Source: Myxococcota bacterium (lineage in GTDB: Bacteria; Myxococcota_A; UBA9160; UBA6930). Taken from it: a stretch of DNA of 64,000 nt. The stretch covers positions 4,512,001 through 4,576,000 of the forward strand of contig OZ245002.1 of the NCBI GenBank assembly GCA_965223415.1. Direction: 5' to 3'. The notes beneath the pieces were generated by a model. The model ran no database searches, had not been told where the DNA came from, and was given only the letters and a program-made list of their open reading frames with translations. Below are positions 1 through 64,000 of the stretch, piece after piece (the first letter of the stretch is position 1; each line of letters opens with the position of its first letter). Position numbers and translations under genes: made by a program.

Positions 1-3547
<3,547 letters not shown>

Positions 3548-3551
<4 letters not shown>

Positions 3552-4507
3552 GGGGACGTCTCCTTGGCGCGGGCCGCGCTGGCGATGAAGGTCTCGGGGA
3601 GGTCGGCGCCCCGGGCGGCGGAGGCCTGCACCGAGACCTCGATCTGGCCCAGGCCCGCCGCGGAGAACGCGTCGCGGATCTCGTCGGGCGGGAAGCCGAG
3701 CCACTGCACGCCCAGCTCCTCCCGCATCCACTCCCGGTCGTGGCGCACGAAGTCGATCACGACCACCCAGCCGCCGGGCGCCACCACCCGCGCCATCTCG
3801 GCGAGGGCGTCGCCGGGGGAGGCCAGGTACTGGAGGACCATGTGGGCGAAGGCGGCGTCCACCTCGCCGTCGGCGAGGGGCAGCTGGGAGGCGTCGCCCT
3901 GCCGCAGCTCCACGCCGTGCAGGCCCTGCTCGTCGACCTTCGCCCGGGCGGCTTCGAGCATCGCCGGCGAGTGGTCGACGGCCACGACCTCGAGGCCGGC
4001 CTGGGCCAGCTCGAGGGCGAGCACGCCGGTGCCCGTGCCGATGTCCGCGACCCGCAGGCCCCGGGGCACGAGGCGGGTGAGGGCGCGGGCGCGCAGCAGC
4101 TCGTCGCCCCATACCTTGCGCAACGCGTCCCACTCCGGGCCGACCTCGTCGAAGAAGGAGCGGCTGCGGGCAGCGCGGGCGTCGATCACCCGGGCCACCG
4201 CCAGGGCGTCGCGCCGGGCGGCCGGGTCGTCGGCCAGGGCCCGCGCGACCAGCCCCCAGGCGTCGCGCCAAGTCGGATCCTCTGGCTCCGCGAAGCGGTA
4301 GAAGACGAAGGTGCCGTCGCGCCGATCGCCGAGCAGGCCCGCCTCCCGCAGGATGCCCAGGTGCCGGGAGACCCGGGACTGGGCCATGCCGAGCACCTCC
4401 ATCAGCTCCTGCACCGCCAGCTCCTCCCGGGCGAGCAGGCCCAGGATCCGCACACGGGTGGGATCGGACAGGGTCTTGAAGACCTTCTGGAGCTCGTCGC
4501 TGCTCAT
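3548..4507 (-). CDS. ArsR-family HTH regulator fused to class I SAM-methyltransferase domain (SahR-like)
   Basis: N-terminal [13 protein letters not shown]...[16 protein letters not shown] (ArsR HTH); C-terminal [12 protein letters not shown]-binding motif; translationally coupled to metH. Confidence 0.9.
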
Positions 4508-4565
4508 GCTCGGGTCGCATCGGCCGGGGGAGTGCTCATGCTCGGGGTCGCATCGGCGGGAGGAG
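4501..4565. repeat. Imperfect 32-33 bp direct duplication containing the regulator start codon
   Basis: tgctcatgctcgggtcgcatcggccgggggag followed by tgctcatgctcggggtcgcatcggcgggaggag. Confidence 0.85.
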
Positions 4566-4576
4566 AGGGTTGCTTG

Positions 4577-4601
4577 ATCCGTCCATCAGGATAAACGGAT
4601 G
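4577..4601. promoter_or_regulatory. Palindromic candidate operator upstream of the SahR-like/metH operon
   Basis: CATC-aggataaacg-GATG (4584-4601) and ATCCGT...ACGGAT (4577-4600), an AT-richer island about 75-95 bp upstream of the start codon. Confidence 0.45.
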
Positions 4602-4628
4602 AGGACCGTGCCGGTACCCCCGGTCGGC

Positions 4629-5477
4629 TCAGCGGAGCTGGATCTGGGGCGCGGCGACCGTGCCCCCCACGGCGATCTCGGCGCCGCCCCCCGCGTCCAG
4701 GCGGAATCCCTGCTGCTCGAGCATGCCCCGCAGGGAGGGGTCGACGTCCCGCATGAGGACCGTGAGGTCCAGGGCACCGGGTCGGCCCGCGCCGTCGAGG
4801 GCGAGGCTGCCGGCGGCCTCGAAGGACGCCAGGGGGCCTTGCAGGCTGCCCTGGTCCAGCGCGACCTGTCCGTCCTCGCCGAGCCGGAGCTCGGCCAGGA
4901 GGGTGTCGTAAGGAAGGGCGATCGGCAGGCTCGGCAGCGCCAGGCTCCCGTCGTTGCCCTTCACCGAGACCTCCCCGACCCAGAGGTGGCCCTGGCGTCG
5001 CACGTCCGATGCGCCGGAGAGGACGCCGTCCACCGGAAGCCCGTCGGGAGCCAGGGCCTCGGGGAGCGCTGCCGTGTCGATGCCGTCGAAGCGCCCGTCG
5101 AAGCCCGCCTCGCCCACGGGCCACACGGTGCCCACCACGGAGCCGCCGGCCAGCGCCAGCTCCACGCCGAGGGCGGGCTCGCCGGCCAGCCAGGACGTCG
5201 AGAGTGCCGGCCGCACACGCAGCCGCTCGAAGGCCAGGGGGCCGCGGCCCGGCACATGGACCACCAGGCCGTGGAGCACCGCCGCCGGTCCGGTGGCCGA
5301 CCAGCTGCCCTCGAGCCTCGCCAGCTCCATGCGCGTGCCCGTGGCCTGCTCGATCCGGCCGACCAGCCAGGGCGCGAGGCGCTCCCAGGGGAACTGGGCG
5401 ACGGCGAACATCAGGGTGAGGACCAGGCAGCCGGCCGCGATCGCCAGGCGGCGCAGCCAGCCCCCGCGCGGGCTCAC
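4629..5477 (-). CDS. gspN: Type II secretion system protein N
   Basis: GTG start overlaps the gspM stop; N-terminal TM then QFPWERL motif; beta-rich body; last gene of the gsp operon. Confidence 0.8.
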   Translation of the reverse strand: MSPRGGWLRRLAIAAGCLVLTLMFAVAQFPWERLAPWLVGRIEQATGTRMELARLEGSWSATGPAAVLHGLVVHVPGRGPLAFERLRVRPALSTSWLAGEPALGVELALAGGSVVGTVWPVGEAGFDGRFDGIDTAALPEALAPDGLPVDGVLSGASDVRRQGHLWVGEVSVKGNDGSLALPSLPIALPYDTLLAELRLGEDGQVALDQGSLQGPLASFEAAGSLALDGAGRPGALDLTVLMRDVDPSLRGMLEQQGFRLDAGGGAEIAVGGTVAAPQIQLR

Positions 5478-6028
5478 GACTCGATCGACTCGAAGGACGA
5501 GACCGTGAAGGTGACGTCCAGGAGCTCCGGCTTGTCGGCGCGGGTGCGAATGCGCAGGGTCTTGATGGAGAGCAGCTGGGCCGCCGACTCGATGCGGTGG
5601 AGGTAGTTCACGACCTGGGCGAGGGAGACGTTCTTCAGCACGACCTCGACCTTGGTCTCCTCGTAGGCATCGCTCGCCGCCGACTTGCGCGGCTCCATGG
5701 AGGCGACCTTGACGGCGCTCTCCCGCGCCAGCTCCTCCAGGGCGGTGAAGATCTCGCCGCGCGGCCCGGTGGTGATGCGGTCCCGCACCTGGCGCACCGG
5801 CGCCTCGATGCGGTCGTACTTGGCGCGCAAGGCGCGCACGGCCAGGAGCTGCTCCTCGGCCACCACGGCCCGGCGCCGGGCGTCGTCGGCCCAGCCGAGA
5901 GCCGGTGCGATCGCCAACAGGTAGAGGAGCGCCAGCGCCGCCGCGCCACCCGCGCCCCCGACCAGGAGCCGCTCCCGGCCCGAGAGCTCGCTCCAGGCGT
6001 CCTTCAACCGGTTCCACCAGGCCGTCAC
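5474..6028 (-). CDS. gspM: Type II secretion system protein M
   Basis: WSELSGRERLLV + TM + coiled coil + VEVVLKNVSLAQVVNYLHRIE; GTGA overlap with gspL stop. Confidence 0.85.
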   Translation of the reverse strand: MTAWWNRLKDAWSELSGRERLLVGGAGGAAALALLYLLAIAPALGWADDARRRAVVAEEQLLAVRALRAKYDRIEAPVRQVRDRITTGPRGEIFTALEELARESAVKVASMEPRKSAASDAYEETKVEVVLKNVSLAQVVNYLHRIESAAQLLSIKTLRIRTRADKPELLDVTFTVSSFESIES

Positions 6029-7590
6029 GGGGCCGCCTCCGGGGGCGCCAGGGAGATGCGCACGCTGAAGTTCGTGCCGCCCCTGCGTGTGTCGGTGGAG
6101 GCGTCGCCTACGGTGAGCTCGCGGAACAGAGCGGATTCGGTGAGCGCCTTCTCCAGCCGGTCCACGCCGCCGTACTCCGGGAGGTGTCCCTTGATCTGGA
6201 TCACCTGGCGGTCGATCGAGAGCTCCTCGAACACCACGCCCAGGTCCGGGGGCACGCGGCGGGAGAGCTCGGTCAGGATGTCGAGGGCGGAGAGATGGCC
6301 GCCGAAGACGCCGAGGGTGTCGGCTTCCTTCTCCACCTCGCGCAGGGCGCCTTGCAGGGCGGCCACCGGGTTGGAGGGGACGGCCCCGGGAAAGGCCTGG
6401 CTGTAGAGCTGCTGGGCCTCTGCCTCGGCACGCTGGGCGCGGCGTTCCTGGAGGAAGGCGTCGGTGCCGAGGGAGGCGCAGGCCAGGAGCAGGGCCAGGC
6501 CCCCGAGCAGCGCCGTGGGGCGCATCTCGCGGCTCATCTTGCGCAGGTCGACGCGCCGGGCGAACTCGTCCTTGCGGAAGTTCATCCGCGAGACGGCCTG
6601 GGCGCTGCCGCGCAGCGCCAGGGCGATGGCCGGGCCGAAGACCACTGGGTCGCCGCCGGCGAGGAGCGACGCACCCATCTCGCCCTTCGGCAGCGGCAGC
6701 CGGACGGTCTGCACCGAGGTGCGCTCGGAGAGGAAGCGGTCGAGCTCGTGGAGCCGGGCCGAGCCGCCCATCAGCACGATCTGGGGCGGGGACGGCGCCT
6801 CGCCGCCCTGCTCGAGCATCTCCTCCACCGAGCCCAGGGTGCGCAGCATCTCCCGGGCCAGACGGTCGATCACCTCGACGGCGCCGGGGCACTCGGCACG
6901 GCCGGCGCCGCCGAAGATGCCCTGCTCGATCTTGAGGCGCTCCGCCTCCAGATCGCCCAGGCCCCGATCTTTGGCGACGGCCCGGGTGATCGCCTCGCCG
7001 CCGACGGGCAGCGTGCGCGCGGCCACCGGGTGGCCGTCCAGGCACAGGCAGAGGGTCGTCTTGCGGTGACCGAGGTCGACCAGCAGGCGCGGTCCGGGCA
7101 GCTCGAAGGCGCTGGCCAGATTGGCGAGCACCAGGCCCTCGGCCTCGACGACGCGCACCTCGACGCCGGCCTCGTGCAGCATCTCGAGCAGCAGCGTCAC
7201 CTCGCTGCGGGGCGCCAGGGTGGCCGCCACCTCCGCGCGCTCCCTGCGCTCGGCCACCACCTCCCAGTCGACCACGAACTCGTCCAGGTCGAAGGGCACC
7301 TGGGCCTCCAGCTCGAAGGGCACGGCCGGGCCGATCTTGCGCTTGTCGCGGAAGGGGAAGGTGAGGCGCCGGCTGGAGACCCGGTCGCCGGCCAGGGCCA
7401 CCACCGCGCCGGTCTCCGGCAGGTCGTGGAGCTGCAGGAACTCGCGAATCTCGACGGCGAGAGACGGCGACGGATCGTCCAGGGGCAGCGTGCGCAGCTG
7501 CACGACCTCGAGATCGCGGAGCGTCTGGCGCAGCTCCACGGCCTTGATCGCGTGGCTTCCCAGGTCGAGCCCCAGGATGCGCCTGGCCAT
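6025..7590 (-). CDS. gspL: Type II secretion protein L (PilM-like actin-fold plus PilN-like [11 protein letters not shown] part)
   Basis: ILGLDLGSHAIKAVEL, LLVDLGHRKT and LMGGSARL actin-fold motifs, then a TM and PilN-like C-terminus; located between gspK and gspM. Confidence 0.85.
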   Translation of the reverse strand: MARRILGLDLGSHAIKAVELRQTLRDLEVVQLRTLPLDDPSPSLAVEIREFLQLHDLPETGAVVALAGDRVSSRRLTFPFRDKRKIGPAVPFELEAQVPFDLDEFVVDWEVVAERRERAEVAATLAPRSEVTLLLEMLHEAGVEVRVVEAEGLVLANLASAFELPGPRLLVDLGHRKTTLCLCLDGHPVAARTLPVGGEAITRAVAKDRGLGDLEAERLKIEQGIFGGAGRAECPGAVEVIDRLAREMLRTLGSVEEMLEQGGEAPSPPQIVLMGGSARLHELDRFLSERTSVQTVRLPLPKGEMGASLLAGGDPVVFGPAIALALRGSAQAVSRMNFRKDEFARRVDLRKMSREMRPTALLGGLALLLACASLGTDAFLQERRAQRAEAEAQQLYSQAFPGAVPSNPVAALQGALREVEKEADTLGVFGGHLSALDILTELSRRVPPDLGVVFEELSIDRQVIQIKGHLPEYGGVDRLEKALTESALFRELTVGDASTDTRRGGTNFSVRISLAPPEAAP

Positions 7591-7644
7591 GGATCGTCCC
7601 CTTCCATCTTCACCTTCCGCGCGCCCGGCTCCGGCCTCTCCGCG

Positions 7645-8676
7645 TCATCGAACGTCCCAGGCGAGCCAACGGGGCTGGGCCGGCTCGCTGCGGTCCACCC
7701 ACGCCGTCACCGTGCGCTGGATGTCACCGTAGCGGGCGATGGACTCGACGCGAAAGACGTCGGTCTGGAAGGTCGCGGGGGGGAAGACCGTCCCCTCGAC
7801 CGCCTGCTCGAGGGCCGTGCAGCGGGGGTCGGTCCCCTCTTCGCACAGCAGATCGCCGTCCTCCCGCAGCTCCAGGACGTCGCGGACGGTATCGGACACC
7901 GCGAAGCGGTAGTCGTCGCTCGTGCCGTGGAAGAGGAGCGCCAGGATCCAGGGCGGGGCGGTGTTGGGGTTGATGCCGTCGGCAGACGTGAGGGGATGCA
8001 CCGACACGTAGGGGCGAAGGGCCTCCACCAGGCGCGCGTCGAAGTCCTCGACGAGCGCCAGCTCGTCCACGGAGAGGAGCGGGCGGTTCGCCGCCCGGTA
8101 CGGGGGATCCTGCAGCTGGTAGTAGTCGTCCTCGAGGCCGCCGAAGATCCGCACGTCGTCCTCGTCCAGGTAGTCGAGGAGATTTCGGGCCAGCTCCTCG
8201 GCATCGTAGCTCCTCTCTTCGGCGCCCCCCGGAATCTCCTGGATGACCCGGTCGAGGAGCTCGGTCAGGAAGGGCTCCGCCATCTCGTCGCGGACCGCGC
8301 CGTCGGCGACGAGGGCGTTCAGGTTGAGCCGCGAGCCGGCGTCCTCGATGCGCAGCCGCAGCTCGCCGCCGTCGGTCACCCGGAGCGGCGCGGCGGCGAC
8401 CCGGGCCCAGAGCTCGTCGCGGGTCTCGGCCCGCAGCTCGTTCGCGGTCTCGTCCAGGCGATCCTGGATCAGGAGTGCCATGGCCAGGCGCACGCCCCCC
8501 CGGGCCAGGGCCTCGCAGCGGGCGGCGTAGTCCCGGTTGCGGGCGACCATCCCGTCGACGGTGGCCTTGCGCAGGAAGGTCGCGATGCCGGTGACCGCCA
8601 GCAGCACGAAGAACATCACTGCCACGAGCGCCAGGCCGGCGCGCCGCCTGTCGGGAGCGTGGCTCCGCACCGTCAT
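7645..8676 (-). CDS. gspK: Type II secretion minor pseudopilin K
   Basis: RRRAG|LALVAVMFF prepilin-like leader lacking E5; IEDAGSRLNLNAL and INPNTAP GspK motifs. Confidence 0.88.
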   Translation of the reverse strand: MTVRSHAPDRRRAGLALVAVMFFVLLAVTGIATFLRKATVDGMVARNRDYAARCEALARGGVRLAMALLIQDRLDETANELRAETRDELWARVAAAPLRVTDGGELRLRIEDAGSRLNLNALVADGAVRDEMAEPFLTELLDRVIQEIPGGAEERSYDAEELARNLLDYLDEDDVRIFGGLEDDYYQLQDPPYRAANRPLLSVDELALVEDFDARLVEALRPYVSVHPLTSADGINPNTAPPWILALLFHGTSDDYRFAVSDTVRDVLELREDGDLLCEEGTDPRCTALEQAVEGTVFPPATFQTDVFRVESIARYGDIQRTVTAWVDRSEPAQPRWLAWDVR

Positions 8677-9635
8677 TCGCAGCCCACCACGACGCTGGCG
8701 TCGATCTCGAGGGTGTCGGCCACGTCCAGGAAGCACTCGTCGGCCACCTGGGCGAAGAGCTCCGGGAAGCCCAGCGGGTCGGCGGCCTCCGCGGCGGCGA
8801 AGACCGGCTCGTTCTGGCCGCGACACTCGGCGACCGTCACGCACTCCTCGTCGGCGTCGTCCTCCGACGCGAGCTCCTCCGGCGAGAGGTCGAGGGGTCG
8901 CACCGGCAGCACGACCCGCCGGATGCTCGGCTCGGGCTCGTCGCCAAAGCCGGGCTCCGGGGCGTCCGGACCCTGCAGGGCCAGGCGCAGCTCGACCTGC
9001 ACGGGCAGCTCCCCCGCCCGCTCCAGGCCGATGGCCGAGTCCCAGCGATCGGTCCAGCTGCCCTCCTCGTCCTGGAGCCGCACCCCGAAGGAGGCCACGT
9101 TCTCGGCCAGGACCTGGACGCCCGGGTCGCCCCGGCGCGGGAAGCGCTGGTCGAGGCTCTCCGGAAGATGGGCCTCGGACCAGCGCAGGAGCTCGAGGGC
9201 CCGGCCCTCGTCGTCCCGGGCGGTGAAGTAGGCGACCACCGCCAGGTCCGACTCGCGGCGGGTGCTCGAGCGGGGCCGGTGGGCGCGGGTCTGGAACTTC
9301 AGCCGGTCGGCGCCGTCGCCGCCGCGGCTCTCCTCGGCCAGGAAGAACCAGGGGTGGGCCAGTCGCTCCAGCTCCGCCGGCTTCTTCACGAGCACGGTCT
9401 CCTGGAGCTCCCGCGCCAGGCGATCGAGGGTCAGCGCCGCGCGCCGCTCGTTCTCCGTGAGCGCCACGGCGGCGGCGCTCTGGCGGGAGATCTGGAGGTA
9501 GAAGTTGATGGCGAGGGTCATCACGATCACGGTGAAGAGCATCACGAACATCATCTCGATGAGGGTGAAGGCCTCATCGCGGACCCGGCGGCCCCGCCCG
9601 GTGAGAGGGCTCACGCGCGGGGTGAGGGGCGTCAC
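8673..9635 (-). CDS. gspJ: Type II secretion minor pseudopilin J
   Basis: EA|FTLIEMM N-methylation motif; C-terminal LPVQVELRL; operon position. Confidence 0.8.
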   Translation of the reverse strand: MTPLTPRVSPLTGRGRRVRDEAFTLIEMMFVMLFTVIVMTLAINFYLQISRQSAAAVALTENERRAALTLDRLARELQETVLVKKPAELERLAHPWFFLAEESRGGDGADRLKFQTRAHRPRSSTRRESDLAVVAYFTARDDEGRALELLRWSEAHLPESLDQRFPRRGDPGVQVLAENVASFGVRLQDEEGSWTDRWDSAIGLERAGELPVQVELRLALQGPDAPEPGFGDEPEPSIRRVVLPVRPLDLSPEELASEDDADEECVTVAECRGQNEPVFAAAEAADPLGFPELFAQVADECFLDVADTLEIDASVVVGCE

Positions 9636-10195
9636 TCGAGCTCTCCGGCGGGGTCGTCCGGGTCGACATCCGGATCGCCACCGGCCTGGGAGCTCGCGGT
9701 GGGCAGGTCCGCCGCGGCCGTCTGGGCGTCGAAGCCGAAGGTGGTGCGGCGCACCTCCTGGGTGTGGATGCCTTCCTTCCAGGTCACGGCGATCTCGATC
9801 TCGACTACCGGCGGCGTGGCGCCGAGCCCGTCGCCGGCGACCAGGCCCAGGGGAGGCCCCAGGTCCCGCCGATCGCCCAGCTCGAGGCCGAGGGTCGCCG
9901 GGTCGAGGGGGCGGGCTTCGAGCACAATGCCGAACTCCCCCTCGTCGAGGTTCTGCTGGCCGACCTGGGGAACGACGCCGCCCAGGAGCCCGGCCTCCAG
10001 GTCCGCCACGAGGCGGTCCGCCAGCAGCGAGGCGGCCAGGCGCCGGTGGGCGTCTCCCTCGAGCTGCATGCCGTCGACGGCGGCGCGGGTCAGCAGGGTC
10101 ACGACGATCCCGAGGGCGAGCACCGCCACCATCACTTCGAGCAGGGTGAAGCCCGGGTGCCGTACGTGGCCGGTTCTGCGCGCCGCCCTGCCCAT
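9632..10195 (-). CDS. gspI: Type II secretion minor pseudopilin I
   Basis: PG|FTLLEVMVA motif; VEIEIAVTW C-terminal strand; start taken at ATG 10195. Confidence 0.8.
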   Translation of the reverse strand: MGRAARRTGHVRHPGFTLLEVMVAVLALGIVVTLLTRAAVDGMQLEGDAHRRLAASLLADRLVADLEAGLLGGVVPQVGQQNLDEGEFGIVLEARPLDPATLGLELGDRRDLGPPLGLVAGDGLGATPPVVEIEIAVTWKEGIHTQEVRRTTFGFDAQTAAADLPTASSQAGGDPDVDPDDPAGELE

Positions 10196-10199
10196 CGCG

Positions 10200-10793
10200 T
10201 CAGCCGCCGAGCCGAGCGATGCGGATGCGATCGGCCATCGGCGAGAGCGAGAGCACGATTCGGTGGCCGGCCTCGGAGGTGAGCCAGACATCGGTGGCCT
10301 CGGAGCTGCCGTCCGCGGCGAAGGGCAGGGCCACCTGGCCCCGCTCCTCGCGGCCCGCTTCCGTCTCGATCGCTGCGAGCCAGACGCCGGCCGCGGGCGC
10401 ACGGGGGCGACCGGGCGGGCCCGGCGCCGGCAGGTAGAGGGCCTCGTCGCCGCGCGGCGCGGCCAGGGGCAGCTCCGAGAGCGCCGCCCAGCCCTCCACC
10501 GGCTCACCGGTCGCCACTTGCGGCGGGCTCAGGCTCTCCAGCCAGTAGCGCTGCGCGTCGAGGTCCACGACCACCCGCTGGGGCTGGCCGGTCATCACCG
10601 CGCGCTGGCGGCCGAACTCGAGCAGCGCCGCCAGGGATTCCGCTTCCTGGAGCGAGACGCGGCTGCCCCGCAGGCCCAGGTTCGGGATCGCCACGGCGGC
10701 GAGCAGCGCGATGAGCAGCGTCACCGCCACCAGCTCGATCAGCGTGAAGGCCCGCTCCAGGGCGCGGCGATGGCCGGAGCGGCGCGTCCTCAT
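10200..10793 (-). CDS. gspH: Type II secretion minor pseudopilin H
   Basis: RA|FTLIELVAV motif; ATG overlaps the gspG stop (ATGA). Confidence 0.82.
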   Translation of the reverse strand: MRTRRSGHRRALERAFTLIELVAVTLLIALLAAVAIPNLGLRGSRVSLQEAESLAALLEFGRQRAVMTGQPQRVVVDLDAQRYWLESLSPPQVATGEPVEGWAALSELPLAAPRGDEALYLPAPGPPGRPRAPAAGVWLAAIETEAGREERGQVALPFAADGSSEATDVWLTSEAGHRIVLSLSPMADRIRIARLGG

Positions 10794-11269
10794 CCGTTCT
10801 GGGACTCCCAGTTGCCGATGTCGGCGTTCGTGTCGCTGCCGCCGGGCTGGTTGTCCGCGCCGTAGGACCAGATGTCGTAGGTCTCCGGGTTGTGGGTCCC
10901 GGGCGCCTCGTACTGGAAGGCCTCGCCCCAGGCGTCCTTGGGCAGCGATTTGCTCGAGAGGTAGCCGCCGGGGCGGTAGTTGCGCGGCTCGGGCCCGGAG
11001 GCCGGGCGGGTCACCAGGGCCGAGAGGCCCTGCTCGCTGCTCGGGAAGCGGCCGTTGTCCATCTGGTAGAAGGCCAGGGCGCCCTCGATCTGCTTGATCT
11101 GGGTTCGGGTCGTCTCCATGCGGGCGACGTTGATGCGGTCGAACACGGCGGTTCCGACCAGGCCCATCAGCAGGGCCATGATCACGACCACCGCCATGAT
11201 CTCGATGAGCGAGAAGCCGCGCCGGCGCCGGGGGCGGGAGCGCTCGTGCGGGCGGAAGGGAGCGGGCAT
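10790..11269 (-). CDS. gspG: Type II secretion major pseudopilin G
   Basis: RG|FSLIEIMAVV; YQMDNGRFPSSEQGLSALV; PKDAWG; SYGADNQPGG...DIGNW. Confidence 0.96.
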   Translation of the reverse strand: MPAPFRPHERSRPRRRRGFSLIEIMAVVVIMALLMGLVGTAVFDRINVARMETTRTQIKQIEGALAFYQMDNGRFPSSEQGLSALVTRPASGPEPRNYRPGGYLSSKSLPKDAWGEAFQYEAPGTHNPETYDIWSYGADNQPGGSDTNADIGNWESQNG

Positions 11270-11281
11270 GGGAAGTCTCCT

Positions 11282-12526
11282 CTACTGGATCGAGCTCGTG
11301 AGCTCGAGAAGGGGCATCAGGGTCGAGAGCATGATCACCAGCACGACACCCACCATGATGAGGATCAGGAAGGGCTCGAGCAGCGCGGTGATGCGGGTGA
11401 CCGTGTTCTCCACCTGCTCTTCGTAGGTGTCGGCGACCTTGGCCAGCATGCCCTGGAGGTCGCCGCTGCGTTCGCCCACGTCGACCATGTGGGTGACCAG
11501 CGGTGGGAAGTGGCCACTCGCGCGCAGCGGTGCCGAGATGGAGGCGCCCTCGGTGATCGAGTTGCGCGCCTGCTCCACCGCGTCGCCGATCACCGTGTTG
11601 GCGGCCACGTGGCGCGAGATGTCCAGGGAGCGCACGATCGGGATGCCGCCGGCGAGGAGTGTCGCCAGGGTGCGCGTGAAGCGGGAGATGGCGAGCTGGC
11701 GGAAGATCTTGCCCATCAGCGGGACGCGGAGCAGCAGGCCGTCCCAGACGTGGCGGCCGCGCTCGGTGGCGATGAACGCGCGCAGGCCCGCCACCCCGGC
11801 GAAGAGCGCGAGGCCCACCGCCCACCACCAGGAGCGCAGGAACTCGGACATGTCGATGACCACGCGGGTGTAGATGGGCAGCGGCCGGTCGAGGCTCTCG
11901 AGCAGCTGGGTGATCTGGGGCAGCACGATCGTCACCAGCACCACCACGACCGAGACCGCGACCATCATCATCACCGCGGGATAGAGCAGGATCGAGACGA
12001 CCTTGTTGCGGGTGCGCACCTGCCCCTCGAGGTAGTCGGCCAGGCGGTCGAGGACCGTCTCGAGGGCGCCGCCGGTCTCGCCTGCCCGCACCATGCTCAC
12101 GTAGAGGTTGTTGAAGGGGCCGGCGGAGGCGAGGGCGTCCGCCAGGGTGGCGCCTTCGTTCACCCGATCGCGCACGATGCCGAGCAGGCTCTTCAGCCGG
12201 GCGTTCTCCACCTGCTCGGTGAGGGCGCCCAGGGATTCGACCAGCGGGATGCCGGCGCCGAGCAGGGTCGCGAGCTGGCGGGTGGCGATGGCGAGATCGG
12301 TTCCCGAGACACGGCGGAAGCTGGCATTCGCCCACAGGGCCGAGGCCGTGGGCCGCTCTCCACTGCCGGCCGCGGCCTTGGGGGCCGCGGCGCTCTCGGT
12401 GAGCTCCGTCAGGAAGACGCCGTCGCGCCGCAGCTTCTGGCGGGCGGTCCGGTCGCTGTCCGCGTCGACGAAGCCCTTCGTCGCGCGGCCGCCGTCGGTG
12501 ACGCCCTTGTACGCATAGACCGGCAC
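11282..12526 (-). CDS. gspF: Type II secretion inner membrane platform protein F
   Basis: TRQLATLLGAGIPL, YVSMVRAGETGGAL, GERSGDL, LLEP motifs. Confidence 0.96.
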   Translation of the reverse strand: MPVYAYKGVTDGGRATKGFVDADSDRTARQKLRRDGVFLTELTESAAAPKAAAGSGERPTASALWANASFRRVSGTDLAIATRQLATLLGAGIPLVESLGALTEQVENARLKSLLGIVRDRVNEGATLADALASAGPFNNLYVSMVRAGETGGALETVLDRLADYLEGQVRTRNKVVSILLYPAVMMMVAVSVVVVLVTIVLPQITQLLESLDRPLPIYTRVVIDMSEFLRSWWWAVGLALFAGVAGLRAFIATERGRHVWDGLLLRVPLMGKIFRQLAISRFTRTLATLLAGGIPIVRSLDISRHVAANTVIGDAVEQARNSITEGASISAPLRASGHFPPLVTHMVDVGERSGDLQGMLAKVADTYEEQVENTVTRITALLEPFLILIMVGVVLVIMLSTLMPLLELTSSIQ

Positions 12527-12572
12527 GCCGCTGGCCTCCCACTGGCTGGAGGGGGTGGTGTTGGAGGCGGCC

Positions 12573-14306
12573 TCAGGCCGCCGCCATCCCCTCCTCTTCC
12601 TCCGTGGCGCGCACCACCTCCTCGAGGGAGGTCACTCCCGCGAGCACCTTGCGCGCCCCGTCCATGCGCAGGGTCTGCATGCCCCCCTGCGCGGCCAGGC
12701 GCTTGATGGCCTTGGCGTCGACGTTCTGGGTCACGAGGTTGCGGATGGGGTCGTCCACGATCATCAGCTCGAAGATGCCGACCCGGCCCGCGTAGCCGGA
12801 GTCGTGGCACTGAGCGCAGCCGCCCGCGCGGTAGATCTCGACCGGTGCGTTCGCCTTGATGCCCACCTCCGCGAGCTCCTCGGGGGTGGGCTCGTAGGCC
12901 TGGCGGCAGTGCCGGCACAGCACGCGGACGAGACGCTGGGCGAGGACGGCGGAGAGGGACGAGGCCACGAGGTAGGCCTCGACGCCCATGTCGACGAGCC
13001 GGGTGATGGCGCTCGGCGCGTCGTTGGTGTGGAGGGTCGAGAAGACCAGGTGGCCGGTGAGCGAGGCCTGGATGGCGATCTCGGCGGTCTCGAGATCGCG
13101 GATCTCGCCGACCAGCACGATGTTCGGGTCCTGGCGCAGCACGGTGCGCAGGGCGCTGGCGAAGGTGAGGCCGATCTTCGGGCTCACCTCGATCTGGCTC
13201 ACGCCCGGCAGCTGGATCTCCACCGGGTCGTCGATGGTGATGATGTTGGACTCGGCGCTGTTCACCCGGGCCAGGGCGCCGTACAGGGTGGTCGTCTTGC
13301 CGCTGCCGGTCGGGCCGGTGACGAGGATGATCCCGTTGGGCCGCCGGATGAGGCGGTTCCAGATCTCGAGCTGCGCCTCGCCGAAGCCCAGGGCCTCGAG
13401 GTTGAGCATGTCGGAGGTGCGCGGCAGCAGCCGCAGCACCAGCCGCTCGCCGTGGGTGATCGGCACGGTCGAGAGCCGCACGTCGTAGTCGCGGCCGGCG
13501 ATCTTGAGGCGGATGCGGCCGTCCTGGGGCAGCCGCTTCTCGGCGATGTCGAGGCCGCCCATGATCTTGATGCGCGATACCACCGAGGGGAGCAGGGCCT
13601 TCGGCAGCGGGCTCACCGGCTCGTAGAGCACGTTGTCCACCCGGAACCGGACCCGGATCTCCTTCTCGTGGGGCTCGATGTGGATGTCGCTGGCGCGCTC
13701 CTTCACCGCCTGCTGCATCAGCGAGTCGACCAAGCGGATGATCGGCGCCTCGTCGTCGGAGTCGAGCAGGTCTTCCGGCTCCGCCGCGAGCTCGCTGGCC
13801 ACCGAGGCGAAATCGTCGGCGGCGTCCTCGAGGATCGCGTCGAGGGAGCCGGCGCCGCCGCGGTCGTAGACCTGGTTGATCGCGGTCATCACCGCGCGCT
13901 GGCCGACCAGCTCCGTCTCGATGGCAGCGCCGTCGAAGAGCAGCCGCAGGTCGTCGAGGCAGGCGGTGTCGTAGGGGTCCGACATGGCGACCCGCACCGA
14001 GCCGTCGTCGGCCCGGCCGATCGGCAGGAGGCCGTGGGCCTTGGCGAAGGAGATCGGCAGCTTCTCGACCAGGCCCTCGTCCACGTCGTCGGCGCTGATC
14101 GAGGGCCGCACCGGCAGGCCGAGCTGGGTGCCGATCGCCCCCAGCAGCTGATCCTCGCTGAGGAAGCCCAGCTCGAGCAGGTGCTCCGTGAGCTTGCCGC
14201 CCTCGTCCTGCTGGCGGCGCACCGCCTCCTCGAGCTGCTGGAGGGTGAGCGGGGTGGTCCGCAGCAGGACCTCCCGCAGCCCGAGGCGCTCGTCGATCGG
14301 ATTCAC
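12573..14306 (-). CDS. gspE: Type II secretion ATPase E
   Basis: ASDIHIEP, RLPQDGR, Walker A GPTGSGKT, LRQDPN, HTNDA, CxxC...CxxC. Start placed at GTG 14306 (GGAGAAG SD upstream); the ORF track extends it to 14333. Confidence 0.96.
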   Translation of the reverse strand: MNPIDERLGLREVLLRTTPLTLQQLEEAVRRQQDEGGKLTEHLLELGFLSEDQLLGAIGTQLGLPVRPSISADDVDEGLVEKLPISFAKAHGLLPIGRADDGSVRVAMSDPYDTACLDDLRLLFDGAAIETELVGQRAVMTAINQVYDRGGAGSLDAILEDAADDFASVASELAAEPEDLLDSDDEAPIIRLVDSLMQQAVKERASDIHIEPHEKEIRVRFRVDNVLYEPVSPLPKALLPSVVSRIKIMGGLDIAEKRLPQDGRIRLKIAGRDYDVRLSTVPITHGERLVLRLLPRTSDMLNLEALGFGEAQLEIWNRLIRRPNGIILVTGPTGSGKTTTLYGALARVNSAESNIITIDDPVEIQLPGVSQIEVSPKIGLTFASALRTVLRQDPNIVLVGEIRDLETAEIAIQASLTGHLVFSTLHTNDAPSAITRLVDMGVEAYLVASSLSAVLAQRLVRVLCRHCRQAYEPTPEELAEVGIKANAPVEIYRAGGCAQCHDSGYAGRVGIFELMIVDDPIRNLVTQNVDAKAIKRLAAQGGMQTLRMDGARKVLAGVTSLEEVVRATEEEEGMAAA

Positions 14307-14967
14307 GCGGGCTTCTCCACGGTCGTTCGACACCGCCGGCTCACTCTCCGTTCTCCACGATCGTTCGAACTCCGCCGGTCACTCTCCGTTCTCCACGATC
14401 GTTCGAACTCCGCCGGTCACTCTCCGTTCTCCACGATCGTTCGAACTCCGCCGGTCACTCTCCGTTCTCCACGATCGTTCGAACTCCGCCGGTCACTCTC
14501 CGTTCTCCACGATCGTTCGAACTCCGCCGGTCACTCTCCGTTCTCCACGATCGTTCGAACTCCGCCGGTCACTCTCCGTTCTCCACGATCGTTCGAACTC
14601 CGCCGGTCACTCTCCGTTCTCCACGATCGTTCGAACTCCGCCGGTCACTCTCCGTTCTCCACGATCGTTCGAACTCCGCCGGTCACTCTCCGTTCTCCAC
14701 GATCGTTCGAACTCCGCCGGTCACTCTCCGTTCTCCACGATCGTTCGAACTCCGCCGGTCACTCTCCGTTCTCCACGATCGTTCGAACTCCGCCGGTCAC
14801 TCTCCGTTCTCCACGATCGTTCGAACTCCGCCGGTCACTCTCCGTTCTCCACGATCGTTCGAACTCCGCCGGTCACTCTCCGTTCTCCACGATCGTTCGA
14901 ACTCCGCCGGTCACTCTCCGTTCTCCACGATCGTTCGAACTCCGCCGGTCACTCTCCGTTCTCCACG
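14303..14967. repeat. Perfect 38-bp tandem array: 16 identical units plus one degenerate unit and one partial unit
   Basis: Unit tcactctccgttctccacgatcgttcgaactccgccgg starts at 14341+38n through 14948; partial 14949-14967 is the true gspD 3' end; degenerate copy 14303-14340 carries the gspE start. No spacers. Confidence 0.97.
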
Positions 14968-17609
14968 GTGACGACCGGCGACATCTCGAAGCTCTGGCGC
15001 ATCACCTCCGCCGCCTCCTCGGCCTCCCCCAACTCGCCGAAGGGGCCGATCCGGATCTCGTAGAGCACGGTGCCGGAGCGGTCCTCGGTGACGAGGGCGC
15101 CGTCGTAGCCCGCGTCGATGAGCTGCTGGAGGGCGGCGGCGGCGGCACCTTCGTCGCCGAAGGTGGCGGCCAGCACCCCGTAGCGCTTGCCCCCGTCGAC
15201 CTGGGCCTGGGCGGCGGCCTGCTGGCGGGCCTCGCGCTCCCGGCGCTCGATCTCGCGCATCTGGTCCACGGGGTAGCGGTCGCGATGCTCGACGAGGCGC
15301 CCCCGCACCGGGTTCTTGCCCTTGAAGGGCGTCATCGAGATGCCCGCCGCCTCGGCCTCCTCGCGGCGCTCCTTCGCCTGGCGCTTCTCCTTGTCGGTGA
15401 GCCGCAGGGCCTTCTCGCTCGACTCCCAGAACTCCTCGCGCTTGCGGATCGTCTCGGTGGCGAGCTCGGCCTCGTTGCGGACGATGTGGGGCGTCAGGAA
15501 GACGAGCAGGTTCACCTTGCGCACGTCCTCGTCGGTGGTCTTGAACAGCCAGCCCAGGATCGGGATGTCGCCGAGCCAGGGCACCTTGGTCTCGATGTCG
15601 CCCTGGTTCTCGTCGATCAGCCCGCCGATCACGACCGTCTCGCCGTCGCCGACCACCACCACGTTCTCGATCTTCCGGTTCGAGAGCGCCACGCCGACCT
15701 CTTCCGCGGAGCCGGTCTGGGCGGTGAGGCCCGCGTTGATGTCCGTGATCTCCTGGAAGATCTTGAGGCGCAGGCTCTCGCCTTCGGAGATCTGGGGCGT
15801 CACCCGCAGGGTGATGCCGATGTCCTGGCGCTCGATGTTCTGGCTCGTGGCGAGGCCGCCGGTGCTCTGGCCCGCCGCCGACTCCACGCGACTGGTGACG
15901 ATCGGGATGTTGTTGCCGACCTTGATCTCCGCCTCCTCGTTGTCGAGGGTGAGCACGTGGGGGGCGGAGAGGATGTTCGTGCTGGTGAGGGAGGCGCTGG
16001 CGCGGATGATGCCCTGGATGAGGGAGCCGCTGAAGAGAGGATTGCCAAAGCCGTCTGTGGCCTGCTCGAGGGCGCCGGTCGCCAGGCCGGTCATCGGATC
16101 GAGGGCCGGCACCATGACCTGTGACACCGTGCTCCGGGTGGCTGCGGCAAAGAGGCTGCTCAGAATCGAGTTGCCCAGGGTTCCAGCGCCGGTATCCGTT
16201 GTGCCGCCGTTCCCGTCCGTCGTCGACGAACCGAAGACGTTCGGAACCGCTCCGCTATCCGTGACTGAACCCAGCGCATAGCTCGTGTTGCCCCGGAAGA
16301 TCCGACCGAAGCCGTTGAAGCCGAGGTCCCGCGCGTCGGTGACATCGACCTCCATGATCAGCGCCTCGACCAGCACCTGGGGCCGGGCGATGTCGAGCTG
16401 GGCGATCACCTGGGCGAGGGTGTCGTAGCCCTCCCGGGTCGCCTGGATGACGAGCGAGTTGGTCGGCGCGTCCGCCGTCACGGTGACGCCGTCGGCCAGC
16501 TCGGTGATGGCGGCCCGCAGGGCCGGGTTCGCCGCCACGCCGCCCACCGCCGCGGCGCCGCCCGGCGAGGCCGGCGGCTGGCCGCCGATCAGGGTGGAGA
16601 GGGTGGTCGCCAGCTCCTCGGCGTCCGCGTGCCTCAGGTAGTAGACGTGGATGCGCCCGCCGCCGGTCACCGGCACGTCGAGGCGCTGGATCACCTCGCG
16701 GATCTCCGCCACCCGCTGGCGGGAGGCGAGGACGATCAGCGAGTTCGTGCGCTCGTCGGTGATCAGCCGGACCCGACCCTTGGGGGCGCCGACGTTGGCG
16801 GCCGCCTGGACGGCCTGGGGAGTGCGCCGGGCGCGGGCCCGGGCCACGGGCTGGCCGGTAGCGCTGGTCACCTCGGCTTCGAAGATCTCGGAGAGCTGGG
16901 CCGCGAGGGTGGTCGCGTCCGCGTGCCGCACCTGGATGACCGTCAGCTCCTCCTTGTAGGTCTCCACGTCGATCGACTGGAGGATGGAGAGGATGCGCCG
17001 GATGTTGGAGGCCGAGTCCGTGAGGATCACCGTGTTGGTGGGCGGGTAGGCCACCATCGAGGCGTCCTTCGAGACCAGCGGCTTCACCGTGTTGGTGATG
17101 GCCTCGGCGTCGATGAAGCGAAGGGGGATGAGCCGCGTGATGAAGCGGTCGCTCTTCGGCGTGGCCGCGCGACCGCGAACGGTCTCGACGTTGCTCTCCT
17201 TGGCCTCGCGGATCGGAATCACCTTGATCGCGCCGCCCGGCGTCTCCACCGTGGTGAAGCCCTTCACCTGGAGGACGGACTCGAAAACCGCGTAGGCCTC
17301 CTCGCGGGTGATCTTGGTGGGCGAGACGATCGTGACGCGCCCGCGCACCCGATCGTCGTAGATGAAGTTCTTGTTCGTGAGGCGAGCGATGGTGTCGATC
17401 ACGACCGAGAGCTCGACGTCGGTGAAGTCGAGCTGCACGTGGCCGTTGTCGGTGGTGAGGCCGTCTTCCGGCGGGGCCTGGGCGGCGGCACCGCCGGCCA
17501 GGAGGATCAGGAGCAAGGCGACGACGCCACGGTGCAGCAGCGAACGCATCCGCCCGGGGCCTTCCATCTTCGAAACCAGCGGTCGCATCAGCGTGGGACT
17601 CCCCATCAT
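14949..17609 (-). CDS. gspD: Type II secretion secretin D with C-terminal SPOR-like domain
   Basis: LDFTDVEL...NFIYDDRVRGRVTIVSP (N0); QVLVEALIMEV; ILSAPHVLTLDNEEAEIKVG; KVPWLGDIPILGWLF; NLLVFLTPHIV. Start uncertain (17609 by ATGA overlap, or 17549). Confidence 0.95.
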   Translation of the reverse strand: MMGSPTLMRPLVSKMEGPGRMRSLLHRGVVALLLILLAGGAAAQAPPEDGLTTDNGHVQLDFTDVELSVVIDTIARLTNKNFIYDDRVRGRVTIVSPTKITREEAYAVFESVLQVKGFTTVETPGGAIKVIPIREAKESNVETVRGRAATPKSDRFITRLIPLRFIDAEAITNTVKPLVSKDASMVAYPPTNTVILTDSASNIRRILSILQSIDVETYKEELTVIQVRHADATTLAAQLSEIFEAEVTSATGQPVARARARRTPQAVQAAANVGAPKGRVRLITDERTNSLIVLASRQRVAEIREVIQRLDVPVTGGGRIHVYYLRHADAEELATTLSTLIGGQPPASPGGAAAVGGVAANPALRAAITELADGVTVTADAPTNSLVIQATREGYDTLAQVIAQLDIARPQVLVEALIMEVDVTDARDLGFNGFGRIFRGNTSYALGSVTDSGAVPNVFGSSTTDGNGGTTDTGAGTLGNSILSSLFAAATRSTVSQVMVPALDPMTGLATGALEQATDGFGNPLFSGSLIQGIIRASASLTSTNILSAPHVLTLDNEEAEIKVGNNIPIVTSRVESAAGQSTGGLATSQNIERQDIGITLRVTPQISEGESLRLKIFQEITDINAGLTAQTGSAEEVGVALSNRKIENVVVVGDGETVVIGGLIDENQGDIETKVPWLGDIPILGWLFKTTDEDVRKVNLLVFLTPHIVRNEAELATETIRKREEFWESSEKALRLTDKEKRQAKERREEAEAAGISMTPFKGKNPVRGRLVEHRDRYPVDQMREIERREREARQQAAAQAQVDGGKRYGVLAATFGDEGAAAAALQQLIDAGYDGALVTEDRSGTVLYEIRIGPFGELGEAEEAAEVMRQSFEMSPVVTVENGE

Positions 17610-18490
17610 CGAATCTCGTACTGGAGCTGACGGACCTGCCCGTCGCGTCCCGTGACGGTGACGCTGAATTGCTGAGAGGTCGAGAGCTCGCTCAGCACCT
17701 GTGCACTCTCCTGCTGGCCCGTCACCTGGATTCCGTTGAACTCGGTGATGGTGTCGCCGTCCTGGATGCCGATCTGCTGGAAGAGGCTCCCCGCCTTGAT
17801 CGCGTTCAGCTGCACGCCCACCATCTGTCCGTTCTCATACTTCGGCAGGATGCGGGCCTGAGAGAAGAGGGCGGCGGGATTGTTCGCCACGCTGTTCACG
17901 TCCTGGCGCTCGACGGCGAAGCGGTTCTCGGCCAGCTGCTCGACCTGCGGGTTGCGGGCGGGCCGGGCGCGGGGTCGCGCGCGGGCGGTCCGGCGAGCCG
18001 GGCGCGTCGATTTGCCCCCGTTCTCCTCCTTGAGGGCGAGCTCCTCGCGGCGGGGCCCGTTCTGGAGGACGATGCGGCGGCGCTCGATGCGCAGCACGTC
18101 CGCGCGACCCTTGAGCCGGTCGCCCACCCGCACGACCAGATGGGTGCGGGTCTCCAGGTCCTCGACCGCGGCCCAGGAGAGTGCCGTGTCCTCGTGGGCG
18201 GCGGTGCCGAGGAGCTCCAGCGGGAGCTTCGTCTTGGCGTACTTCTCCTCCTCCGTCGGTGGCGGAGCCGTGGGCGCAAGGGTGGAGGCGTTGAAGGGGT
18301 TGCGGCTGATGATGATCTGGCGCGCGTCCCAGCTCCGGTCCGTCGGAGGGATCGGGATGGGCTGGACGTGGGCGGCGCCGGCCGCGGGCTCCAGCACCGA
18401 GCCGGACACGGCGGCGATCACCCGTGCCGCGAAGAAGCAGCAGGCCGCCACCAGGGCGACGTTGATGCCGAGGATCAGCGCGCGGCTCAC
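17606..18490 (-). CDS. gspC: Type II secretion protein C with PDZ domain
   Basis: N-terminal TM, TKLPLELLGT HR domain, C-terminal PDZ (GSLFQQIGIQDGDTITEFNG). Confidence 0.9.
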   Translation of the reverse strand: MSRALILGINVALVAACCFFAARVIAAVSGSVLEPAAGAAHVQPIPIPPTDRSWDARQIIISRNPFNASTLAPTAPPPTEEEKYAKTKLPLELLGTAAHEDTALSWAAVEDLETRTHLVVRVGDRLKGRADVLRIERRRIVLQNGPRREELALKEENGGKSTRPARRTARARPRARPARNPQVEQLAENRFAVERQDVNSVANNPAALFSQARILPKYENGQMVGVQLNAIKAGSLFQQIGIQDGDTITEFNGIQVTGQQESAQVLSELSTSQQFSVTVTGRDGQVRQLQYEIR

Positions 18491-18579
18491 GCGGCGCCCT
18501 CGTTCGTGCCGGTCATGCCCACGGTACCCCTCCGCTCGGCTCGGCCCGGGGCGGCGCTGCCACCCCCAGGGAACGGCCG

Positions 18580-18608
18580 AGTATATCGCCCCGGGCCGCC
18601 GTCTCCAA
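18580..18608 (-). promoter_or_regulatory. Candidate sigma70 promoter of gsp operon
   Basis: Minus strand TTGGAG-N17-TATACT, about 90 bp upstream of gspC. Confidence 0.5.
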
Positions 18609-18750
18609 GCCGGTTTCCTCGCAATTCCGGGGGGTTATCGCGTCTACCGCGCGTGCTCTCGGTGATCGGGTTCACACCCTCGGCGATTCGATGCCCGCGC
18701 CACCCGGGAGGTTCCCCGGGCCACTTCCCGAGACGAGATCGACCGTGTCC

Positions 18751-19161
18751 ATGCCGCCTCTCCGCACCCTCCGTTGGCTCCTCCCCGCCTCCGCCGCGGG
18801 GCTGGCGGCGGGCGTCGGTTTGGGGGCGTTCCTGCTGCTGGGCCCGGTCCTGCTCGACGTCCAGGCGCCCGCCGGCGCCGCGACCGTGGGGCTCGAGGGG
18901 GTGGAGGTGTTCCTGCGCTTCGACGCGGAGCGCACCCGCCACGCCACCTTCCGGGCGCTCCTGAACGGCGCCGACGTCACCGACGAGCTGGAGGTGGCCC
19001 CGAACGGTGTCCACGGCTCCCTCCACGGCCTCCTCCACGGCGACAACGAGCTGCGTTTCGAGGTCTACGGCGAGGGCTACTGGCCCCCGGATCTCCTGGT
19101 CGAGGAGACCCGCAGCTACTCGATCCGCTACCGCCCACCCCTCGACCTCGACCGCGGATGA
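18751..19161 (+). CDS. Hypothetical membrane-anchored/exported protein (small beta-sandwich-like)
   Basis: Host-like codon usage; N-terminal hydrophobic segment; LNGADVT...[12 protein letters not shown]. Confidence 0.65.
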
Positions 19162-19264
19162 AGTAAACGGGGCTGGCCCCCTTCTGTTCCCCCGGGGGCA
19201 TCTTGACGGGGGGCGGCTGGGGACCAGGCTTCGCGGGCACATCTGCGAGGAGGCCTGCAGGGAC

Positions 19265-21175
<1,911 letters not shown>

Positions 21176-21181
21176 GCCCCC

Positions 21182-23563
21182 TTGGACGAGCTCGAAGCCA
21201 CGAGCCCGGAGGTCGCGCAGGAGGTCGGCGAGCTGCCGGGCGACCTGCCCATCCTGCCGCTCAAGAACACGGTCATCTTCCCGCACCTGCTGGCACCGCT
21301 ACTGGTCAACACGGAGCGCTCGAAGACGTTGATCGACGCGGTCCTCGCCGACCCGGATCGGCTGATGATGAGCGTCGCGGTCAACCGGCCGCTCGAGGGA
21401 AGTCCGCGCACGGAGGATCTCCACCGCACCGGCACCGTGCTTCGCATCGTGAAGATGCTGAAGTTCCCGGACGACTCCTACCGGCTGCTGGTCCAGGGGG
21501 CGGGCCGGGCCCGCGTGACCGAGTTCCTCGACGAGGACCCGTTCTTCCGCGGCCGCATCGAGGACCTGAAGGACCACGGGGACGCGACCTCCGTCGAGGC
21601 CCTGGCGCTGACCCGCGAGGTGCGGGACCAGTTCGTGGGCCTGGTCTCCGAGTCGAGCCGGCTCTCGGACGAGCTCCAGGTGCTGGCGATGAACGTCGAG
21701 GAGCCGGCGCGGCTTGCGGACCTGGTCGCTTCGAACCTCGATCTCGACATCGCCGGCAAGCAGGCCTTCCTGGAAGAGCTCGACGTGGTGGCCCGCCTGC
21801 ACCGCGCCCGCGACGAGCTGCGCCGCGCCGGCGACGCGATCCAGATCGAGAGCGAGATCCGCGAGAAGGTCCAGAGCGAGATGGGGCGCAGCCAGCGGGA
21901 GTACATGCTGCGCCAGCAGCTCGACCACATCCGCAAGGAGCTGGGCGAGGCCGAGGACGAGGAGGCCGAGGCCGACGTCCTGCGCGACAAGATCGAGGCG
22001 GCGCGGATGCCCGAGGAGGCCGAGAAGCAGGCCCTCCGGGAGCTCGAGCGTCTGGAGCAGACCCCCACCGCCTCCGCCGAGCACGGCGTGATCCGCACCT
22101 ATCTCGAGTGGATGGTCGATCTCCCGTGGAGCCAGACCAGCGAAGACCAGCTCTCCGTCGAGGAGGCCCGGTGCGTCCTCGACGAGGACCACTTCGGCCT
22201 CGAGAAGGTGAAAGACCGCATCGTCGAGTACATCGCCGTGCTCTCCCTGAAGCGCGACCTGCGCGGGCCGATCCTGTGCTTCGTGGGCCCGCCGGGCACG
22301 GGCAAGACCTCACTCGGCCGGTCGATCGCCCGGGCGCTCGGCCGCCAGTTCGAGCGCATCTCCCTGGGCGGCGTGCGGGACGAGGCGGAGATCCGCGGCC
22401 ATCGCCGCACCTACGTGGGAGCGCTGCCCGGGCGGGTCGTCCAGGGCATGCGCCGCGCCGGGACGCGCAACCCGGTGTTCCTCCTCGACGAGGTGGACAA
22501 GGTGGGCGCCGACTACCGGGGCGATCCTTCGTCGGCGCTCCTCGAGGTGCTCGATCCGGAGCAGAACAGCACCTTCAGCGACCACTACCTGGAGGTCCCC
22601 TTCGACCTGTCCCAGGTGCTCTTCATCGCCACGGCCAACCAGATGGAGCCGGTGCCCGCCGCCCTCCAGGACCGCATGGAGGTGATCGAGCTGCCCGGCT
22701 ACACGGAGGAGGACAAGGTCGAGATCGCCCGCCGTTTCCTGATCCCCCGCCAGCGGGAGGCCAACGGCGTGGCGGAGATCGACCTGCGCATCAGCGACGA
22801 CGCCGTGCGCACGGTGATCCGCAGCTACACCCGCGAGGCTGGCGTGCGGAACCTGGAGCGCGAGCTCGGCAAGCTCTGCCGCAAGGTCGCGCGTCGGGTC
22901 GCCGAGGGCCAGCTGGCCGAGGGCGAGGCGTCGGTGATCGACGCCCCGGACCTGGCGGAGCTGCTCGGGCCGATCCGCTTCGAGCCGGAGCTGGCGGAGC
23001 GCACCGGGCAGCCCGGCGTGGCTGTGGGCCTGGCCTACACGCCGGCGGGAGGCGACATCCTGTTCGTCGAGAGCACCCAGATGCCCGGCCGCGGGGGGCT
23101 CAAGCTGACCGGCTCCCTCGGCGACGTGATGCGGGAGTCTGCCGAGGCCGCGCGCACCTGGCTCCAGGCCCGGGCCGAGCAGTTCGAGCTCGACCGGGAG
23201 GCCTTCGAGAAGCGCGACTTCCACCTGCACGTGCCCGCGGGCGCCGTGCCCAAGGACGGGCCCTCGGCCGGCGTCGCCATGGTCACCTCCCTGGCCTCCC
23301 TGATGCTCGGGCGGCCCGCCGCACCGGAAGTGGCGATGACCGGCGAGATCACCCTGCGCGGCAAGGTGCTGCCCGTGGGCGGCATCAAGGAGAAGGTGCT
23401 GGCGGCCAAGCGCTCGGGCATCCGCCGGGTCGTGCTCCCGGAGCGCAACCGGCGCGACGTGGAGGAGATCCAGCCGGAGCTGCTCAAGGGCCTCGAGTTC
23501 GACTACGTTTCGGCGATCGATGAGGCCCTCGATCGGATCCTGCTTCCCGCCGCGGCGGACTGA
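21182..23563 (+). CDS. lon: ATP-dependent Lon protease (paralog 1)
   Basis: [14 protein letters not shown]-domain, [37 protein letters not shown]. Confidence 0.97.
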
Positions 23564-24398
23564 GCGCCGGCACCCCACGGCGGCGCTGCTTGCCGCCTTC
23601 CTCGCTGCAGGCTGCGTGCTGCCCGGCACCCACGCCGAGGTGGTGGACGAGCGCGATGCGCTGCGCGGCGAGCGGGCCCGCCTCGAGAAGCGCGTCCAGC
23701 TCCTCGAGGCATCGAACGAGAGCCTGAGCGGCGAGCGCGTGACGCTCCTGGACCAGGTGGAGGACCTGCGGCTCACCGGCGAGGAGCTGGCGGCGCGCCG
23801 GGCCGACCTCGAGGGCCAGGTGGCCGAGCTCACGACCCGGCGGGACGAGCTGGCGGCGGATCTCGCGTCGCGGACCCGCGAGGTGGAGGAAGAGCAGCAG
23901 GAAGTGGACGAGCTGCGCTCCACCTACGACGAGCTCGTCACCGAGCTCCAGAGCGAGGTGGCCGCGGGCCGGATCGAGATCGAGCGGCTGCGCGAGGGCC
24001 TGCAGGTGAAGCTCTCCCAGGAGATCCTGTTTCCGAAGGGCTCCGCCCGGGTGTCTGCGGGAGGGCGGGGCGTGCTGGAGCGGGTGGCCGGGCGGCTGGG
24101 CGGGGAGGGGCACGCGGTCCAGGTGCTCGGGCACACCGATCCCCACGCGATTCGCGGGCGGCTGGCCCAGCAGTATCCCTCGAACTGGGAGCTCGGCGCC
24201 GCGCGGGCCGCCGCCGTGGTGCGGATCCTGGAGGGGGCGGGCGTGGCGTCGGCGCGCCTCTCCGCCATCTCCCACGGGCCCCACCGGCCGGTTGCGTCGA
24301 ACGACTCCGCCGAAGGGCGCGCGCGCAACCGGCGCATCGAGATCCGCCTGCAGCCGGAGCCCGGGACGGAGAGCCAGGCGCCCACCGCCGCCGAGTGA
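23520..24398 (+). CDS. OmpA/MotB-family peptidoglycan-binding lipoprotein with long coiled coil
   Basis: LAAGC lipobox-like; coiled coil; [22 protein letters not shown] motifs. Start uncertain. Confidence 0.85.
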
Positions 24399-25705
24399 GC
24401 GCGGCCCGGGAGCGGCTGACGCGCACCCATCGCGCGGCCCGGGAGCGGCTGGCACGCATCCATCGCGCGGCCCTGGCGGGGGTCCAACCGGAAGCCTGCA
24501 CGGCGCCCGGGGCGGCGGAGCTGGCGGCGGGCCGCCCGCTGCGTCTCGTGGCAGCGGGCAAGGCAGCGGCGCCCATGGCGCGGGCGCTGGAGCGGGCCGC
24601 CGGCGCGCGCATCCGGGAAGGCCTCGTCGTCACGAAGGACGGCCACGGCCTTCCCCTCGAGCGATGCCTGCTCCTCGAGGCGGGGCACCCGGTTCCCGAC
24701 GGGCGCAGTGCGGCGGCGGGGCGGGAGGTGCTGGCCGTGGCCGAGCGCACCGCGCCCGACGAGGCCTTCGTGCTGCTGCTCTCCGGCGGCGCGTCCTCGC
24801 TGCTGTCCACGCCGACCGGCGCGCTCACGCCCGAGGACCTGGCCCAGGCGACCCGCGTGCTGCTCGCGGCGGGGGGCGACATCGCACAGCTCAACACCCT
24901 GCGCCGCCACCTGACCGCGGTGTCCGGGGGACGCCTGGCTCGCGCGGCCTCCCGGGCGGCGGAGATCCACGTGCTCGCGATCTCCGACGTGCCCGGCGGC
25001 GCGCCGGCGGACCTGGGCTCCGGGCCCTGCGCCGCGGACCCCACCACCTTTGGCGACGCCTGCGCGGCGGTTGCGTCCCTGGGCGCGTGGGACCGGCTGC
25101 CGACGGCGGTGCGCGCACACCTGGAGGCGGCGCAGGAGGAGAGCGTGAAGCCGGGCGACCCGGTCCTCGCGCGGGTGCACACCCGCATCGTCGCGTCGAA
25201 CCGGACGGCGCGCCGCGCGGCCCTCGACGCCGGCCGGGAGGAGGGCCTGCGGGCGGTCGACCTCGGGGGAGGCCTGCGGGGCGAGGCTCGGGTGGCCGGC
25301 CGGCGGTTGGTCCAGCTCGCGCGGAGCCTCGCCCCCGCCGAGCCCACGCTCCTGGTCATCGGCGGCGAGACCACCGTGGGCGTGCGGGGCAAGGGGAGGG
25401 GAGGGCGCTCCCAGGAGCTCGCCCTGGCGGCGGCCCTGGCGCTCGAGGATGCGCCGCACATCGTGCTCCTCGCCGCGGGCACCGACGGCACCGACGGCCC
25501 CACCGACGCCGCCGGCGCCTTCGCCGACGCCGGCAGCGTGGCGCGCGGCCGCACCGCCGGCGCCTCCGCCGAGGCCCACCTCGCCGACAACGACGCCTAC
25601 ACCTTCTTCGCCGCCGAGGGCGGCCTCCTCGTCACCGGCCCGACCCGCACGAACGTCATGGACCTCGTCCTGATCGAGGTCGGTGAGACAAGGGGACGTT
25701 CCTGA
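24395..25705 (+). CDS. Glycerate kinase class II / hydroxypyruvate reductase (MOFRL family)
   Basis: AGKAAAPMA, AGHPVPD, LLSGGASSL, GGETTV, GRGGRSQE, GTDGTDG, TGPTRTNVMD. Confidence 0.92.
   Translation: MSAARERLTRTHRAARERLARIHRAALAGVQPEACTAPGAAELAAGRPLRLVAAGKAAAPMARALERAAGARIREGLVVTKDGHGLPLERCLLLEAGHPVPDGRSAAAGREVLAVAERTAPDEAFVLLLSGGASSLLSTPTGALTPEDLAQATRVLLAAGGDIAQLNTLRRHLTAVSGGRLARAASRAAEIHVLAISDVPGGAPADLGSGPCAADPTTFGDACAAVASLGAWDRLPTAVRAHLEAAQEESVKPGDPVLARVHTRIVASNRTARRAALDAGREEGLRAVDLGGGLRGEARVAGRRLVQLARSLAPAEPTLLVIGGETTVGVRGKGRGGRSQELALAAALALEDAPHIVLLAAGTDGTDGPTDAAGAFADAGSVARGRTAGASAEAHLADNDAYTFFAAEGGLLVTGPTRTNVMDLVLIEVGETRGRS
24399..24473 (+). repeat. 33-bp in-frame duplication at the glycerate kinase N-terminus
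   Basis: Encodes AARERLTRTHR / AARERLARIHR / AA; 2.3 copies right after the GTG. Confidence 0.85.
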
Positions 25706-25778
25706 CTGTCTCACTCCCATTGGGGTGCCCTGGTTCGCATCGAGGAGTGAGACAGTCAGGAACGTCCCCTTGTCTCAC
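25683..25778. repeat. Perfect 35-bp inverted repeat pair with 26-bp spacer (REPIN/MITE-like)
   Basis: gtgagacaaggggacgttcctgactgtctcactcc (25683-25717) and its exact reverse complement (25744-25778); each arm is itself a gtgagaca/tgtctcac hairpin. Confidence 0.9.
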
Positions 25779-25793
25779 TGCTAGGCTCCGGCG

Positions 25794-27167
25794 GTGCAAC
25801 CGGCTGGCTCTCCTTCGCTGCTCGCGCTGTCGACCCGCTTCCTGGTGCTGCTCGGCCTGATCGGGCGGGCGGCCGGCATCTGGCTGGCGATCGTGCTGGA
25901 CGGGCGGGGCGTCTGGCGGGCGGCGCCGGGGGCCCTGGACGCCCGGCAGGTCCGCTTCGCCCGGCGCTTCGTGGCGGTGGCGAACCGCTTCAAGGGTGGG
26001 CTGATCAAGCTCGGCCAGGTGGCGAGCCTGCGGGTGGACGTGTTCCCCGAGGAGGTGAGCGACGAGCTGGCCCGTCTCCAGGATCGGGTCGCGCCCCATC
26101 CGGTCGCGGAGATCCGCGGCCAGCTCCAGGCCCAGCTCGGTCGGCCCGTCGCGGAGGTCTTCCCCCGCTTCGACGACGAGCCCCTGGCCGCCGCCAGCCT
26201 CGGGCAGGTGCACGAGGCGGAGCTCGCGAGTGGCGAGCGGGTGGCGGTGAAGGTTCTCTACCCGGGCGTGGAACGCTCCGTGGCCATCGACCTGCTGGCC
26301 GCGCGCATCGGGCTCTGGCTCTTCGACTGGGTGACGGTGGCGGACCTCCGCCAGGTGCACCGGGAGCTCGCCGAGTCCATCCACGGCGAGATGGACTACG
26401 AGCGGGAAGGGCGAGCCGCCGAAGAGGTGGCGGCCAACCTGGGCCGGGATCCCGACGTGGTGGCACGCGTGCGCATCCCGGCGATCCACTGGGATGCGAC
26501 GGCGCCCCGGGTGCTCACCATGGAGTTCCTGGACGGCTGCAAGGTCAACGACCCGGCGGGCGTCCAGGCTCGCGGCGCCGACGGGGAGAGCCTGGTCCTG
26601 TGGGCGACCCGGGCCTTCCTCCACATGATGTTCCGCGACGGCTTCTTCCACTGTGATCCGCACCCGGGCAACCTGCTCGTCTGCGACGACGGGCGCCTCG
26701 GCATCATCGACTTCGGCATGAACAAGCGGATCGAGCCCGAGGTGATGGCGATGCTGCGGGAGACCCTGCTCTCCACCGTGAGCCGGGACGAGCGGCGCTA
26801 TGCGGCGGCGCTGCTGGCCGCCGACGTGATCGACGCCGCCGACCGGGACGCGGTGGAGGAGATCTTGCGTATCTCCTTCTCTCCCGAGTACTGGAATCTC
26901 ACCCCCAAGGAGGTGGCCGAGATCGACTTCACGGTCTACCTGCGGCGCATGCGTGCCCAGCTCAAGCGGGTGAAGAGCTTCCGCCTCCCCGACGGCCTGG
27001 TCATGTGGTCCCGGGCGCTCTCGCTGCTGCTCGGTCTCGCCACCGAGCTGGCCCCGGGCATCCGGCCCCTCGAGGTGGTGGGCCCCTATGTCGTGACCTT
27101 CCTGGCGGGGGAGCTCCCGGGACCCGCCTCCGGGCCCCGATCCGCGCCCGGGCTGGCGCCGGCATGA
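25794..27167 (+). CDS. ABC1/UbiB/AarF-family atypical kinase
   Basis: IKLGQ, LQD, AAASLGQVH, VAVKV, HCDPHPGN, DFG motifs. Confidence 0.93.
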   Translation: MQPAGSPSLLALSTRFLVLLGLIGRAAGIWLAIVLDGRGVWRAAPGALDARQVRFARRFVAVANRFKGGLIKLGQVASLRVDVFPEEVSDELARLQDRVAPHPVAEIRGQLQAQLGRPVAEVFPRFDDEPLAAASLGQVHEAELASGERVAVKVLYPGVERSVAIDLLAARIGLWLFDWVTVADLRQVHRELAESIHGEMDYEREGRAAEEVAANLGRDPDVVARVRIPAIHWDATAPRVLTMEFLDGCKVNDPAGVQARGADGESLVLWATRAFLHMMFRDGFFHCDPHPGNLLVCDDGRLGIIDFGMNKRIEPEVMAMLRETLLSTVSRDERRYAAALLAADVIDAADRDAVEEILRISFSPEYWNLTPKEVAEIDFTVYLRRMRAQLKRVKSFRLPDGLVMWSRALSLLLGLATELAPGIRPLEVVGPYVVTFLAGELPGPASGPRSAPGLAPA

Positions 27168-27210
27168 GCTGGTCGGCAGGGCCGCACCGTCCGCGTTACT
27201 CTGCCCCGCC

Positions 27211-27696
27211 ATGCCCGTCGACGCGGAGCAGTACAAGCAGGCCATGGGATGCTGGGCGACCGGGGTGACGATCGTCACGGCTCGCGCCGGCGATCAGGTG
27301 CACGGCATGACCGTCTCGGACTTCGCGGGCCTGTCCCTCGATCCGCCGCTGGTGATCGTCTGCGCCGACCGGACCTCCAACACCCTCGGGGTCGTGGAGA
27401 AGGGCCGCTGCTTCGCGGTGAACGTGCTGGCGGCCGGCCAGGAGGCGCTCTCGAACAAGTTCGCGTCCAAGAAACAGGAATGGGAGCGCTTCGACGGCCT
27501 CGATTGCGCCACGGCCGCCACCGGCGCCCCCCTCCTCCCGGGAGCCCTGGTCGGCCTCGACTGCAGCCTGGAGGCGACCCACGAGGGCGGCGACCACGTG
27601 ATCCTGGTCGGCCGGGTCCAGGAAATCGTGAATCGCGAGGGCGATCCTCTCGTCTACTATGCTGGGGCCTATCGCGGCCTCTCAGCGGCCGGCTGA
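27211..27696 (+). CDS. Flavin reductase family protein
   Basis: WATGVTIVT, GMTVS, LSLDPPLV, FAVNVL, GGDHVILVGRV, PLVYY. Confidence 0.93.
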   Translation: MPVDAEQYKQAMGCWATGVTIVTARAGDQVHGMTVSDFAGLSLDPPLVIVCADRTSNTLGVVEKGRCFAVNVLAAGQEALSNKFASKKQEWERFDGLDCATAATGAPLLPGALVGLDCSLEATHEGGDHVILVGRVQEIVNREGDPLVYYAGAYRGLSAAG

Positions 27697-27709
27697 TCCG
27701 GCTCCAACC

Positions 27710-27751
27710 ACCCACCACCCAAGACCCACCACCCAAGACCCACCACCCAAG
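27710..27751. repeat. 14-bp tandem repeat x3 abutting an RBS
   Basis: acccaccacccaag at 27710, 27724 and 27738, running into aaggag...ATG 27760. Confidence 0.9.
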
Positions 27752-27759
27752 GAGAAGTC

Positions 27760-28269
27760 ATGCGCTCCATCATGTTCGTTCTCGTGGCGGCGGTCCCGTT
27801 CCTCGCGGCGGCCCACGCCCAGGCGGCCAGCTGCTCGGCCTTCGGCAAGATCCTGTCCTACGACGCGGCAGGCAAGACCGTCGAGGTCGAGTTCACCAAA
27901 GGCAAGCCCACCAAGTTCTTCCCGCGGCCGGAAGGCGCCACCGGCGACATCACCAAGATCCCGAAGAAGTGCAAGCGCAGCGCGCTCAAGAACCCGACGC
28001 TGCCGGTCAAGCCCACCGGCGGTCGCATGAGCGTGACCCAGGTGCGGAACAACCTCACCGGCAAGATGCTGAACGACACCGAGAGCGCCGACTGGTTCAA
28101 GGCCGAGATCGACCGGCTGGTCGCCAGCGGCGACGAGCTGGCCCTGGTGCTGCGCCCCGGCAAGAAGCGGGGCGATCCGGCGCCGCTCACGACGATCTAC
28201 CTGCCCGCCACCGCCGAGGACATGGCGGAGATCGCTCGCATGGAGGCGCAGGTCTCCGACGTGGACTAG
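27760..28269 (+). CDS. Hypothetical secreted protein
   Basis: AAGGAG SD; Sec signal ending AQA; Lys-rich; two Cys. Confidence 0.8.
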   Translation: MRSIMFVLVAAVPFLAAAHAQAASCSAFGKILSYDAAGKTVEVEFTKGKPTKFFPRPEGATGDITKIPKKCKRSALKNPTLPVKPTGGRMSVTQVRNNLTGKMLNDTESADWFKAEIDRLVASGDELALVLRPGKKRGDPAPLTTIYLPATAEDMAEIARMEAQVSDVD

Positions 28270-28277
28270 GTCCGCGC

Positions 28278-28913
28278 TTGGACCCGGTCCGACTCGTCGT
28301 CTACTCGGACTACCTCTGCCCCTGGTGCTACCTGGCGTCCCACCGCCTGCACCAGGTGCAGGAGGAGCTCGGCGACGGGCTCGAGCTGGAGTGGCGCAGC
28401 TACCTGCTGCGCCCCCAGCCCGGGCCCGGCCGGGACCTCGAGAAGTTCATGCGATACACGCAGAGCTGGATGCGGCCGGCGTCGGAGCCGGACGCTCCAC
28501 GCTTCGTGGTGTGGGAGAGCAGCGAGGGTCCGCCCACGCACAGCGTTCCCGCCCACCTGGTGGCGAAGGCCGCCGCGCGGGTGTCCGAGGAGGCGTTCGG
28601 GCGCATGCACGAGCGCCTGCTCCGCGCCTACTTCGAGGAGAGCCGGGACATCAGCCGCGGCCCCGTGCTTCGCGAGCTCTGGGACGAGCTCGAGCTCCCC
28701 GCCGAGGGCATCGCCGTCCTCGCGGACGAGGCGCAGGAGCGCGCCTTGGTCCGGGAGGTGGCCCTCCAGCACAACGAGGCCCTCGAGGTGAGCATCACCG
28801 GGGTTCCCGCCGTGCGCGTCTCCGGCCACGACGCCTTCGTGATGGGCGCCCAGCCCGTCGAGACCTACCGCCGCTGGATCGGGCGGCTGCGCGACGGGGT
28901 GCTCGACGCTTGA
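28278..28913 (+). CDS. DsbA/FrnE-like thioredoxin-fold protein
   Basis: YSDYLCPWCY, GVP cis-Pro loop, GAQP; TTG start inferred. Confidence 0.88.
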   Translation: MDPVRLVVYSDYLCPWCYLASHRLHQVQEELGDGLELEWRSYLLRPQPGPGRDLEKFMRYTQSWMRPASEPDAPRFVVWESSEGPPTHSVPAHLVAKAAARVSEEAFGRMHERLLRAYFEESRDISRGPVLRELWDELELPAEGIAVLADEAQERALVREVALQHNEALEVSITGVPAVRVSGHDAFVMGAQPVETYRRWIGRLRDGVLDA

Positions 28914-29686
28914 GCTTTCCTCTCGATCGCTTCTCCCTCGAAGGGAAGGTGGCCGTCGTGACCGGCGCCTCGTCGGGTATGGGCGTGACCTTCGCCCACG
29001 CCGTGTCCGCGGCCGGGGCCCGGGTGGTGATCGCCGCGCGGCGGGCCGACCGCCTGGCGGAGGTGGCCCGCACCATCGAGAAGCACGGCGGCACGGTCCA
29101 GGCCGTCGAGTGCGACGTCGCCCGGGACGAGGACGTGGACCGGCTGGTCGCCGAGACCGAGGCCGCCTTCGGTCCCGCCGACCTGCTCGTCAACAACGCC
29201 GGCTTCACCACCGTGGTGCCGGCGGAGGAGCAGAGCGCCGAGGACTTCCGCGCCCACATGGACGTGAACCTGACCGGCGCCTTCCTGTGCGCCCAGCGTT
29301 TCGGCCGCCGTATGATCGACCGGGACGGCGGGACGATCGTGAACGTCTCCTCGGTGCTGGGCTCGGTGGCCTCCGGCCAGATCAAGCAGGCCGCCTACGC
29401 CGCCTCCAAGGGCGGCCTCACCAACCTCACCCGCGAGCTTGCCGCCCAGTGGGCGCGCAAGGGCGTGCGCGTGAACGCGCTGGCCCCGGGCTGGTTCCCC
29501 ACGGAGATGACCGGCGAGATGTTCGGCGACGAGCGCTCCGAGAGCTGGATGCGCAGTCGCACGCCGATGGGTCGCGGCGGCGAGCTCGACGAGCTGGTGG
29601 GCCCGCTCCTGTTCCTCGCTTCCGACGCCTCCGCCTTCGTCACCGGCCATGTCCTGATGGTCGACGGCGGCTGGACCATCGTGTAG
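28910..29686 (+). CDS. Short-chain dehydrogenase/reductase
   Basis: TGASSGMG, NNAG, YAASK, VNALAPG, VDGG; TTGA overlap with the upstream gene. Confidence 0.93.
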   Translation: MSFPLDRFSLEGKVAVVTGASSGMGVTFAHAVSAAGARVVIAARRADRLAEVARTIEKHGGTVQAVECDVARDEDVDRLVAETEAAFGPADLLVNNAGFTTVVPAEEQSAEDFRAHMDVNLTGAFLCAQRFGRRMIDRDGGTIVNVSSVLGSVASGQIKQAAYAASKGGLTNLTRELAAQWARKGVRVNALAPGWFPTEMTGEMFGDERSESWMRSRTPMGRGGELDELVGPLLFLASDASAFVTGHVLMVDGGWTIV

Positions 29687-29744
29687 CCCCGCGCTCGGCG
29701 GCTGGACCATCGTCTAGCCCGGCGCTCGGCGGCTGGACGATCGT
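29665..29744. repeat. 31-bp tandem duplication (about 2.6 copies) containing the SDR stop codon
   Basis: cggcggctggaccatcgtgtagccccgcgct at 29665, 29696 (2 changes) and 29727 (partial). Confidence 0.88.
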
Positions 29745-29787
29745 TTCGGAAGGGGTACGCTCCCCGACCCTGGCGACCCCAGGACGT

Positions 29788-29875
29788 GCGGCAGTGGCGG
29801 AACTGGTAGACGCACCAGCTTGAGGGGCTGGCGGGAGCATATCCCGTGGAGGTTCGAATCCTCTCTGCCGCACCA
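29788..29875 (+). tRNA. tRNA-Leu (GAG)
   Basis: Acceptor GCGGCAG/CTGCCGC-A-CCA; D arm TGGCGGAACTGGTAGACGC; anticodon arm CCAGC-TTGAGGG-GCTGG; long variable arm; GGTTCGAATCC. Confidence 0.97.
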
Positions 29876-29884
29876 ACGCCGGGC

Positions 29885-30304
29885 CTACTCCGCGCCCGTG
29901 CCGGCCTCTGCGTTGCCTGCCCCGGCGTCCGGCTCCGGGCTGCTCTCGGCCGGGATCTCCTCGAACCCGCCGGCGGCCGGCGCCTCCGCCTCTTCCTCCG
30001 CCGGCACCGCCTCGAACGCGCCGCCCTCCTGGGATTCCGCCCCGGGCAGCTCCTCGAAGAGCGTCGAGTCCGCGCTCTCCCTCGCGAAGTAAGCCAGCAC
30101 CAGGCTCGTGCACATGAAGATGACCGCCGCGGCGGTGGTGAGGCGGCTCAGGAAGTTCCCTGCGCCGCGGGCGCCGAAGACCGTGCTGCCGCCGCCGCCG
30201 CCCAGGACGGCGCCCATCTCGGCGCCCTTGCCGCGCTGGAGCAGCACGACGACGATGAGGACGACGCACACGAGGATGTGCAGGACCGTGACGAAGAGGG
30301 TCAT
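29885..30304 (-). CDS. secG: Preprotein translocase subunit SecG
   Basis: VVLLQRGKGAEMGAVLGGG...VFGARGAGNFLSRLT; follows tpiA. Confidence 0.95.
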   Translation of the reverse strand: MTLFVTVLHILVCVVLIVVVLLQRGKGAEMGAVLGGGGGSTVFGARGAGNFLSRLTTAAAVIFMCTSLVLAYFARESADSTLFEELPGAESQEGGAFEAVPAEEEAEAPAAGGFEEIPAESSPEPDAGAGNAEAGTGAE

Positions 30305-30325
30305 GGGCGCTCCTTACGCGCGAGT

Positions 30326-31078
30326 CTAGCGGTCGAAGAGGACGATCTGCGAGAAGCTCTCGGGCTCGAGGCTCGCGCCGCCGACCAGGGCGCCGTCGAT
30401 GTCGGCCTGGCTCATCAGCTCGCGGACGTTGTCCGGTTTCACCGAGCCGCCGTACTGGATGCGGATGGCCTCGGCGTCGCCGCCGAAGAGCTCGCCGAGC
30501 ACGCCGCGGATCATGGCGTGGACCTCCTGGGCCATCTCGGGTGTGGCGGTCTTGCCCGTGCCGATGGCCCAAATCGGCTCGTAGGCCACGACGATCTCCG
30601 CAGCGCGGGCCCGGTCGACGCGGGCCAGACTCTGGCGGATCTGGCCGCCGACGAAGTCGAGGGTCTGGCTGGCCTCGCGCTGCTCCAGGGATTCGCCGAC
30701 GCACACGATGGGCAGGACGTCGCGGGCCAGGAGCGCCTCGGCCTTGGCGGCCACGAAGTCGTCGCCCTCGCCGTAGAGGGTGCGGCGCTCGCTGTGGCCG
30801 ACGATGGCGTAGGCACAGCCCACGTCCACGAGCATGTCCGGGGAGATCTCGCCGGTGAAGGCACCCTTGGCCTCCGGGTTCACGTTCTGGGCGGCGAGGG
30901 CCACGTTGCTCCCGGACAGCGCCTGGCCGAGCGGGTGCAGGGCGGTGGCGGCCGGCGCGAGCGCCACGTCCGCCGCCGCGTCCTTCACGAGGGGAAGGAA
31001 GGCCGCCGCGAAGTCGCAGGCCTCCGACACCGTCTTGTGCATCTTCCAGTTCGCCGCGAGGATCGGTCGGCGTGCCAT
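30326..31078 (-). CDS. tpiA: Triosephosphate isomerase
   Basis: ANWKMH, GAFTGEIS, GHSERR, AYEPIWAIGTG, YGGSV, LVGGASL. Confidence 0.98.
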   Translation of the reverse strand: MARRPILAANWKMHKTVSEACDFAAAFLPLVKDAAADVALAPAATALHPLGQALSGSNVALAAQNVNPEAKGAFTGEISPDMLVDVGCAYAIVGHSERRTLYGEGDDFVAAKAEALLARDVLPIVCVGESLEQREASQTLDFVGGQIRQSLARVDRARAAEIVVAYEPIWAIGTGKTATPEMAQEVHAMIRGVLGELFGGDAEAIRIQYGGSVKPDNVRELMSQADIDGALVGGASLEPESFSQIVLFDR

Positions 31079-31089
31079 GGGGGTGCCTC

Positions 31090-32271
31090 CTAGTCTTCCA
31101 GGGCTGCCACGCCCGGCAGGGTCTTGCCCTGGACGAACTCCAGGGAGGCGCCGCCGCCGGTCGAGAGATGCCCGATCTGCTCGCCGAGGCCGAGCTTGTT
31201 GATGGCGGCCACCGAGTCCCCGCCGCCCACCACCGAGTGGGCGGGGGACCCGGCCACGGCCTTCGCCACGGCCTCGGTGCCCTTCGCGAACGCGTCCATC
31301 TCGAAGACGCCCATCGGGCCGTTCCAGAAGATCGTCTTCGCGCGAGCGGCCTCCGCGGCGTAGGCCGCGGCGGTCGCCGGGCCGACGTCCACGCCCATGC
31401 GCCCGTCGGGCACCCGGGCGACCACCTCCGCGGGCGCGCCCTGCTCGAGCTTCTCGACCACCACGTGATCGGTGGGCAGCAGGAGCTTCCGGCCCGCCTT
31501 CGCGGCGGCTTCCTCGACGCGCAGGGCGTCGTCGATCCGGTCCGGCTCGACCAGCGAGCTTCCCGTCGGCTCGCCCCGGGCGGCCAGGAACGTGTACGCC
31601 ATGGCTCCGCCGATCGCGAGCACGTCCGCGTGGGGTGCGAGGGCCTCCAACACCGCCAGCTTGTCCGAGACCTTGGCGCCGCCGAGCAGGCACAAGAGCG
31701 GTCGCTCCGGCTCCCGCACCGTCCTCAGCTGCTCGAGCTCCGCGCGCAGCAGGTCGCCGGCGGCACGCCGGGCCACGAGCGCCGCCACGCCCGCCGTGGA
31801 GGCGTGGGCGCGGTGGGCGGTGCCGAAGGCGTCGTTCACGTAGGCGTCGGCCAGCTCGGCGAAGCTTCGGGAGAGGGCCTCGTCGTTCTTCGTCTCGCCG
31901 GGCTCGAAGCGCACGTTCTCGAGCAGCAGCAGCTCGCCGTCGCCGAGGGCGTCGGCGGCGGCTCTCGCCGCCGGGCCGACGACCTCCGGGCAGAAGGCGA
32001 CCTTGCGCTCCAGCAGCTCGCCCAGGCGTTCGGCGACCGGCGCCAGGGAGAGCTCCGGCTTGCGCTCGCCCTTCGGGCGTCCCAGGTGGGAGACGAGCAC
32101 GACCCGGGCGCCACCGGCGAGCAGCCGGCGCAGGCTGCCGGTGGCGGCGCGGATGCGGGTGTCGTCGCCGACCTGCCCGTCGTTCAGGGGGACGTTCAGG
32201 TCCGCGCGCACGAGCACGCGCTGGCCCCGCACCCCCTCGGCGAGGAGGTCGTCGAGCGTCTTCGTCGCCAT
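31090..32271 (-). CDS. pgk: Phosphoglycerate kinase
   Basis: RADLNVP, SHLGRP, NDAFGTAHRAHAS, GGAKVSDK, WNGPMGVFE, STGGGASLE. Confidence 0.98.
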   Translation of the reverse strand: MATKTLDDLLAEGVRGQRVLVRADLNVPLNDGQVGDDTRIRAATGSLRRLLAGGARVVLVSHLGRPKGERKPELSLAPVAERLGELLERKVAFCPEVVGPAARAAADALGDGELLLLENVRFEPGETKNDEALSRSFAELADAYVNDAFGTAHRAHASTAGVAALVARRAAGDLLRAELEQLRTVREPERPLLCLLGGAKVSDKLAVLEALAPHADVLAIGGAMAYTFLAARGEPTGSSLVEPDRIDDALRVEEAAAKAGRKLLLPTDHVVVEKLEQGAPAEVVARVPDGRMGVDVGPATAAAYAAEAARAKTIFWNGPMGVFEMDAFAKGTEAVAKAVAGSPAHSVVGGGDSVAAINKLGLGEQIGHLSTGGGASLEFVQGKTLPGVAALED

Positions 32272-32284
32272 GCCGCGCGTGGGC

Positions 32285-33283
32285 CTAAGCGCGGCCCATG
32301 ATCACGGCGAGGTCGGCCACCCGCGTCGCGTAGCCCATCTCGTTGTCGTACCAGGAGAGGATCTTGGCGAAGTTGCCGTCCATCACCTTGGTGCTGGGCG
32401 CGTCGAAGATCGACGAGTGCGGGTTGCCGGTGAAGTCGGCGGAGACGAGGGGCTCGTCCATGTACTGGAGGATGCCCTTCATCGGGCCCTCGGCGGCGGC
32501 CTGGATGGCGCCGTTGACTGCGGCGTCGTCGGTGGACTTCTTGAGCTGCACCGAGAGATCCACCACCGAGACGTCCGGGGTGGGCACGCGCATGGCATAG
32601 CCGTCGAGCTTGCCGTTCAGCTCCGGGAGTACGAGGCCGATGGCGCGGGCGGCGCCGGTCTTGGTCGGGATCATCGAGAGGCCGCCGGCGCGGGCGCGGC
32701 GCAGATCGCTGTGGGGCGCGTCCACCAGGCGTTGGTCGGCGGTGTAGGCGTGGATCGTCACCATCAGGCCCCGCTCGATGCCGAACTCGTCGTGCAGCAC
32801 CTTGGCCACCGGGCCCAGGCAGTTGGTGGTGCACGAGGCGTTGGACACGATGCGGTGGCTGGCCGGGTCGTAGTCCGAGTCGTTCACGCCGAGCACGACC
32901 GTCACGTCCGGGTCGCCGGCCGGCTGGGTGATCAGCACCCGCTCGGCTCCGGCGTCGAGGTGCAGCTGCGCCTTCTCGCGAGCGGAGAAGAGGCCCGTCG
33001 ACTCGATGACAACCTGGGTGCCGAGCTTGCCCCAGGGCAGCTGGGCCGGGTCGCGCTCCGCCGTGATCGGGATGGCCTTGCCGTCGACCACCAGCGTGTC
33101 GCCGTCCGAGGCCACGTCACCGTTGAAGCCGCCGTGGACCGAGTCGTACTTCAGCAGGTGGGCGAGGGTGGCCGCGTCGACCAGGTCGTTGATGCCGACG
33201 ACCTCGATGTCCCTGCCCTGCATGGCGCGAAGGGCCAGCCGGCCGATCCGTCCGAATCCGTTGATGCCCACCTTGACCGTCAT
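32285..33283 (-). CDS. gap: Glyceraldehyde-3-phosphate dehydrogenase type I
   Basis: KVGINGFGRIGR, SNASCTTNCL, WYDNE; AGAGGA SD before ATG 33283. Confidence 0.98.
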   Translation of the reverse strand: MTVKVGINGFGRIGRLALRAMQGRDIEVVGINDLVDAATLAHLLKYDSVHGGFNGDVASDGDTLVVDGKAIPITAERDPAQLPWGKLGTQVVIESTGLFSAREKAQLHLDAGAERVLITQPAGDPDVTVVLGVNDSDYDPASHRIVSNASCTTNCLGPVAKVLHDEFGIERGLMVTIHAYTADQRLVDAPHSDLRRARAGGLSMIPTKTGAARAIGLVLPELNGKLDGYAMRVPTPDVSVVDLSVQLKKSTDDAAVNGAIQAAAEGPMKGILQYMDEPLVSADFTGNPHSSIFDAPSTKVMDGNFAKILSWYDNEMGYATRVADLAVIMGRA

Positions 33284-33489
33284 CGTGTGTCGTCCTCTCT
33301 GGAAATGGGGCCCCGCGGGCGGTGCGGGCGGCCTCCGGGGCGCCGGGTCCGCTGCGGGGGGAAGGGGGCCCGCGGGCCGGGCCCGGGGCGGCCGCAATGT
33401 ACCCGTCCCCCCACGGCCGTTCCAGCGGCAGAGTGCCCCGCTCTCTATCCTGAGGCGCTCGGGGCCGCCGGGCGCCGCAGGGGGAGGGG

Positions 33490-35907
33490 ATGGGCGAGAG
33501 GGGGGCCGGAAGCGCGCCGCGGGGCACCCGCCGGATGGTCGGCGTGGCCGCGGGCCTCCTGCTGCTCGCGGCAGCGGCGGCGTTCTGGCAGGGCGCCCAG
33601 AGCGCCCAGCGGGGGCGGCATCCCCAGCTCGACGGCCAGCGCAGCGTCCCCGGCCTCGAGGCGCCCCTGCGCATCCTGCGGGACCGGGCCGGGATCCCCC
33701 ACGTTCGCGCCGCCGGCGAGGCGGACGCCTGGTTCGGGCTGGGCTTCGTCCACGCCCAGGACCGGCTCGGCCAGATGCTGGCGGCCCGGAGGGCGGCCCG
33801 CGGCCGCAGTGCCGAGGCCCTGGGCCCGGCAGGGTTGGAGGCGGATCGCTGGGCGCGCACCCTGGGCTTCGGCCGGCTCGCGGCGGCGGAGGCGGCGCGC
33901 CTGTCGGCGGACGAGCGTCGGGTCCTCGATGCCTACGCGGCCGGCGTGAACGCGCGCCTCGATCGGGTGCGCCGCGGCCAGCTGGTGGCTCCCCTCGGCG
34001 AGCCCGACCCGGAGGCCCTCGAGCCCTGGTCGCCCGCCGACTCGATCGCGCTCCTGAAGCACCGGGCCTGGACCCTCGGCGCCAGCGTCGAGGAATCGCT
34101 CGTGCTCGACGCCATCATCCGCTCCCTCGGTCCGGCGCTGTCGCGGGTCTTCTTCCCGTCCGGTGCCGGCCAGCGGGGGGCGGAGCGCGCGGCGCCCGAG
34201 CTGCCGTTCGCCTGGCGGCCTTCGGCGGATCCGCTCCGGCGGCGCGCCGGGCACGCGGGGCAGGGCGTCGGCAGCTCCGCCTTCCTCCTCGCCGGCTCGC
34301 GGACCCGGCGCGGCGCTCCCCTGCTTGCCGCCGACGCCCACTACCCGGCGCGCGCGCCCGCGGAGCTGCACCTCGCCGACGTGCGCGGCGGGGACCTCCA
34401 GGTGGCCGGCGCCGCCATGCCGGGCGTGCCGATCTTCTGGAACGGCTTCAGCCCCGATCTGGTGTGGGCGGTGACGCACCTGCCCGCCGTGGTGACCGAC
34501 CTCGCCTGGGAGACCCTCCACGCCGAGCGCGGCGACCGGGTGCTCGACGGCCTGCGCTGGCGGCGAATCGCCGAGCGGGAGGAGGAGATCCGCGTGCGCG
34601 GTGGCCCGTCCCAGCCCCTGGTCGTGCGGGAGACGCCGCGGGGGCCCTTGGTCCACGAGCTGCTCGGGCTTCCGGTGCCGGTCTCCGTGCGCTGGATGGG
34701 CGCCGACACGCACCGCCCGCTGGCCGGCTTCCTCGGAGTCGCGCGTTCGGGTAACCGCGACGCGGCTCGCGAGGCCCTGCGCGATCACGCGGAACCGGTG
34801 GTGGCGGTGGTGCTGGCCGATCGCCAGGGGCGGGGCGGTCTCCAGGTGGCGGGTGCGCTGCCGGACCGCGAGCACCCGAGCGGCATCGTGCCGCTGCCCT
34901 CGACGAACCAGGCCTACGCGTGGAACCGCCCGCTCGATTTCGAGGCGCTCCCCTACCGGACGCTCAGCTCGGTGCGGCCGTGGCTGATCGCCGCCGACGG
35001 GCCGCTCCGTGGTGGCGGCGCCGGGCGCATCGAGCTGCTCTGGCGGGCTGGCGCCCGGGCCGACCGGCTCGCGGAGCTGCTGCGCGGCCTTCGCGGCCAA
35101 CCCCTCGACGAAGACGACCTGGTGATGCTCCACGGGGACGCGCGCTCGGAGGTGGCGGTCGCGCTGGTCCAGCGGGCCCTCGGGCACCTCGGCGAGAGCC
35201 CGCCGAGTAGCCAGGAGGCCCGGGAGCTCGCGTCGCTGCTCGGCCGTTGGAACGGGGACATGGGGGCCGAGCGGGTGGAGGCGGCGGCCTATCACGTGTT
35301 CCTCGGTCGGCTCGCCCGGCGGCTCTTCGAGCCGGAGCTCGGCGCGGAGCTGCTCGAGCGGCTGGTGGCGTTGCGCGGCCTCGACCTGGCCTGGCTCGTC
35401 GGTCGGGCCCTCGACCCGCCGCCGGCGGAGAGCGCCCTCGCGGCGCCCTGGGCCGATCCCGGGCGCGTCGCCGAGGCGGTCGACCGCAGCCTGCGCGAGA
35501 CCTGGATCGAGCTCTCGGTCACCCTCGGGCCCAACCGCGAGAAGTGGGGATGGGGGCGGCTGCATCCGCTGCGCTTCGCGCCGCGCCAGCCGAGCTGGCG
35601 CGCCGACCCGGCCTTCGGCCCGTTTCCCCTGGGCGGCGATGCGACCACCCTCGCGCTCGGCGAGTACCGCCCGCTCCAGTCCTTCGAGACGCGGGTGGTG
35701 GCGGTGCACCGGCTGATCGCCGAGGCGGGGGACCTGGACCAGGCCCTCGTCTTCCTGGTGCCCGGGCAGACCGAGCAGGCCGGCCACCGCTGGCGGGCCG
35801 ACGGCATCGGGCGCTGGCTGCGGGGGCGTCCGACCCTGCTCTCGACCCGCGACCCGGTGATCGCCGACACCCAGGTGGCGGAGCTGCGGCTCGAGCCCGC
35901 ACCCTGA
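33490..35907 (+). CDS. Penicillin acylase (Ntn-hydrolase S45) family protein with degenerate motifs
   Basis: RDRAGIPHV, GLGFVHAQDRLGQM, YAAGVNA, WGWGRLH; beta-subunit start reads GSSAF. Confidence 0.85.
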   Translation: MGERGAGSAPRGTRRMVGVAAGLLLLAAAAAFWQGAQSAQRGRHPQLDGQRSVPGLEAPLRILRDRAGIPHVRAAGEADAWFGLGFVHAQDRLGQMLAARRAARGRSAEALGPAGLEADRWARTLGFGRLAAAEAARLSADERRVLDAYAAGVNARLDRVRRGQLVAPLGEPDPEALEPWSPADSIALLKHRAWTLGASVEESLVLDAIIRSLGPALSRVFFPSGAGQRGAERAAPELPFAWRPSADPLRRRAGHAGQGVGSSAFLLAGSRTRRGAPLLAADAHYPARAPAELHLADVRGGDLQVAGAAMPGVPIFWNGFSPDLVWAVTHLPAVVTDLAWETLHAERGDRVLDGLRWRRIAEREEEIRVRGGPSQPLVVRETPRGPLVHELLGLPVPVSVRWMGADTHRPLAGFLGVARSGNRDAAREALRDHAEPVVAVVLADRQGRGGLQVAGALPDREHPSGIVPLPSTNQAYAWNRPLDFEALPYRTLSSVRPWLIAADGPLRGGGAGRIELLWRAGARADRLAELLRGLRGQPLDEDDLVMLHGDARSEVAVALVQRALGHLGESPPSSQEARELASLLGRWNGDMGAERVEAAAYHVFLGRLARRLFEPELGAELLERLVALRGLDLAWLVGRALDPPPAESALAAPWADPGRVAEAVDRSLRETWIELSVTLGPNREKWGWGRLHPLRFAPRQPSWRADPAFGPFPLGGDATTLALGEYRPLQSFETRVVAVHRLIAEAGDLDQALVFLVPGQTEQAGHRWRADGIGRWLRGRPTLLSTRDPVIADTQVAELRLEPAP

Positions 35908-35911
35908 CGGC

Positions 35912-36961
35912 GTGTTGCTCTACGCCGTCGTTCCGGGTTTCTACGCCGAGGCCGAGCGCGCCCTCCACCCGGGGCTCCGGGACCGGCCGGTGGTGGTGGG
36001 CGGGGACCCGCGCAAGCGCGGCCTGGTGCAGGCGGCGACGCCCGATGCGCTCGCCGCCGGCGTGGTCGTGGGCATGCCGATGATCGAGGCCCTCACGCTC
36101 TGCCCCCACGCCCGGGCGCTGCGCACCCACATGCGCGAGTACCGGGAGGTGAGCAAGCGGCTCCAGGCGTTCTTCCGCCGGGAGACCGAGCGGGTCGAGG
36201 CCGCCGGGTTGGAGGCGGCTTTCCTCGACCTGGGCGGCTCGGACGAGCCGGTGCTCGAGATGGCCGCCCGGCTTCGGGGCGAGGTGGGCCGGGAGCTGCA
36301 GCTCCCCCTGCGCGTGGGCGCTGCACCCATCAAGTTCGTCGCGAAGCTTGCGGCGGAAGAGGCCGGAGAGGAAGGGGTTCTCTGGATTCCCACTGGGCAG
36401 GTGCGAAGCTTCCTCGACCCGCTGGCGGTGACCCGGTTGCCCGGCGTCGGGCCGCGCACCGCCGAGCGGCTCGAGGCCGGCGGGGTCCGGACCGTGGGGG
36501 AGCTGCGGGTGCTCTCGGAGGACGAGGTGGAGGCACGCCTCGGCAACCACGGCCTCGGCATCCTTGCCCTGGCCCAGGGGCGGGACGTGGCGCGCCTGCG
36601 CGCGGCGCCGCACCCGCGAAGCGTGAGCCAGGAGTCGACCCTGGAGGCGCCGGAGGTCGATCGGGGCGTGCTCGAAGAGCGCCTCGCCGGCCTGGCGGCG
36701 GATCTCGAGCGCAGCCTGGGCCTCGAGCAGCTCGCCGCGAAGCGCGTCGTCCTCAAGCTCCGCTACGACGACGGCGAGGCGACCACCCGCAGCCGCACCC
36801 TGCCGCGCCCCCTCTCGAGCGCTGCTGCCATCGCCGAGCTGGCCTCCGAGCTCCTGGGCCGCGCCCAGACCGGCCGGCCCGTGAAGCGCCTCGGCATCGC
36901 CGTCAGCGGCATCGTCCGCATCCGCCGAGACGACCGCCAGCTCGAGCTCTTCGAAGAATGA
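35912..36961 (+). CDS. Y-family DNA polymerase (DinB/Pol IV-like), catalytic residues absent
   Basis: RDRPVVVGG, GVVVGMP, KFVAKLA, LPGVGPRT, RSVSQEST, C-terminal QLELF. Confidence 0.88.
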   Translation: MLLYAVVPGFYAEAERALHPGLRDRPVVVGGDPRKRGLVQAATPDALAAGVVVGMPMIEALTLCPHARALRTHMREYREVSKRLQAFFRRETERVEAAGLEAAFLDLGGSDEPVLEMAARLRGEVGRELQLPLRVGAAPIKFVAKLAAEEAGEEGVLWIPTGQVRSFLDPLAVTRLPGVGPRTAERLEAGGVRTVGELRVLSEDEVEARLGNHGLGILALAQGRDVARLRAAPHPRSVSQESTLEAPEVDRGVLEERLAGLAADLERSLGLEQLAAKRVVLKLRYDDGEATTRSRTLPRPLSSAAAIAELASELLGRAQTGRPVKRLGIAVSGIVRIRRDDRQLELFEE

Positions 36962-37028
36962 AGAAGCGGGGCCAGAGTTGAGGATTCAGTTGAAGACTGA
37001 ATTCCAAGCTCTGGTCCCGTTTCCTGAT

Positions 37029-37364
37029 CTAGACCGAGGGCAGGACCTCGGCGGTCTCTTCGATGGCGCGCAGGGCGTCGGCGTCGATATCGCGGAACTC
37101 GAGGCCGATGTCGAGGGTGATCGGGTCGGTCTCGGTGGCCCAGACCACCTCGCCGACCGCCACGACCGACCGGTCGCCGACGTTGAAGGTCACGCGGATG
37201 GTGTCGCCCAGGTCCAGCTCGCAGCCGACGCACTCGAAGCGAATGCCGCCCGGTGAGACGTCCCTGCTGATCGCGAGCTGGTCGTTCGCGTCGACGATGG
37301 CGAAGGAAATCACCTGGTCCGTGGCGATGCGGGGGAACTTCCGGCGGTCCGACCCTTTCTCCAT
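37029..37364 (-). CDS. Stand-alone PilZ domain protein (c-di-GMP receptor)
   Basis: RRKFPR (RxxxR) and DVSPGG (DxSxxG), GEVVW, IGLEF. Confidence 0.88.
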   Translation of the reverse strand: MEKGSDRRKFPRIATDQVISFAIVDANDQLAISRDVSPGGIRFECVGCELDLGDTIRVTFNVGDRSVVAVGEVVWATETDPITLDIGLEFRDIDADALRAIEETAEVLPSV

Positions 37365-37470
37365 GACGGGCTGTTCGGCGCGCGGAGGGCGCCGCTTGAG
37401 GCGCCCGAACGCAGTTTGACCCCCCGGGGGCTTGCCCGGGCCGTCGGCCGATGCGACGGTTCAGGCCCCG

Positions 37471-38697
37471 ATGGCCGACTTCCACCAGACCGGCGTGATC
37501 AGCACCCTGCACCGGCTCGGTCGCGCCGACCTGGCGCGGCTCGAGCGCGAGCTCGCCAGCCACGGCCGCGACCGGCCCGTTGCCCTGGTGCTCCCCTGCC
37601 TCCACTCGGAGCTCCAGGATGTGGCCCTGAAGGGCATCATCGATCAGCTCCGCCGGGTCGACTACCTGGAGCAGGTGATCGTGAGCGTCGCCGGAACCCG
37701 CGATCGCCAGGACTACGAGGAGATGCGCGAGGCCTTCGAGGGCGTGCGCACTCGGAACGGAGAGCCCGCCACCCTACTGTGGAACGACGGCCCCCGCATC
37801 CAGGAGCTCTACCAGGCGCTCGGCGAGGAAGGCCTCGACGCCGGACCGCCCGGCAAGGGCCAGGGCGTGTGGCTGGCCTTCGGCTACGTGCTCGCCACCG
37901 GCCGCGCCCGGGTGATCGCGCTCCACGACTGCGACATCCGCGACTACGACCGGGAGCTGCTGGCCCGCCTGTGCTTTCCCATCGCCAACTCGAACATGAA
38001 CTACGAGTTCGTGAAGGGCTACTACGCCCGGGTCACCGACCGCCTCTATGGCCGGGTGACGCGGCTCTTCATGACGCCCTTCCTGCGCGCCATGCGGTCC
38101 GTGCTCGGCCCGAACCCGCTGCTCGAGTTCCTCGACTCGTTCCGCTTTCCCCTCGCCGGCGAGTGCGCGATGACGACGGACCTGGCCCGCTCCATCCGCA
38201 TCCCCAGCGATTGGGGCCTCGAGGTGGGCGTGCTGGCCGAGGTCTACCGCAACTGCTCCCTCAAGCGGATCTGCCAGGTCGAGCTGACCGAGAACTACGA
38301 CCACAAGCACCGGGAGCTCGAGGCCCAGGGCGAGGACGCGGGCCTGCACCGCATGGTGACCGACATCGGCACTTCGCTGATCCGCAATCTGGCGAGCTAC
38401 GGCATCGAGTTCGACGCCGGCTTCCTGAACACGCTCTCCGCCGCCTACGTGCGCATGGCCCAGGACGCCGTGGCCCGCTACTCGGACGACGCGGCCCTGA
38501 ACGGCCTGGCCTTCGATCGCCACGAGGAGGAGGTGGCCGTCGAGACCTTCTCCAGCGCCCTGCGCGGAGCGGGCCTCGGCTTCGTGCGGGATCCCCTGGG
38601 TGCCCCCCAGATCCCCAACTGGAACCGGGTCACCTCGGCGGTTCCAGAGATCCTCGAGCTCCTCCCCAAGGCGGCGTTGGCGGACAGCCAGGGCTAG
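37471..38697 (+). CDS. Glucosyl-3-phosphoglycerate synthase-like glycosyltransferase
   Basis: MADFHQTGVISTLH, GKGQGVW, HDCDI, KGYYAR, LYGRVTRL, PLAGE, DWGLEVG, YDHKH. Confidence 0.8.
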   Translation: MADFHQTGVISTLHRLGRADLARLERELASHGRDRPVALVLPCLHSELQDVALKGIIDQLRRVDYLEQVIVSVAGTRDRQDYEEMREAFEGVRTRNGEPATLLWNDGPRIQELYQALGEEGLDAGPPGKGQGVWLAFGYVLATGRARVIALHDCDIRDYDRELLARLCFPIANSNMNYEFVKGYYARVTDRLYGRVTRLFMTPFLRAMRSVLGPNPLLEFLDSFRFPLAGECAMTTDLARSIRIPSDWGLEVGVLAEVYRNCSLKRICQVELTENYDHKHRELEAQGEDAGLHRMVTDIGTSLIRNLASYGIEFDAGFLNTLSAAYVRMAQDAVARYSDDAALNGLAFDRHEEEVAVETFSSALRGAGLGFVRDPLGAPQIPNWNRVTSAVPEILELLPKAALADSQG

Positions 38698-38800
38698 ATG
38701 CCTCCGGGAGGCGGACAGCCAGGGCTAGACGCCTCCGGGAGGCGGCCGGCCAGGGCTGAGACCCCCTGGGACCCGCTCAGGCGGACAGCCAAGGCTGAGA
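38679..38800. repeat. 31-bp degenerate tandem repeat (about 4 copies) containing the GT stop codon
   Basis: ggcggacagccagggctagatgcctccggga at 38679 and 38710, degenerate at 38741 and 38780. Confidence 0.85.
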
Positions 38801-38853
38801 TTGCTATCGAAACACCCAGCGCGACCGGAGCGATGGTCGGGGGAGGCGCGTGC

Positions 38854-39669
38854 ATGCGGATCGGTGAGATCCCCCTGGGGGGTGGGGCGCCGCTGGTCCT
38901 GATCGCAGGGCTGAACGTCATCGAGACCGAGTCCGCGGCCCTGGCGGCGGCCTCCCGGCTCGCCGCTCTGGCCGAGCGCCACGACTTCCCGATGGTGTTC
39001 AAGGCCTCGGTGGACAAGGCCAACCGCTCGAGCCTGCGCTCCTACCGCGGGCCGGGCTTCGACGAGGGCCTGCGCGTGCTCTCGCGGGTGAAGACCGAGA
39101 CCGGCCTGCCGCTCACCACCGACGTCCACGAGCCCGGCCAGGCCAAGCCCGCCTCGGAGGTGGTCGATTGCCTCCAGATTCCGGCGTTCCTGTGCCGCCA
39201 GACCGACCTGGTGGCGGCCTGCGCCGCCACCGGCAAGCCGGTCAACCTGAAGAAGGGCCAGTTCCTGGCACCCGAAGACCTGCGGCTCGCCGTCGAGAAG
39301 GTCGACGCCAACGGCTCCGGCGGCGCCTTCGTCACCGAGCGCGGCGCGGCTTTCGGCTACCACGACCTGGTGGTCGACATGAAGGGCCTGGTGGCGATCC
39401 GCGAGTACGCGCCGGTCTGCTACGACGCCACTCACTCGGTGCAGCGCCCGGGCGCCGGCCCCGAGGCGAGCGGCGGCGATCGCACCATGGTGCTGCCCCT
39501 GGCACGGGCGGCCGTGGCGGTCGGTATCGACGCGCTGTTCGTGGAGGTGCATCCGGAGCCGGACAGCGCGCCCTGCGACGGGCCGAGCCAGATCGACTTC
39601 GGGACGTTCGAGCGCCTGCTCGTCGAAGCGCGGGCGATCGACACGGCGCTGGCGGCGACCCGCAGCTAG
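38854..39669 (+). CDS. kdsA: KDO-8-phosphate synthase
   Basis: FKASVDKANRSS, TDVHE, QIPAFLCRQTDL, KKGQF, DATHSVQRPG, CDGP; GGAGG upstream of ATG 38854. Confidence 0.95.
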   Translation: MRIGEIPLGGGAPLVLIAGLNVIETESAALAAASRLAALAERHDFPMVFKASVDKANRSSLRSYRGPGFDEGLRVLSRVKTETGLPLTTDVHEPGQAKPASEVVDCLQIPAFLCRQTDLVAACAATGKPVNLKKGQFLAPEDLRLAVEKVDANGSGGAFVTERGAAFGYHDLVVDMKGLVAIREYAPVCYDATHSVQRPGAGPEASGGDRTMVLPLARAAVAVGIDALFVEVHPEPDSAPCDGPSQIDFGTFERLLVEARAIDTALAATRS

Positions 39670-39678
39670 GGGGCGCGC

Positions 39679-41073
39679 GTGCTGCACCGCTACAGCGAGG
39701 TGTTCCGCGGCCTGCTGATGGTCTCGGATCTCTCCCTCGTCGCGGCGTCCTGGGGGGCGGCCTACTGGCTGCGGTTCCACGCGGGCTATCCCGTGGCGGA
39801 AGGCTGGAACCCCCAGGAGTACGCGATCGCCCTGGCGGGCATCCTGCCGGTGGCGTTCTTCACGCTGCGCGGCCGCGGGCTCTACGAGCCTCGGCGGACG
39901 GGCTCGCTGCTGCGCGAGATCGCGGCGGTGATCGGCGGCATGAGCGTCGTGCTCGTGGTGGTCCTGGCGGCGGACGCGATCTCCCGGACGTTCCTGTCGC
40001 GGCTCGTGATCGTCGGCTTCTGGGGGCTGTCGATCGTCTCGATCACGAGCGGTCGGCTCCTCGGCCGCGGCGTGCTACGGCACCTGCGCCGCAAGGGCTA
40101 CAACCTGCGCTACGTGCTGATCGTCGGCGCCGGGCGGCTCGCCCAGGAGACGATCGAGTCGATCCACGGGCATCCCGAGGCGGGCCTGCGGGTGATCGGC
40201 GCGCTCTCGGACGATCCGGGTCAGCAGGGCCGCACGATCCAGGGCGTTCGCGTGCTGGGCCCCTACGCGAGCGTCGCCTCCGTGCTCGCCGAGCGGACCG
40301 TCGACCAGGTGGTGATCGCGCTGCCGCGGGAGGACGGCGACCAGCTCGAGAAGATCCTGGCGGAGCTCGACGAGGAGCTCGTGACGGTGCGGCTCATCCC
40401 GGACCTGCTGCACGTGATGACCCTGCGCTCCTCGGTCGAGGACCTCGACGGCCTGCCGGTGATCAATCTGCGCGAGGGGCCGCTGGTCGGCTGGGCGGCG
40501 CTCCAGAAGCGGGTCTTCGACGTGGTGGTGAGCGGGCTCGTGCTGCTGGCCGCCAGCCCGGTGCTGGCGCTGATCGCCCTGGGCGTGTGGGCGGGGGCCG
40601 GGCGGCCGATCTTCTATCCCCAGGAGCGCATGGGGCTGGACGGGCGCCTCTTCCGCATGTGGAAGTTCCGGAGCATGCGCCGGGGTTCGGAGCAGGCCAC
40701 CGGCGCCGTCTGGACCGCCGAGAACGATCCCCGGGTGACGCCCTTCGGCGCCCTGCTGCGCAAGACCAGCCTCGACGAGCTCCCCCAGCTGTGGAACGTG
40801 CTGCGCGGTGACATGAGCCTGGTCGGCCCGCGCCCGGAGCGCCCCGTCTTCATCGAGCAGTTCAAGAGCGAGATCCCGGGCTACATGCTGCGCCACAAGG
40901 TGAAGGCGGGCATGACCGGCTGGGCCCAGATCCACGGCTGGCGCGGCAATACCTCGCTCCACGAGCGCGTCGAGCACGACATCTACTACATCCAGAACTG
41001 GTCCCTGGCCCTCGACCTGCGCATCCTCGCCATGACCTTCTGGCGAGGCTTCGTCCACCGCAACGCCTACTGA
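39679..41073 (+). CDS. Undecaprenyl-phosphate sugar phosphotransferase (WcaJ/WbaP-type priming PGT)
   Basis: Multi-TM N-terminus, KRVFD, KFRSM, SLDELPQLWNVLRGDMSLVGPRPE, GMTGWAQ, DIYYIQNWSL. Confidence 0.95.
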   Translation: MLHRYSEVFRGLLMVSDLSLVAASWGAAYWLRFHAGYPVAEGWNPQEYAIALAGILPVAFFTLRGRGLYEPRRTGSLLREIAAVIGGMSVVLVVVLAADAISRTFLSRLVIVGFWGLSIVSITSGRLLGRGVLRHLRRKGYNLRYVLIVGAGRLAQETIESIHGHPEAGLRVIGALSDDPGQQGRTIQGVRVLGPYASVASVLAERTVDQVVIALPREDGDQLEKILAELDEELVTVRLIPDLLHVMTLRSSVEDLDGLPVINLREGPLVGWAALQKRVFDVVVSGLVLLAASPVLALIALGVWAGAGRPIFYPQERMGLDGRLFRMWKFRSMRRGSEQATGAVWTAENDPRVTPFGALLRKTSLDELPQLWNVLRGDMSLVGPRPERPVFIEQFKSEIPGYMLRHKVKAGMTGWAQIHGWRGNTSLHERVEHDIYYIQNWSLALDLRILAMTFWRGFVHRNAY

Positions 41074-43232
41074 GCCGGGGGGCGCGGGCGCCAGGGCTCG
41101 AGGGTGGCGGGAGCCTGGCCGTTGCGCTGGAGGTGCTCGCCGAGCTCGCGCTCGAGTCGGGCGCTGCGGCCGAGCAGGGCACCCAGGGTGTGGATACGGC
41201 GGGTGTAGCGGTGGTGGTCGTGGTCGTCGGTGAAGGCGATGGCACCCAGGCACTGGAGGGTGCGCTGGGCGATGCGCGCACCGGAGCGGCCGGCGTGGGC
41301 CTTGGCGGCGGCGCCCAGGGCCGGGGCGCCGTCGTGGCTCCACTGCTCGAGGGCGGCGTCGCAGAGAGAGGAGAGGGCCGCCAGGTCCACCTGGCACTCG
41401 GCCAGGAGGTGCTGGATGGCCTGGAGGTCGGAGAGGGGAGCGCCGAACTGCTGCCGCTCCCCGGTGTGGCGGACGGCGCCGTCGGTCAGGGCCGTGGCGG
41501 CGCCCAGGATCTCGAGGGCTGCGGCGATGCGGGCCAGGGTGAGGGCCCGCTCGTGACCTTCGGACGAGACGGGCAGGGCGCGCAGGGCTTCTGGCGCGAC
41601 GACGCCCCGGCGGACGAGCGCCGGGTCGAGGGCGCCCGGCGGCGTTTCGCGGATCGCCCGGGCTTCCGCGACGGATACGGCGCTCCCGCCTCCGGCGATC
41701 GCCACCCAGCCCGTGCCCGCGTCCCAGCCGATGAGCGAGAGCGTCACGCCCGCCGAGCCGGTGGGTCGCCGCTCGGCCCAAGCGACCTGGTCCGGCGCGA
41801 CGTCCAGCGCCTCGGCGACCGCGGCGGACGCCACGCCGGCCAGCGCCGGGTCGGTGCCGAGGCGCACTCCCTGCTCCTGGAACCAGGCGGCGAATGCCGC
41901 GCGGCCCACCGGGTCGCCAGGCGTCGCGGCCAGGGGCCACCAGTCGAGGCCCCGCAGGGCGTCGCGGCCCGAGGCGCCCTGCGCTGCCGCCTCCGCGACG
42001 CTGGAGCGGACGGCACGCTCCTCCTCCGAGAGGCGCGTCCGTTCCACGACCGCCTCGCCGGCTCGCACCATCCGCCCGCCCAGCACGTTCAGCTGGATCT
42101 GCCGCGCACCGCCGTAGATCGACGAGGCTCGGGAGTAGAGGTAGCCCTCCTGCCACTCCCAGGCGTCGTCGGCGTCACCCAGGGAAAGGTCGGTGCCCAG
42201 CACCTCGTGGGCCGCGTCGTAGAGCGCCTGCTCGGCGTCCATGATCAGCACCTTCGACACGGAGGACTCGGGCCCCGGCTGCCCGTCCTGCGCGAGGATC
42301 TCGAGCACCTCCCGCGCGCGGCAGCGCACCGCGACGAGCGAGACGAGACAGGCGCCGAGCTCCCGGGTGAAGCTCTCCGCATCCCGGTGGGCCGACAGCC
42401 GGGCGAGCACCGGCAGCAGGTGCGCCTGCCGCATCCAGGCGTAGCTCCCGCGCTCGCCGGCCAGGATGTGCATCGCTACCGCCCAGCCGCCGTTCAGCTC
42501 GCCCACCCGATGGTCCTCGGGCACGTGCACGTCGTCGAAGAACACCTCGGCCAGCTCGTCGGTGCCGCTGGCCTGGCGGATCGGTGAGACCTGGACGCCC
42601 GGTGTGTCCAGGGGAACGACGAAGGCGCTGAGCCCGCGGTGCCGGTCCTCCGGGGCTCCCGTGCGGGCGAGCAGCAGCACGTGGCTCGCCCAGGCCGCCC
42701 AGCTCGTCCAGATCTTGTGGCCGTCGATGCGGTAGCCGCCGTCGCCGGGTCGGGCCCGGGTGCGCAGGGCGGCCAGGTCCGAGCCGGCGCCGGGCTCCGA
42801 GAAGCCCTGGCACCAGAGCACGTCGCCGCGCAGGGTCGGCAGGAAGAGGCGCTCGACCAGGGCCGGCGCGCCGTGGGCGGCGAGGGCCGGCGGCAGGATC
42901 TCCAGGTGCTCGAGCAGGAAGCGGCCGGGGTAGCCGGCGCGGGAGAGCCGGTCGAGGACGACCGCCCGGTGGAGCACGCTGCCGCCGAGCCCGCCCAGCT
43001 CCCGGGGCCAGCCCACCCGGGCCCAGCCCGCGTCGAAGAGCTCCCGCTGCAGCGCGCACACCCGCTCGCGGCGCTCGTCGAAGCTGCGGCCCAGCTTCCG
43101 CAAGGGGAGGTGCGCCTCGCGCCGCTCTGCCAGCCACGCGTCGAAGGCCCGGGCCAGCGCCTCCAACCCCGGCTCGGGCCCGAGCGCTCCCACGGCGGAG
43201 GTCTGCGGCGGAGCGGTCGACATCGGCGTCAT
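41067..43232 (-). CDS. Two-domain (fused) acyl-CoA dehydrogenase
   Basis: WCQGFSEPGAGSDLAALRTRA, GHKIWTS, IYGG, followed by a second ACAD C-domain RQQFGAPLSDLQAIQHLLA, GAIAFT. Start 43232 or 43223. Confidence 0.88.
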   Translation of the reverse strand: MTPMSTAPPQTSAVGALGPEPGLEALARAFDAWLAERREAHLPLRKLGRSFDERRERVCALQRELFDAGWARVGWPRELGGLGGSVLHRAVVLDRLSRAGYPGRFLLEHLEILPPALAAHGAPALVERLFLPTLRGDVLWCQGFSEPGAGSDLAALRTRARPGDGGYRIDGHKIWTSWAAWASHVLLLARTGAPEDRHRGLSAFVVPLDTPGVQVSPIRQASGTDELAEVFFDDVHVPEDHRVGELNGGWAVAMHILAGERGSYAWMRQAHLLPVLARLSAHRDAESFTRELGACLVSLVAVRCRAREVLEILAQDGQPGPESSVSKVLIMDAEQALYDAAHEVLGTDLSLGDADDAWEWQEGYLYSRASSIYGGARQIQLNVLGGRMVRAGEAVVERTRLSEEERAVRSSVAEAAAQGASGRDALRGLDWWPLAATPGDPVGRAAFAAWFQEQGVRLGTDPALAGVASAAVAEALDVAPDQVAWAERRPTGSAGVTLSLIGWDAGTGWVAIAGGGSAVSVAEARAIRETPPGALDPALVRRGVVAPEALRALPVSSEGHERALTLARIAAALEILGAATALTDGAVRHTGERQQFGAPLSDLQAIQHLLAECQVDLAALSSLCDAALEQWSHDGAPALGAAAKAHAGRSGARIAQRTLQCLGAIAFTDDHDHHRYTRRIHTLGALLGRSARLERELGEHLQRNGQAPATLEPWRPRPPAQ

Positions 43233-43275
43233 GCTGGCGTAGGTGTCGGGGCCGTCAATGGGCGAGGAGGCCGGC

Positions 43276-44421
43276 ATGGAGTTCGAGTGGAGCCCGGAAG
43301 ACGTCGCCTATCGCGACGAGCTGCGCGCCTTCATCGACGCCGAGCTGCCCGAGGACTGGGAGGAGATCTCGAAGGGCGGCCCCGGCAGCGACGAGCAGGC
43401 CGCCTTCTCCCGCCGCTTCTGCGCGAAGCTCGCCCGGAAGGGCTGGCTCACCCAGCACTGGCCCGTCGAGTTCGGTGGCCGGGGCGCGAGCCCCTGGCGC
43501 CACGCCATCGTCGGCGAGGAGATGTGGAGCCGCGGCGAGCCCCGGGGCCAGCAGTACATGGCCGTCAACTGGGTCGGGCCGACGATCCTCCGCTACGGCA
43601 GCGATGCCCAGAAGGAGCACCACCTGCCGCGCATCAGCCGCGGCGACGGCATGTGGTGTCAGGGCTTCTCGGAGCCCGAGGCCGGCTCGGACCTGGCAGC
43701 CCTGCGCACCCAGGCGATCCGCGACGGCGACGACTACGTGGTGAACGGCTCCAAGATCTGGACCTCCTACGTGGCCCACGCCGAAACGTGCTTCCTCGTC
43801 GTCCGCACCGATCCCGCCTCGAGCGGGCGGCGCGGCATCTCGGTGCTGCTGTGCCCCGTCGATCTCCCCGGCATCGAGCTGCGCGAGATCCCCGCGGTGA
43901 TCGGCGACCGCTACTTCCACGAGGTGTTCTTCCGGAACGTGCGCGTGCCCGTGGCCGATCGCCTCGGTCCCGAGCACGCGGGGTGGGAGGTCGTGACCTA
44001 CGCCCTCTCCTACGAGCGCGTCGGCGCAGCGCGCTATGCCCGGGCGGCCCTCGCCCTCGACCAGCTGGCCGAGGAGGCGAAGCGGCGCGGCCGGCTCCGC
44101 GACCCGGCGCTCCAGGAGCGTTTCGGGCGCGCCCTCGCCGCGGTGGAGGCGGCGAAGCTCCTCACCTACAAGGTGATCGACGTGCGCGCCCACGGCCGGC
44201 CGCCCACCGCCGACACCAACCTCGCGCGGGTCGCCCAGACCGACGCGGAGCGCGCCGTCGCGAACCTGGCGATGGAGGTGTACGGCAACGACGCCCTGGC
44301 CTACGGCGCCTGGGCGGAGGTGTACTTCCGCATGGTGATGTGGTCCGGCGTCGCCGTCGGCACCACCGAGGTCAACCTCAACCTGGTCGCGAGCCGCATG
44401 CTCGGGCTCCCGCGGGAGTAG
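43276..44421 (+). CDS. Acyl-CoA dehydrogenase (large subunit)
   Basis: WCQGFSEPEAGSDLAALRT, NGSKIWTS, GTTEV; GAGGAGG SD. Confidence 0.93.
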   Translation: MEFEWSPEDVAYRDELRAFIDAELPEDWEEISKGGPGSDEQAAFSRRFCAKLARKGWLTQHWPVEFGGRGASPWRHAIVGEEMWSRGEPRGQQYMAVNWVGPTILRYGSDAQKEHHLPRISRGDGMWCQGFSEPEAGSDLAALRTQAIRDGDDYVVNGSKIWTSYVAHAETCFLVVRTDPASSGRRGISVLLCPVDLPGIELREIPAVIGDRYFHEVFFRNVRVPVADRLGPEHAGWEVVTYALSYERVGAARYARAALALDQLAEEAKRRGRLRDPALQERFGRALAAVEAAKLLTYKVIDVRAHGRPPTADTNLARVAQTDAERAVANLAMEVYGNDALAYGAWAEVYFRMVMWSGVAVGTTEVNLNLVASRMLGLPRE

Positions 44422-44427
44422 TCGACC

Positions 44428-45354
44428 TTGGACTTCGAGCTCAGCGACGACCAGCGCGAGATCCAGAGCGCCGTCGAGCGACTGCTCGCGCAGGGGGCCG
44501 GTCCGGCCCGCGCGATCGCCCTCGACCGGGAGGACGGCTACGACCACGCCCTCGAGCAGGCCCTCGACGAGGCCGGCTTCCTGGACGTGGCGTCGGGGGA
44601 GGGCACGGGCTTCCTCGAGGCCGCGCTCGTCGTCGAGGCCGTGGCGCGAGCGGGCGGCGTGGCGTCGATCGGCGCCGCGGCGATCGTGGCGCCGGGTGTG
44701 CTCGGCGCCCGGGCCGAGGGCCCGGTGGCCCTGGCGCGCGCCGGCGACGCCGCCGTGATCCCGATCGCCGCCCACGCCCAGACCCTGCTGGTCGACGCGG
44801 GGGAGGAGGCGCGGCAGCTCCGGCTCGCGCCCGGCGACGCGGTGCCCGTGCGCTCCAACTACATGATCCCGGTGGCCCGGCCGAAGGTCGACCTGGGTGG
44901 CGGGGACGGCCTCGGCGCGGGCTCCGGCGAGCGACTGCGCCGCTTCTGGCGGCTGGCCCTGGCCACCGAGGCCGTCGGCCTGATGGGCGGCGCCCTCGAC
45001 GTGACCGTCGAATACGTGAAGCAGCGCCGCCAGTTCAAGCGGCCGATCGGCTCGTTCCAGGCGATCCAGCACCGCCTGGCGATCTGCCGGGCGTCCATGG
45101 AGGGGGCTCGCTGGCTCGCCTACGAGGCCGCGGCAGCGGGGGCGCCGGCCGAGCGGGCAGCCCTGGCGGCGAGCCAGGCGGTCGCGGCGGCCCAGCAGGT
45201 GTTCATCGAGACCCACCAGATGACCGGCGCCATGGGCTTCACCCGCGAGCACGACCTGCACGTCTGGAGCATGCGCCTGCAGCCCCTGGTCCTCGCCTGC
45301 GGCGGGGCCGCCGCCCACCTGCGGGCGGCGGTGGAAGCCCGCTGGGGAGCGTGA
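44428..45354 (+). CDS. Acyl-CoA dehydrogenase (short partner subunit)
   Basis: MDFELSDDQ, RRQFKRPIGSFQAIQHRLA, GAMGFTREHDLH. Confidence 0.9.
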   Translation: MDFELSDDQREIQSAVERLLAQGAGPARAIALDREDGYDHALEQALDEAGFLDVASGEGTGFLEAALVVEAVARAGGVASIGAAAIVAPGVLGARAEGPVALARAGDAAVIPIAAHAQTLLVDAGEEARQLRLAPGDAVPVRSNYMIPVARPKVDLGGGDGLGAGSGERLRRFWRLALATEAVGLMGGALDVTVEYVKQRRQFKRPIGSFQAIQHRLAICRASMEGARWLAYEAAAAGAPAERAALAASQAVAAAQQVFIETHQMTGAMGFTREHDLHVWSMRLQPLVLACGGAAAHLRAAVEARWGA

Positions 45355-46481
45355 CCCGGGACCGCGCCGACGTGGCGGTGATCGGCGCCGGCATCGTCGG
45401 CCTGGCCACGGCGGCGGAGCTGGCAGCCCGCGGCCGCTCGGTCGTGGTGCTCGAACGGCATGCGCGTGCCGGTCAGGAGATCTCGTCGCGCAACAGTCAG
45501 GTGATCCATGCGGGGCTGTACGACCCGCCGGGATCGCTGAAGGCACGGAGCTGCGTGGAGGGGCGTGCGCTCCTCTACGAACGCTGCGTCCGCCAGGGTA
45601 TTGCGCACCGCAAGCTCGGGAAGCTGGTGGTCGCGACCCGCGAGGAGGAGTGCGCCGACCTCGAAGCGCTGCTCGAGCGCGCGCGGGAGAACGGCGCCGG
45701 GGACGTGGCCCTCCTCGAGGCCGCCGAGGTGCGGCGGCGCGAGCCGCGCGTGCGTGCGCTGGCGGCCATCGAGTCGCCAGAGTCCGGCATCGTCGACGCT
45801 CACGCCCTGGTGGCGAGCTACCACGCCGAGCTCGAGGCGCGCGGCGGCAGCATCGCTCTGCGCACGGAGGCCGTCGAGCTGACGCCGCGCGCCCACGGCT
45901 GGAGGGTCGGGACCCGGGGGGCCGACGGCCGCGTCTACGTCCTCGACGCCGGCTGCGTGGTGAACGCCGCCGGGCTCGCCGGCGATCGCGTGGCGGAGCT
46001 CGCCGGCCTCGATGTGGACGCCCTCGGCTGGCGCCTGCATCCTTGCAAGGGCGACTACTTCGCGGTGGCCCCGGGTCTCGGGGCGCTCACGCGAGGGTTG
46101 GTCTACCCGGTTCCCGCTGGCGCTGGGCTCGGTATCCACGTCACCGTGGACCTCGGCGGTCGCTACCGGCTCGGACCCGACGCCACCTACGTCGAGACGC
46201 CGGACCTGCAGGTCGACTCGGAGAAGGCGTCCGCGTTCGCCGAACTGGCCTGTCGCTTCCTCCCCGAGCTTCGCGCCGAGCATCTGCACGCGGAGATGGC
46301 CGGCATCCGCCCCAAGCTGCAGGGCCCCGGCGATCCGTTCCGCGACTTCGTCGTCGAAGAGGCGCGAGAGACGCCCGGCATGCTGCATCTGATCGGCATC
46401 GAGTCTCCCGGGCTGACGGCGGCCGGGGCCCTGGCGCGACGCGTGCTGGCGTGGTCGGCGGGGCATCGGGCGTCGTCCTGA
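45351..46481 (+). CDS. FAD-dependent oxidoreductase, L-2-hydroxyglutarate oxidase (LhgO)-like
   Basis: VIGAGIVG, SSRNSQVIHAGLY, KGDYF, LVYPVP, GLGIH, GIRPKL, GIESPGLT. Confidence 0.88.
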   Translation: MTRDRADVAVIGAGIVGLATAAELAARGRSVVVLERHARAGQEISSRNSQVIHAGLYDPPGSLKARSCVEGRALLYERCVRQGIAHRKLGKLVVATREEECADLEALLERARENGAGDVALLEAAEVRRREPRVRALAAIESPESGIVDAHALVASYHAELEARGGSIALRTEAVELTPRAHGWRVGTRGADGRVYVLDAGCVVNAAGLAGDRVAELAGLDVDALGWRLHPCKGDYFAVAPGLGALTRGLVYPVPAGAGLGIHVTVDLGGRYRLGPDATYVETPDLQVDSEKASAFAELACRFLPELRAEHLHAEMAGIRPKLQGPGDPFRDFVVEEARETPGMLHLIGIESPGLTAAGALARRVLAWSAGHRASS

Positions 46482-46610
46482 GGCGACCGGGCCCCATCCG
46501 CTGACTGTGATAGGCGCCCACAATAGGGTGATAGGTACCGGGCGCTGGCGGTTTCGCCGATCGCGAGGCCACGGATCGAGGATGGGAGGCCCGCGGTACG
46601 CGCCTAGGGT

Positions 46611-47816
46611 GTGCGCATGTCAGCTCGCCCGCGCATCGCGGTCCTGCTCAACACCCTCCGGGTCGGGGGTGTCGAGTGTTCGTGGCTGCGGCTCGCTCGG
46701 CTCCTGGCGCACGACGGCTACGAGGTCGATCTCGTGCTCGGCCGCGCCGAAGGTCCGCTGCGGGACGCCCTCCCGGCCGGGCCTCGAGGCGTGTTCCTCG
46801 CCCCGGGATTCCGGCTCGCCGGGCGCTGGCACGCCTGGCGCGCGCATCCCGGCGGCGCCGCGTCCCTCGCGCGCACGGTCGTCCTGTGTCGCCGGCCGTC
46901 CCGCGCACTTCGCTGGCTCGGCGCGCTCTCGCTCTACCTGGCCCAAGAGCGTCCGGCGGTCCTGATCGCGGCCAAGTCCTACCCGAACCTGGTGGCGCTC
47001 TGGGCTCGGGAGCGCGCCGGCGTCGCGACCCGCGTGGTGTGCACCGAGCATACGCTCCTCTCCCACAGCCTCGGGCGCTCCCGCAAGCCGAAACGTCGCG
47101 GCCTCCCGAGGCTCATTCGCGAGGGCTACCCCCACGCCGACGCGGTCGTGACGCCTTCGGCCGCGATCGCTGCCGACCTGGTGCGCGCGACCGGCCTGTC
47201 GCATCCGGCGATGCGCACGGTGCCGAATCCCCTGGTCGACGCGGCCATGGCCCAGCGGGCCGGCGCCTCGCCGGGTCACCCCTGGTACGCCGACGGCGAG
47301 CCGCCCGTGCTCCTCTCCGTGGGACGACTCTCCCCGGAGAAGGATCTCGCGACCACGGTCCGGGCGTTCGCGATGCTCCGCCGCAAGCGGCCCCTGCGGC
47401 TGCTCCTGCTCGGCGAGGGCAAGGATCGGGACCGGCTCGCCCGCCTGGCCGCGAGCCTCGGCGTGGCAGCGGACGTTGGCTTCCATCCATTCGTGGCGAA
47501 TCCGCTTCCCCACATGGCCCGCGCGGCCCTGCTGGTCTCGAGCTCCCGCTACGAGGGCTTCGGCAACGTGCTCGTCGAGGCGATGGCCTGCGGGACGCCG
47601 GTCGTGGCGACGGACTGTGGCGGGCCCGGAGAGATCCTGGCCGGCGGCCGCTACGGGCGGCTCGTCCCGGTCGGCCATGCCTTCGCTCTGGCCGAGGCGA
47701 TCGACGACACGCTGGCCGCGCCCCCGGAGCCGGAGGGCCTGCGCGCTCGCGCGACCCTCTGGTCCGAGGCGCGGGCGCTGGCGTCCTGGCGCGACCTCCT
47801 GGAGCCCTGGCTCTAG
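46611..47816 (+). CDS. Glycosyltransferase family 4
   Basis: GGVE, VGRLSPEKD, SSRYEGFGNVLVEAMACGTPVV. Confidence 0.92.
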   Translation: MRMSARPRIAVLLNTLRVGGVECSWLRLARLLAHDGYEVDLVLGRAEGPLRDALPAGPRGVFLAPGFRLAGRWHAWRAHPGGAASLARTVVLCRRPSRALRWLGALSLYLAQERPAVLIAAKSYPNLVALWARERAGVATRVVCTEHTLLSHSLGRSRKPKRRGLPRLIREGYPHADAVVTPSAAIAADLVRATGLSHPAMRTVPNPLVDAAMAQRAGASPGHPWYADGEPPVLLSVGRLSPEKDLATTVRAFAMLRRKRPLRLLLLGEGKDRDRLARLAASLGVAADVGFHPFVANPLPHMARAALLVSSSRYEGFGNVLVEAMACGTPVVATDCGGPGEILAGGRYGRLVPVGHAFALAEAIDDTLAAPPEPEGLRARATLWSEARALASWRDLLEPWL

Positions 47817-48940
47817 TGTCCGGGTCCGAGGGCGAGGGCGCGACTCAGCGCCTCGCGCATTTCCCGGTGGAAGCGCGGTACCGAGAAGCGCTCGGCGTGG
47901 GCGCGGATCGCCTTCGTCTCGAGCTCGTCCCGGTGCGCACCGAAGCGGCGGACCGCCTCGGTGAGCGCCGCCGGGGTCTGGGTGGCGAAGTGCACGCCGG
48001 TCGGCGCGCGCCCGGCCGGGTCGTCCACGGGTACGACGGTCTCGCTGGCGCCGCCCGCCCCGAAGGCGATCACCGGTGCGCCGGTGGCCTGGGCCTCGAC
48101 GGGGATGATCCCGAAGTCCTCCTCCTGCGGGTACACCAACGCGCGACAGCGTTGGTAGAGGCCGGAGAGCTCCTCATCGGAGACGCGACCCAGGAACTCC
48201 ACGTTGGCCGGGGCGTTGGCCTCGATCGCCACCCGGGAAGGCCCGTCCCCCGCGACCCGCAGCGGAAGCCCGAGCTCCCGGAAGGCGTCGATCGCTAGGT
48301 CCTCGCGCTTGTAGGGCACGAAGCCGCCGACCATCAGGAAGAAGTCCTCGCGCGGATCGTCCGGGGGCTGGAAGCGATCGACGTCGACGGGCGGGAAGAT
48401 CACCTCCGACCCGCGGCCGTAGTGGCGCCGGATGCGATCCCGCACGGTCTCCGAGATCGCGATGAAGCGGTGCACCCGATCCGGCGTGCTGGTGCGCACG
48501 TCCCAGCGCCGGAGGGCGCGGACCAGCGGCTGCGCCAGGGTGCGGAAGGCGCCGGCGCCGAGGTAGGCGTCGGCCTGGTCCCAGACGTAGCGCATGGGCG
48601 TGAAGCAGTAGGAGACGTGGACGGCGCCGGGAGGGGGCAGGATGCCCTTGGCCACCGCGTGGCTGCTCGAGAGCACGAGCTCCGTGCCTTCCGGGACCTG
48701 CAGGCGGCCCACGGCCCAGGGGAAGAGCGGCAGCCACTTGCGGTAGTGCCGCGCCGCGCCGGGCCATCGCGAGAGCGGGCTCGCCGTGATCCGCAGGGCC
48801 TCGATCTCCGGCGTGGTCGCGCCGGGCACGTGGACCAGCGTGAAGAGCTCCGCCTCCGGGAACAGGCGCGCATGCTCGTGCAGGACCTTCTCGCCGCCCC
48901 GCAGCCCGGTCAGCCAGTCGTGCACCAGTGCGACGCGCAT
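47813..48940 (-). CDS. Glycosyltransferase family 4
   Basis: MRVALVHDWLTGLRGGEKVL, TPMRYVWD, EEDFGIIPVEAQATGAPV. Confidence 0.94.
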   Translation of the reverse strand: MRVALVHDWLTGLRGGEKVLHEHARLFPEAELFTLVHVPGATTPEIEALRITASPLSRWPGAARHYRKWLPLFPWAVGRLQVPEGTELVLSSSHAVAKGILPPPGAVHVSYCFTPMRYVWDQADAYLGAGAFRTLAQPLVRALRRWDVRTSTPDRVHRFIAISETVRDRIRRHYGRGSEVIFPPVDVDRFQPPDDPREDFFLMVGGFVPYKREDLAIDAFRELGLPLRVAGDGPSRVAIEANAPANVEFLGRVSDEELSGLYQRCRALVYPQEEDFGIIPVEAQATGAPVIAFGAGGASETVVPVDDPAGRAPTGVHFATQTPAALTEAVRRFGAHRDELETKAIRAHAERFSVPRFHREMREALSRALALGPGH

Positions 48941-48998
48941 CGGGGCCGGAGGCTAGCGATGTTGCGTCCCCTGCGGGAAGTCGCGACCGTCCCGCCGG

Positions 48999-49823
48999 AT
49001 GATCTCCAACTGGTCGAACCTGGTCGCCCGCCGCGATCTGCTGCGGGAGCTCACCCTCGCCGAGCTGCGCAGCCAGAGCCAGGAGACCCGGCTCGGCTGG
49101 CTGTGGTGGCTGGTCGACCCGCTGATCATGATGCTGATCTACTGGGCGGTCGTGGTCGGCATCTTCGGCCGCGGTGAGCAGTACACCCCGTATCCGGTCT
49201 TCATCCTCTGCGCGATGCTGCCCTGGAAGCACTTCACCAGTGCGGTGAACGCCTCGGCGAAAGTGCTGCGGGCGCGGGATGCGCTCATCAAGTCCATCGC
49301 GTTTCCCACCATCGTCCTGCCCCTCACCATCGTGCTGGCCGGCTTCTCGAACTTCCTGTTCGGCCAGATCGTGCTCTTCGGCGCCGCCGCGGCCTTCGAT
49401 CGCCCCCTCGGCGGGGCGCTGGTCCAGCTTCCCGCGCTGATGCTGCTCCAGCTGGTGATCGTGTCGGGCCTCTGCCTCGGCGTCGCCTGCTTCGGCGCGT
49501 TGGTGCGCGATCTCTCGGGCTTCCTCGGCCATCTGACGCGCATCGGCTTCTACGTCTCGCCATGTCTGTACGGCGTGGACATGGTGCAGGAGCGCTTCCT
49601 TTCGGGCCCCCTGGGCGAGCTGCCCTTCGCCGAGTGGGTACCGACCCTCTACATGCTGAACCCCTTCGCGATCCTCTTCACCGGCTACCGGGACGCGCTC
49701 TTCTACGGGCGCATGATGGAGCCGGGCCTGTGGGGGTTGCTCACGCTGGAGGCGGGGATCCTGCTGCTGGGGGGCTGGAAGCTCTACCAGTATTTCGATC
49801 GCCGGGTGATCAAGTTCCTGTGA
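48999..49823 (+). CDS. Polysaccharide ABC transporter permease (Wzm/TagG-like)
   Basis: LGWLWWLVDPL, six TMs, LVRDL, LNPF. Confidence 0.9.
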   Translation: MISNWSNLVARRDLLRELTLAELRSQSQETRLGWLWWLVDPLIMMLIYWAVVVGIFGRGEQYTPYPVFILCAMLPWKHFTSAVNASAKVLRARDALIKSIAFPTIVLPLTIVLAGFSNFLFGQIVLFGAAAAFDRPLGGALVQLPALMLLQLVIVSGLCLGVACFGALVRDLSGFLGHLTRIGFYVSPCLYGVDMVQERFLSGPLGELPFAEWVPTLYMLNPFAILFTGYRDALFYGRMMEPGLWGLLTLEAGILLLGGWKLYQYFDRRVIKFL

Positions 49824-50584
49824 GCTCCGATCTCGTCATCGACGTCCGCGACCTGGGCATCTTCTACCGCCTCCAGCAGCGGCGCCGCGTCGGGATCAAG
49901 CGTGTGCTCTCCGGCGGCGGCTTCGGGCGCGACGCGCCGCTCCTGTGGGCGCTGCGCGGCGTGAGCTTCCAATGCCACGAAGGAGCGATCCTCGGCATCA
50001 CCGGCTCGAACGGCGCCGGCAAGAGCACGCTCTGCCTGGCCCTCTCGAAGATCCTGACGCCGGACGAGGGCTCGGTGAAGGTTCGCGGCGAGGTCTCGAC
50101 GCTCCTCTCCCTGGGCGCCGGCTTCAACCGCGACCTCTCCGGCCGCGAGAACATCTATCTCAACGCGGCCTTCCTCGGGCTGCCGCGGCGCGAGATCGAG
50201 GCCAAGATGGACGAGATCATCGAGTTCTCGGAGCTCGGCGAGTTCATCGACCAGCCGATCCGCTTCTACTCCTCGGGCATGAAGTCCCGGCTCGGCTTCT
50301 CGGTGGCCGCCGCCCTCGATCCGGAGATCCTGATCCTGGACGAGGTGCTCTCGGTGGGCGATCGCGCCTTCCAGCGCAAGAGCCGCGAGCGTCTCCAGGG
50401 CATGATGGACCGCAGCCGGGTGATCGTGCTGGTGTCGCATCAGGTGCGCTTCCTGCGCGAGCTCTGCACCCACTGCCTGTGGCTCGAGCAGGGCAGGGTG
50501 CGGGGCTTCGGCGAGGCGAAGGGCGTGCTCGACCAGTACGTCGCGGCCAGCGGCGGCGCCGAGGAAGAGGACGTCGAGGCGTGA
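49820..50584 (+). CDS. Polysaccharide ABC transporter ATPase (Wzt/TagH-like, no C-terminal CBD)
   Basis: GSNGAGKST, LSGREN, YSSGMKSRLGF, LILDEVLSVGD; GTGA overlap. Confidence 0.93.
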   Translation: MSSDLVIDVRDLGIFYRLQQRRRVGIKRVLSGGGFGRDAPLLWALRGVSFQCHEGAILGITGSNGAGKSTLCLALSKILTPDEGSVKVRGEVSTLLSLGAGFNRDLSGRENIYLNAAFLGLPRREIEAKMDEIIEFSELGEFIDQPIRFYSSGMKSRLGFSVAAALDPEILILDEVLSVGDRAFQRKSRERLQGMMDRSRVIVLVSHQVRFLRELCTHCLWLEQGRVRGFGEAKGVLDQYVAASGGAEEEDVEA

Positions 50585-51768
50585 GCCCGTCGGTGCGGGT
50601 GCCCCTGGTGCTCGCGGCCAGCGCCGTCTGGGACACGCCGGCACCGGTGAACGTCCACCAGATCGCCCGGCGCTTCGCCGCCCGCGGGCACCGGGTGCTG
50701 TTCGTCGAGTCGACGGGTCTGCGGCCGCCCTCGGCCGCGTCGTCCCAGGACCTGCGCCGGATCGCCGCACGCCTCGGCCGGGTCGCAGCCGGGGCGCGGG
50801 AGGTGGAGCCGGGGCTCTTCGTGCTCGGGCCGCTGGCGCTGCCGGGCAGCCGCTCGCCGCGGGTCCGCCGCCTCTCGGCCTGGGCCCTGGGCGGGCAGGT
50901 GGCACGGGCCGCCCGGCGTCTCGGGCTGGAGCGGCCGGTCCTGTGGTCGTTCCTGCCGACGGCCCTCCCGCTGGCCGATCGGATCGACCCGCGAGCGGTC
51001 ATCTACCACTGCGTCGACGACTACGCGGGCAACCCCGGCGTCGATCCCGCTCACGTCGCCGCTCTCGAGGGTCGGATGCTCGAGCGGGCCGACCTGGTGA
51101 TCGCGTCGAGTCCGGTGCTCGCCGAGCGCCTGCGGACCCGGCGGACCGACGTGCGCCTGGCGGCGAACGTGGCCGACACCGCACTCTTCTCCCGCGCGGT
51201 CGTCGAGGCGCTGGACGAGCCCGAGGCCCTGCGCGGCCAGCCGCGCCCGCGGGTCCTCTACGTGGGCAATCTGGCCGCCTACCGCATCGACCCGGCGCTG
51301 CTGCGCGCCGCCCTGGACGCGGTGCCCGGGGGCGTGCTGGTGCTGGTCGGGGCCAGCGGCCTGGGCGATACGGGCGGGCTGCCCGCCGCCTTCCGGGCGC
51401 TGCTCGAGGATCCACGGGTGATCGAGGCGGGTCCGCGACCTCACGAGGAGCTGCCGGCCTGGATGCGGCACTGTGACGTGGCGGTGATCCCGTTCCTCGA
51501 TACCGCCCACACCCGGGGGAGCCTGCCGCTCAAGCTGTGGGAGTACCTGGCGGCCGGCCTGCCGGTGGTGGCCCGGGCGTTGCCGAACCTCGTCGGGCGC
51601 GAGGCGGCGGGGGTCGAGACCGCCGTGGACGCGGCAGCCTTCGGGGCGGCCGTCGCCCGGGCGGCGGCGGAGCCGCCGGAGCGACGCCTGGCCCGCAGCG
51701 GGGCCGCCCGCGAGCACGGCTGGGAGGCTCGCGTCGAGCTCCTGGCCCGGTGGCTGGACGAGCTCTAG
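50581..51768 (+). CDS. Glycosyltransferase (GT4-like)
   Basis: GHRVLFVES, IYHCVDDY, PLKLWEYLAAGLPVV. Confidence 0.9.
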   Translation: MSPSVRVPLVLAASAVWDTPAPVNVHQIARRFAARGHRVLFVESTGLRPPSAASSQDLRRIAARLGRVAAGAREVEPGLFVLGPLALPGSRSPRVRRLSAWALGGQVARAARRLGLERPVLWSFLPTALPLADRIDPRAVIYHCVDDYAGNPGVDPAHVAALEGRMLERADLVIASSPVLAERLRTRRTDVRLAANVADTALFSRAVVEALDEPEALRGQPRPRVLYVGNLAAYRIDPALLRAALDAVPGGVLVLVGASGLGDTGGLPAAFRALLEDPRVIEAGPRPHEELPAWMRHCDVAVIPFLDTAHTRGSLPLKLWEYLAAGLPVVARALPNLVGREAAGVETAVDAAAFGAAVARAAAEPPERRLARSGAAREHGWEARVELLARWLDEL

Positions 51769-51833
51769 GTCCTTGATCTCGCAGGGTTTCCGGGTTCGTT
51801 ACCCTCTCGGCTCAGAGAGGGGGAGAGCCCAGC

Positions 51834-53621
51834 GTGACCGCTCCGACCGAGGCGGCCGGCCGAGCCGCAGGCGGCCCGGGCCTCGCCACGTCCGGCCGAA
51901 ACCAGGGCGCACCGCGCCTCACGGTGCTGCAGGCGAAGTTCGCGGCCTACCTCTCCTGGAGCCAGCCGTTCCTGCACGCCCTGATCAGCGGGCTCGACGA
52001 GCACGTGAACAACGTCGTGCTCTGCAATCGCACCGAGAACCTGAACCGCTTCCCGGTCCCGAACGTCGAGCGCGTCCCCACCCGCTACCTGGTGAAGCCG
52101 CGGCTCGGCGTGCTCGCCGCGAGCTACCTCCGCCGCACCTGGCGCCCGGACGTGATGCACGCCCACTTCGGCTGGTCCGGGCTGCGGCTGCTGCTGATGA
52201 AGCAGATGCTGCGCATCCCGCTCGTGGTGACCTTCGGCGGGCGTGACGTGGGCCTGCAGATGCGACTGCCGGACTTCGACCGGCTCTACGCGGCCATGCT
52301 CGCCGGCACCGACGCGATCATCTGCGTGTCGAAGGACCTGCGCAGCAAGCTGATCGAGGCGGGCGCGGACCCGGACCGCATCCACGTCGTCTACCGCGGC
52401 ACCGACCTCTCGCGCTTCACCTACGTCGATCGTTCGAACCGGCCCGCGGATGCGCCGGTGCGGGCCCTCATGGTGGGGCGCATCGTCGAGAAGAAGGGCC
52501 ACTCCTACGCCCTGCGGGCGCTCGAGCCTCTCGTTACCAGCGGGCGCAAGGTGCACCTCACCGTGGTGGGGGAGGGCGAGGCGTACCACGAGGTGCGGCG
52601 CCTGCGCCGGCGCCTCGGCCTGCACAGCCACGTGGAGCTGGTGGGATCGACGGACCACAACGGCGTGCGCCAGCACATGCGCGACGCGGACTTCCTGGTG
52701 CACTGCTCGGTCACGCCGGAGAGCGGCGACGTGGAAGGCATCCCCAACGTCGTCGTCGAGGCCCAGGCCATGGGGCTGCCGGTGATCGGCACCCTCCACG
52801 GCGGCATCGCCGAGGCCGTGCGCGACGGAGAGACCGGGCTGCTCGTACCCGAGCGGGTCGTTCCGCCGCTCACCGAGGCGATGGAGGCGCTGCTCGATCG
52901 CGAACGCCGTCTCGACATGGGCCAGCAGGCGCGGCGCTTCGTCGATGCGAACTTCAACCTCCTGAACCAGGTGAAGCAGCACGTTGCGATCTACGAGAAG
53001 GTGGTGACGACGACCCGTTCCGATCCGGAGTGGCGCGTCCATAACTGGCTGCCGGACGACTATTCGGCGCTGGTCGACTGCACGCTCCTCGCCCAGAACA
53101 TCCGCCACCCCACCGAGTTCTCGATCGCCGAGCTCCTGGAGCGCCTCGTGTGGGCACGGCGTCTCGAGGGCAGGCTCAACGCCGGCGCGGAGTTCGAGAC
53201 CGATCCGGACGGCGCCGCACGGGCGTTCCTGCCCGAGGCGTCCCAGCTCGCCGGCGGAGCCGACGGCCGCCAGGTCGGCCTGCTCTCGGCGCTCCTCTCG
53301 GTGGGCCGGGCCTTCGTGCGCCGGGCCCTCGGCCGGCAGGAGAAGGGGGCGACCGTCGAGACGACTCTCGAGCAGCTCTACAACCTGAAGGGGTACATGC
53401 CCCAGGCCGTGAAGTTCCCGATGAAGATCGGTCTCGGGCGGATCCTCGCCTGGGCGATCGAGCGTCGGCACCAGGCGGGCCACGGGCAGATCGGCACGCT
53501 GGAAGAGGTGGACCGGCGGGTCTTCGAGTTCTTCCGCGCCGGCGGGGACCTGGACGCCTACGAAGCGACCCACGAGCACACGCCCGCCGAGACCCTCGCG
53601 GCGGGCGACCCCCTGGCCTAG
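51834..53621 (+). CDS. Glycosyltransferase family 4 (WcaL-like) with long C-terminal extension
   Basis: MHAHFG, VGRIVEKKG, GDVEGIPNVVVEAQAMGLPV; about 200 extra C-terminal residues. Confidence 0.88.
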   Translation: MTAPTEAAGRAAGGPGLATSGRNQGAPRLTVLQAKFAAYLSWSQPFLHALISGLDEHVNNVVLCNRTENLNRFPVPNVERVPTRYLVKPRLGVLAASYLRRTWRPDVMHAHFGWSGLRLLLMKQMLRIPLVVTFGGRDVGLQMRLPDFDRLYAAMLAGTDAIICVSKDLRSKLIEAGADPDRIHVVYRGTDLSRFTYVDRSNRPADAPVRALMVGRIVEKKGHSYALRALEPLVTSGRKVHLTVVGEGEAYHEVRRLRRRLGLHSHVELVGSTDHNGVRQHMRDADFLVHCSVTPESGDVEGIPNVVVEAQAMGLPVIGTLHGGIAEAVRDGETGLLVPERVVPPLTEAMEALLDRERRLDMGQQARRFVDANFNLLNQVKQHVAIYEKVVTTTRSDPEWRVHNWLPDDYSALVDCTLLAQNIRHPTEFSIAELLERLVWARRLEGRLNAGAEFETDPDGAARAFLPEASQLAGGADGRQVGLLSALLSVGRAFVRRALGRQEKGATVETTLEQLYNLKGYMPQAVKFPMKIGLGRILAWAIERRHQAGHGQIGTLEEVDRRVFEFFRAGGDLDAYEATHEHTPAETLAAGDPLA

Positions 53622-53633
53622 GAGCCCCGGGCC

Positions 53634-55556
53634 GTGGCGCTGCGCGGCAAGGCCGTCGCGCTCGTGGGGACCGGCATTGCTGCCGCGCGGCGAGTGCTCC
53701 TCCTGGCGGCGGCGGCCGGCGGGGCGGTGCTTCTGCTCCTCCCGAAGCCCTGGGCGCTGCCCACGGGGCCGGGCTTCGCAGACCCGCCGGGACGTCCCTT
53801 CCCGGACATGGTGGCGATCGCGCTCTTCTGGGCGACCGCCCTGAACGCGCTGCTGTGCCTCGGTCTGGCGGCCACGGCCCGGCTCTGGCTCCGGCCGCTC
53901 ACCGCTCCCCTCGTGGCGCCGCCCCGCCGACCGCTGGGCCGCCGGGTGCTCCTCGGCCTGCTGCTGCTGGCGGCCCTGGCCGGGGCCTTGCGCTGGCCCC
54001 TGGCCGGGCGCTCGCTCTGGTGGGACGAGGGCTGGTCGATCGACCGGGTCGTCGTCGGCCACGCGGTGCCGCGAGCGGGCGAGCCGGATCGCGTCGACCA
54101 CCGGGCGCCGGGCTGGCCCCGCACGCTCTGGTACTACAGCAAGCCCACCAATCACGTTCCGTACAACCTGGCTGGCCGAGCCGCGATCGAGATGGAACGG
54201 GCAGTGAGCGGCCGAGAGAGCTGGACGTTCTCCGATCGCGCCTTTCGCGCGCCGGCGCTGCTCGCCTCGATGCTGGCGGTCGTGCTGCTCGGGCTGCTCG
54301 TGTGGCGGCTCGGCTTTCCGGGGGCGGCGCTGGCCGCGGCGGCGCTGCTCGCGATCCATCCCTGGCACATCCGCCACGGGGCCGAAGGGCGGGCCTACAC
54401 CTTCAGCGTGGTCGCGGCCCTCGCCGCGAGCGCGCTCCTGCTGGAGGCGCTGCGGGGCGGCCGCTTCCGGCGTTGGCTCGCTTACGGCGCCGGGCTGACC
54501 GTCCTTGTGTGGGTACAGCCCGCCCACGCGTACCTGGCCGTGGCGCTCGGCATCGCGGCGGTGGCCGCGATCCTGACCCGCGACATCCCGTGGCGCGACC
54601 GCGGGGCCCTCCTGCTGCGCTTCGCCGTGGCCTGCGGACTGGCGGCGATGGCCTTCCTCGAGCTCTCGGCGCCCCTGGTCTCCCAGGCCCTGGGCTGGAC
54701 CGACGTGGTGCAGACCGGGGAGACCGTGAACCGCGGCGTGGTCCGCCGCTTCTGGATCTGGACGGCGCTCGGCGTCCCCGCCCGGAGCCAGGCAGAGAGC
54801 GTCGCCCACGATCCCTTTCCCTCCCTTGGCTCCTGGCTGGAGGAGGATCCGTGGCTGGCCGGTGTCGTGTTCGGCGCGCTTCCGCTGCTCGCCTTTTTCG
54901 GGCTCGCTCGCGTGACGTTCCGCGGTGGGATCGCCCGTTGGCCCGTGCTGGGCCTGGCGGCGGCACCGGGCCTGCTGCTGCTCGTCTCGTGGACGAACCG
55001 GATGTACTTCTACCCGCGCTTCGCGATCTACGCGGTGGCGGCCTACGCGGCGCTCGCCGCCATCGGGGCAGAGGGTGCGCTCTCGGCGCTTGTGGCCCGG
55101 GCGCCGGCCCGGGCGAGGCGACTCGTCGTGCCGGCCGGCCTCGCGCTGCTCCTGCTGGCCTTCCAGGCCCTGGTCTGGCCCCAGACCCGGGTGCTGCTCA
55201 CGCGCCCCTACTCGCCCATGCGGGAGCTGGCCGAGACCCTCCGCTCCGCCGGCGGCCTGCGCGCCGGTTTCGGCCTGGGAGGGGAGATGCCGCGGATCTA
55301 CGACCCCTGGATCCGCCACGTCGAGAGCGCCCGGGAGATCGCCGCTCTCGAGGGCGAAGCCCGTGCCGAGGGGCGGCCGCTCCACGTCTTCTACGGCTAC
55401 CCGGGCCAGAACCGGGCGAAACGGCCGGAGGGCATCGCGCGGCTGCTCGACCCGGAACGCTACGAAGAGGTGAATCGCTTCCAGGGCATCGAGCCCCAGT
55501 TCACCTACCGCGTGTTCCGCCTCCGCGCCGACGAAGGGGCTTCATCGACCCCCTAG
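53634..55556 (+). CDS. Polytopic membrane protein, GT-C (PMT/ArnT-like) glycosyltransferase
   Basis: SLWWDE motif after a TM, EGRAY, many TMs, YPRF. Confidence 0.7.
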   Translation: MALRGKAVALVGTGIAAARRVLLLAAAAGGAVLLLLPKPWALPTGPGFADPPGRPFPDMVAIALFWATALNALLCLGLAATARLWLRPLTAPLVAPPRRPLGRRVLLGLLLLAALAGALRWPLAGRSLWWDEGWSIDRVVVGHAVPRAGEPDRVDHRAPGWPRTLWYYSKPTNHVPYNLAGRAAIEMERAVSGRESWTFSDRAFRAPALLASMLAVVLLGLLVWRLGFPGAALAAAALLAIHPWHIRHGAEGRAYTFSVVAALAASALLLEALRGGRFRRWLAYGAGLTVLVWVQPAHAYLAVALGIAAVAAILTRDIPWRDRGALLLRFAVACGLAAMAFLELSAPLVSQALGWTDVVQTGETVNRGVVRRFWIWTALGVPARSQAESVAHDPFPSLGSWLEEDPWLAGVVFGALPLLAFFGLARVTFRGGIARWPVLGLAAAPGLLLLVSWTNRMYFYPRFAIYAVAAYAALAAIGAEGALSALVARAPARARRLVVPAGLALLLLAFQALVWPQTRVLLTRPYSPMRELAETLRSAGGLRAGFGLGGEMPRIYDPWIRHVESAREIAALEGEARAEGRPLHVFYGYPGQNRAKRPEGIARLLDPERYEEVNRFQGIEPQFTYRVFRLRADEGASSTP

Positions 55557-55584
55557 GAGGGGTTGCCTATCCTGCCGCGCCAAC

Positions 55585-57480
55585 ATGTGCGGGATCTTCG
55601 GCTTTGCCGGCTTCGATGACGGCGACCTGCTGCAGCGCATGGGGCAGGTCATCGTCCACCGCGGGCCCGACGGCGAGGGCTATCACACCGAGCCCGGCTT
55701 CTCGATGGGCATGCGCCGGCTCTCGATCATCGATCTGGAGGGCGGCGGCCAGCCCATCGCCAACGAGGACGGCTCGCTGGTCGTCTGCTTCAACGGCGAG
55801 ATCTACAACTACCGCGAGCTGCGCGACGAGCTCGTGAAGCTGGGCCACGAGTTCAAGACGAAGAGCGACACGGAGGTGCTGGTCCACGCCTACGAGCAGT
55901 GGGGTGCCGACGCCCTCGATCACCTGAACGGGATGTTCGCCTTCGCCCTCTGGAACACCCGCCGCCGGGAGCTCTTCGTCGCCCGCGACCGGGCCGGGCA
56001 GAAGCCCCTCTACTACGCGGAGCGCGGCGGGCGGCTGCTCTTCGCCTCCGAGATCAAGTCGCTGCTCGAGTGCGAGGACGTGCCGCGGGCGCTGAACCGC
56101 CGTGCGGTCGATCCCTACCTGACGCTCCGCTACGTGCCCCAGCCCGAGACGCTCTTCGAGGGCATCCGCGTGCTGCCCGCCGCCCACTTTCTGCGCTGGC
56201 GCGAGGGCGAGCTCACGATCCGGCGTTACTGGGACGTGGCGACGCCCGGCGGCCCCTACCGATCCGAAGCCGAGGATCAGGAGGAGCTCGAGGCGCTGTT
56301 CGAGGACGCCGTCCGCCTGACCATGCGCAGCGACGTGCCCTTCGGCGCCTACCTCAGCGCCGGGATCGACTCGAGCCTGGTGGTGGCGGCGATGGCGCGG
56401 CACACGGAGCGGGTGAAGACCTTCTCGATCGGCTTCGACTCCCCCATCGACGAGACCGCCGATGCGCGGCGCCTGGCCGGGCACCTGGGCTGCGATCACC
56501 ACGAGATCCACGCCAAGCCCGAGGACTTCTCGCGCCTTCCCCGGGCCGTCTGGCACCTGGAGCGCCCGATCGGCGACGTCCTGATCCTCGCCTACTACCT
56601 GCTGGCCGAGGCGACGGGCCGCGAGGTGAAGGTGGTGCTCTCGGGAGAGGGCGCCGACGAGAGCTTCGCGGGCTACGCGTTCCACAAGGTCATCCGCTGG
56701 ACCGAGTGGGCCCACAAGGTCGTGCCCGGCTACCTCACCCGGAAGGTCGTGGCCCCGGCGGTGGCGAACGCGCCGGTCGACCTGCTCGACAAGCTCTTCG
56801 TCTACCCCGCGCACCTGGGCCGGACCGGGCGCAGGAAGACCGCGGACTACCTGAGCCACTACCGGGAGCGCAGCCTCAACCAGAGCTACATCGCCCTCCG
56901 CGCCCTCTTCGATCTGGAGGAGCGGCGTGGCCTCTACAGCGAGGATTTCCGCGGCGCGGCCAGCGAGGCGTGGGTGCGCGACGATCCCGAGGGCGGCCCG
57001 TTCCTCGACCGGTTGCTGAAGCTCCAGTTCGACGACTGGCTCCAGGACAACCTGCTCCTTCGTCAGGACAAGAACACCATGGCCCATTCGCTGGAGCTCC
57101 GCTGTCCCTTCCTCGACCACCGCATCATCGAGCTGGCCTTCCGTATGCCGGCGCGCATGAAGCTGCGCGGGCTCGTGGACAAGTACGCCGAGCGACAGAT
57201 CGGCCGGAAGCTCCTGCCCGGCGAGAACGTCGGGCGCAGCAAGAACCCCTTCTACTTCCCGCTCGAGTACTTCCACGAGAGCCAGGCCATCCAGGAGCTG
57301 ATCCGCATGTGCCTGGACCCGGAGCGGGTGAAGCGGCGGGGGCTGTTCGATCCGGCGGCCGTGACGCGGCTGGTGGGGCGGATGCAGACGGGTGAGTTCC
57401 TCTACCTGAAGCAGGTGATGAGCCTCGTCATCCTGGAGCTGTGGCAGACGATCTTCCTCGACCGCGAAGCGATGTGGTGA
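55585..57480 (+). CDS. asnB: Asparagine synthase (glutamine-hydrolysing)-like amidotransferase
   Basis: MCGIFG, HRGPD, RRLSIID, NGEIYN, SDTEV, LSAGIDSS, SGEGADE, RCPFLD. Confidence 0.93.
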   Translation: MCGIFGFAGFDDGDLLQRMGQVIVHRGPDGEGYHTEPGFSMGMRRLSIIDLEGGGQPIANEDGSLVVCFNGEIYNYRELRDELVKLGHEFKTKSDTEVLVHAYEQWGADALDHLNGMFAFALWNTRRRELFVARDRAGQKPLYYAERGGRLLFASEIKSLLECEDVPRALNRRAVDPYLTLRYVPQPETLFEGIRVLPAAHFLRWREGELTIRRYWDVATPGGPYRSEAEDQEELEALFEDAVRLTMRSDVPFGAYLSAGIDSSLVVAAMARHTERVKTFSIGFDSPIDETADARRLAGHLGCDHHEIHAKPEDFSRLPRAVWHLERPIGDVLILAYYLLAEATGREVKVVLSGEGADESFAGYAFHKVIRWTEWAHKVVPGYLTRKVVAPAVANAPVDLLDKLFVYPAHLGRTGRRKTADYLSHYRERSLNQSYIALRALFDLEERRGLYSEDFRGAASEAWVRDDPEGGPFLDRLLKLQFDDWLQDNLLLRQDKNTMAHSLELRCPFLDHRIIELAFRMPARMKLRGLVDKYAERQIGRKLLPGENVGRSKNPFYFPLEYFHESQAIQELIRMCLDPERVKRRGLFDPAAVTRLVGRMQTGEFLYLKQVMSLVILELWQTIFLDREAMW

Positions 57481-57505
57481 GGCACGAGAGGGAAGGGGGG
57501 ACCCG

Positions 57506-58390
57506 ATGATCCTGATTACCGGAGGCGCCGGCGTCGTGGGACGCCGGCTGTGCAAGGGCCTGCTCGAACGGGGCTTCGAGATCCGCGTGCTCGACCGGCC
57601 CGGCACGAGCCTGCCCGGCCTCGACGTGGAGGTGGTGCACGGCGACATCACCGATCCGACCAGCATGAAGGGGCTCTTCGAGGGCGTCGAGACCGTCTAC
57701 CACCTGGCGGCGGTGATCCTCCCGCCCGACGACGGCTGGTTCCAGCGAGTCAACGTGCAGGGCACGCGCAACGTGATCGACGCGGCCACCGAGGCCGGGG
57801 TGAAGCACTTCGTGCTGATCTCGTCGGCGTCGGTCGTCTACCCGCACACCACCGCCTACTCGCTCTCGAAGCGGCAGACCGAGGCGATGATCTCCTCCCA
57901 GACGGCCATGGCGTACACGATCATCCGGCCGACGCTCGTGTACGACGAGAACGGGGGCGAGGAGTTCATGCGCTACCTGAACGACCTGAAGCGCTTCCCG
58001 ATCGTTCCGATCATCGGGGACGGCTCGGCCCTGAAGAGCCCGGTCCACACCGACGACATCATGGACGGGCTGATCGCGATCGCCGGCAACGAGAAGACCT
58101 ACGGTCAGACCTACGCCTTCAGCGGAGGCGAGGACATCAGCATGTGGGACCTCTCGAAGCTGATGCTCGCCCACCAGGGCGCGAGCCGGCCCTTCGTGAG
58201 GATTCCCGTGTGGGCCGCCCAGGCCGCGGCCTGGGTGCTGGGCAAGCTGATGGCGAAGCCCCCGATCAGCTGGCAGATGATCGCCGGCGTCATCCAGGAC
58301 GCGAACCTGGACCACTCGAACGCGACCGCGGATTTCGGCTACTCGCCGAAGGGCGTGCACGAGGGCTTCCAGATCTGCTGGCCCCGCTGA
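57506..58390 (+). CDS. NAD-dependent epimerase/dehydratase
   Basis: ITGGAGVVG, HLAA, YSLSK, IRPTLVY. Confidence 0.9.
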   Translation: MILITGGAGVVGRRLCKGLLERGFEIRVLDRPGTSLPGLDVEVVHGDITDPTSMKGLFEGVETVYHLAAVILPPDDGWFQRVNVQGTRNVIDAATEAGVKHFVLISSASVVYPHTTAYSLSKRQTEAMISSQTAMAYTIIRPTLVYDENGGEEFMRYLNDLKRFPIVPIIGDGSALKSPVHTDDIMDGLIAIAGNEKTYGQTYAFSGGEDISMWDLSKLMLAHQGASRPFVRIPVWAAQAAAWVLGKLMAKPPISWQMIAGVIQDANLDHSNATADFGYSPKGVHEGFQICWPR

Positions 58391-58396
58391 GGGACG

Positions 58397-60088
58397 GTGT
58401 CCTCCCGCGAACCCGGGCCCGAGCCGTTCGAGCGGCACCTCCTCGTCCTGCTGTGCGCAGCCGTGCTCGGCTATTGGGCGTTCCAGTTCCAGCCCTTCGT
58501 CCTGCCGAACAACGACTACCACTCCTTCGAGCGCACGGCTCGGAGCTTCGCGTTCTTCGAGCTGCCGACGAGCTTCAAGCGCATGCCGATCCTGCCGGCG
58601 CTGATGGCGGTGGCCGCACCGGCGATTCCCGGGCCCCATCCCTACCTCCACGCGGCGCTCGGGTGGAACCAGGTCTTCTCCATCGCCACCCTGGTGGGCC
58701 TGTTCCTGATCGGCCGTCGCACCCTCGGGCGCGGTGCGCTGTTGCCACCGCTCCTGTTCGCGACCACGACCCAGTTCCACGCCAACGGGCTCCAGCCGTT
58801 GGTCGAGCCGAGCCTCGGGTGCTTCGTCGTCTGGGCGTTCGTGATGCAGGGAAGAGGGCACTCCCTGCAGTACGTCTTCGCCGCAGCGGCGGCCCTGTCC
58901 AGGTACGAGGCGGCGATGCTGATCCCGGTGCTCTTCCTCGCCGAGTGGTCCGCGGGCCGTCGGTTCGGGCCGCCCTTCGCGAAGGCCGCCCTGGCCACCC
59001 TGCCGCTCCTGGTGTGGACCGCCCTCGGGGCGATGGGCGGCTCCGGCGGGGCCAGCTACTACGACCTCATGGAGGGGATGGGCTTCCAGCCGGCGCCGGG
59101 CTTCTTCCTGCGCTCCCTGAAGGAGCCCTTCGCCGGCTGGTACACCAGCCAGTGGATCTGGCTCGTGCCCTTCGCGGGCGTCGTGCTCCTGCCGTTCGGA
59201 GTGGGGATCGCGGCAGGCGTGCGCGAGCAGCGCCGCCTCGCGCTCTCGATGCTGGGCTTCGGCCTCGTGTGCGTGACGGTGATCGTCGTGTTCGGCATCA
59301 ACAAGGCCCGCTACGTCTACCCGACCGAGTGGATCTGGCTGCTCTTCTGGGCGTGGGGCGCGCTGCGCCTCGCGGCCCGGGTGGCCGGGTGGGCGGGGGG
59401 TGCCGGCGCGCGGGTCGGGTGGGCGCTCGCGGCCGCCGGCTTCGTCCTGTCGGGGCTGGCCCTGGCCTTCTGGATCGGAAAGATGAGCGACGAGCCCCAG
59501 ACCGCGTCCCTCGGCCTGGAGCTCGGGTTCCTGGCGGCGGGTCTCGGCCTGGCCGGCCTCGGCGTGTTCCGTGGCCTCGCGAATGTCGGCCCGGCGTCGT
59601 GGCGCGCGGCGGCAGCGGCCGGCCTCCTGCTGGCCGCGGTTCCGCTGGTGGCCGGCGGGCTGGTGGGCAAGCAGCGCGCATTGCACAAGATCTACTACGC
59701 CAACTGGTCCGCCTATCTGCTGGCGGGCTGGCTCGGAGAGCACCTGGGTCCGGACGAGCGGGCGGTGCTGCTGCCCCGCAGTCACGTGGCCCACCTCACC
59801 GCCCTCCGTCCCCGGCAGCTCGTCGCCTACGCCAAGCTCGAGTCCGAGGGCCTGGAGGGCCTGCGCGGCGAGCTCGTCGAGCGGGGCATCACGGTGGTGG
59901 CCTTCACGGATCGCGGCCCGCTGCGCAATCCCTCCCATCACTACTACTACCGGGAGAAGAAGACCTACCTGGCCGAGCTGTTCGAGAGCGCCGGGCCCGT
60001 ACCGGGCTTCGAGCACGTGGCCACGCTGCGGCTCCCGGAGCACCTCGACGAGAAGCCCGTGCAGATCTTCCGCGTGTCGGATGGATGA
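58397..60088 (+). CDS. Polytopic membrane protein, possible GT-C glycosyltransferase
   Basis: PNNDY after the first TM, LSRYE, ARY, more than 10 TMs, soluble C-terminal domain. Confidence 0.6.
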   Translation: MSSREPGPEPFERHLLVLLCAAVLGYWAFQFQPFVLPNNDYHSFERTARSFAFFELPTSFKRMPILPALMAVAAPAIPGPHPYLHAALGWNQVFSIATLVGLFLIGRRTLGRGALLPPLLFATTTQFHANGLQPLVEPSLGCFVVWAFVMQGRGHSLQYVFAAAAALSRYEAAMLIPVLFLAEWSAGRRFGPPFAKAALATLPLLVWTALGAMGGSGGASYYDLMEGMGFQPAPGFFLRSLKEPFAGWYTSQWIWLVPFAGVVLLPFGVGIAAGVREQRRLALSMLGFGLVCVTVIVVFGINKARYVYPTEWIWLLFWAWGALRLAARVAGWAGGAGARVGWALAAAGFVLSGLALAFWIGKMSDEPQTASLGLELGFLAAGLGLAGLGVFRGLANVGPASWRAAAAAGLLLAAVPLVAGGLVGKQRALHKIYYANWSAYLLAGWLGEHLGPDERAVLLPRSHVAHLTALRPRQLVAYAKLESEGLEGLRGELVERGITVVAFTDRGPLRNPSHHYYYREKKTYLAELFESAGPVPGFEHVATLRLPEHLDEKPVQIFRVSDG

Positions 60089-60146
60089 AGAGGGACCCGG
60101 GGGGATGGTTGCGGGGGGCGGCGGCGATCGCGATCGTCCGGAGGCG

Positions 60147-61139
60147 ATGACGGAGGAGACTCTCGCCTACCGGGACAATCCGCGCTTTTGGCCCTACGTC
60201 CAGATCGCCCGGATCGACCACTGGTTCAAGAACGTCTTCATGCTGCTCGGCGTGTTCGTGGCGTTCTTCGTCGACCACGGGCTGCTGCGCTGGGAGACGG
60301 TGCCGCTGCTGGCACTCGCGTTCCTCGCCACCTGCATCACCGCCAGCAGCAACTACGTCATCAACGAGACCCTCGACGCGGCTTTCGATCGCAAACACCC
60401 GACCAAGAAGCAGCGCCCGGCGGCCAATTGGGAGATCCGGCGCCGCTACGCCCTGGCCGAATGGCTCTTGCTGGGCGCCCTGGGCGTCGGCCTGGGCTGG
60501 CTCGTGAACGCGCCCTTCGCCTGGGCGCTGGTCGCCCTGTGGGTGATGGGCGTCCTCTACAACGTGCGGCCGGTGCGGACGAAGGAGGTGCCCTACCTCG
60601 ACGTCCTCTCGGAGTCGGTGAACAACCCGATCCGGCTCGTGCTGGGATGGTTCGCCCTGATCCCCGACCGCTTCCCGCCGGTCACGCTGATCCTCGCCTA
60701 CTGGATGGTGGGCGCCTTCTTCATGGCCATGAAGCGCTTCGCCGAGTACCGGGAGATCGGCGATCCCGGTGTCGCGGCGCGCTACCGCCAGTCCTTCGCC
60801 TACTACGACGAGCCGCGGCTCCTGATCAGCCTCTTCTTCTACGCCATCGCGAGCGCGCTCTTCTCGGGCGTGTTCATCGTCCGCTACCACCTCGAGCTGA
60901 TCCTGATCGTGCCGCTGCTGGCCGGCTTCTTCGCCTACTACATGCAGCTCGGCCTGAAGCCCGGCAGCCCGGTCCAGAACCCGGAGCGGCTCTACAAGGA
61001 GCGCGGCTTCGTCCTCTACATGGTCGCCACCGCCATCTTCGGCGCGCTCCTGATGCTCACCGAGATCCCGGTTCTCTACGACCTGTTCAACGTCGAGCTC
61101 GCCAAGACCCCGCCGCTCTGGACCCTCGGCGGCCCCTGA
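60147..61139 (+). CDS. UbiA-family prenyl/phosphoribosyltransferase (polyprenyl-phosphate phosphoribosyltransferase-like)
   Basis: ARIDHWFKNVF, NYVINETLDAAFDRKHPTKKQRP, KRFAE; GGAGG SD. Confidence 0.85.
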   Translation: MTEETLAYRDNPRFWPYVQIARIDHWFKNVFMLLGVFVAFFVDHGLLRWETVPLLALAFLATCITASSNYVINETLDAAFDRKHPTKKQRPAANWEIRRRYALAEWLLLGALGVGLGWLVNAPFAWALVALWVMGVLYNVRPVRTKEVPYLDVLSESVNNPIRLVLGWFALIPDRFPPVTLILAYWMVGAFFMAMKRFAEYREIGDPGVAARYRQSFAYYDEPRLLISLFFYAIASALFSGVFIVRYHLELILIVPLLAGFFAYYMQLGLKPGSPVQNPERLYKERGFVLYMVATAIFGALLMLTEIPVLYDLFNVELAKTPPLWTLGGP

Positions 61140-61152
61140 GGCGGGTCGGCGG

Positions 61153-63540
<2,388 letters not shown>

Positions 63541-63569
63541 GCTCGTCCTCCCACCCGCGGTGAACGCCA

Positions 63570-63597
63570 AACCTAGGCCCGTGGGGCGAGCGGTCAA
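63570..63597 (-). promoter_or_regulatory. Candidate promoter for lon paralog 2
   Basis: Minus strand TTGACC-N16-TAGGTT, 30 bp upstream of the TTG start. Confidence 0.4.
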
Positions 63598-63663
63598 ACC
63601 ACCCAACCCGTCGACATCGAAGGGGAAATTCGTCATCCTGGGCAGGCGCTGCGAGGACTCCCG

Positions 63664-64000
63664 ATGTCCGAGCCCAGTCTCCGAGACGCTCGTGCGGCCT
63701 ACTTCGCCGAGGAAGGCCTGGCCGACGACGGTGGCTACGGCGAGGAGTGGGTCCGGATCCGGGTCGGCCCGTTTCCCTTCCGCTATCGCAACAGCGAGGG
63801 GCGCAAGCGGCTAGCCCCCGCCCACGACGTCCACCACCTGGTTACCGGCTACGCCACGGACCTGCCGGGTGAGTGCGAGATCGCGGCCTGGGAGATCGGG
63901 AGCGGGCTGCGCGACGCGACCGGTCTGTGGCTCTCGTTCCGCGTGCTGGGCTTCATGGTGTTCGCCATGCCGGCGCGCGCCTACCGAGCCTTCGTGCGCG
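63664..64000 (+). CDS. Coq4-like HDxxH protein (truncated by window end)
   Basis: Manual translation MSEPSLRDARAAYF...AHDVHHLVTGYATDLPGECEIAAWEIGSG; the HDxxH..TGY..GE pattern is typical of Coq4-like proteins. Confidence 0.65.
   Translation, partial: MSEPSLRDARAAYFAEEGLADDGGYGEEWVRIRVGPFPFRYRNSEGRKRLAPAHDVHHLVTGYATDLPGECEIAAWEIGSGLRDATGLWLSFRVLGFMVFAMPARAYRAFVR

Follow-up and report, generated by a model that had tools for sequence, protein, structure and literature searches.

The window, by which we mean the whole 64-kb stretch of DNA analyzed here, carries a type II secretion operon on its minus strand, with a tandem array placed between the secretin gene gspD and the ATPase gene gspE. Most junctions of the operon are 4-nt ATGA/GTGA overlaps. 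Apart from those of the array, an earlier note on this DNA had listed six of them, and all six were found: C/D, G/H and J/K (ATGA) and I/J, L/M and M/N (GTGA). ATGA/GTGA overlaps support termination-reinitiation coupling. The assignments of gspC, D, E, F, G, J, K, L and M have Pfam support, gspH and gspI are named by prepilin motifs only, and gspN gave no significant Pfam family. The parts of the operon and the array are the following.

4629..18490, minus strand: type II secretion operon gspC-D-(array)-E-F-G-H-I-J-K-L-M-N (Pfam, junction sequences)
18580..18607, minus strand: sigma-70-like promoter match upstream of gspC, the only one near the operon (1 site against a shuffle mean of 0.1)
14949..17609, minus strand: gspD, secretin of 886 aa with a C-terminal SPOR domain (Pfam Secretin, Secretin_N, GspD N0 and SPOR)
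14959..14967, minus strand: upstream seed CGTGGAGAA in the 3' end of gspD, the array's upstream boundary on the mRNA strand (sequence, TRF limit, alignment)
14345..14952, minus strand: sixteen identical 38-nt units, each of GTG, 12 codons and TGA (MTGGVRTIVENGE and stop), with 4-nt GTGA overlaps (sequence)
14303..14344, minus strand: divergent 17th mini-ORF (MSRRCRTTVEKPA and stop), its TGA overlapped by the gspE GTG (sequence, junction alignment with the related loci L009 and L019)
14313..14321, minus strand: downstream seed CGTGGAGAA in the divergent unit, the array's downstream boundary on the mRNA strand (sequence, TRF limit 14313)
12573..14306, minus strand: gspE, ATPase of 577 aa from the GTG at 14306 (Pfam T2SSE and MshEN)

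Anatomy of the array

As assembled, the minus strand at 14303-14952 consists of 16 identical 38-nt units and one divergent unit, which adjoin head to tail without spacers. TRF reported a single array at 14313-14967 with a period of 38, 17.2 copies, 99% matches and a score of 1280, by far the largest array of the window. The 38-mer matched all 16 units with 0 mismatches, while shuffles of the window gave 0 matches; the repeat as such lies far outside what chance would produce.

The earlier note had read the array as a chain of 17 stop-start-overlapping mini-ORFs leading from gspD to gspE, each with a Shine-Dalgarno (SD) motif, and this reading is exact on the sequence. GTGA recurs on the minus strand at 14952, 14914 and so on to 14344 and 14306, at a spacing of exactly 38 nt, which gives 18 GTGA overlaps, all in register from gspD to gspE. 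The first GTG of the chain overlaps the TGA stop of gspD (14949-14951). The divergent unit, translated from 14344 to 14303, keeps the length, the SD and the GTGA overlap of the others and hands over to the gspE GTG at 14306, as had been described. GGAG lies 8 nt 5' of every GTG, that of gspE included, a spacing within the range of 6-11 nt at which SD-like motifs precede the other starts of the operon. Each of the 36 start codons of the array leads either to the next TGA or, in frame, into gspE; in the 16-unit block, GTG is the sole type of start codon and every ORF stops at the next TGA. An alternative in-frame GTG at 14333 would extend gspE to 586 aa, and the start conserved in L009 and L019 is the GTG matching 14306. 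The earlier note had also cautioned that duplication of a GTGA junction gives such a chain with a chance of 1 in 3. This caution is correct: the mini-ORF reading follows by itself whenever a GTGA junction is duplicated with a unit length of 2 mod 3.

The unit RNA is G-rich and C-poor (G16 and C7 per unit) and contains three GGA motifs per unit, or about 51 in 650 nt. GC at the third codon position of the mini-ORF is 9/13, as against about 0.9-0.97 in the genes, which indicates that the unit was not shaped as a coding sequence. The first repeat copy already includes the last 19 nt of gspD (14949-14967), and the array is flanked at both ends by CGTGGAGAA. The base just before this seed is T in the internal units and C in both flanks, which indicates that one variant was amplified.

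Several other readings of the repeat were rejected. The array is open on the plus strand, yet within the 16-unit block that strand has no start codon, nor any stop, and a plus-strand ORF of 291 aa (14188-15063) retrieved no match at E <= 0.001 from the candidate proteins of 160-510 residues. CRISPR was dismissed as the units abut and have no unique spacers, and the anatomy does not fit iterons or a peptide precursor. No internal promoter or terminator was found in the array. A structured RNA or DNA element was likewise rejected: the whole array, three units (both strands) and the gspE start region were not notably stabler than shuffles (folding z scores of -2.18, -1.18, +0.55, -0.91 and -0.26), and no Rfam family reached its gathering score in the array (best score 26.7 bits against 48). 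The only gathering-level Rfam match in the window was a tRNA at 29788-29872.

Junctions and bridging mini-ORFs in related loci

The comparison set comprised 74 related loci, from records titled as uncultured bacteria and mostly Myxococcota or Deltaproteobacteria; 64 of them have a gspD/gspE junction and 10 do not. The best match among the 74 loci, L007, matches a fragment of gspD at 88%, and its contig stops short of the junction. Direct NTGA overlaps of 4 nt occur in 58 of the 64 related Myxococcota junctions, a single bridging mini-ORF in four, and a plain spacer with a TAG or TAA stop in the remaining two, so that 62 of the 64 relatives retain either a direct overlap or a bridge. Every related junction that lacks the direct overlap but has a start-overlapped TGA consists of one bridging mini-ORF (4/4). 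The bridges have periods of 5, 32, 32 and 35. The earlier note had proposed to compare such junctions for unit lengths of 2 mod 3, and all four single bridges are of this class; the relatives add evidence that suggests, at the level of sequence, that the frame class is not an accident. The peptides encoded by the bridges (MNHAPSDSESAR, MNRAKPIENLR, MIAASGNGGNT and MT) are not conserved in sequence.

The two nearest relatives, L009 and L019, carry a single bridge, and relatives at a protein identity of at least 80% have one unit. In the tree, the window, L009 and L019 form one clade with an SH-like support of 100, and the bridges of L001 and L031 arose separately, which makes three independent bridge origins. 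The last unit of the array aligns with the bridges of L009 and L019 with length differences of 3 and 6 nt; judged from this alignment, this divergent unit corresponds to the relatives' single bridge. Bridges are also enriched at other junctions, at 12/18 versus 18/126 for the control geometry (p = 6.8e-6), in a survey that used a crude ORF/GC3 gene finder and counted orthologous junctions separately, so that its p-values are indicative only.

The array itself is absent from all 64 related gspD/gspE junctions, and across the 611,809 bases of the related loci no tandem repeat exceeds 4.4 copies, the number reached by the largest; the high copy number is therefore not conserved. The ribosome relay put forward in the earlier note stands in part. 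Hand-over across one unit is plausible and, given the bridges in relatives, probably a selected feature, whereas a relay of 17 units finds no counterpart among these junctions.

Likeness to known repeats and coupled genes

The array resembles the MIRUs of mycobacteria in that tandem direct repeats, here in 17.2 copies between gspD and gspE, lie between two co-transcribed genes. Supply and colleagues are said to have described MIRUs in 1997 as dispersed over many loci and about 46-101 bp long. The present unit, by contrast, is 38 nt long, is derived from its own flanks, has a GTG start, and occurs in 16 identical copies in a Myxococcota secretion operon. A further likeness is that each unit has a small ORF linked by a -4 nt overlap to whatever adjoins it, the next unit or the flanking gene; a passage of a review describes this for MIRUs (PMC12548453), and it is seen here as the 18 GTGA overlaps. 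The same passage presents MIRUs as apparently mobile and present in many mycobacteria (PMC12548453), whereas within the 64-kb window the present unit is found only in the array, and it is found in none of the 74 related loci; for the sequence covered, a dispersed repeat family was rejected. The senX3-regX3 MIRUs comprise three 77-bp units in one strain and two 77-bp units plus one 53-bp unit in another, according to a portion of one report (PMC4213456); 77 and 53 are both 2 mod 3, as is 38. Local duplication of a junction can produce an architecture like that of MIRUs, with no mobile element involved. Our literature search, outside of which most subscription journals lay, turned up, apart from MIRUs, no account of a chain of coupled mini-ORFs that derives from a junction.

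Each unit of the array has the NTGA overlap and the upstream SD of a termination-reinitiation pair. That translation of gspE would depend on translation upstream of it is favoured indirectly by the 62 of 64 relatives that keep an overlap or a bridge and by the enrichment of bridges. The review also describes a short ORF that contains the next SD, overlaps the next start with its stop, delivers the ribosome downstream and is used in biotechnology; there the coupling mechanism is described as not firmly established (PMC12548453). Known delivery ORFs, whether natural upstream ORFs or synthetic bicistronic designs, consist of one ORF, whereas 17 are chained here, and the cumulative efficiency of 18 hand-overs therefore matters.

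Perfect identity of the units is shared with the tandem repeats of Borgs, which a part of the Borg repeat study infers to be recent and fast-evolving (PMC9879509). Borg repeats are A-rich, belong to archaeal extrachromosomal elements and pervade the genome, while the present repeat is G-rich and forms a single large array within the 64 kb, in surroundings that resemble a bacterial chromosome.

As in contingency loci, a slippage-prone repeat lies where expression could be affected. Classical contingency loci have units of 1-7 nt, the number of which switches the frame or the promoter spacing on or off. No such switching of frame or promoter was found here, the units being self-contained and the array free of promoter matches; every copy number leaves the frame relations unchanged, and an on/off switch is therefore not possible.

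Origin of the array and alternative explanations

We consider it fairly likely that the array is a junction-derived minisatellite that is tolerated, with a copy number that is neutral or slightly costly, and not an evolved device. Relatives also have such a small bridging gene, of which the array seems to be a recent expansion that was tolerated; its 16 identical units appear to stem from recent slippage between the two CGTGGAGAA seeds. In the ancestral state of the lineage, gspD and gspE would have been joined by a 4-nt NTGA overlap, which in the ancestor of the window, L009 and L019 may have given way to a single bridge of about 11-13 codons from the gspD stop to the gspE start. The genome of the window would then have held two copies of CGTGGAGAA 38 nt apart, one at the end of gspD and one in the bridge, and slipped-strand or unequal-crossover duplication at this pair would have been followed by amplification of one variant unit to 16. 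Each unit has GGAG, GTG, 12 codons and TGA. Since 38 is 2 mod 3 and the unit contains its own SD, GTG and TGA, any copy number keeps the stop-start chain, and no start codon within the 650 nt can lead to an out-of-frame entry into gspE. Ribosomes ending gspD would probably re-initiate unit by unit, new ribosomes could load at each SD, and translation of gspE may continue mainly through initiation in the last units. The expansion would thus have survived by virtue of its frame class. Four tandem duplications of smaller size also lie at gene starts or ends of the window, or next to them (4501-4565, 24399-24473, 29665-29744 and 38679-38762), which makes junction duplication common in this genome. 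As a counter-point, the identity of the sixteen units could reflect selection or homogenization instead of recency.

An unlikely alternative lies in the assembly: the genome might have one or a few units, and a short tandem duplication would have been over-expanded by the assembler. Short reads are shorter than the 608 nt of the sixteen identical copies and cannot settle how many there are; repeats are known to cause assembly errors, as noted in part of the Borg study (PMC9879509), and none of the 64 related junctions has an array. The assemblers discussed in that part, however, collapse tandem repeats and break contigs (PMC9879509), the opposite of over-expansion, and the array lies within an uninterrupted 64-kb stretch with intact genes on either side. 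In addition, genuine slippage would be expected to leave seeds at the boundaries like those seen, one base sets the internal units apart from both flanks, and the smaller duplications at other junctions of the window look real.

We also regard as improbable that the array was selected as such, whether because slippage tunes GspE-N per GspC-D or because a long spacer is kept translated and the mRNA is thereby protected. The 17 mini-ORFs would then form a working relay, and slippage would set a heritable, reversible and graded ratio of the outer-membrane part (GspC-D) to the inner-membrane part (GspE-N). All 18 junctions are intact with an SD in every unit at the spacing typical of the operon, nearly all relatives (62/64) keep an overlap or a bridge, and perfect 38-nt repeats are expected to vary readily in number, as is established for tandem repeats; variation within populations is reported for Borg repeats in a part of that study (PMC9879509). 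The enrichment of bridges, with p-values that are indicative only, indicates that coupling matters, and a 17-step chain could therefore have a selected quantitative effect. Against this stand the absence of any array from the 64 related junctions and of any repeat above 4.4 copies from the related loci, and also the GGAG and GTG that gspE has of its own. In a simple flux recursion, output past a few identical units is independent of copy number unless fresh initiation is zero: it converges geometrically, 8 and 17 units would give nearly the same output, and with zero fresh initiation 18 hand-overs would nearly abolish the output, the coupling being almost lost. The copy-number rheostat suggested in the earlier note finds no backing in either the relatives or this modelled flat response. 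Nor is the supposed need to keep 650 nt translated obvious: G-rich, C-poor RNA is a poor Rho substrate, and Rho polarity would pose no obvious threat to the array. Nothing in the evidence points to an adaptive value of the high copy number itself.

A non-translational role is very unlikely in our estimation; the array might be an RNA or DNA binding platform (a GGA/GGAG sponge, or a standby site for the 30S subunit or a regulator) or an internal promoter. The density of GGA motifs and a predicted centroid in which the array RNA is largely unstructured would suit such a role, and promoter activity is reported for the MIRU-containing senX3-regX3 intergenic region in a portion of that paper (PMC4213456). 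The array has no promoter-like match inside, its best Rfam score is below the gathering score, and the SD, together with Glu/Gly codons copied from gspD, accounts for the GGA motifs. We know of no partner protein for the array RNA or DNA. Even less credence is due to a functional product, a 13-residue peptide encoded 16 times that would, for example, mimic the GspD C-terminus, as the earlier note had envisaged. With as many as 16 identical ORFs, each with its SD, the peptide could be made in high molar amounts, and its last 6 residues equal the GspD C-terminus; this likeness, however, is a trivial by-product of the duplication, the bridge sequences of relatives differ, third-position GC is low (9/13), and the context includes no signal peptide or modifying enzyme.

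Should the array be real, its 18 successive -4 nt stop-start junctions, all of the same sequence, form a natural series and a convenient substrate for studying the processivity of termination-reinitiation and fresh initiation at each step. If the selected relay were true, the array would be a frame-safe contingency locus that tunes coupling strength without on/off switching, and stop-start continuity would act as a filter on which junction duplications survive in these genomes. The relatives bear on the junction apart from its copy number: where the direct overlap was lost, a bridging mini-ORF in the right frame took its place, on three independent occasions. These three origins, together with the enrichment of bridges elsewhere, suggest that operon junctions of this uncultured and little-known lineage are shaped by selection to keep translation unbroken.

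Array anatomy and operon context

The window has a G+C content of 71.9%. Pfam supports the presence of a type II secretion operon on its minus strand, upstream of which dnaK and lon lie on the opposite strand. The sole promoter-like match is located at 18607-18580, ahead of gspC.

Type II secretion genes in the window
17606-18490, minus strand: gspC (Pfam)
14949-17609, minus strand: gspD, secretin with a C-terminal SPOR domain (Pfam)
12573-14306, minus strand: gspE (Pfam)
11282-12526, minus strand: gspF (Pfam)
10790-11269, minus strand: gspG (Pfam)
Downstream of gspG to 4629, minus strand: pseudopilin genes, gspJ, gspK, gspL, gspM and a gene called gspN (no significant Pfam family)

The SPOR (peptidoglycan-binding) domain at the C-terminus of GspD is encoded at 14949-15190 on the minus strand (Pfam E = 2.6e-07), and the C-terminal 200 residues of GspD are alignable in 64 of 74 related loci. 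Opposite dnaK (19007-21175, plus strand; HSP70, E = 9e-264), the minus strand holds an ORF at 18977-21286 with a strong Pfam NAD-GH match (E = 8e-180); this antisense ORF is almost certainly not a gene. A 326-aa ORF upstream of gspC (18487-19467, minus strand) is doubtful as a gene.

Between gspD and gspE, TRF detected a single array (14313-14967, period 38, 17.2 copies, 99% matches, score 1280). GTGA recurs on the mRNA strand at 14952, 14914 and so on to 14344 and 14306, delimiting 16 identical units, each translating as MTGGVRTIVENGE before its stop, and a 17th unit (14344-14303) translating as MSRRCRTTVEKPA before its stop. The chain begins with a GTG overlapping the gspD TGA, the gspE GTG overlaps its final TGA, and GGAG stands 8 nt upstream of every array GTG and of the gspE GTG, a spacing inside the range of 6-11 nt found for SD-like motifs at other operon starts. 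The array is real as sequence: the structural description in the earlier note, a chain of 17 coupled mini-ORFs, was right in all details, and the six further ATGA/GTGA junctions reported there for the operon are all present. The mRNA strand of 14303-14952 contains 36 GTG codons and neither ATG nor TTG; 17 of the GTGs start the 13-codon ORFs, 17 are internal to those ORFs in frame, and the remaining two (14333 and 14306) share the gspE frame. Given also that TGA (n = 18) is the only stop trinucleotide there, no initiation in this region can lead into gspE in the wrong frame.

Folding revealed nothing notable in the whole array (z = -2.18, centroid unstructured), in three units (z = -0.91 as RNA; -1.18 and +0.55 as DNA) or in the gspE start region (z = -0.26). 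No Rfam family matched the array, no promoter or terminator match lay inside it, and the unit is not dispersed, no further copy being found in the 64-kb window or the 74 related loci. A plus-strand gene across the array was rejected for want of a start codon within it, and no relatives of the long plus-strand ORF over it were found in the size range searched. Third-position G+C of the mini-ORF is 9/13, versus 0.89-0.97 in the genes of the window.

Stop/start junctions in related loci

A GspD scan of species-representative genomes matched 468 stretches, 389 of them encoding relatives. The best 80 of the 389 yielded 74 loci (the window's own genome not included), all from uncultured bacteria labelled mostly as Myxococcota or Deltaproteobacteria. 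The gspD/gspE junction is absent in 10 loci, and the comparison rests on the remaining 64. The gspD stop and gspE start share a 4-nt overlap (ATGA or GTGA) in 58 of these junctions, one mini-ORF bridges from the gspD stop to the gspE start in four, and a TAG or TAA stop is followed by an ordinary spacer in two (L055 and L059).

Bridges at related gspD/gspE junctions
L001: 2 codons, period 5
L019: 11 codons, period 32
L031: 11 codons, period 32
L009: 12 codons, period 35

All four periods are 2 mod 3, as is that of the array, which bears out the earlier emphasis on this unit length. None of the 64 junctions carries an array, and the largest tandem repeat (period at least 15) in 611,809 bases of related loci has 4.4 copies; set against the 64 junctions, the 17-fold iteration appears confined to the window's genome.

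A tree built with FastTree from GspD+GspE places the window in a single clade with L009 and L019 (SH-like support 100); L001 adjoins an overlap-type locus, L031 is nested within an overlap-type clade, and L055 and L059 group together. This placement implies four losses of the ancestral overlap, three of which led to a bridge with a period of 2 mod 3. If spacers form by duplication of an NTGA junction (the 4-nt stop/start overlap), the chance of this frame is 1/3 per duplication and about 0.04 for three events, and in-frame length changes push the estimate lower. Bridge lengths in the window's clade (32, 35 and 38) differ by multiples of three only. The peptides of the related bridges are unrelated in sequence; therefore, it is the frame that is conserved, not the product.

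A wider survey covered pairs of neighbouring same-strand, non-overlapping coding ORFs, selected by a crude ORF/GC3 filter from the window and the 74 loci. Where ATG, GTG or TTG overlaps the upstream stop, the mini-ORF ends exactly on an in-frame start of the second gene in 12 of 18 pairs, compared with bridge geometry in 18 of 126 control pairs whose stop lacks an overlapping start (CTGA, NTAG, NTAA). The one-sided Fisher p of 6.8e-6, and of 7e-4 without all L001, L009, L019 and L031 rows (8/14), are indicative only, as gene calls were rough and orthologous junctions non-independent. This survey points to bridges being favoured in general. The window itself has two single bridges on the plus strand, one of 10 codons at 57477-57509 (upstream TGA to ATG 57506, MILITGGAG...) and one of 21 codons at 60085-60150 (upstream TGA to ATG 60147, MTEETLAY...). 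The gspK/gspL junction is a counter-example, showing that NTGA...NTGA mini-ORFs without bridging are also possible: at 7610-7648 (minus strand), a 12-codon ORF (MTRRGRSRARGR) begins with an ATG overlapping the gspK stop and ends in GTGA, but the GTG, at 7613, is out of the gspL frame, gspL starting at ATG 7590.

Origin of the array

The seed CGTGGAGAA borders the array on both sides, at 14967-14959 in the 3' end of gspD and at 14321-14313 in the last unit. The repeat unit is chimeric: its 3' 19 nt equal the gspD end including the stop, and its 5' part resembles that of the divergent 17th unit, from which it differs by two compensating 1-nt indels and a few substitutions. The divergent unit is in turn alignable with the L009 and L019 bridges. 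The base just before the seed is T in internal units but C in both flanks, so one variant copy was amplified. These features suggest an old bridge at the junction, an initial duplication between two seeds, some divergence of the copies, and a recent run-away expansion or homogenisation that would have left 16 identical copies.

Within the window, genes often have small tandem duplications at their ends or starts, or next to them.

Small tandem repeats in the window
4501-4565, minus strand: 33 nt x 2.0 (TRF period 33, local 32), copying the start of an ArsR-HTH/SAM-methyltransferase gene
24399-24473, plus strand: 33 nt x 2.3, beginning right after the TGA of an OmpA-family gene (23340-24398)
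27710-27751, plus strand: three perfect copies of a 14-nt unit (ACCCACCACCCAAG), close to where two plus-strand ORFs adjoin
29665-29744, plus strand: 31 nt x 2.6, copying the last codons (...DGGWTIV) and TAG of an ORF ending at 29686; a tRNA (29788-29872) lies about 45 nt downstream
38679-38762, plus strand: 31 nt x 2.7 (period 1 mod 3), copying the last codons and TAG of a gene ending at 38697; it precedes the open frame of a DAHP-synthase gene, in which the Pfam match starts at residue 57

The repeat at 4501-4565 yields an 11-codon upstream ORF (4539-4504, period 32); the real ATG, at 4507, overlaps its TGA, giving the ATGA...ATGA bridge geometry also present in the array. In related operons, units of 39, 45 and 51 nt are repeated in frame (about three copies) immediately ahead of the GFTLIE-type prepilin motif in pseudopilin genes (L005, 9668-9776 and 10302-10411; L056, 9888-10036; L003, 7807-7966), and one 39-nt unit is common to the two L005 genes. 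Repeats seem to persist where reading frames stay intact.

Translation across the array and comparison with known systems

Each of the 18 junctions has an SD and a start codon that a stop overlaps, and a direct or bridged overlap is kept in 62 of 64 relatives. According to passages of a review by Brown and Wade (PMC12548453), NTGA is the most frequent spacing among coupled genes, coupling is efficient between -4 and +3 nt, and short ORFs can serve to bring a ribosome to the gene that follows; each array unit is like the natural or synthetic delivery ORFs mentioned there. Ribosomes ending gspD would re-initiate at the first GTG and pass from unit to unit, some being lost at each step, while fresh 30S subunits would load at every SD. 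We described this flux as f(n+1) = e*f(n) + d, where e is hand-over efficiency and d is fresh initiation per unit. The recursion converges to d/(1-e) in a few units at moderate e, and takes longer the closer e is to 1. If d is 0, the flux falls over 18 junctions to 0.15 at e = 0.9 and to less than 0.002 at e of 0.7 or below. Under this model, initiation in the last units would determine gspE output at 17 units, which should therefore have almost no coupling to gspD and not respond to small copy-number changes. This argues against the graded copy-number rheostat that the earlier note had proposed, at least at this copy number. A relay protecting the transcript from polarity is likewise not clearly required, because the unit is rich in G and poor in C (G16, A10, C7, T5) and such RNA is a poor Rho loading site. 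The coupling reading itself is sound, and the relatives support a single bridge. The 17-fold iteration, as read from the assembly, is most likely a minisatellite of recent origin that has been tolerated, and not an evolved regulator.

The nearest known system is the mycobacterial interspersed repetitive unit (MIRU). Supply et al. in 1997 reportedly found MIRUs dispersed over many loci, with units of about 46-101 bp. Passages of PMC12548453 describe them as short repeats apparently inserting at start codons, with an ORF within the MIRU coupled to the gene at -4 nt spacing. The senX3-regX3 spacer holds, depending on the strain, three 77-bp units or two 77-bp units and one of 53 bp, as stated in part of PMC4213456, both lengths being 2 mod 3. 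The array has this architecture in common with MIRUs but, in the window and the 74 loci, shows neither interspersion nor signs of mobility; being derived from its own flanks, it is classed as a MIRU analogue rather than a MIRU. Another resemblance is to Borg elements, whose tandem repeats are perfect, seed-flanked and lineage-specific (PMC9879509). The principle behind the array has been known since MIRUs were described; the array is a clear case of local emergence of MIRU-like architecture and a striking natural test object for re-initiation.
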